A DNA stretch of 27,901 nucleotides from Octopus sinensis. Lineage: Eukaryota. A program made the position numbers and the translations under genes. Location of the stretch: the NCBI RefSeq assembly GCF_006345805.1, contig NW_021833310.1, positions 1 to 27,901 on the forward strand. Direction: 5' to 3'. Positions 1-27,901 of this stretch are shown here, one piece after another (the first letter of the stretch is position 1; the number at the start of each line of letters is the position of its first letter). Below the pieces are notes generated by a model that was given only the letters and a program-made list of their open reading frames with translations, was not told the DNA's origin and made no database searches.

Positions 1-1825
1 CCATCGATGACCTGCCGTCTGTGCTTGCGCGGTTCGGCGTGGGCCTTGGCTTCCTCAGGTGGTTTATCGCTTTGTACCACAATATTGACTCGATAGTTTG
101 GGGTGAACAGTTTCCTTCGAAGCCGTTCTGCATCAGACGCTCGGTTGTCAAGGATGTCCGCGCTCACAACTTTTGTATGTGATGGCTCTGGAGCTCCTAC
201 TGCGAAGGTTGAGTGGCATCCCGAGAGAACCAGGTCTAGGAGGGTTTGTTACGGTTTACGCGGATGATATCACTATCAGCGTAACCTCAGTAGCACGCCT
301 ACGAGAAGTGGGTAAGAGTTTTGAGGCTTACGATGAGGTGGCAGGAGCAAAGATTAACCGGGAAAAGTCGGTCGGCTTGCAGCTCGGCACCTGGCAAGTC
401 GATGCCTTCAGACAGCGTTGTTGGGCGCTGGACGGAGGGACCGGTTAAGTTGCTGGGAGTTTGGTTTGGACCAGGCTTCCAGATAGAGTACTGGACGGAG
501 GTATTGAGCAGGGTGGCTGCAGTAGTCAAGACCTGGTCTTGGCGGTGGCTATCCCTGAAAGGGAGGGCGGAGGTGGTCAATGTGTTTATCGCATCGGTTA
601 TTACCTACCGCCTGACCGTCATGCTCTGTCCGGATTCGTGGTTGATCAGGTTGGAGAAACAACTCTTTCGCTTTTTGTGGAATTGCATCACCACTTGTGA
701 AATGCTCTGTCTGTTGTGAAAAGCCTTTAAAGGGAGGTTTAGGGATGACTTGGTTAATGATGCGCAGGCATGCGTTGAGGTTGAGGAGCCTCTGGATTCT
801 CCTGGATAGTGAACGGGTGTGGTCTCCGCTGGCCAGACAAATGTTCCCCAGTTCAAAAGTTTTTGCGAACAGGAAGCCTGGTGTTCTCGTAGACCGAGGT
901 CGAGTGAATGGCATTAAGAGTGCCGTAAGGTCCTCTTGCTATTCCTGCACATGGGCAACGCCAGCGGTGGGGGTTCCACAAGGATTTTATATAGTGGGTT
1001 GGAAGACTCAGAAAGCGACGATCGCCTGGGGGCGACTCTAGGTCTCGGGTTTATTCAATTGGACAGCCTGTTTCACCGTACATTCGGGTTGAGAACGTTG
1101 CACAACTTACAAAAGTCCTTAACCAGGCAATACTACAGAGGTGCCTTTCCCTGTGTGGGATAAGCTCGCAAGACACGGTGAGCGTCAGTCACCGACCTGT
1201 TCAAGATGTTGTGGGGGTGGGGGTGGGGCAGGGAAACCGTCCCTCACGCTATTGTTCAGTGTCCGGAGATATCTCAAATGTGGGCTTATGCTGAACACCT
1301 GTTGTCCGGCGAAGGAAGAGTACAGCTATCGACTGAGTCAATTATAAAAATTGACCCACTGGGAGTGTAAGAATTGTTTTCTCGCGGTTGTAGCAATGGT
1401 GAAAGAGGCAATACGAAAGACGGATAAAAGGAATTAAGACAGACAATTTTATCTTTGGCCACAATTTACGATCATTTTTTTCCTGTTCATTTGGAAAGGA
1501 AGCTGTGGCTGGAGAAGAGATGTCTGTCGGGGTGTACGTTCCAAAAGAGATGGAAGCATGTTACGCGAGTGTTGTGCGTGCAAGGAACCGTGTGAATAGA
1601 CGGGGAAAAAAAGATACCAGCGATGGAGCGGGGCTTGCGGGGTCGGAGCGTGGCCTGGTCGTCGCTTCATTTGTGCTGTCCCTGTATTATTAATTTCATT
1701 CGATTTTCTATATATTGTATTTAATTTTTTAACGTCACATTTTATGTAAAATCATACCGCATTACTGATCCCATCAGTTGTTCTGTCCATTTCTATGTTT
1801 GGCCCCCGGTGGGCAATAAAGAAAT
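1..1825 (+). mobile_element. 3' part of a decayed Tx1/L1-clade non-LTR retrotransposon (ORF2 RT plus C-terminal Zn-binding region, frameshifted)
   Basis: RT motif VYADDITISV followed by GAKINREKSVGL and WRWLSLKGRAEVVNVFIAS. A C-x2-C...ET..H...C-like stretch lies near 1170-1270. AATAAA at 1815-1820 probably marks the 3' end. Confidence 0.75.
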
Positions 1826-1829
1826 TGGT

Positions 1830-2175
1830 ATTTCGTCTGTCTTTACGTTCTGAGTTCAAATTCCGCTGAGGTCGACTTTGCCTTTCATCCTTTCGAGGTC
1901 GATAAATTAAGTACCAGTTGCACACTGGGGTCGATCTAATCCATATAGTCCCCTCAACCAAATTTTCTCGTCTTCTGCCTAGAGTAGAAAAAAAATCGTT
2001 AGTACGCCGGGCGAAATGCTTAGCGGTATTTCTACTGCCGCTACATTCTTAGATCAAATTCCACCGTGATCGACTTTACATTTCATTCTTTAGGTTTGGA
2101 TAAATTAAGTACCCGTTGAGTACTGGGGTCGATGTGATCGACTGTACCCCTCCTCACAAAATCCAGGTTTTGTGC
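1830..2175 (+). mobile_element. Two tandem fragments of an abundant cephalopod SINE-like repeat
   Basis: The motif ttctgagttcaaattcc..gaggtcgactttgcctttcatcc..gataaattaagtacc..tactggggtcgat recurs at 1845-1960 and 2045-2150, and again at ~7300-7440. Confidence 0.65.
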
Positions 2176-2178
2176 CTA

Positions 2179-2179
<1 letters not shown>

Positions 2180-2234
<55 letters not shown>

Positions 2235-2235
2235 T
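2180..2235. repeat. (CTA)n microsatellite
   Basis: Direct reading. Confidence 0.95.
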
Positions 2236-2239
2236 CATT

Positions 2240-2638
2240 ATTGAGTGAGAGAGCAGTGACACTGGGGTAAAATATACAAAGCCCAATATACCCATCATGA
2301 CTACCTGTCTGATAAGGGTACACTAGGCACATGCATCAGAACAATGTGTGCGCGACGTGGTGATCTCATATCAAGATAAACAGCACATGACCTTGTAAGT
2401 GGGGCCCAGTTAGAATTTTCTTCTAGTCGAGTAACCCATCCCGCTCAAAAGTTCCCTGAATAAGGGTTGTTTAAGGAGTGGCTGTGTGGTAAGTAGCTTG
2501 TTTACCAACCACATGGTTCCGGGTTCAGTCCCACTGCGTGGCACCTTGGGCAAGTGTCTTCTATTATAGCCTCGGGCAGACCAAAGCCTTGTGAGTGGAT
2601 TTGGTAGACGGAAATGAAAGAAGTCCGTCGTATATATG

Positions 2639-2671
<33 letters not shown>

Positions 2672-3068
2672 TTGTGTGTCTGTGTTTGTCCCCCTAGCAT
2701 TGCTTGACAACCGATGCTGGTGTGTTTATGTCCACTGTTACTTAGCGGTTCGGCAAAGAGACCGATAGAATAAGTACTGGGGTTACAAAAGACTAAGTCC
2801 CGGAGTCGATTTACTCGATTAAAGGCGGTGCTCCAGCATGGCCGCAGTCATATGACTGAAACAAGTAAAGAGTAAAAGAGAGAGAAACACCCATGTTTCC
2901 AGAGGTGAATTATTCAAATATCAAAGAATCTCTTTCAGCTCAAGGGCATGATGCTCCCCCACTACTTCTGCTCATGATCAGAGAGGTACATATCATCAGC
3001 CACTAAGGGACATGCTCAAATGGTTAAGGTCAAACAACTGACAAGCAAATCTGTGGTATTGAGCAGAA
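2240..3068 (-). mobile_element. ~530-bp (TAA)n-associated retroposon copy, split by a SINE insertion
   Basis: Homologous to 5353-5885. It is interrupted after gtttaagga (~2476) and resumes at aaacacccatg (~2885). Confidence 0.75.
2476..2885 (+). mobile_element. tRNA-derived octopus-type SINE with internal (TA)n(TG)n
   Basis: tRNA-like head gtggctgtgtggtaag...ggttcagtccc and tail gcggtgctccagcatggccgcagtc...actgaaacaagtaaagag. It is absent from the other copies of the host repeat. Confidence 0.75.
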
Positions 3069-3074
3069 TTATCA

Positions 3075-3160
<86 letters not shown>
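3069..3160. repeat. (TAT/AAT)n microsatellite
   Basis: Direct reading. It produces the spurious poly-Ile ORF. Confidence 0.95.
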
Positions 3161-3161
<1 letters not shown>

Positions 3162-5208
3162 GTTTGACTTTTGCTTTATGTTTGTACAAGTTGGCTCCAA
3201 GTCTTAGCCAGAGACCTCAAGAGACAACAGGTTGGAAGCTCACGTTGTTGTTATGCTTAGTGTGCCATATATTTGGGGGTTTTTTGGTGTTGTACTAGTG
3301 AATGTCTAATAAAAAAATTTTTTAAATAAATAAATAACATTGTTTTAAACCTTGAGATTACATAGAAAGTATTTTGCGTAGGATATGAGCAGTTCCCATG
3401 AGCACTATCTTTTGAATTTCTGCCATTTTGGGATTTCCTGGTATCTGAGTTAGGTAGCAATCAGCCCCTTTCGCTATCATTCCCAGGGCACCTATGACAA
3501 CAGGTATTGTTTTAGTCTTCAGGTTCCACATTTTGCTGATTTCTATTTCAAGATCTTTATATTTGCTCAGTTTTTGGTAGGTCTTGACAGATACGTTTAT
3601 ATCGATTGGGATAGTCATATCAATGAGGAGGCATGTTCTTTGTCTGAAGTCTTTCAATATGATGTCTGGCCTATTTGCATCTATCTTTCTGTCAGTTTGA
3701 ATGGTGAAGTTCCAGAGGAGTGAGGTGTGGTCATTTTCAAGCACTGGAGGTGGTTTGTGTTCCCACCAGTTTTTTTCATGGGGCAAATCCAGGTTTTTTC
3801 AAATTACCCAGTGAATATTTTGTGCAGCTCTATCATGCCTGTTGAGATACTCTGTAGGCGCTAGAAGACTGCACTTGGAGAAAACATGATCAATGGTTTC
3901 ATTTTGTTGTTGACATACACAACATGTTGGGCTACTGCCGATCTTTAATATGTTGGCCTCGTAGTTTCTTGTTGGTAGGCATTGATGTTGAGCTGCTATG
4001 ATAAACCCCTCTGTTTCAGATTTTAAGCCAGAGGCTATTAGACATTGATGGGTCAGGGCTTTGTCAATATCTGCATTATTCGCTCTCTTTGGGTATTTGC
4101 CATAGAGAGGTTTTTCTTGCCATTTATCATTCAGAATATCTAAGGCCGCAGTTTTAGCACGGGTTTTCATGCGCTTAGCTTTTTCTGTGCTTGTTTCTTG
4201 TATGTCTATCTCTAATTCCGAAATTTGTTGTATTCTGAATTCACTTAGATATTCCTTTGCCTGTTTTGTTACTGAGTATGATGCTTTCTTGTTTTCATGT
4301 TTTGAGACAAGTTTTAACATCCAGTCCTCAAACTTTTTCAGGTAGGTGTCTAGGCCAATTGTAGCAGTCTTCATTGTTATTGCCAGTTGTAAAAGACCAC
4401 GGCTTCCCTCTTTTCTTGGCATATAAAGTCGTTCTGTATCTGCCTTAGGGTGGTGCATTCTATTCATTGTCAACAGTTTTCGTATTTTTCTGTCAAGCTG
4501 ACATATTTCAGTAATTGACCAGTTAACGATATTGAAACTGTAAGTCACGACTGGTATGGCTAATGCATTGATCGCTTCGATCCTGTTTCACGCATTCAGC
4601 TCTGTCTTGAGTATTGCACTTACTCTTCGATAACATTCTCTCCTGATCCTTTCCTTCATCTCTGAATGCCTTATTCCGTCCTCTTCAATTACCCCTAGGT
4701 ACTAGTAGCTCTCCGCTGGGTCTAATTCTTTTATGACATTCTGCTGGTCAAGGTTAACGTTAGGTGTTTCTGTCATTTTTCCTTTGATAAAGGTAGCGTT
4801 TGCACATTTATCGAGGCCAAATTGCATTCTGATGTCGTCACTGAATTGTTTAACAATCGCTAGTAAGCCCTTGAGTTGTTGGTCATTTTTTGCAAAGAGC
4901 TTTAAATCATCCATGTAAATGAGATGATTTATATTTTTATCAAATATTTTATATCCGTACTGCGAGTCATTGAGCAGTTTTGAGAGAAGTATTAAGGCTA
5001 AACAAAAGAGGAGTGGTGATAGTGAGTCACCCTATAAAATGCCACATGAAATGTTTACATCACCAGCATTTAGAGATTCATTGTCACTGTTCAAATTTAG
5101 TGTGGTTCTCCATGATCTCATACTTACAATCAAAAAGTTTCGCAGAGTAGGTGCTATATTATACATTTCCAGGCATTTCTTAATCCATCTATGTGGTAGG
5201 CTATCAAC
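3161..5208 (-). mobile_element. 5'-truncated R4/Dong-clade non-LTR retrotransposon, family A (RT, CCHC, restriction-like endonuclease), decayed
   Basis: YMDDLKLF RT motif, C-x2-C...ETIDH...C knuckle and RLE motif RPDI...LIDMTIP.D.N...K..KYKDL. Flanked by (TAA)n on both sides. Confidence 0.85.
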
Positions 5209-5213
5209 TTATA

Positions 5214-5275
<62 letters not shown>

Positions 5276-5285
5276 TACTACTACA

Positions 5286-5352
<67 letters not shown>
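5209..5352. repeat. (TAT)n microsatellite
   Basis: Direct reading. Confidence 0.95.
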
Positions 5353-5353
<1 letters not shown>

Positions 5354-5885
5354 GAGTGAGAGAGCAGTTCATGCCATCAAAGTGACACTGGGGTAAAATA
5401 TACGAAGCCCAATATACCCATCATGACTACCCGTCTGATAAAGGTACACCAGGCACATGCATCACAACCATATGTGCGCGACATGGTGATCTCATATCAA
5501 GATAAACAGCACATGACCTTGCAGGTGGGGCCCAGTTAGAATTTTCTTCAGGTTGAGTAGCCCATCCCGCTCAAACGGTCCCTGAATAAGGGTTGCTTAA
5601 GGATGTTGAAAGAACCACCCATGTTTCCAGAGGTGAACTATTCAAACCCCAAAGAATCCCTCTCAACACATGGCTATGATGCTCCCCCACTACTTCTGCT
5701 CGTGATCAGAGATGCACATATCGTCAGCCACTAAGGGACATGCTCAACTGGTTAAGGTCAAACAACTGACAAGCAAATCTGTGGTATTGAGCAGAATATT
5801 TGCTGTAGCCCATCTTTTATACCAAGACAAAACAATGTACATGATAACACTTCCAATCAGTTAAGATCAGAAGCCATGAGAGCCA
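5353..5885 (-). mobile_element. ~530-bp non-coding retroposon embedded in (TAA)n
   Basis: Four related copies in the window (2240, 5353, 26036 partial, 26270). The partial copy keeps only the end adjoining the (AAT)n tail, consistent with 5' truncation and fixing the orientation. Confidence 0.7.
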
Positions 5886-5887
5886 TA

Positions 5888-5940
<53 letters not shown>

Positions 5941-6000
5941 TATATTATTATTATTATTATTATTTATTATTATTATTATTATATTATTATTAATATTATT

Positions 6001-7085
6001 CAGTAGTTTTATTTTTATAGCGTTTTTGTTGATTTGTTGTGATGCTCTGATGGTTATTGTATGGAAAGTATTCTGCGTAGGATGTGTGCAGTGCCTAGTA
6101 GTGCAATTTTCTGTATTTTATATGTGTTTGTAAGTCCTGGTGTTTTTGTTATATATTTGTCTGAATATTTTTTTATCGTGCCTAATGCACCTACTATGAT
6201 AGGAATTATTTCTGTTTTTAGATTCCACATTCTGGTTACCTCTATTTCCAGGTCTTTGTACTTTGAAAGCTTCTCCATTTCTTTTAGAGACACGTTGTCA
6301 TCTGCCGGTATTGATACATCAATTAGAAAGCATTTTTTTCTTCATGATCTCTGACAATTATATCTGGTCTGTTAGCATTAATTTCTCTATCGGCATATCC
6401 CAGAGAATGGTTGCTTTCTCGTTTTCTGTGACCTTTTCTGGTGTGTGCCTATACCATTTTTTTTTTCTGTTGTTATTCCATAATGTTGGCATAGCTTCCA
6501 GTGTATGTAGGTTTCAGCTCTGTCATGTCTGTGAATATATTCCTTCTTAGCCAGGACTGGGCAGCCAGAGATAATATGATTTATTGTTTCTTGTCCATCT
6601 CCACATATTCTGCAGTTACTTGTAATATTTCTTTTCATTACATGTTTTTGGTAATTTCTGGTGGGGAGGCTTTGGTCTTGTGCTGCAATTAAAAATCCCT
6701 CTGTCTCTGCTTTGAGTCCTGAGCTTCCCAACCATTGCTGGGATTTTTCTCTGTTTATTTCTTTTGCGTTTAGTTTAGTCCAGTATTTACCATGAATAGG
6801 CTTTTCTTGCCATCGTTTTATCATGGTTCGTTGCTGTTCTATTTTTAGTTTGGATTTCATTTGTTTTATAGTTTTTGTTGTTTCTTCATCTTCTTCTTCA
6901 TCTTCTTCTTCATATTTATTAGGTGGTATGATTTCTTGTTTGTATTTGTCAGCTTCCTTAAATACTGAGAACAGTTTATTGTTTTGCTCGCGTTTTGCCG
7001 CTATTTGTATCAGTTTTCCTTCCTTCTGAAGTAGATATTTTTGAAGTCCTATGGTGGTTATTTTATAGTAGTTTTCCATCTGTAT
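6001..7085 (-). mobile_element. 5'-truncated R4/Dong-clade element, family B (CCHC plus RLE), decayed
   Basis: CRICGDGQETINHIISGC and KLSKYKDLEIEVTRMW...TAHILRRILS motifs. Distinct in sequence from family A and flanked by (TAA)n. Confidence 0.85.
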
Positions 7086-7110
7086 AATATTATTATTATT
7101 ATTATTGCTG

Positions 7111-7198
<88 letters not shown>

Positions 7199-7234
7199 TA
7201 TTATTATTATTATTATTGTTATTATTATTATTAG

Positions 7235-7460
7235 TTTGATAAGGCGATGAGCAGGCCAAATCTTTAATACTCCGGGGAAATGCTTAGCGGCATTTCGTCC
7301 GCCTTTGCATTCTGAGCTCAAATTCCGCAGAGGTCGACTTTGCCCTTCATCCATTCAGAGTGGATAAAAATAAATTCCAGCTGATCATTGGGGTCGATGT
7401 AATCGACTAGTTTTCTCCCCCAATATTTCAGGCTTTGCGCCTGTAATAGAAACGATTATT
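7235..7460 (+). mobile_element. SINE-like repeat fragment (same family as 1830-2175)
   Basis: aaatgcttagcggcatttcgtcc...gaggtcgactttgcc...ggggtcgatgtaatcgact. Mirrored at 24600-24800. Confidence 0.65.
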
Positions 7461-7799
7461 ATTCTTTTTGTTTTACTCAATACATACGTAATTCTACTTC
7501 AGTTTTCTAATATTCCATACATTAAGTATGTTGACAATCAAATTATCTTTTATTTAACAAGTAGGTGGCAACCCTAACCATTCAGGACACGGCCGTCACT
7601 CTGAGAGGTACTTTCAAAATACCCGCATCACCTTCTTTGTTATGCTACATTTCACTGCTACCATACACCGATCTTTTCTCGTTTCTTAGATTTATAACGT
7701 TTTTATAAATCAGCCATTATGCACTGACCGTGTGTCTCTCTCTGTTTTTCTTTTCATCCCTTCACTATTTTTTAACATCTATACGTTATCGTGTGTGAA

Positions 7800-8130
7800 G
7801 GCGCATAGCACAGTGGTTAGAGCGTCGGGCTCACAAGCATGGGGTAGTAAGTTCGAATCCTGGAGCGTACCGTGCGTTGTGTTCTTGCGCAAGACTCTTT
7901 ATTTCACATTGCTCCAGTTTACTCAGCTGTAGAAATGAGTTGCGACCTCAGTGGTGCCAAGTTGTATCGGCTTTTACTTTGCATAACATCGGTTGCTTGG
8001 AGATGAGAGGCAGGTATGCATAGCTGACTGCTGATCTTCTATAAACAACCCTGCCCATTCTTGTGCTTCGGAGGGCAACTTTCCAAGTGCAGTCCCATGG
8101 TCATTCATGACCGAAGGGGTCTTTTTACCC
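7800..8130 (+). mobile_element. tRNA-derived SINE
   Basis: Pol III A box (tagcacagtgg) and B box (gttcgaatcc) in a tRNA-like head. Mirrored at 23910-24239. Confidence 0.75.
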
Positions 8131-8364
8131 TTCCTTCTTCTACGCGCCATTACTAACTTATCTATTCCTTACTCCGCCAGATTAGAGAGACAAAGTACTG
8201 GGGTCTTTGTTATCTACTTGGCTTCCATTCATCTCAAAATTTCTGCTCTTGTGTTTGAAGTAGATAGAATTATTAGTCACTCCCCACAAATAAATAAACA
8301 AATAAATAAATAATCCCTAAAACGTCAATTTTTGCTTTAACTAACCACTGTCTGATATTCACAG

Positions 8365-8591
8365 GGTAAGACCTGGTACAATACTATCACATATTGTTAC
8401 GAGAAAAGGTTAAGAAGTGCCTACCATCGGTCGCCAAAAATTTGTCGGTCTCTTGGCTCAAGACTGATGAAAATACAAAAGAGATGTTACATGCAGAATA
8501 ATTTCTGTACTATGGGCTGGAATCACCGCGAGGATCTGTGGCATATATTCAGTGAACCATTAGAAACAGCCAAATCACCTCATTATAAAAG
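8365..8591 (+). CDS. STC: Stanniocalcin-like gene, paralog L, internal coding exon (equivalent to vertebrate STC1 exon 3)
   Basis: ctaac...ttcacAG| acceptor and AG|GTAAGT donor. 227 nt, and only one frame is open: GKTWYNTITYCYEKRLRSAYHRSPKICRSLGSRLMKIQKRCYMQNNFCTMGWNHREDLWHIFSEPLETAKSPHYK. Spacing GK-x8-C-x15-C-x10-Q-x2-CY-x3-N-x-C-x7-E-x8-P aligns without gaps to human STC1 from G88 as I recall that sequence. Confidence 0.8.
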
Positions 8592-8999
8592 GTAAGTATT
8601 TGTTATTTTGGTTGTTGTTGATGGTGGTGATAGTAATAGAAAAGGTGGTGTTTCATGCAACACTTTTGAAATGTCAGCGAAATATCGGTGCCAGCTAATC
8701 ACTTAAGGAATTCTGTCATCCATTGTATTGTGTTTGCTAAAATCATGCTTGTAGATTTACTATCTTTGCTAATCTTAACTATTTCATTTGCTATTTCCTT
8801 TAATCGTGATTCACTGTAACCGCGTTGACATAATGACGTACAAAAGCATTTGCATGTTTCCAGTAGTCCCCTATGTCAGTACAAATTCATTTTTCCTCAC
8901 AAATTAGGATTTCGGATTTGACCGAATAAGATGATGTGGATGATCGAAGCGGTGATGGAGATAAATGTGGATTGACATGGCTTTGCAAAATAAGCGTCA

Positions 9000-10460
9000 C
9001 TGTTCTGCCTCCAGAAAACTTAACTTCTGTGTCCAAAAATTCAACGCTAGTCTTTGAAAAACTAGACGTAAATTTTATGTTGGGCTTAACAGTCACAGAA
9101 ATGCAAGAAGTCTATTAAACTATCCTGTGATCCTTCCCAGACAAAAGATACGCCGTCAATGAACCGTAACCAGAATATTGGTTCATGACTAAGAAGGAAT
9201 TTGAATATCTTCAGTAACTGTGTCTCGAATTTCGTCATGAAGACATTAGCGAAATTAACTGCCATGGGGGTACCCATGGCGCAACCCTTCATCTGGTGGT
9301 AAAATCTTTGTCTAAACTTCATTGTGTTACTTTCTAACACAAACCTCAATAATCTACAAAGAAAATTTGATGGAATACTTTTGTTTGCCTGCTATTCGAA
9401 GGCATCCATGCATGCGTCTACCTTTTCATTGTAGTCAATATTAGGATATAAGGATGAAACATCCATGGTTACCAAAAAAAAAAATGTTCTCAATACGGTT
9501 TCGGTGCTTCAAAAAAAGTTGCTGATTTTAGATACAAAATCAAAGGTATCCCGAATATATGAACTTGATCGTTTTGCGACGGGGAGTAGAAAGCCATCCA
9601 GCCAATCGGAAATTTTGACCGTGCAACATTCATATCCGCTGTAAATTGGACGCATTGGAGGAAATCTTTCGAACTTTTTGTGTATTTTAGGGAGACCATA
9701 AAATACAGGTGTTCTTCCTTCTGACTATAAATTCTTAGATTCAGCCTTATTAACGAAATAGTTTTCCTCCATTTCCAGAATTATTTTGTCAAGTTTCTCT
9801 CTGTAATTGGGGTTTGGATCGACAGGTAATTCTTCATATGAAGTTTTGTCACTTAAAACTTCTTCACAAGCCGAAATATACTCACTTTTGTCCATAATTA
9901 CGATAGCGTTTCCCTTATCCGCCATGTTAATAACAATAGAATCGTTATTAGCTGGACGTCGGAGTGCATAACGTTGGAAATTTGAGAGGTTATTCCAGGA
10001 CTTCTTTCCACTTGTGTTAAGGCTTTCTCTAATGCTTGCCTGGCAAGATTCACGGAATTCTAGTAGTGCTTGTGAACGTCCATCCCAAACTTTATCTGGA
10101 TACCAATTGGGATTCTTTTCAATCCAATTATGCCAGATTCGATAATCATCATTTTTTACTTTTAGTAAACATATGATTTTCTGACTCCTTGTTACTAGCT
10201 TTTTCAAAAAAATATTCTTTCAGCTTGTGACGCCGGACAAACTGAATTAACCCGTGAGCTAGTTTATTCTTGTGGAAATTCTTAGTGCTTGGGCAAAAAC
10301 TCAGTCCAAGCTCTAAGACTGAGACATCATCTGGCGAAAGTTTTAGTTTAGATAAATTTATGACAGACTTATTCTCTAGTGTGATGGTTTTTTTCTCAGG
10401 CAAGTGGTTTTCGGAGTCTTTTTCTCATTAGATTGCTGACTACATTTTGGGCTTTGCTCG
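9000..10460 (-). mobile_element. Decayed Penelope-like element RT (no GIY-YIG seen), intronic and antisense to STC-L
   Basis: VINLSKLKLS...LELGLSFCP, ADKGNAIVIMDK.EY, LVTMDVSSLYPNI, GCAMGTPMAVNFAN, WLRFIDG and IKFT...SVEFLD motifs. Homology stops after FSGG. Confidence 0.85.
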
Positions 10461-10470
10461 AAATCTTCAC

Positions 10471-10703
10471 TTAAAACACGGAACCTATTGAGTGATAAAA
10501 TTTGTTGTGAATGTTCACATGAGAAGTTATAACTTTTAGTCGCCTTCTAAGGGTAATCCATTTCTGGATGGGTGATAGAAAGTGTCTTCTGTGGTTTTGT
10601 AGACATTTGAAAAACCTTACTTTCGGGAAAGGAACAAATTTATGTTTTCGAGGCAAAATCTTAAATGTGCTCGCATTTTTGACTGATCAAATAGAAACTT
10701 CCC
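10471..10703 (-). pseudogene. C-terminal remnant of a Ulp1/C48-like protease ORF
   Basis: Mirror of 22001-22236 (FDQSKMRAHLRFCLENN..PFPK). The upstream part is deleted in this arm. Confidence 0.55.
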
Positions 10704-10854
10704 TGTGTGTGTGTGTGTGGTGTGTGTATGTGTGTGTGTGTTGTGTCTGTCTATCTATCAGTCTGTCTGATGTCTGCCTATTTGAGTGTGTTTGTCTGAG
10801 TGTTATGATTGACTGAGTTTTTGATTAAGACACCAATCTATTTTTATATTGTAG

Positions 10855-10960
10855 GTTGTGGGAAAATATTGCCAAGATAGCTAGAGGATGCAAAACGCCA
10901 TCTGGTGAAAAATTAGCAATATGGATCAATGCCAAGTTCAAGCCACTTAAATGTTTCTAG
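10855..10960 (+). CDS. STC: Stanniocalcin-like gene, paralog L, terminal coding exon
   Basis: tttttatattgtAG| acceptor. Continues the phase-2 split codon of 8365-8591 in the longest open frame, the only one that runs the full exon in both arms: (R)LWENIAKIARGCKTPSGEKLAIWINAKFKPLKCF*. The stop position is identical in both arms. Confidence 0.75.
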
Positions 10961-11036
10961 TTACTAGGAAGAATTCAAGATTTACTGGCTAGTCGGACTC
11001 TGTAGTATAAAAAATAACCAATTAATGATTATGAGA

Positions 11037-11042
11037 AATAAA
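11037..11042 (+). promoter_or_regulatory. Candidate polyadenylation signal of STC-L
   Basis: AATAAA 76 nt after the stop, conserved in the right arm (20842-20847, minus). Confidence 0.45.
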
Positions 11043-11396
11043 GTTTCATGCCACTTCTGCTAGATCATTGCTATTTTTACTCTTATTATTGTTTGTTTCC
11101 TTGTTTCACCCCAGGGCAGCCTCGAAACAGTGTTAACTGATGTTTCAACCGTAACCATCACGAAATGTTTTGTCTTTAAATAGATTTTCTCAAATTTAAC
11201 AAATATTATTTGTTTTAGTTTTTCGTCCATATTTATTTCGAATGTTTATTGAAAATACAAAGATAGGAAAATCATTTGAATCAACAAAAATACTATGAAC
11301 ATAATAGTTAAAGCAACAATAAAATAACAACAAAATCAACAAAATATGATGCTGCTGCTGATGCTGCTGGTGCTGCTACTACTACTACTACTACTA

Positions 11397-11445
<49 letters not shown>

Positions 11446-11446
11446 G

Positions 11447-11483
<37 letters not shown>

Positions 11484-12232
11484 CTGCTAAAAGCATGAAA
11501 ACGACAACATGAATAATCCTTTCTACTATAGTCACAAGGCCTGGATTTTGTAGGGAGGGTCACAGTCGATCACATCAACCATAGTACTAAACTGGTACTT
11601 TAGTTATCGACACCTAAAGGATGAAAGGCAGTCAGCAGCGATATCTCTGCTAGTGATACTCATAGAATCATAGTGAGTAAACAGGCATTATAGTTACACA
11701 GACACACACACAAACACACACACACACACACACACACAAACATATTCATACAAACACACACATACACACACACAAACATTCATATACAAACACACACATA
11801 TTTAAAGCACAATATACGCATGTATATAATTCGGTGGTAATCACTGAAAAATCTCCTTTAGTGGACCAGACCACGAACTACATAGGAAACCAATACCTAG
11901 GAGTGTAATGTAGAGTCGTATACAGTTGTAATGCAGTCAACCTAATGAAGGAGGATTATTTCATGAAGAGTATGTAGATTGTAAAGAAAGTCAGGAGGCC
12001 TGAGATGAATATATTTATCTCACAACTTGATATCCATAGGATAACATTCATCTCGCAGTCAACATTATGTAGAAATGATTTATTTTAGTGTATAACATAT
12101 TACTTTACATGCGTGCATTCGTTTGGATGCTATAAAAGAACTATTGTACATTTTATAAACAAGCCAATGCAGATATCGAAGGCTAGTGCATCCAACATTT
12201 TCAGCTCATATATATATATATATTTTTATATA

Positions 12233-13720
12233 CAGTTGAGACCAAAATGTTCTGAACGGCATTATTTTCGTCAGAAAAGTAGGTATAAGTTTTTATCAAA
12301 GTTGTTTTACGTTCTATAATTTTCACAGACAATAAATACGATACTAATTGTTATTGTCTTTTGGTGTAATTTGAGAGGATAATACAAAAGTTATGAATGA
12401 TTTAGTGATTTACTGCAAAACCCATGGCGGCCAAAATGATCAGAACGGTTGAAATAATAACAAAATAATCAAACATGACAGATAATACTGGAATTATTTA
12501 ATAATTAGTGTGAAGCCCTTTAGCTTCATTCACACTTTGACATCTTCGACTGCATGAGGAAAATAAATTTTCAGTTTCTTGCTGGGTGATCTTATTCCAT
12601 TCTTCCTGAAGGGCATTCCATAATTGCTCGATTGTTTTAGGATTTCTGGCTTTCGAACGTTCTCCTAGAATATTCCACACATTTTCAATAGGGTTGATAT
12701 CTGGGTTTGAGCAGGCCAATCCATAACAATAACCTTTTCAGCCTTGAGGAAGTTAATGACCACCTTAGCCTTGTGACATGGGGCATTGTCCTGCGTGAAC
12801 ATGGGCGGTCGCTTAGTTGAATTTCTCAGCACAGGTAAGACATGATCTTTTACAAGTTGTTTATAAACTCCTGCATTTACCTTTCCATGTAATCACACCA
12901 AAGGGCCCACACCATCTCCAGATATCATCCCCCAAATCATGACACTACCTCCACCAAATTTAACAATAGTCTCAAGGCATTTAGGCGACAATTTTTCACC
13001 TACTTTCGACGAACGTACCTTTTCCCATCTCATCTGAGCCAAATAACATAAACTTAGATTCATCACTGAAATGCACCGTTTGCAATTTTTCTTGAAACCA
13101 CAATACATGTTCTGTTGCAAATGTAAGACGACACTTTTTATTCTTGGAGCTGATCAGTGGCTTCACTGCAGGTGCTTTTGCTTGTAGGTCATGTTCAACT
13201 AAATGACGAGACACAGTTTTTCGAGATAAAGTTTTCTTCAGTACAATGCTCATTTCTCGAGAAACAGCAGCAGCAGTTTTAAATCTGTCCTTTTTAACCA
13301 ACTTTACCATAGCACGGTCTTCTCTCTTGGTCGTTTTTCTTGGCCTACCTGTAGACTTTCTTGCTTCACACGAACCACAATAATCGTAGACCTTAAGAAT
13401 ACCGTGAACAACACTTTTTGACTTGTTAACAATCTTTGCAATAGACCCAATACTTAAATTATCCTTCTTTCGAAGCTTAATAATCTGCTGACAAATGGGT
13501 AACGGAGTAAGTGGCATTATATTAACAAATTCAAGACATTAGAGTTCGCCGGTTAAATATACTAAAACACGGAGTAAAAGCACCCGTTCTGATCATTTTG
13601 GCCGCCATGGGTTTTGCAGTAAATCACTAAATCATCCATAACTTTTGTATTATGCTCTAAAAACTTATACGTACTTTTTTGACAAAAACAATGCCGTTCT
13701 GAACATTTTGGTCGCAACTG
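12233..13720 (-). mobile_element. Tc1-family DNA transposon, both ends present, transposase frameshifted
   Basis: TIRs cagttgagaccaaaatgttc / gaacattttggtcgcaactg with TA flanks. IR/DR architecture (outer ccaaaatgttctgaacgg, inner ccaaaatgatcagaacgg). Transposase pieces with paired-like HTH, FSDESKF, KFGGGSVMIWG, QDNAPCHK and NPDINPIENVW. Confidence 0.92.
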
Positions 13721-13861
13721 TATATATATATATATATATATCTTTTTTCTCTCTTTTTTTCTCTCCTTGTTTCTTTCCTTGTTACCCTGGTAACTATTTA
13801 TTTATTTTTTCCGTGTTAATTGTTAACAAGGTAAAAATACACTCATCTATGTATAATACAT

Positions 13862-13891
<30 letters not shown>

Positions 13892-13893
<2 letters not shown>

Positions 13894-14467
13894 TAATAAA
13901 TATAAAGGTAGCAAAAAATTCTAGAAAAAATTCTCCGCTACCAGCGGTCTAGTGAGAAGGAAAAGATAGTCAAAGATTATATAATATACATTCAACAATA
14001 TAAGGAATGGCCATAATAGGACATTCGACTCACTAGAAAGAGCAGCCAAACTCAAACCGCTAAATAGTTGTAATTGTGAAATAGAAAGAGAAATAAAAAC
14101 GTTTACTCCTTTCATCTCTGGACTATGCATAGTTTCGACAAACTTTGGTAAACAAATTAATTAAATTAAATTAAATTAAATTTATTTACAACTGGCGTGC
14201 CTCGTCAGCAGAGAAGCCGAGGACGAGCATATGTCCACGAGGCGATGGTAAAGAAGCCTCCAGTCTATATGCTCTAAATTTTCAAAATTCTACCGCAATC
14301 GCGCGGTCTTCTCAGCAGCAAATATAAATTGCTGGTTTAATTTCAAAATTAGCCAAAAAATCATTAATTAATAAATATAAGGGTAGCAAAAAATTCTAGA
14401 AAAAATTCTCCGCTATCAGCGGTTTAGTGAGAATGAAAAGATAGTCAAAGACTATATAATATACATT

Positions 14468-14477
<10 letters not shown>
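13892..14477 (-). mobile_element. Retrozyme-like element: 111-bp direct repeats 475 bp apart enclosing a hammerhead, flanked by (TA)n
   Basis: Repeats at 13892-14002 and 14367-14477 differ at ~5 positions. (TA)n runs abut both ends. Confidence 0.7.
14115..14214 (-). ncRNA. Type I hammerhead ribozyme with extended stem II
   Basis: Minus strand: UCUCUG - CUGACGA - GGCA[57 nt]UGUC - GAA - ACUAUGCAUAGU - C/ - CAGAGA. Canonical core, 6-bp stem I, palindromic stem III, and a GUC cleavage triplet between 14121 and 14120. Confidence 0.85.
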
Positions 14478-14542
<65 letters not shown>

Positions 14543-14721
14543 ATAAAATCCGAAATATTGAATACAAGGTAAGTGTACATCAATTCATATATTTTTTTCT
14601 TGTGATTTAACTTGCTTTTACTTTGCATAGTTCTGGCCTTACCCCCGATCCTTATACAATATATTCTACACAATGCTTCATAGTAATTACTCCATTCCAT
14701 ATATGTATACATATACATCTT

Positions 14722-14777
<56 letters not shown>

Positions 14778-14929
14778 AAACACACCTGCATTATGTGTTT
14801 TGTTCGTATTTGGATATATGCATATTATTGTGGGGTTCACATATTTCGACGCCAAACTTGGTCCATTGTTACATGGAGTTATAAAATCTAGATAAAAACT
14901 TATTCAGGTTGGAGGGATGGCAAAGTGGT

Positions 14930-16560
14930 TGGGAGCCATGCTTAAAATTTCGAAGTATGAATTATTGCTTGTACGTGTGAGAGGAGAAAGTTTTCTCCCT
15001 AATAATTAAAACATTCACTGATGATGTTTGGGGATTTGGATTTTCAGTAATGCAGTGTTCGCCTCTGCTGCTCTGTCCCTTGTATTTGCTGGCCTTAGCT
15101 TTAATGCTTCAGTTTATATGGGAACTCTCACGTCTCTCTCTTTAAGTGTCTATACCATATTGAATAAAAATATCTTTTGTTTTTACCTATGAACGAATCC
15201 AAATGTTGCTTATATCTTAATATGAAGGTATTTCCCGTCATACCAATGTAAATTTTTGTTGTTCGGTTCAAATCCGAAATGCTGGACACTACTTCTTTTT
15301 TCTGGCACCTATTCTGAAATTAAAGGATCTTTAGGGTATGTCTCTAACGTTGTTAATTTTGTTGTGGTTGAAAATAATCAACTCTATATTGAGGAAGCAA
15401 CTATGGCTAACTTTGACCGTATTTCTATTGAAGATCTTATAGTATTTATGTGATAGAAGTCAGTGGTTGTCTTATAATTTTTCTAGCTGGTCTATCTACA
15501 TTTGGTTCAATATAACTTACTTTACTCTTAAAGCTGAACCTTTCTAATGCACCGATATAATATGGGGAAGCCTTTTTGAAAGTAGCTTTATCAGAGGATA
15601 GGTTGGAATCACGCGACTGATAATATTGCTTGATGACTGACTGTGTGTCGTTAGTATCCTCATTTGGTTTAAATTTATTCATATTAATGTCGAGGAAATT
15701 AACTTATTTAAGGTTAGTGTTATTTGTGGTTTTTAGGTTCAGTTGGCTAAATATTTTGCATAACTTTTCTCTTACTTTATCCATATAGTGTTCGTATTTG
15801 TTATATTCCACTCCAAGACCTTTAATAATCTCTTTTATTAAAGAACATCTAGAATCTGAAGGCTAACCTGATTTAGTGCCTCTGCACCATCATAGCTCCT
15901 CTTAGTGACCTCAAATAACTGGTCTCATTTTTTCCACAACGGAAATTATTAAAAAAATAATCACTTCCTTGCATTCATTATTATGGCTATATCAGTATTA
16001 GTGACGGTTAAATGTGCTTTTGGAGCAGGTTTTGGAGATCGAGGAGTCAACTCCGCGATAAATTTGTATTTGTACTCGATAAATTTGTATTTGGACTTGA
16101 ATTTTATTGAAACATTCAATTTTCTTGAGCCATGTCGTCTTATCTTCAATTTCTCTGAACATATCCATTGAGTAAAGGTCTGAGGAGCTCTGATGTGTCG
16201 TATGATCTCTAATATAGATTTGTTAATAATGAATAATTCGCTTTTCGTGGGATTTTTCTATCTACAGCTAAGCTTTTGCTTAAAGGTTTTGCCTTTGTGG
16301 TCTTTCAATGTTATAAAATGTTTACGTGGGGTGATATCTTCGATTAGGCTTTTTTGCTTCAACATCGATAAAATTACAAGTCGTAGGGTTCATGTTCTTA
16401 TATGGTTTGGTTATATATATGGTTATCTGCCTCATAAACAACTTTTTTGTTTTATCTGCGTTTATAAATTTGTTTGGGGATTTTCCAAAAAGATTCAAGT
16501 TATGTTTGTAATTTGTGTTGGAAGGTGTCAGATCTATGGTTGAATTTGTCACATTAAACT
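14930..16560 (-). mobile_element. Heavily decayed Penelope-like element with RT and C-terminal GIY-YIG (Naiad-like)
   Basis: INADKT, NPTKSEL, RSYDGAE (GSYDGAE-type motif), [26 protein letters not shown] and KIYIGMTGNTF..RY..H..SF read across frameshifts. Confidence 0.7.
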
Positions 16561-17671
16561 AATTTTATGAGGTGGTGGGTTTTTGTAAGGTCTAAAACCG
16601 TAACTGTCCTGCGAACGAAGACTGGCTTTCATCTTAGGACGTCTTTTTGTTTTATCGATAACATGTTTGGCGTAAACATATGCTCGCTTGTCTGCCTGTC
16701 TTCCTGCTTGCCCGCATGGCTGCCTGTTTGTGTGTCTGTCTGTCTATCAGTGAATCTATCTATCTGACTATGTATCCTCCTTCATGTTGTTATTGTTCTT
16801 GCAGCAGAAACAGTAACAATAGTGCTAAATCTTCTCAGCAGCAAGGTACCACCTGAAACCCAACCAACCAGAAATTATCTCACAGTCAACCGCCCTAACT
16901 TGTTTATTTCACTTGGTGGATTCTTCAAGCATTTAACTCTACAAAGTAACTGGTCAGCATCTGCTGACAAATGTCACAACACAAGCACGAATTTGGACCT
17001 GAAAAAAGTATATCTAAGGTCTATAGATGCTAGGAGATTCCTTGCTAATTACATGCGTGGCTTTCTTTACAGTATGTGACCACGAGAGTTCTTGGAAGGA
17101 TTCTTGATGAGAGAGATGGTATGAATAAGCAGATGTTTTTCACTAGTTGGCGACATACTTCTAGCAGCGGTAAGAAAGAAATCAGCGAAGACAGCGACAA
17201 CGCCATATGTGCATTATTGTGTAGGTAAGGCTCATGATATAAGAGATTCTAATATGAGCGACCTGCACCCAACATACAGAATCACAGCATGCAAAACGTA
17301 CATATATACGCTCTTATACATCAATATATACATACTTACAAATATACATACAATTTACGGAGATGTACTTGCATAGCAAGTGACTTGATCTGAGGGCGTG
17401 TGCTGAAACAAAGACAATGGCAGCCTGGAAGAAGTTTATAAGACATTCAAGAACACACAAAAAACCGTTAGCTTCACTTCAACATTTAAATTTAATTTTT
17501 TGTCATAATAATTTCGTGTGTTTATAAAAACATACAAACACATAAATTATTCTTCAAAACTATTAAGCCAGAGCAATATTTTTTTTCTGGCGAACTATAC
17601 TCCTCAAATTCATGACACTCACCTCTAGTTAGGAAATGGAATTAAAGAAGGCATTGCAATATTCAAATTTA

Positions 17672-17995
17672 TCGAAGATGTGAAAGTGTGAATGAAGCTA
17701 AAGGGCTTCGCACTAATTATTAAATAATTCCAGTATTATCTGTCATGTTTGATTATTTTGTTATTTTTTTCAACCGTTCTTGATCATTTTGGCCGCCATG
17801 GGTTTTGCAATAAATCACTAAATCATTCATAACTTTTGTATTATCCTCTCAAATTACACCAAAATCTCACACAATAACAATTAGTATCGTATTTATTGTC
17901 TGTGAAAATTATAGAATATAAAACAACTTTGATAAAAACGTATACGATATTTTCTGACGAAAATAATGCCGTTCGGAACATTTTGGTCTCAACTG
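17672..17995 (+). mobile_element. Inverted copy of the Tc1 3' end (last transposase codons plus full TIR); inner end of the right arm
   Basis: Reverse complement of 12233-12549, ending gaacattttggtctcaactg|TA. Confidence 0.9.
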
Positions 17996-18193
17996 TATAT
18001 AAATATATATATATATATATATATAGAATGGTTGTATACTGTCAATCTAACACGAACGTGACAGTCGGGGGGTACACCACCGCTGTTTAGCCCTAGGAAG
18101 CGTCGACGCCTCCTGATGGCTTTGACACATTTCCCCATGTCCTTATATACATTTACGAAGGGGAGACAAATACCCCCAGCCGGCCGGGCTGCA

Positions 18194-18238
18194 TCTAGGA
18201 ACACGTGTTTCAGGATGATTGTCCTTCGTCGGCCTAGA
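18194..18238 (-). ncRNA. Type I hammerhead ribozyme (U4C core variant), copy 1
   Basis: UCUAGG-CCGACGA-AGGA caauca UCCU-GAA-AC ACGU GU-U/-CCUAGA. GUU triplet with predicted cut at 18200/18199. Confidence 0.72.
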
Positions 18239-18365
18239 GTAGCAGACACCGGTCAGCTGACGATTAAATCTTTATTATAGGCATGAAGGCCCGAATTAAG
18301 AGGGGGCATTACAAAACAGGACATGGGGTACATATAATAAAAAAATCGAAAATTATGAAAATGAA

Positions 18366-19106
18366 TTATTTGAAATGAATTAAATGAAATGGCTTACGAG
18401 CCCCACCAAAACTCGCAGTTCCATTTAAAATACAATTCTGCTCTGCTGGGCGTTCATCTGTAATGTATTCTATTAAATCCTCCTGATCCACAACAGCCGA
18501 CAGAGTGTCATAACGTACACAATACAATTCAGAAACAGCAAACTCCAAATTCAATTTCATCATTGTCTCTCCCTCCACGATCGCCGCCTTCCAATGGTCC
18601 GCAAATATTTTTGGGTCCAACTTCACTCTGACTAAACCTTTCCTACCTGACAACTTCTTTTCCATATCCTTGTCTTTCAGGTATACCATCACCGCTTTGA
18701 GTTTCTTTCCCTTGGGTCTTCCTCCTTCCTTACATACTTTCAACTGCTCTTCCACTCTTCTGTCCCATTCTTCATCTGCTGTTAATTTTGCCGGTTCACT
18801 TGCTTTCGCTTCTGCATCATTCTCTTCGCACGTTCGATCTTCGATTTCGTCTGTTGTCTTCCTTTTGTTTTTTTTCTTTTTTTGAAATTTAGGTGGTGAT
18901 TCCACCCTCGTTCTCTTTCTATCTTCTGTTCTTTCCTTTTCTTTCTCCAACTCGTCACCACTTTCCACATTATCTGTAGTCTCGATCTCCTCTGCTATAT
19001 ACGCCTTCCGCCATTCTTCCGCCAAAGCCTCCGGTGTCATCGTTTCCTTTTGTACCTCTCTTAGCGGACACATATCCTTCATGTGGCCTTCTGATGGCTT
19101 TGACAC
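18366..19106 (-). CDS. Orphan protein, 246 aa from GTG (238 aa from ATG at 19082); charged K/E-rich N half with NLS-like KKKKNKRK and a more hydrophobic C half
   Basis: 741-nt uninterrupted frame in AT-rich DNA, followed by AATAAA. No RT, endonuclease or transposase motif recognised. Confidence 0.6.
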   Translation of the reverse strand: MSKPSEGHMKDMCPLREVQKETMTPEALAEEWRKAYIAEEIETTDNVESGDELEKEKERTEDRKRTRVESPPKFQKKKKNKRKTTDEIEDRTCEENDAEAKASEPAKLTADEEWDRRVEEQLKVCKEGGRPKGKKLKAVMVYLKDKDMEKKLSGRKGLVRVKLDPKIFADHWKAAIVEGETMMKLNLEFAVSELYCVRYDTLSAVVDQEDLIEYITDERPAEQNCILNGTASFGGARKPFHLIHFK

Positions 19107-19172
19107 ATTTTTCCTGTGTCCTTATATACATTTACGAAGGGGAGACAAGTACCCCCAGCCGCCCGGGCTGCA

Positions 19173-19217
19173 TCTAGTGACACGTGTTTCAGGATGATTG
19201 TCCTTCGTCGGCCTAGA
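19173..19217 (-). ncRNA. Type I hammerhead ribozyme (U4C core variant), copy 2
   Basis: Same fold with a GUC triplet and predicted cut at 19179/19178. The first stem I pair is a G-A mismatch. Confidence 0.65.
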
Positions 19218-19386
19218 GTAGCAGACACCGGTCATATTCTATTGCCCCACCACCGTACATGTCTCTACGAGAGATTTAGAAATTTAGTATTTCTGATTTT
19301 GATAATCAGTGAATAGACTTCACTGAAATTTAGTTATATACATTACGAGTCGAGACAGATATCGTCAGCTGACCGGTGTCTGCTAC

Positions 19387-19431
19387 TCTAGGCCGACGAA
19401 GGACAATCATTCTGAAACACGTGTCCCTAGA
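19387..19431 (+). ncRNA. Type I hammerhead ribozyme (U4C core variant), copy 3
   Basis: UCUAGG-CCGACGA-AGGA caauca UUCU-GAA-AC ACGU GU-C/-CCUAGA. GUC triplet with predicted cut after 19425. Confidence 0.72.
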
Positions 19432-19656
19432 TGCAGCCCGGCCGGCTGGGGGTATTTGTCTCCCCTTCGTAAATGTATATAAGGACACAGGAAAAATGTG
19501 TCAAAGCCATTAGGAGGCGTTGATGCTTCCTAGGGCTAAACAGCAGTGGTGTACCCCCCGACTGTCACGTTCGTGTTAGATTGACAGTATACAACAATTC
19601 TATCGCCCCACCACCGTACATGTCTCTACGAGAGATTTAGAAATTTAGTATTTCTG

Positions 19657-19718
<62 letters not shown>

Positions 19719-20189
19719 CTGAAAATATTGGATACACTAGCCTTCGATATCTGCATTGGCTTGTTTATAAAATGTACATAGTTCTTTTATAGCATCCAAA
19801 CGAATGCACGCATGTAAAGTAATATGTTATACACTAAAAAATCATTTCTACATAAGTTGACTGCGAGATGAATTTATCCTATGGATATCAAGTTGTGAGA
19901 TAAATATATTCATCTCAGGCCTCCTGACTTTCTTTAGAGTCTACATACTCTTCATGAAATAATCCTCCTTCATTAGGTTGACTGCATTACAACTGTATAC
20001 GACTCTACATTACACTCCTAGGTATTGGTTTCCTATGTAGTTCGTGGTCTGGTCCACTAAAGGAGATTTTTCAGTGATTACCACCGAATTATATACATGC
20101 GTATATTGTGCTTTAAATATGTGTGTGTTTGTATATGAATGTTTCTCTGTGTGTATGTGTGTGTTTGTATGAATATGTTTGTGTGTGTG

Positions 20190-20224
<35 letters not shown>

Positions 20225-20444
20225 GTCTGTGTAACTATAATGTCTGTTTACTCACTATGATTCTATGAGTATCACTAGCAGAGATATCGCTGCTGACTGC
20301 CTTTCATCCTTTAGGTGTCGATAACTAAAGTACCAGTTTAGTACTATGGTTGATGTGATCGACTGTGACCCTCCCTACAAAATCCAGGCCTTGTGACTAT
20401 AGTAGAAAGAATTATTCATGTTGTCGTTTTCATGCTTTCAGTAG

Positions 20445-20518
<74 letters not shown>

Positions 20519-20923
20519 GTAGTAGCAGCAGCAGCAGCAGCAGCATTTGTTGTTATTTTATTGTTGCTTTAACTATTATGTTCATAGTATTTTTGTTGAT
20601 TCAAATGATTTTCCTCTCTTTGTATTATTCAAATAAACATTCGAAATAAATATGGACGAAAAACTAAAACAAATAATATTTGTTAAATTTGAGAAAATCT
20701 ATTTAAAGACAAAACATTTCGTGATGGTTACGGATGAAGCATCAGTTAACACTGTTTCGAGCCTGCCCTGGGGTTAAACAAAGAAACACAAACAATAATA
20801 ACAGTAAAAATAGCAATGATCTAGCAGAAGTTGCATCAAACTTTATTTCTCATAATCATTAATTGGTTATTTTTTATACTACAGAGTCCGACAAGCCAGT
20901 AGATCTTGAATTCTTCGTAGTAA

Positions 20924-21029
20924 CTAGAAACATTTAAGTGTCTTCAACTTGGCATTGATCCATCTTGCTAATTTTTCACCTTCTTGCGTTTTGCATCCTC
21001 TAGCCATCTTGGCAATATTTTTCCACATC
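20924..21029 (-). CDS. STC: Stanniocalcin-like gene, paralog R, terminal coding exon
   Basis: tgtAG| acceptor and frame (G)MWKNIAKMARGCKTQEGEKLARWINAKLKTLKCF*. 106 nt, the same length as the left copy. Confidence 0.75.
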
Positions 21030-21140
21030 CTACAATATAAAAAATAGATTGGTGTCTTAATCAAAAACACTCAGTCAATAACACTCAGACAAACACACTC
21101 AAATAGGCAGACATCAGACAGACTGATAAATAGACAGACA

Positions 21141-21246
<106 letters not shown>

Positions 21247-21689
21247 ACAGAGTTTGCTTTTATTGTCTAATGCTAACTCAGTTTGAATCTGGAGGCAAAT
21301 TCAACTCTACAAGAGGTAGGAAAATACCAATTCCAGAAGCAAGAAAAGGCGAAAGCAACTGTAGGGAACCTGCTTTCTATATTGCAACAAATCTCAGACT
21401 AAGAGAATCAAGTGGATTGGAATGGTGGACTCGTTTTTTTATCATAAGAAAGAAGCCACATTTCAGCACTGATTTGATGAGACACTTGTCAGGGGATTGC
21501 ACGTGGCCTCGTGCCCTTTTGTTGTTGCCCAACTCCAGCAGAGCGTACAGATTAAGAAGCGAGACACTTGCGACCCTCAGATACTCGCTGAATACGAAAG
21601 GGATTCCCTACATTGACATGGTTTTAGCCACCAACAGAAGAGCGAGCAATATCTCTAAGCAGCTTCTACAATTTCTGTGTGGAGCACAT

Positions 21690-22236
21690 GCAGTGACGTG
21701 AATAATAATCACACGGAATTTCTAACATACAATCAACACCGCACACTGTTTATTCAACACGACAGGAACAATCATTTTGTTTTATCAACCAATTTTTTCG
21801 GAGATGTTTATATTTATGTCAGTTTGAATTTACCAGTTTCGCAGGAACTAATGGCACAAAATCAACGTTGTATTCACCACAAACAAACATCACTCCTACA
21901 ATTCAACAAGTTCATATAATTAATCCCCAAGTTGGCGAATATGATTGTGAGCCTTTTGCCCTGGCGTATGCATTTGAACTGGTCATTGGAAATGCTCCAG
22001 GAAAGTTTCTATTTGATCAGTCAAAAATGCGAGCACATTTAAGATTTTGCCTCGAAAACAATAAATTTGTTCCTTTCCCGAAAGTAAAGGTTTTTCAAAT
22101 GTCTACAAAAACCACAGAAGACACTTTCTATCACCCATCCAGAAATGGATTACCCTTAGAAAGGCGACTAAAAGTTATAACTTCTCATGTGAACATTCAC
22201 AACAAATTTTATCACTCAATAGGTTCCGTGTTTTAA
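21690..22236 (+). pseudogene. Degenerate Ulp1/C48-like cysteine protease ORF (TE-associated)
   Basis: FIQHDRNNHFVL (His), IYVSL (YDSL-like), QQ...YDCEPFALAYA (Cys motif, DCG-like) and FDQSKMRAHLRFCL...PFP. One frameshift. Confidence 0.55.
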
Positions 22237-23045
22237 GTGAAGATTTCGAGCAAAGCCCAAAATGTAGTCAGCAATCTAATGAGAAAAAGACTCCGAAAAC
22301 CACTTGCCTGAGAAAAAACCATCACACTAGAGAATAAGTCTGTCATAAATTTATCTAAACTAAAACTTTCGCCAGATGATGTCTCAGTCTTAGAGCTTGG
22401 ACTGAGTTTTTTTGCAAGCACTAAGAATTTCCGCAAGAATAAACTAGCTCAAGGGTTATTTCAGTTTGTCCGGCGTCACAAGCTGAAAGAATATTTTTTT
22501 GAAAAAACTAGTAACAAGGAGTCAGAAAATCATATGTTTACTAAAAATAAAAAATGATGATTATCGAATCTGGCATAATTGGATTGAAAAGAATCCCAAT
22601 TGGTATCCAGATAAAGTTCGGGATGGACGTTCACAAGCACTACTAGAATTCCGTGAATCTTGCCAGGCAAGCATTAGAGAAAGCTTAAGACAAGTGGAAG
22701 AAGTCCTGGAATAACCTCAAAATTTCCACGTTATGCACTCCGACGTCCAGCTAATAACGATTCTATTGTTATTAACATGGCGGATAAGGGAAGCGCTATC
22801 GTCTTCATGACGAAATTCGGGACACAGTTACTGAAGATATTCAAATTCCTTCTTAGTCATGTACCAATATTCTGGTTACGGTTCAGTGACGACGTATTTT
22901 TTTTCTGGGAAGGATCACAGGATAGTTTAATAGACTTCTTGCATTTCTGTGACTGTTAAGCCCAACATAAAATTTACGTCTAGTTTTTCAAAGACTAGCG
23001 TTGAATTTTTGGACACAGAAGTTAAGTTTTCTGGAGGTAGAATAG
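22237..23045 (+). mobile_element. Right-arm copy of the Penelope-like RT, with a 657-bp internal deletion
   Basis: Mirror of 9000-10460. The junction at 22801-22802 fuses MADKGSAIV to FMTKFGTQ. Confidence 0.85.
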
Positions 23046-23455
23046 TGACGCTTATTTTGCAAAGCCATGTCAATCCACATTTATCTCCATCATCGCTTCG
23101 ATCATCCACATCATCTTATTCGGTCAAATCCGAAATCCTAATTTGTGAGGAAAAAATGAATTTGTACTGACATAGGGGACTACTGGAAACATGTAAATGC
23201 TTTTGTATGTCATTATGTCAAACGCGGTTACAGTGAATCACGATTAAAGGAAATAGCAAATGAAATAGCTAAGATTAGCAAAGATAGTAAATCTACAAGC
23301 ATGATTTTAGCAAACACAATACAATGGATGACAGAATTCCTTTAGTGATTAGCTGGCACCGACATTTCGCTGACATTTCAAAAGTGTTGCATGAAACACC
23401 ACCTTTTCTATTACTATCACCACCATCAACAACAACCAAAATAACAAATACTTAC

Positions 23456-23682
23456 CCTCTATAATGAGGTGATTTGGCTGTTTCTAATGGTTCACTAAAT
23501 ATATACCACAGATCCTCGCGGTGTGTCCAGCCCAAAGTACAGAAATTATTCTGTAAGTAACATTTCTTTTGTGTTTTCATCAGTATTATGCCAATAAACG
23601 GACAAACGATAGACGAACGTTTGTAGAGATTTATTAACTTTTTCACGAAACATCTTGTGATACTATAGTACCAGTTCTTACC
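23456..23682 (-). CDS. STC: Stanniocalcin-like gene, paralog R, internal coding exon
   Basis: ttcacAG| ... GG|GTAAGT, 227 nt: GKNWYYSITRCFVKKLINLYKRSSIVCPFIGIILMKTQKKCYLQNNFCTLGWTHREDLWYIFSEPLETAKSPHYR. All Cys and Trp are shared with the left copy and there are no indels. Confidence 0.8.
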
Positions 23683-23909
23683 CTGTGAATATTAGACAGT
23701 GGTTAGTTAAAGCAAAAATTGACGTTTTAGGGATTATTTATTTATTTATTTGTGGGGAGTGACTAGTAACTCTATCTACTTTTAACATAAGAGCAGTAAT
23801 TTTGAGAGGAATGGAGGCCAAGTAGATAACAAAGACCCCAGTACTTTGTCTCTCTAATCTGGCGGAGTAAGGAATAGATAAGTTAGTAATGGCGCGTAGA
23901 AGAAGGAAG

Positions 23910-24239
23910 GGTAAAAAGACCCCTTCGGTCATGAATGACCATGGGACTGCACTTGGAAAGTTGCCCTCCGAAGCACAAGACTGGTCAGGGTTGTTTATAG
24001 AAGATCAGCAGTCAGCTATGCATACCTGCCTCCCATCTCCAAGCAACCGATGTTATGCAAAGTAAAAGCCGATACAGCTTGGCACCACTGAGGTCGCAAC
24101 TCATTTCTACAGCTGAGTGAACTGGAGCAATGTGAAATAAAGAGTCTTGCGCAAGAACACAACGCACGGTACGCTCCAGGATTCGAACTCACTACCCCAT
24201 GCTTGTGAGCCCCACGCTTAACCCACCGTGCTATGCGCT
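23910..24239 (-). mobile_element. tRNA-derived SINE (mirror of 7800-8130)
   Basis: Reverse complement, roughly 97% identical by eye. Confidence 0.75.
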
Positions 24240-24599
24240 TCACATACGATAACGTATAGATGTTAAAAGTAGTGAAGGGATAAAGAAAAAAGAGCAACAC
24301 GGTAGTGCATAATGGCTGAAAATAAAAACGTAGAATCTAAGGGTGTAAATGGCTGTGGTAGTAGTAAAAACGTTATAAATCTAAGAAACGAGAAAAAGTC
24401 GGTGCGGGTAGCAGTTGAAAGTACCCTAACAAAGAGTGATGCGTTCTTTGAAAGTACAATGGACCTTGTCCACTGACTTATTTCCGTACTGATAATTTTT
24501 TGTCTTGTTATAAAAATTAATTTGATATGGAATATTAGAAATGGATGTAGAATTACGTATGTAATTGAATTAAAAAAACTTAAAAATAATAATCGTTCT

Positions 24600-24800
24600 A
24601 TTACAGCGCAAGCCTGAAATATTGGGGGGAGAAAACCTAGTCGATTACATCGACGCCAATGATCAGCTGGAATTTATTTTTATCCACTCTGAATGGATGA
24701 AGTGCAAAGTCGACCTCGGCGGAATTTGAGCTCAGAATGCAAAGACGGACGAAATGCCGCTAAGCATTTTTCCCAGAGTATTAACGATTGGCCTGCTCGC
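24600..24800 (-). mobile_element. SINE-like fragment (mirror of 7235-7460)
   Basis: Reverse complement match. Confidence 0.65.
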
Positions 24801-24810
24801 CTGCCTTACA

Positions 24811-24848
<38 letters not shown>

Positions 24849-24935
24849 ATAATAAATAATAATAATAATAATAATAATAACAACAATAATAATAATAATA
24901 ATAATAACAACAACAACAATAATAATAATAATAGC

Positions 24936-25002
<67 letters not shown>

Positions 25003-25019
25003 ATAATATTATTAATGTA

Positions 25020-25956
25020 GATGCCTTATACAGCTGGAAAACTACTATAAAATAACCACCATAGGACTGCAAAAATATCTTCAGAAGGAAGGAAAACTGA
25101 TACAAATAGCAGCAAAACACGAGCAAAACAATAAACTGTTCTCAGTATTTAAGGAAGCTGACAAATACAAACAAGAAATCATACCACCTAATAAATATGA
25201 AGAAGAAGAAGAAGATGAAGAAACAACAAAAACTATAAAACAAATGAAATCCAAACTAAAAATAGAACAGCAACGAACCATGATAAAACGATGGCAAGAA
25301 AAGCCCCTTTATGGTAAATACAGGACTAAACTAAACGCAAAAGAAATAGACAAAGAAAAATCCCAGCAATGGTTGAGAAGCTCAGGACTCAAAGCAGAGA
25401 CAGAGGGATTTTTAATTGCAGCACAAGACCAAAGCCTCCCCACCAGAAATTACCAAAAACATGTAATGAAAAGAAATATAACAAGTAACTGCAGAATATG
25501 TGGAGATGGACAAGAAACAATAAATCATATTATCTCTGGCTGCCCAGTCCTGGCTAAGAAGGAATATATTCACAGACATGACAGAGCTGGAACCTACATA
25601 CACTGGAAGCTATGCCAACATTGTGGAATAACAACAGAAAAAAAGATGGTATAGGCACACACCAGAAAAGGTCACAGAAAACGAGAAAGCAACCATTCTC
25701 TGGGATATGCCGATACACACAGATGGAGAAATTAAGGCTAACAGACCAGATATAGTTGTCAGAGATCATGAAGAAAAAAAATGCTTTCTAATTGATGTAT
25801 CAATACCGGCAGATGACAACGTGTCTCTAAAAGAAATGGAGAAACTTTCAAAATACAAAGACCTGGAAATAGAGGTAACCAGAATGTGGAATCTAAAAAC
25901 AGAAACAATTCCTATCATAGTAGGTGCATTAGGCACGATAAAAAATAAAACTACTA

Positions 25957-25960
<4 letters not shown>
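25020..25960 (+). mobile_element. R4/Dong family B (mirror of 6001-7085), with a ~158-bp deletion near the 3' end
   Basis: CRICGDGQETINH and NRPDIVVRD...LIDVSIP motifs. Confidence 0.85.
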
Positions 25961-26035
<75 letters not shown>

Positions 26036-26038
<3 letters not shown>

Positions 26039-26155
26039 CATGTGATGCATGTGCCTGTTGTACCCTTATCAGACGGGTAGTCATGATGGGTATACTGGGC
26101 TTCGTAATTTTACCCTACCCAGTGTCACTTGATGGCATGCACTGCTCGCTCACTC
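26036..26155 (+). mobile_element. 5'-truncated extra copy of the 530-bp retroposon, right arm only
   Basis: Matches only the terminal ~120 bp, sits between (AAT)n runs and is absent from the left arm. Confidence 0.7.
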
Positions 26156-26186
<31 letters not shown>

Positions 26187-26225
26187 TTAGTAGTAGTAGT
26201 AATAATAATAATAATAATAATAATA

Positions 26226-26269
<44 letters not shown>

Positions 26270-26272
<3 letters not shown>

Positions 26273-26845
26273 GCCCTGATGCAGTACCACTACCCAGATG
26301 CAGTACCAGGCAGTGGCTCTCATGGCTTCTGATCTTAACTGATTGGAAGTGTTATCATGTACATTGTTGTGTCTTGGTATAAAAGATGGGCTACAGCAAA
26401 TATTCTGCTCAGTACCACAGATTTGCTTGTCAGTTGTTTGACTTTAACCAGTTGAGCATGTCCCTTAGTGGCTGACGATATGTGCATCTATGATCACGAG
26501 CAGAAGTAGTGGGGGAGCATCATAGCCATGTGTTGAGAGGGATTCTTTGGGGTTTGAATAATTCACCTCTGGAAACATGGGTGGTTCTTTCAACATCCTT
26601 AAACAACCCTTATTCAGGGACCTTTTGAGCGGGATGGGCTATTCAACCAGAAAAAAATTCTAACTGGGCCCCACCTGCAAGGTCATGTCCTGTTTATCTT
26701 TTTATGAGATCACCATGTCGCGCACATATGGTTGTGATGCATGTGCCTGGTGTACCCTTATCAGACGGGTAGTCATGATGGGTATATTGGGCTTCGTATA
26801 TTTTACCCCAGTGTCACTTTGATGGCATGAACTGCTCTCTCACTC
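26270..26845 (+). mobile_element. 530-bp retroposon (mirror of 5353-5885)
   Basis: Reverse complement match, with a short 5' extension containing a duplicated gatgcagtacca. Confidence 0.75.
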
Positions 26846-26864
26846 AATAATAATAATAATAATA

Positions 26865-26914
<50 letters not shown>

Positions 26915-27901
26915 TATAAGTTGATAGCCTACCACATAGATGGATTAAGAAATGCCTGGAAATGTATAATATAGCACCTACTCTGCGAAACTTTTTGATT
27001 GTAAGTATGAGATCATGGAGAACCACACTAAATTTGAACAGTGACAATGAATCTCTAAATGCTGGTGATGTAAAAATTTCATGTGGCATTTTCCAGAGTG
27101 ACTCACTATCACCACTCCTCTTTTGTTTAGCCTTAATATTTCTCTCAAAACTGCTCAATGACTCTCAGTACGGATATAAAATGTTTGATAAAAATATAAA
27201 TCATCTCATTTACATGGATGATTTAAAGCTCTTTGCAAAAAATGACCAACAACTCAAGGGCTTACTAGCGATTGTCAAACAATTCAGTGACGACATCAGA
27301 ATGCAATTTGGCCTCGATAAATGTGCAAAAGCTACCTTTATCAAAGGAAAAATGACAGAAACATCTAACGTTAACCTTGACCAGCTGAATGTCATAAAAG
27401 AATTAGACCCAGCAGAGAGCTACTAGTACCTAGGGGTAATTGAAGAGGACGGAATAAGGCATTCAGAGATGAAGGAAAGGATCAGGAGAGAATGTTATCG
27501 CAGAGTAAGAGCAACACTCAAGACAGAGGTGAATGCGTGAAACAGGATCGAAGCAATCAATGCATTAGCCATACCAGTCGTGACTTACAGTTTCAATATC
27601 GTTAACTGGTCAATTACTGAAATATGTCAGCTTGACAGAAAAATACGAAAACTGTTGACAATGAATAGAATGCACCACCCTAAGGCAGATACAGAACGAC
27701 TTTATATGCCAAGAAAAGAGGGAGGCCGTGGTCTTTTACAACAGGCAATAACAATGAAGATTGCTACAACTGGCCTAGACACCTACCTGAAAAAGTCTGA
27801 GGACTGGATGTTAAACTTGTCTCAAACATGAAAACAAGAAAGCATCATACTCAGTAACAAACACAGGCAAAGGAATATCTAAGTGAATTCCGAATACAAC
27901 A
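26915..27901 (+). mobile_element. R4/Dong family A (mirror of 4226-5208), runs off the window
   Basis: IFQSDSLSPLLFCLAL and YMDDLKLF RT motifs. Confidence 0.85.

Follow-up and report, generated by a model that had tools for sequence, protein, structure and literature searches.

The window analysed here is the whole stretch of 27,901 nucleotides of the Octopus sinensis contig NW_021833310.1, and it carries an intact open reading frame (ORF) placed between two hammerhead-like motifs of the same sense. The question raised by this locus is whether the two motifs free a protein-coding RNA that is itself mobile, or whether the ORF is a part of an element that is mobilised in a different way. Retrozymes have been reported as non-autonomous derivatives of Penelope-like elements (PLEs) that stem from their pseudo-LTRs (PMC7229834; bioRxiv 10.64898/2026.07.22.740005), and both retrozymes and PLE pseudo-LTR derivatives have been described as strictly non-coding; an intact gene of 238 codons is unusual for elements of the Penelope or retrozyme type. 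Our preferred reading, to which we give a probability of about 0.6, is that the locus holds a composite insertion of a non-autonomous, PLE-dependent element of the retrozyme kind, in which one unit carries the gene, and that it was dual-primed from a linear, uncut RNA.

The limits of the insertion and its (TA)n target are known because an empty-site paralog is present in the window (Table 1). The flanks of the paralog (12005-12430) are colinear with those of the insertion, and only (AT)n is found at the insertion position. From this comparison, the ~1.6 kb between the two boundaries are one discrete insertion within a (TA)n tract, each boundary carrying an uncertainty of ~2 nt that stems from the microsatellite. 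Compared with the empty site, the (TA)n tract that flanks the insertion is much longer on one side. As an alternative to insertion, the empty site could have been produced by an exact deletion of what lay between two (TA)n tracts. The anatomy described here was read at this single locus.

Table 1. Features of the insertion and of the reference empty site; positions are those of the window.
Feature	Positions	Strand	Basis or remark
Composite insertion, whole	18023..19658	- (coding part in sense)	Flanks colinear with empty-site paralog
Empty-site paralog	12208..12232	+	Other arm of large inverted duplication; reference, outside the element
5' direct repeat L5, 149 nt, part of pseudo-LTR	19086..19234	-	94% identical to 18108-18255, spacing 979
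Segment I, 821 nt: ORF, 3 nt leader and ~100 nt trailer	18265..19085	-	Junctions from repeat alignment
Intact ORF, 238 aa from ATG (246 aa from GTG at 19106)	18366..19082	-	Stop-free run; homologues
AATAAA-containing TATAATAAA	18271..18281	-	AATAAA at 18271-18276
3' direct copy x-L5-L3, 242 nt	18023..18264	-	95.5% identical to inverted copy 19361-19603
Full 361-nt non-coding unit	19236..19596	+	62-nt repeat copies 361 nt apart; fold z
Second attctat and tail T copy	19597..19658	+	98.4% identical to 19236-19297
Hammerhead-like motif 1	19168..19224	-	C3 at 19211; predicted cut after C at 19179
Hammerhead-like motif 2	18189..18245	-	C3 at 18232; predicted cut after U at 18200
Hammerhead-like motif 3, best preserved	19380..19436	+	Predicted cut after C at 19425

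Inside these limits the sequence is made of direct repeats spaced by 979 nt, a 62-nt repeat spaced by 361 nt, and inverted arms that are 94-96% identical. The portion of the pseudo-LTR common to all three copies is L5, which includes the sequence TATATAA (19122-19128). The 3' direct copy terminates in attctat (18029-18023), the putative start site 1 of reverse transcription, and the inverted part opens, in its own sense, with the same attctat (19236-19242). A single base links the inverted part to the 5' end of L5, and no remnant of microsatellite is found in this gap. When the direct and inverted parts are placed together at their common attctat, one colinear sequence of 1,626 nt (~1.63 kb) is obtained. 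At the outer end of the inverted part, the second attctat and tail copy is contiguous with L3 and corresponds to the putative start site 2; this end is 54 nt longer than that of the direct copy, so that the tail is one-sided. The locus has the signature of a Penelope-like insertion, i.e. pseudo-LTRs that include the motif, an adjacent inverted 5'-truncated copy, a one-sided tail and a (TA)n target, in agreement with the proposal of the first-pass annotation that this is a non-autonomous element mobilised by Penelope. The same annotation had noticed that no reverse transcriptase (RT) or endonuclease is encoded, and none is found within 18023-19658, where the sole ORF has neither a Pfam match nor an RT-bearing homologue.

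Two kinds of unit can be distinguished. The shorter one, of 361 nt, has the order attctat-T(54)-S'(63)-x(10)-L5(149)-L3(85) with one hammerhead-like motif, and the inverted part comprises 1.17 copies of it, its period being read only from the 62-nt overlap. The unit is strongly self-paired, with fold z values of -8.0 (linear), -7.4 (circular) and -8.8; for 18 control windows the mean was -0.75 and the minimum -3.9. Given that it is strongly self-paired, non-coding and equipped with one hammerhead, the 361-nt unit is retrozyme-like. The possibility that spacer S represents a degraded direct copy of L5 was considered and rejected, an intrinsic complementary arm of helix I (~50 pairs) being preferred. 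In the longer unit the unrelated segment I takes the place of 203 nt (L3-tail-S') of the 361-nt unit, and the 979-nt spacing results from this substitution. No residual similarity above shuffles was detected between segment I and the replaced L3-T-S', and the 979-nt unit is no more structured than its own shuffles (fold z +1.6).

A motif of 32 nt occurs three times in the insertion, at 18201-18232 and 19180-19211 on the minus strand and, with one mismatch, at 19393-19424 on the plus strand (0 expected by chance). The motif search confirmed the two minus-strand motifs that had been reported earlier, with predicted same-sense cut sites 979 nt apart in hammerhead numbering, as well as the third motif that faces the opposite way in the inverted repeat. 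The previous assignment of these motifs to type I hammerheads holds for the fold. A three-helix junction of this type is present in the predicted folds; helix I is its open-ended arm, helices II and III are the closed ones, and helix III is palindromic (ACACGUGU). In the predicted monomers, helix I has 6 bp, an internal loop and 4 bp, and helix II has 4 bp and a 6-nt loop; helix III is made of an A-U and a C-G pair capped by the palindrome ACGU, and this palindrome gives 8 bp between two copies; an intermolecular helix III appears in the predicted dimers. Motif 3 caps an extended helix I of ~50 bp, in which 19334-19392 are paired with 19426-19482.

The assignment does not extend to the core, which reads CCGACGA ... 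GAAA ... U-C/U in the three copies and carries a C at the invariant U4, the sole conserved core position that is not matched; in addition, pair 10.1-11.1 is A-U, not G-C. A descriptor for the canonical CUGANGA detected 0 motifs across the whole window, and a relaxed descriptor found 0.025 hammerhead-like motifs per shuffled window. Rfam gave no match at the gathering score, nor at E<=10 over 2.7 kb. When 101 nt around motif 3 were compared with Hammerhead_1 (RF00163), the model was aligned at full length (1-45/45) and in the same register, with 16.3 bits versus a gathering score of 34. Furthermore, pair 1.1-2.1 is an A.G mismatch in the 5' copy (motif 1), and position 17 of the 3' copy is a U. 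It has been reported that the U4C change considerably decreases activity in vitro and that the activity left in vivo is sufficient for viroid infectivity (PMC3088659); the hammerheads of metazoan PLEs are inefficient at cleaving in vitro (PMC4209133). Because of the non-canonical core, the sub-threshold Rfam score and the deviations of the 5' and 3' copies, the putative self-cleavage is probably weak, and judging from these sequences the U4C-variant motifs of this copy are probably weak or inactive.

As had been claimed, the intact ORF and an AATAAA lie between the two cut sites. The ORF starts 96 nt past the hammerhead cut site and has its own stop and trailer; its reading frame comprises 251 stop-free codons, a length that was reached in 0 of 2000 shuffles. 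The encoded protein, which is K/E-rich, is predicted to be helical; it contains a basic SPPK-KKKKNKRK patch and has a pI of 5.7. The AATAAA-containing sequence may provide the ORF with a poly(A) signal; alternatively, it may be a TATA-like box located 26 nt upstream of the next L5 start. The description of the ORF as an orphan is not strictly correct: no match was obtained in Pfam, PDB (E<=10) or PHROG, but two homologues exist among the uncharacterised proteins of Octopus bimaculoides (A0A0L8FHC2 and A0A0L8G840), with 36-39% identity and scores of 66.7 and 60.3 bits (at most 13.4 bits in 600 shuffles). A HMMER search over 1.84 billion representative proteins retrieved just two proteins, both short and from octopus, and none that bears an RT, and two profile searches of a word-indexed protein database returned nothing besides P0001. 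No contig was returned by exact look-ups of the ORF, in its 238-aa and its 246-aa form, or of the two homologues, and nothing was found when viral and metagenome collections were scanned for patterns and proteins. A structure predicted from the 3-sequence alignment had a pLDDT of 44.6, too poor for a fold search. The protein family thus searched appears to be known so far solely from O. bimaculoides, besides this locus. We consider it about equally likely that the ORF is a captured passenger gene or an accessory gene of the element itself; if it is expressed, this would most likely occur through an ordinary capped linear mRNA. The intactness of the ORF was discarded as a sign of selection, given that for a repeat divergence of ~5% its neutral survival is estimated at ~0.1-0.4.

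The composite insertion could have arisen as follows. The basic unit would be a non-coding RNA of 361 nt with one type-I hammerhead-like motif that tips a helix of ~50 bp. From a source array, a linear RNA of ~1.63 kb with the structure 5'-L5-ORF-x-L5-L3-T-S'-x-L5-L3-T-3' would be transcribed, its hammerheads remaining uncut. A PLE RT-endonuclease, provided in trans, would nick both strands of the (TA)n target, and reverse transcription would start at two internal sites of this RNA. The first cDNA would extend from attctat to the 5' end of the RNA and yield the direct coding part, the second would extend from the end of tail T, halting at the same attctat, and yield the inverted part; both cDNAs would then be joined head to head. 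A template with uncut hammerheads is suggested because the copy begins, at its 5' end, 55 nt upstream of the cut site, and the 979-nt circle is disfavoured as the template because the second hammerhead repeat is followed by the L3-tail-S' of the 361-nt unit and not by the ORF again. Furthermore, both putative start sites are absent from the 979-nt interval. Their distance from the cut site, ~170 and ~225 nt versus ~90 nt in the Anolis element, counts against the proposed course, and so does a tail longer than that described for PLEs. It has been shown that the purified Poseidon protein of Anolis cleaves and extends both target strands, preferring DNA that is AT-rich, that it begins reverse transcription at two internal sites next to each other, which define the tail, and that insertion proceeds with no need for hammerhead cleavage (PMC11167929).

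The preferred reading is also favoured by an RT remnant elsewhere in the window, with a DKG motif of the PLE type (the motif is named in PMC8557442). This remnant was rejected as the autonomous partner, given that it has neither sequence similarity to the element nor a hammerhead, and no autonomous partner with a similar pseudo-LTR was found within the window, a point against the preferred reading.

The position of a complete ORF exactly bracketed by two same-sense motifs is what would be expected of a protein-coding retrozyme, in which the hammerheads release the 979-nt RNA that is then circularised, used as the transposition intermediate and translated. The palindromic helix III permits a double-hammerhead fold between the motifs, the in vivo activity of U4C in viroids (PMC3088659) and the protein assistance that PLE hammerheads can receive (PMC11167929) make room for cleavage, and the ORF family is conserved at the protein level, P0002 having the same N-terminus. 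We still regard this explanation as unlikely: the repeat after the ORF enters the L3-T-S' of the short unit, the 5' end includes an uncut hammerhead, the 979-nt RNA has none of the putative start sites and is no more structured than its shuffles, and the cores are of the non-canonical U4C kind and fall under the Rfam threshold. In addition, retrozymes are described as non-coding, a ribozyme-cut RNA would be uncapped, and polyadenylation and the 3' cut would be mutually exclusive because a transcript polyadenylated through AAUAAA would lose the 3' hammerhead. The ~1-kb, possibly circular, coding RNA postulated by the first-pass annotation is for these reasons not upheld. An extension of the same idea, i.e. 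an old octopod lineage of PLE-dependent coding retrozymes, with the O. bimaculoides homologues residing in hammerhead-flanked units and an RNA that is processed, perhaps circularised, and translated, seems to us quite improbable.

The ORF could also be the leftover N-terminal domain or upstream ORF of an autonomous PLE that lost its RT and endonuclease by internal deletion. Its position, 96 nt after the cut site, is that of a PLE ORF, the ORF of the Anolis element begins inside the hammerhead (PMC11167929), and certain PLE types have a coiled-coil ORF1 (Fig. 1 legend, PMC8557442), with which a helical, K/E-rich protein would be compatible. Against this origin, which we consider improbable, are the HMMER result described above, with no RT-bearing protein, the lack of a Pfam match and of similarity to the PLE-like remnant of the window, the presence of a separate stop and trailer, and the dissimilarity of segment I to the sequence it replaces; the identification of the ORF as a fragment of a LINE ORF1 or of a PLE finds no support in Pfam, PDB or PHROG. 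Instead of one event, two or more independent insertions could have accumulated in one (TA)n hotspot, a retrozyme fragment and an oppositely oriented ORF-bearing chimera that are mechanistically unlinked, the common attctat boundary being then a coincidence or the outcome of homing to the tail. Nested and adjacent insertions are promoted by the preference of PLE endonucleases for DNA that is AT-rich and by their recognition of their own tail region (PMC11167929), and the longer (TA)n tract on one side would fit this scenario. It is hardly probable in view of the 1-base distance between the parts with no microsatellite in between, and of the 5' truncation point of the inverted part, which falls on exactly the same base as the 3' end of the direct part; a random truncation point in a 361-nt unit would do so in ~1 of 100 cases, according to our estimate. 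The preferred reading remains that of a single composite insertion.

If the ORF-bearing unit represents a family and not a one-off chimera, retrozyme and PLE derivatives would be able to capture or maintain genes, and retrozymes would have a DNA-encoded link to protein-coding, ribozyme-bearing RNA circles, of which a true coding-retrozyme lineage would be the chromosomal counterpart. Regardless of this, the locus keeps a readable in vivo footprint, of a kind usually blurred in assemblies, that matches recent in vitro findings on a PLE enzyme: as we interpret it, both target strands served as primers, two internal start sites defined the tail, and the template had uncut hammerheads.

The closest resemblance is with the metazoan non-LTR retrozymes (Cervera & de la Pena 2020, PMC7229834; Li et al. 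2026 preprint), with which the locus shares a short unit, here of 361 nt (monomers of ~170-400 nt, PMC7229834), a single type-I hammerhead in each unit, whose helix I has 6 bp and helix II 4 bp, and whose 2-bp helix III with its palindromic loop is suited to dimeric cleavage, a strongly self-paired predicted RNA, a GC content <45%, the absence of RT and a presumed dependence on PLEs. In contrast, it has 1.17 units and no long array, its core carries C4 and A10.1-U11.1, and one unit bears an 821-nt protein-coding segment in a group defined as non-coding; this 979-nt unit is outside the published size range (PMC7229834) and does not show high self-pairing. With Penelope-like elements (Craig et al. 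2021, PMC8557442; Frangieh et al. 2024, PMC11167929) the locus has in common the direct pseudo-LTRs with hammerhead, an inverted 5'-truncated copy that abuts the upstream repeat, a tail confined to one end, an AT-rich or (TA)n target and signs of an uncut RNA template. It differs from them in the lack of RT and GIY-YIG endonuclease, in the length of the tail (54 nt versus 30-40 nt, PMC8557442), and in an ORF for which HMMER detects no relationship to any PLE protein.

The plant LTR retrozymes (Cervera et al. 2016, PMC4918200) are likewise non-autonomous, with same-sense hammerheads in terminal repeats around a centre of ~600-1000 nt. Their type III hammerheads, PBS, PPT, 4-bp target-site duplications, Gypsy dependence, non-coding centre and highly branched stable RNA are not seen in this insertion. 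In another class of retroelements, which has no ribozymes, the ORF1-only "half" LINEs such as HAL1 are non-autonomous, keep a small non-enzymatic ORF and use the RT of their partner; they are defined by the homology of their ORF to the ORF1 of the partner. The analogy with HAL1 fits the reading of the ORF as an accessory gene of the element, whereas that homology is absent here. Finally, for the delta-like and other ribozyme-bearing circular RNA agents, neither PDB chains (E<=10) nor viral contigs gave a match. Unlike these agents, the locus is chromosomal DNA with an empty-site paralog, its 979-nt RNA is not rod-like, both bracketing motifs have the sense of the ORF, and the third motif belongs to the adjacent inverted copy and not to the antisense of the same unit. 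The likeness is, as had been anticipated, one of architecture only: a small ORF on a hammerhead-carrying RNA (PMC7936874).

Read on the minus strand from 19658 to 18023, the hammerhead-bearing element is a discrete block, and its flanks belong to a repeat that recurs at 12005-12430, where a short (AT)n run joins them directly. A large inverted duplication spans the window (4226-12549 versus 17672-27901, 89-97% identity), with its arms separated by about 5.1 kb (12550-17671), and the block is found in the right arm only. On this comparison of related sequences, presence in one arm together with the contiguous flanks at 12005-12430 defines the block as an insertion within a (TA)n tract; the limits set by this empty paralog agree with the coordinates proposed for the element in the first-pass annotation. 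A precise deletion in the other arm, between flanking (TA)n tracts, would also account for the one-sided presence and is the less likely explanation. The tract is about 60 nt long on one side of the insertion (19660-19720), about 20 nt on the other (18004-18022) and about 20 nt at the empty site (12213-12226), and any target-site duplication is hidden by the microsatellite.

Other elements are present in the window. A degraded reverse-transcriptase remnant at 8887-10403 (minus strand), with a Penelope-like element (PLE)-type DKG motif (ADKGNAIVIMD), matches RVT_1 weakly (E 0.084) and has a paralog at 21998-22802 (plus strand) in the right arm that lacks about 650 bp (9252-9899); the remnant lies near no hammerhead and shows no similarity with the element at 18-19.6 kb. 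The 815 bases found only in the right arm (21183-21997), which start inside an (AC)n run, probably reflect a left-arm deletion at 10704/10705, because an ORF (21868-22236) runs across the boundary; neither this ORF nor that at 21270-21701 has a Pfam match. The spacer between the arms carries a Tc1/mariner-like transposase remnant (12498-13517, minus strand; HTH_Tnp_Tc3_2, E 2.4e-18), short terminal-region pieces of which occur again at 13581-13741 and 17771-18016. Fragments of LINE-type reverse transcriptase and zf-RVT at 3358-4548, 6387-7259, 25244-25654 and 26962-27426, duplicated between the arms, indicate several non-LTR retrotransposon remnants.

Repeat anatomy of the insertion, in minus-strand order
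Feature	Position	Length	Remark
A1	19658-19597	62 nt	
Inverted copy of x-L5-L3	19603-19361		
Spacer S	19360-19298		
A2	19297-19236		98.4% identical to A1, 361 nt from A1
Filler	between A2 and L5	one base	
L5, 5' direct copy	19234-19086		
Segment I	19085-18265	821 nt	holds the ORF
x-L5-L3, 3' direct copy	18264-18023		

The two direct copies of L5, the pseudo-LTR part common to all three repeat copies, are spaced 979 nt apart and are 94% identical, and the inverted and 3' copies share 95.5% identity. An 86-codon open frame (17989-18249, minus strand) crosses the 3' hammerhead repeat and L3 and reaches the insertion end; it closes within the tail in the inverted copy, is broken by an indel in the 5' copy, lacks a Pfam match and probably does not code for protein. 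The direct part of the insertion ends in attctat (18029-18023), and the inverted part, taken in its own reading sense, starts with attctat at 19236 and ends 54 nt past the next attctat. Joined at this heptamer, both parts form one colinear 1,626-nt sequence, L5-I-x-L5-L3-T-S'-x-L5-L3-T, where T is the tail. This arrangement suggests that two cDNAs were copied from one RNA: the first would have started at attctat, with one target strand as primer, and extended to the RNA 5' end; the second, with the other target strand as primer, would have started at the end of T and halted where the first began.

Each repeat copy carries a 32-nt hammerhead-like motif (three occurrences, 0 expected by chance), with cleavage predicted after minus-strand positions 19179 and 18200 and after plus-strand position 19425. 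In hammerhead numbering, helix I pairs CUGC..UCUAGG with CCUAGA.GCAG, the core reads C3-C4-G5-A6-C7-G8-A9, helix II (AGGA/UCCU) has a 6-nt loop, G12-A13-A14 come next, and helix III (A-CACGUG-U) precedes a C or U at position 17. In predicted folds, helices I and II form in monomers, and the palindromic helix III (8 bp) forms between two copies. When position 4 is left unspecified, a descriptor hits 0.025 motifs per shuffled window, so chance does not account for the motif. These hammerheads are also non-canonical: position 4 is C in 3/3 copies, which have one shared origin and are thus compatible alike with a family trait or a trait of a single source copy, and pair 10.1-11.1 is A-U, in contrast to the conserved G-C (PMC4209133). 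A CUGANGA descriptor had no match in the whole window, and Rfam gave no hammerhead over 2.7 kb, whether at gathering score or at E<=10; on 101 nt, Hammerhead_1 was the top family, aligned full-length in the same register, at 16.3 bits, below the threshold of 34. The geometry annotated earlier, with its predicted cut sites, is confirmed, but the ribozymes are not canonical. Given this core, and the poor in vitro cleavage of metazoan PLE hammerheads even with consensus cores (PMC4209133), any self-cleavage is probably weak.

One complete period of a 361-nt non-coding short unit occupies 19236-19596 (plus strand) in the order attctat-T-S'-x-L5-L3, and the next begins after 19596 with attctat-T, to 19658. 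Its linear fold reaches -133.6 kcal/mol versus -90.7 +/- 5.4 for shuffles (z -8.0; circular fold, z -7.4); a repeat run gave z -8.8, and 18 control windows had a mean of -0.75 and a minimum of -3.9. Behind this strong folding is a ~50-bp helix between S'-x plus the 5' part of L5 (19334-19392) and the 3' part of L5 (19426-19482), predicted as an extended hammerhead helix I with the catalytic core at its tip. In size, in its single type-I hammerhead with palindromic helix III and in its strong self-pairing, the unit resembles metazoan non-LTR retrozymes (PMC7229834), argued to be protein-less, non-autonomous PLE derivatives of pseudo-LTR origin (bioRxiv 10.64898/2026.07.22.740005).

The coding unit, the 979-nt hammerhead-to-hammerhead interval, equals the short unit with L3-T-S' (203 nt) swapped for segment I, which has no similarity to the replaced sequence; the ATG lies 3 nt past the L5/I junction, and no poly(A) remnant was found at the I/x junction. 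Its RNA is not more structured than shuffles (z +1.62). The stop-free run of 251 codons is reached in 0/2000 dinucleotide shuffles of the interval (mean 110, maximum 246), a test that alone is only moderately strong because the strand is purine-rich. The ORF had no match in Pfam, PDB or PHROG, and a complete HMMER scan of 1.84 billion representative proteins returned two relatives (E 2.8e-13 and 2.6e-11), the uncharacterised Octopus bimaculoides proteins A0A0L8FHC2 and A0A0L8G840 (36-39% identity). These score 66.7 and 60.3 bits, versus <=13.4 bits for 600 composition-preserving shuffles; the second is colinear with the ORF over its full length, sharing the N-terminus M-x3-CPLRE and the blocks DRKR-x-RVESPPK, a basic KKKK patch, GRPKG-x-KL and GL-x-RVKL. 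These scores and shared blocks place the ORF in a genuine protein family that evolves fast, and point to an octopod as the probable source of the window. The AlphaFold model (pLDDT 44.6) is too poor for use; the only function suggested, by the basic SPPK/KKKK patch, is a likely nuclear, nucleic-acid-binding character.

Whether the ORF is a captured passenger or a gene of the element's own we rate about equally. Retrozymes are non-coding, and the substitution by segment I wrecks the unit's structure and takes out its reverse-transcription start sites, as might be anticipated of a passenger; on the other side, the ORF is compact, sits at the PLE ORF position directly after the hammerhead, and has as relatives divergent paralogs from one lineage only, common among transposon proteins. 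As to expression, a hammerhead-cut RNA lacks a cap, and use of the AAUAAA (18271-18276) would lose the 3' hammerhead, so that ordinary mRNA and ribozyme-excised RNA are alternative fates. On two weak readings, transcription might begin at a plausible start at ~19098, about 30 nt downstream of TATATAA in L5 (19122-19128), leaving a short leader ahead of the ATG, and TATAATAAA at 18281-18272, which precedes the next L5 start by 26 nt, might equally be a promoter element.

The first-pass annotation had proposed that the two same-sense hammerheads release a ~979-nt, possibly circular, coding RNA. For this copy we consider that quite improbable: L3-T-S' comes next in the repeat after the ORF, so the template was neither a 979-nt circle nor a homogeneous 979-nt tandem; the copy reaches 55 nt upstream of the cut site at its 5' end and has all three motifs copied intact, so the template was uncut; and both cDNA start sites are absent from the 979-nt RNA.

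We conclude that this non-autonomous insertion is of PLE type and retrozyme-like, and that one of its units carries a gene; of note are this retrozyme unit with its ORF and a footprint of dual-strand, internally initiated reverse transcription that is unusually clean. The Anolis Poseidon enzyme cleaves and extends both target strands, prefers AT-rich DNA and starts reverse transcription from two adjacent internal sites, the interval between which is the genomic 'tail'; hammerhead cleavage is dispensable, and unprocessed RNA serves as the main substrate (Frangieh et al., PMC11167929). Genomic PLE copies show partial tandems, an adjoining 5'-truncated copy in inverted orientation and a one-sided tail (Craig et al., PMC8557442). 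The block fits these PLE insertions on every point, except that its tail is longer (54 nt).
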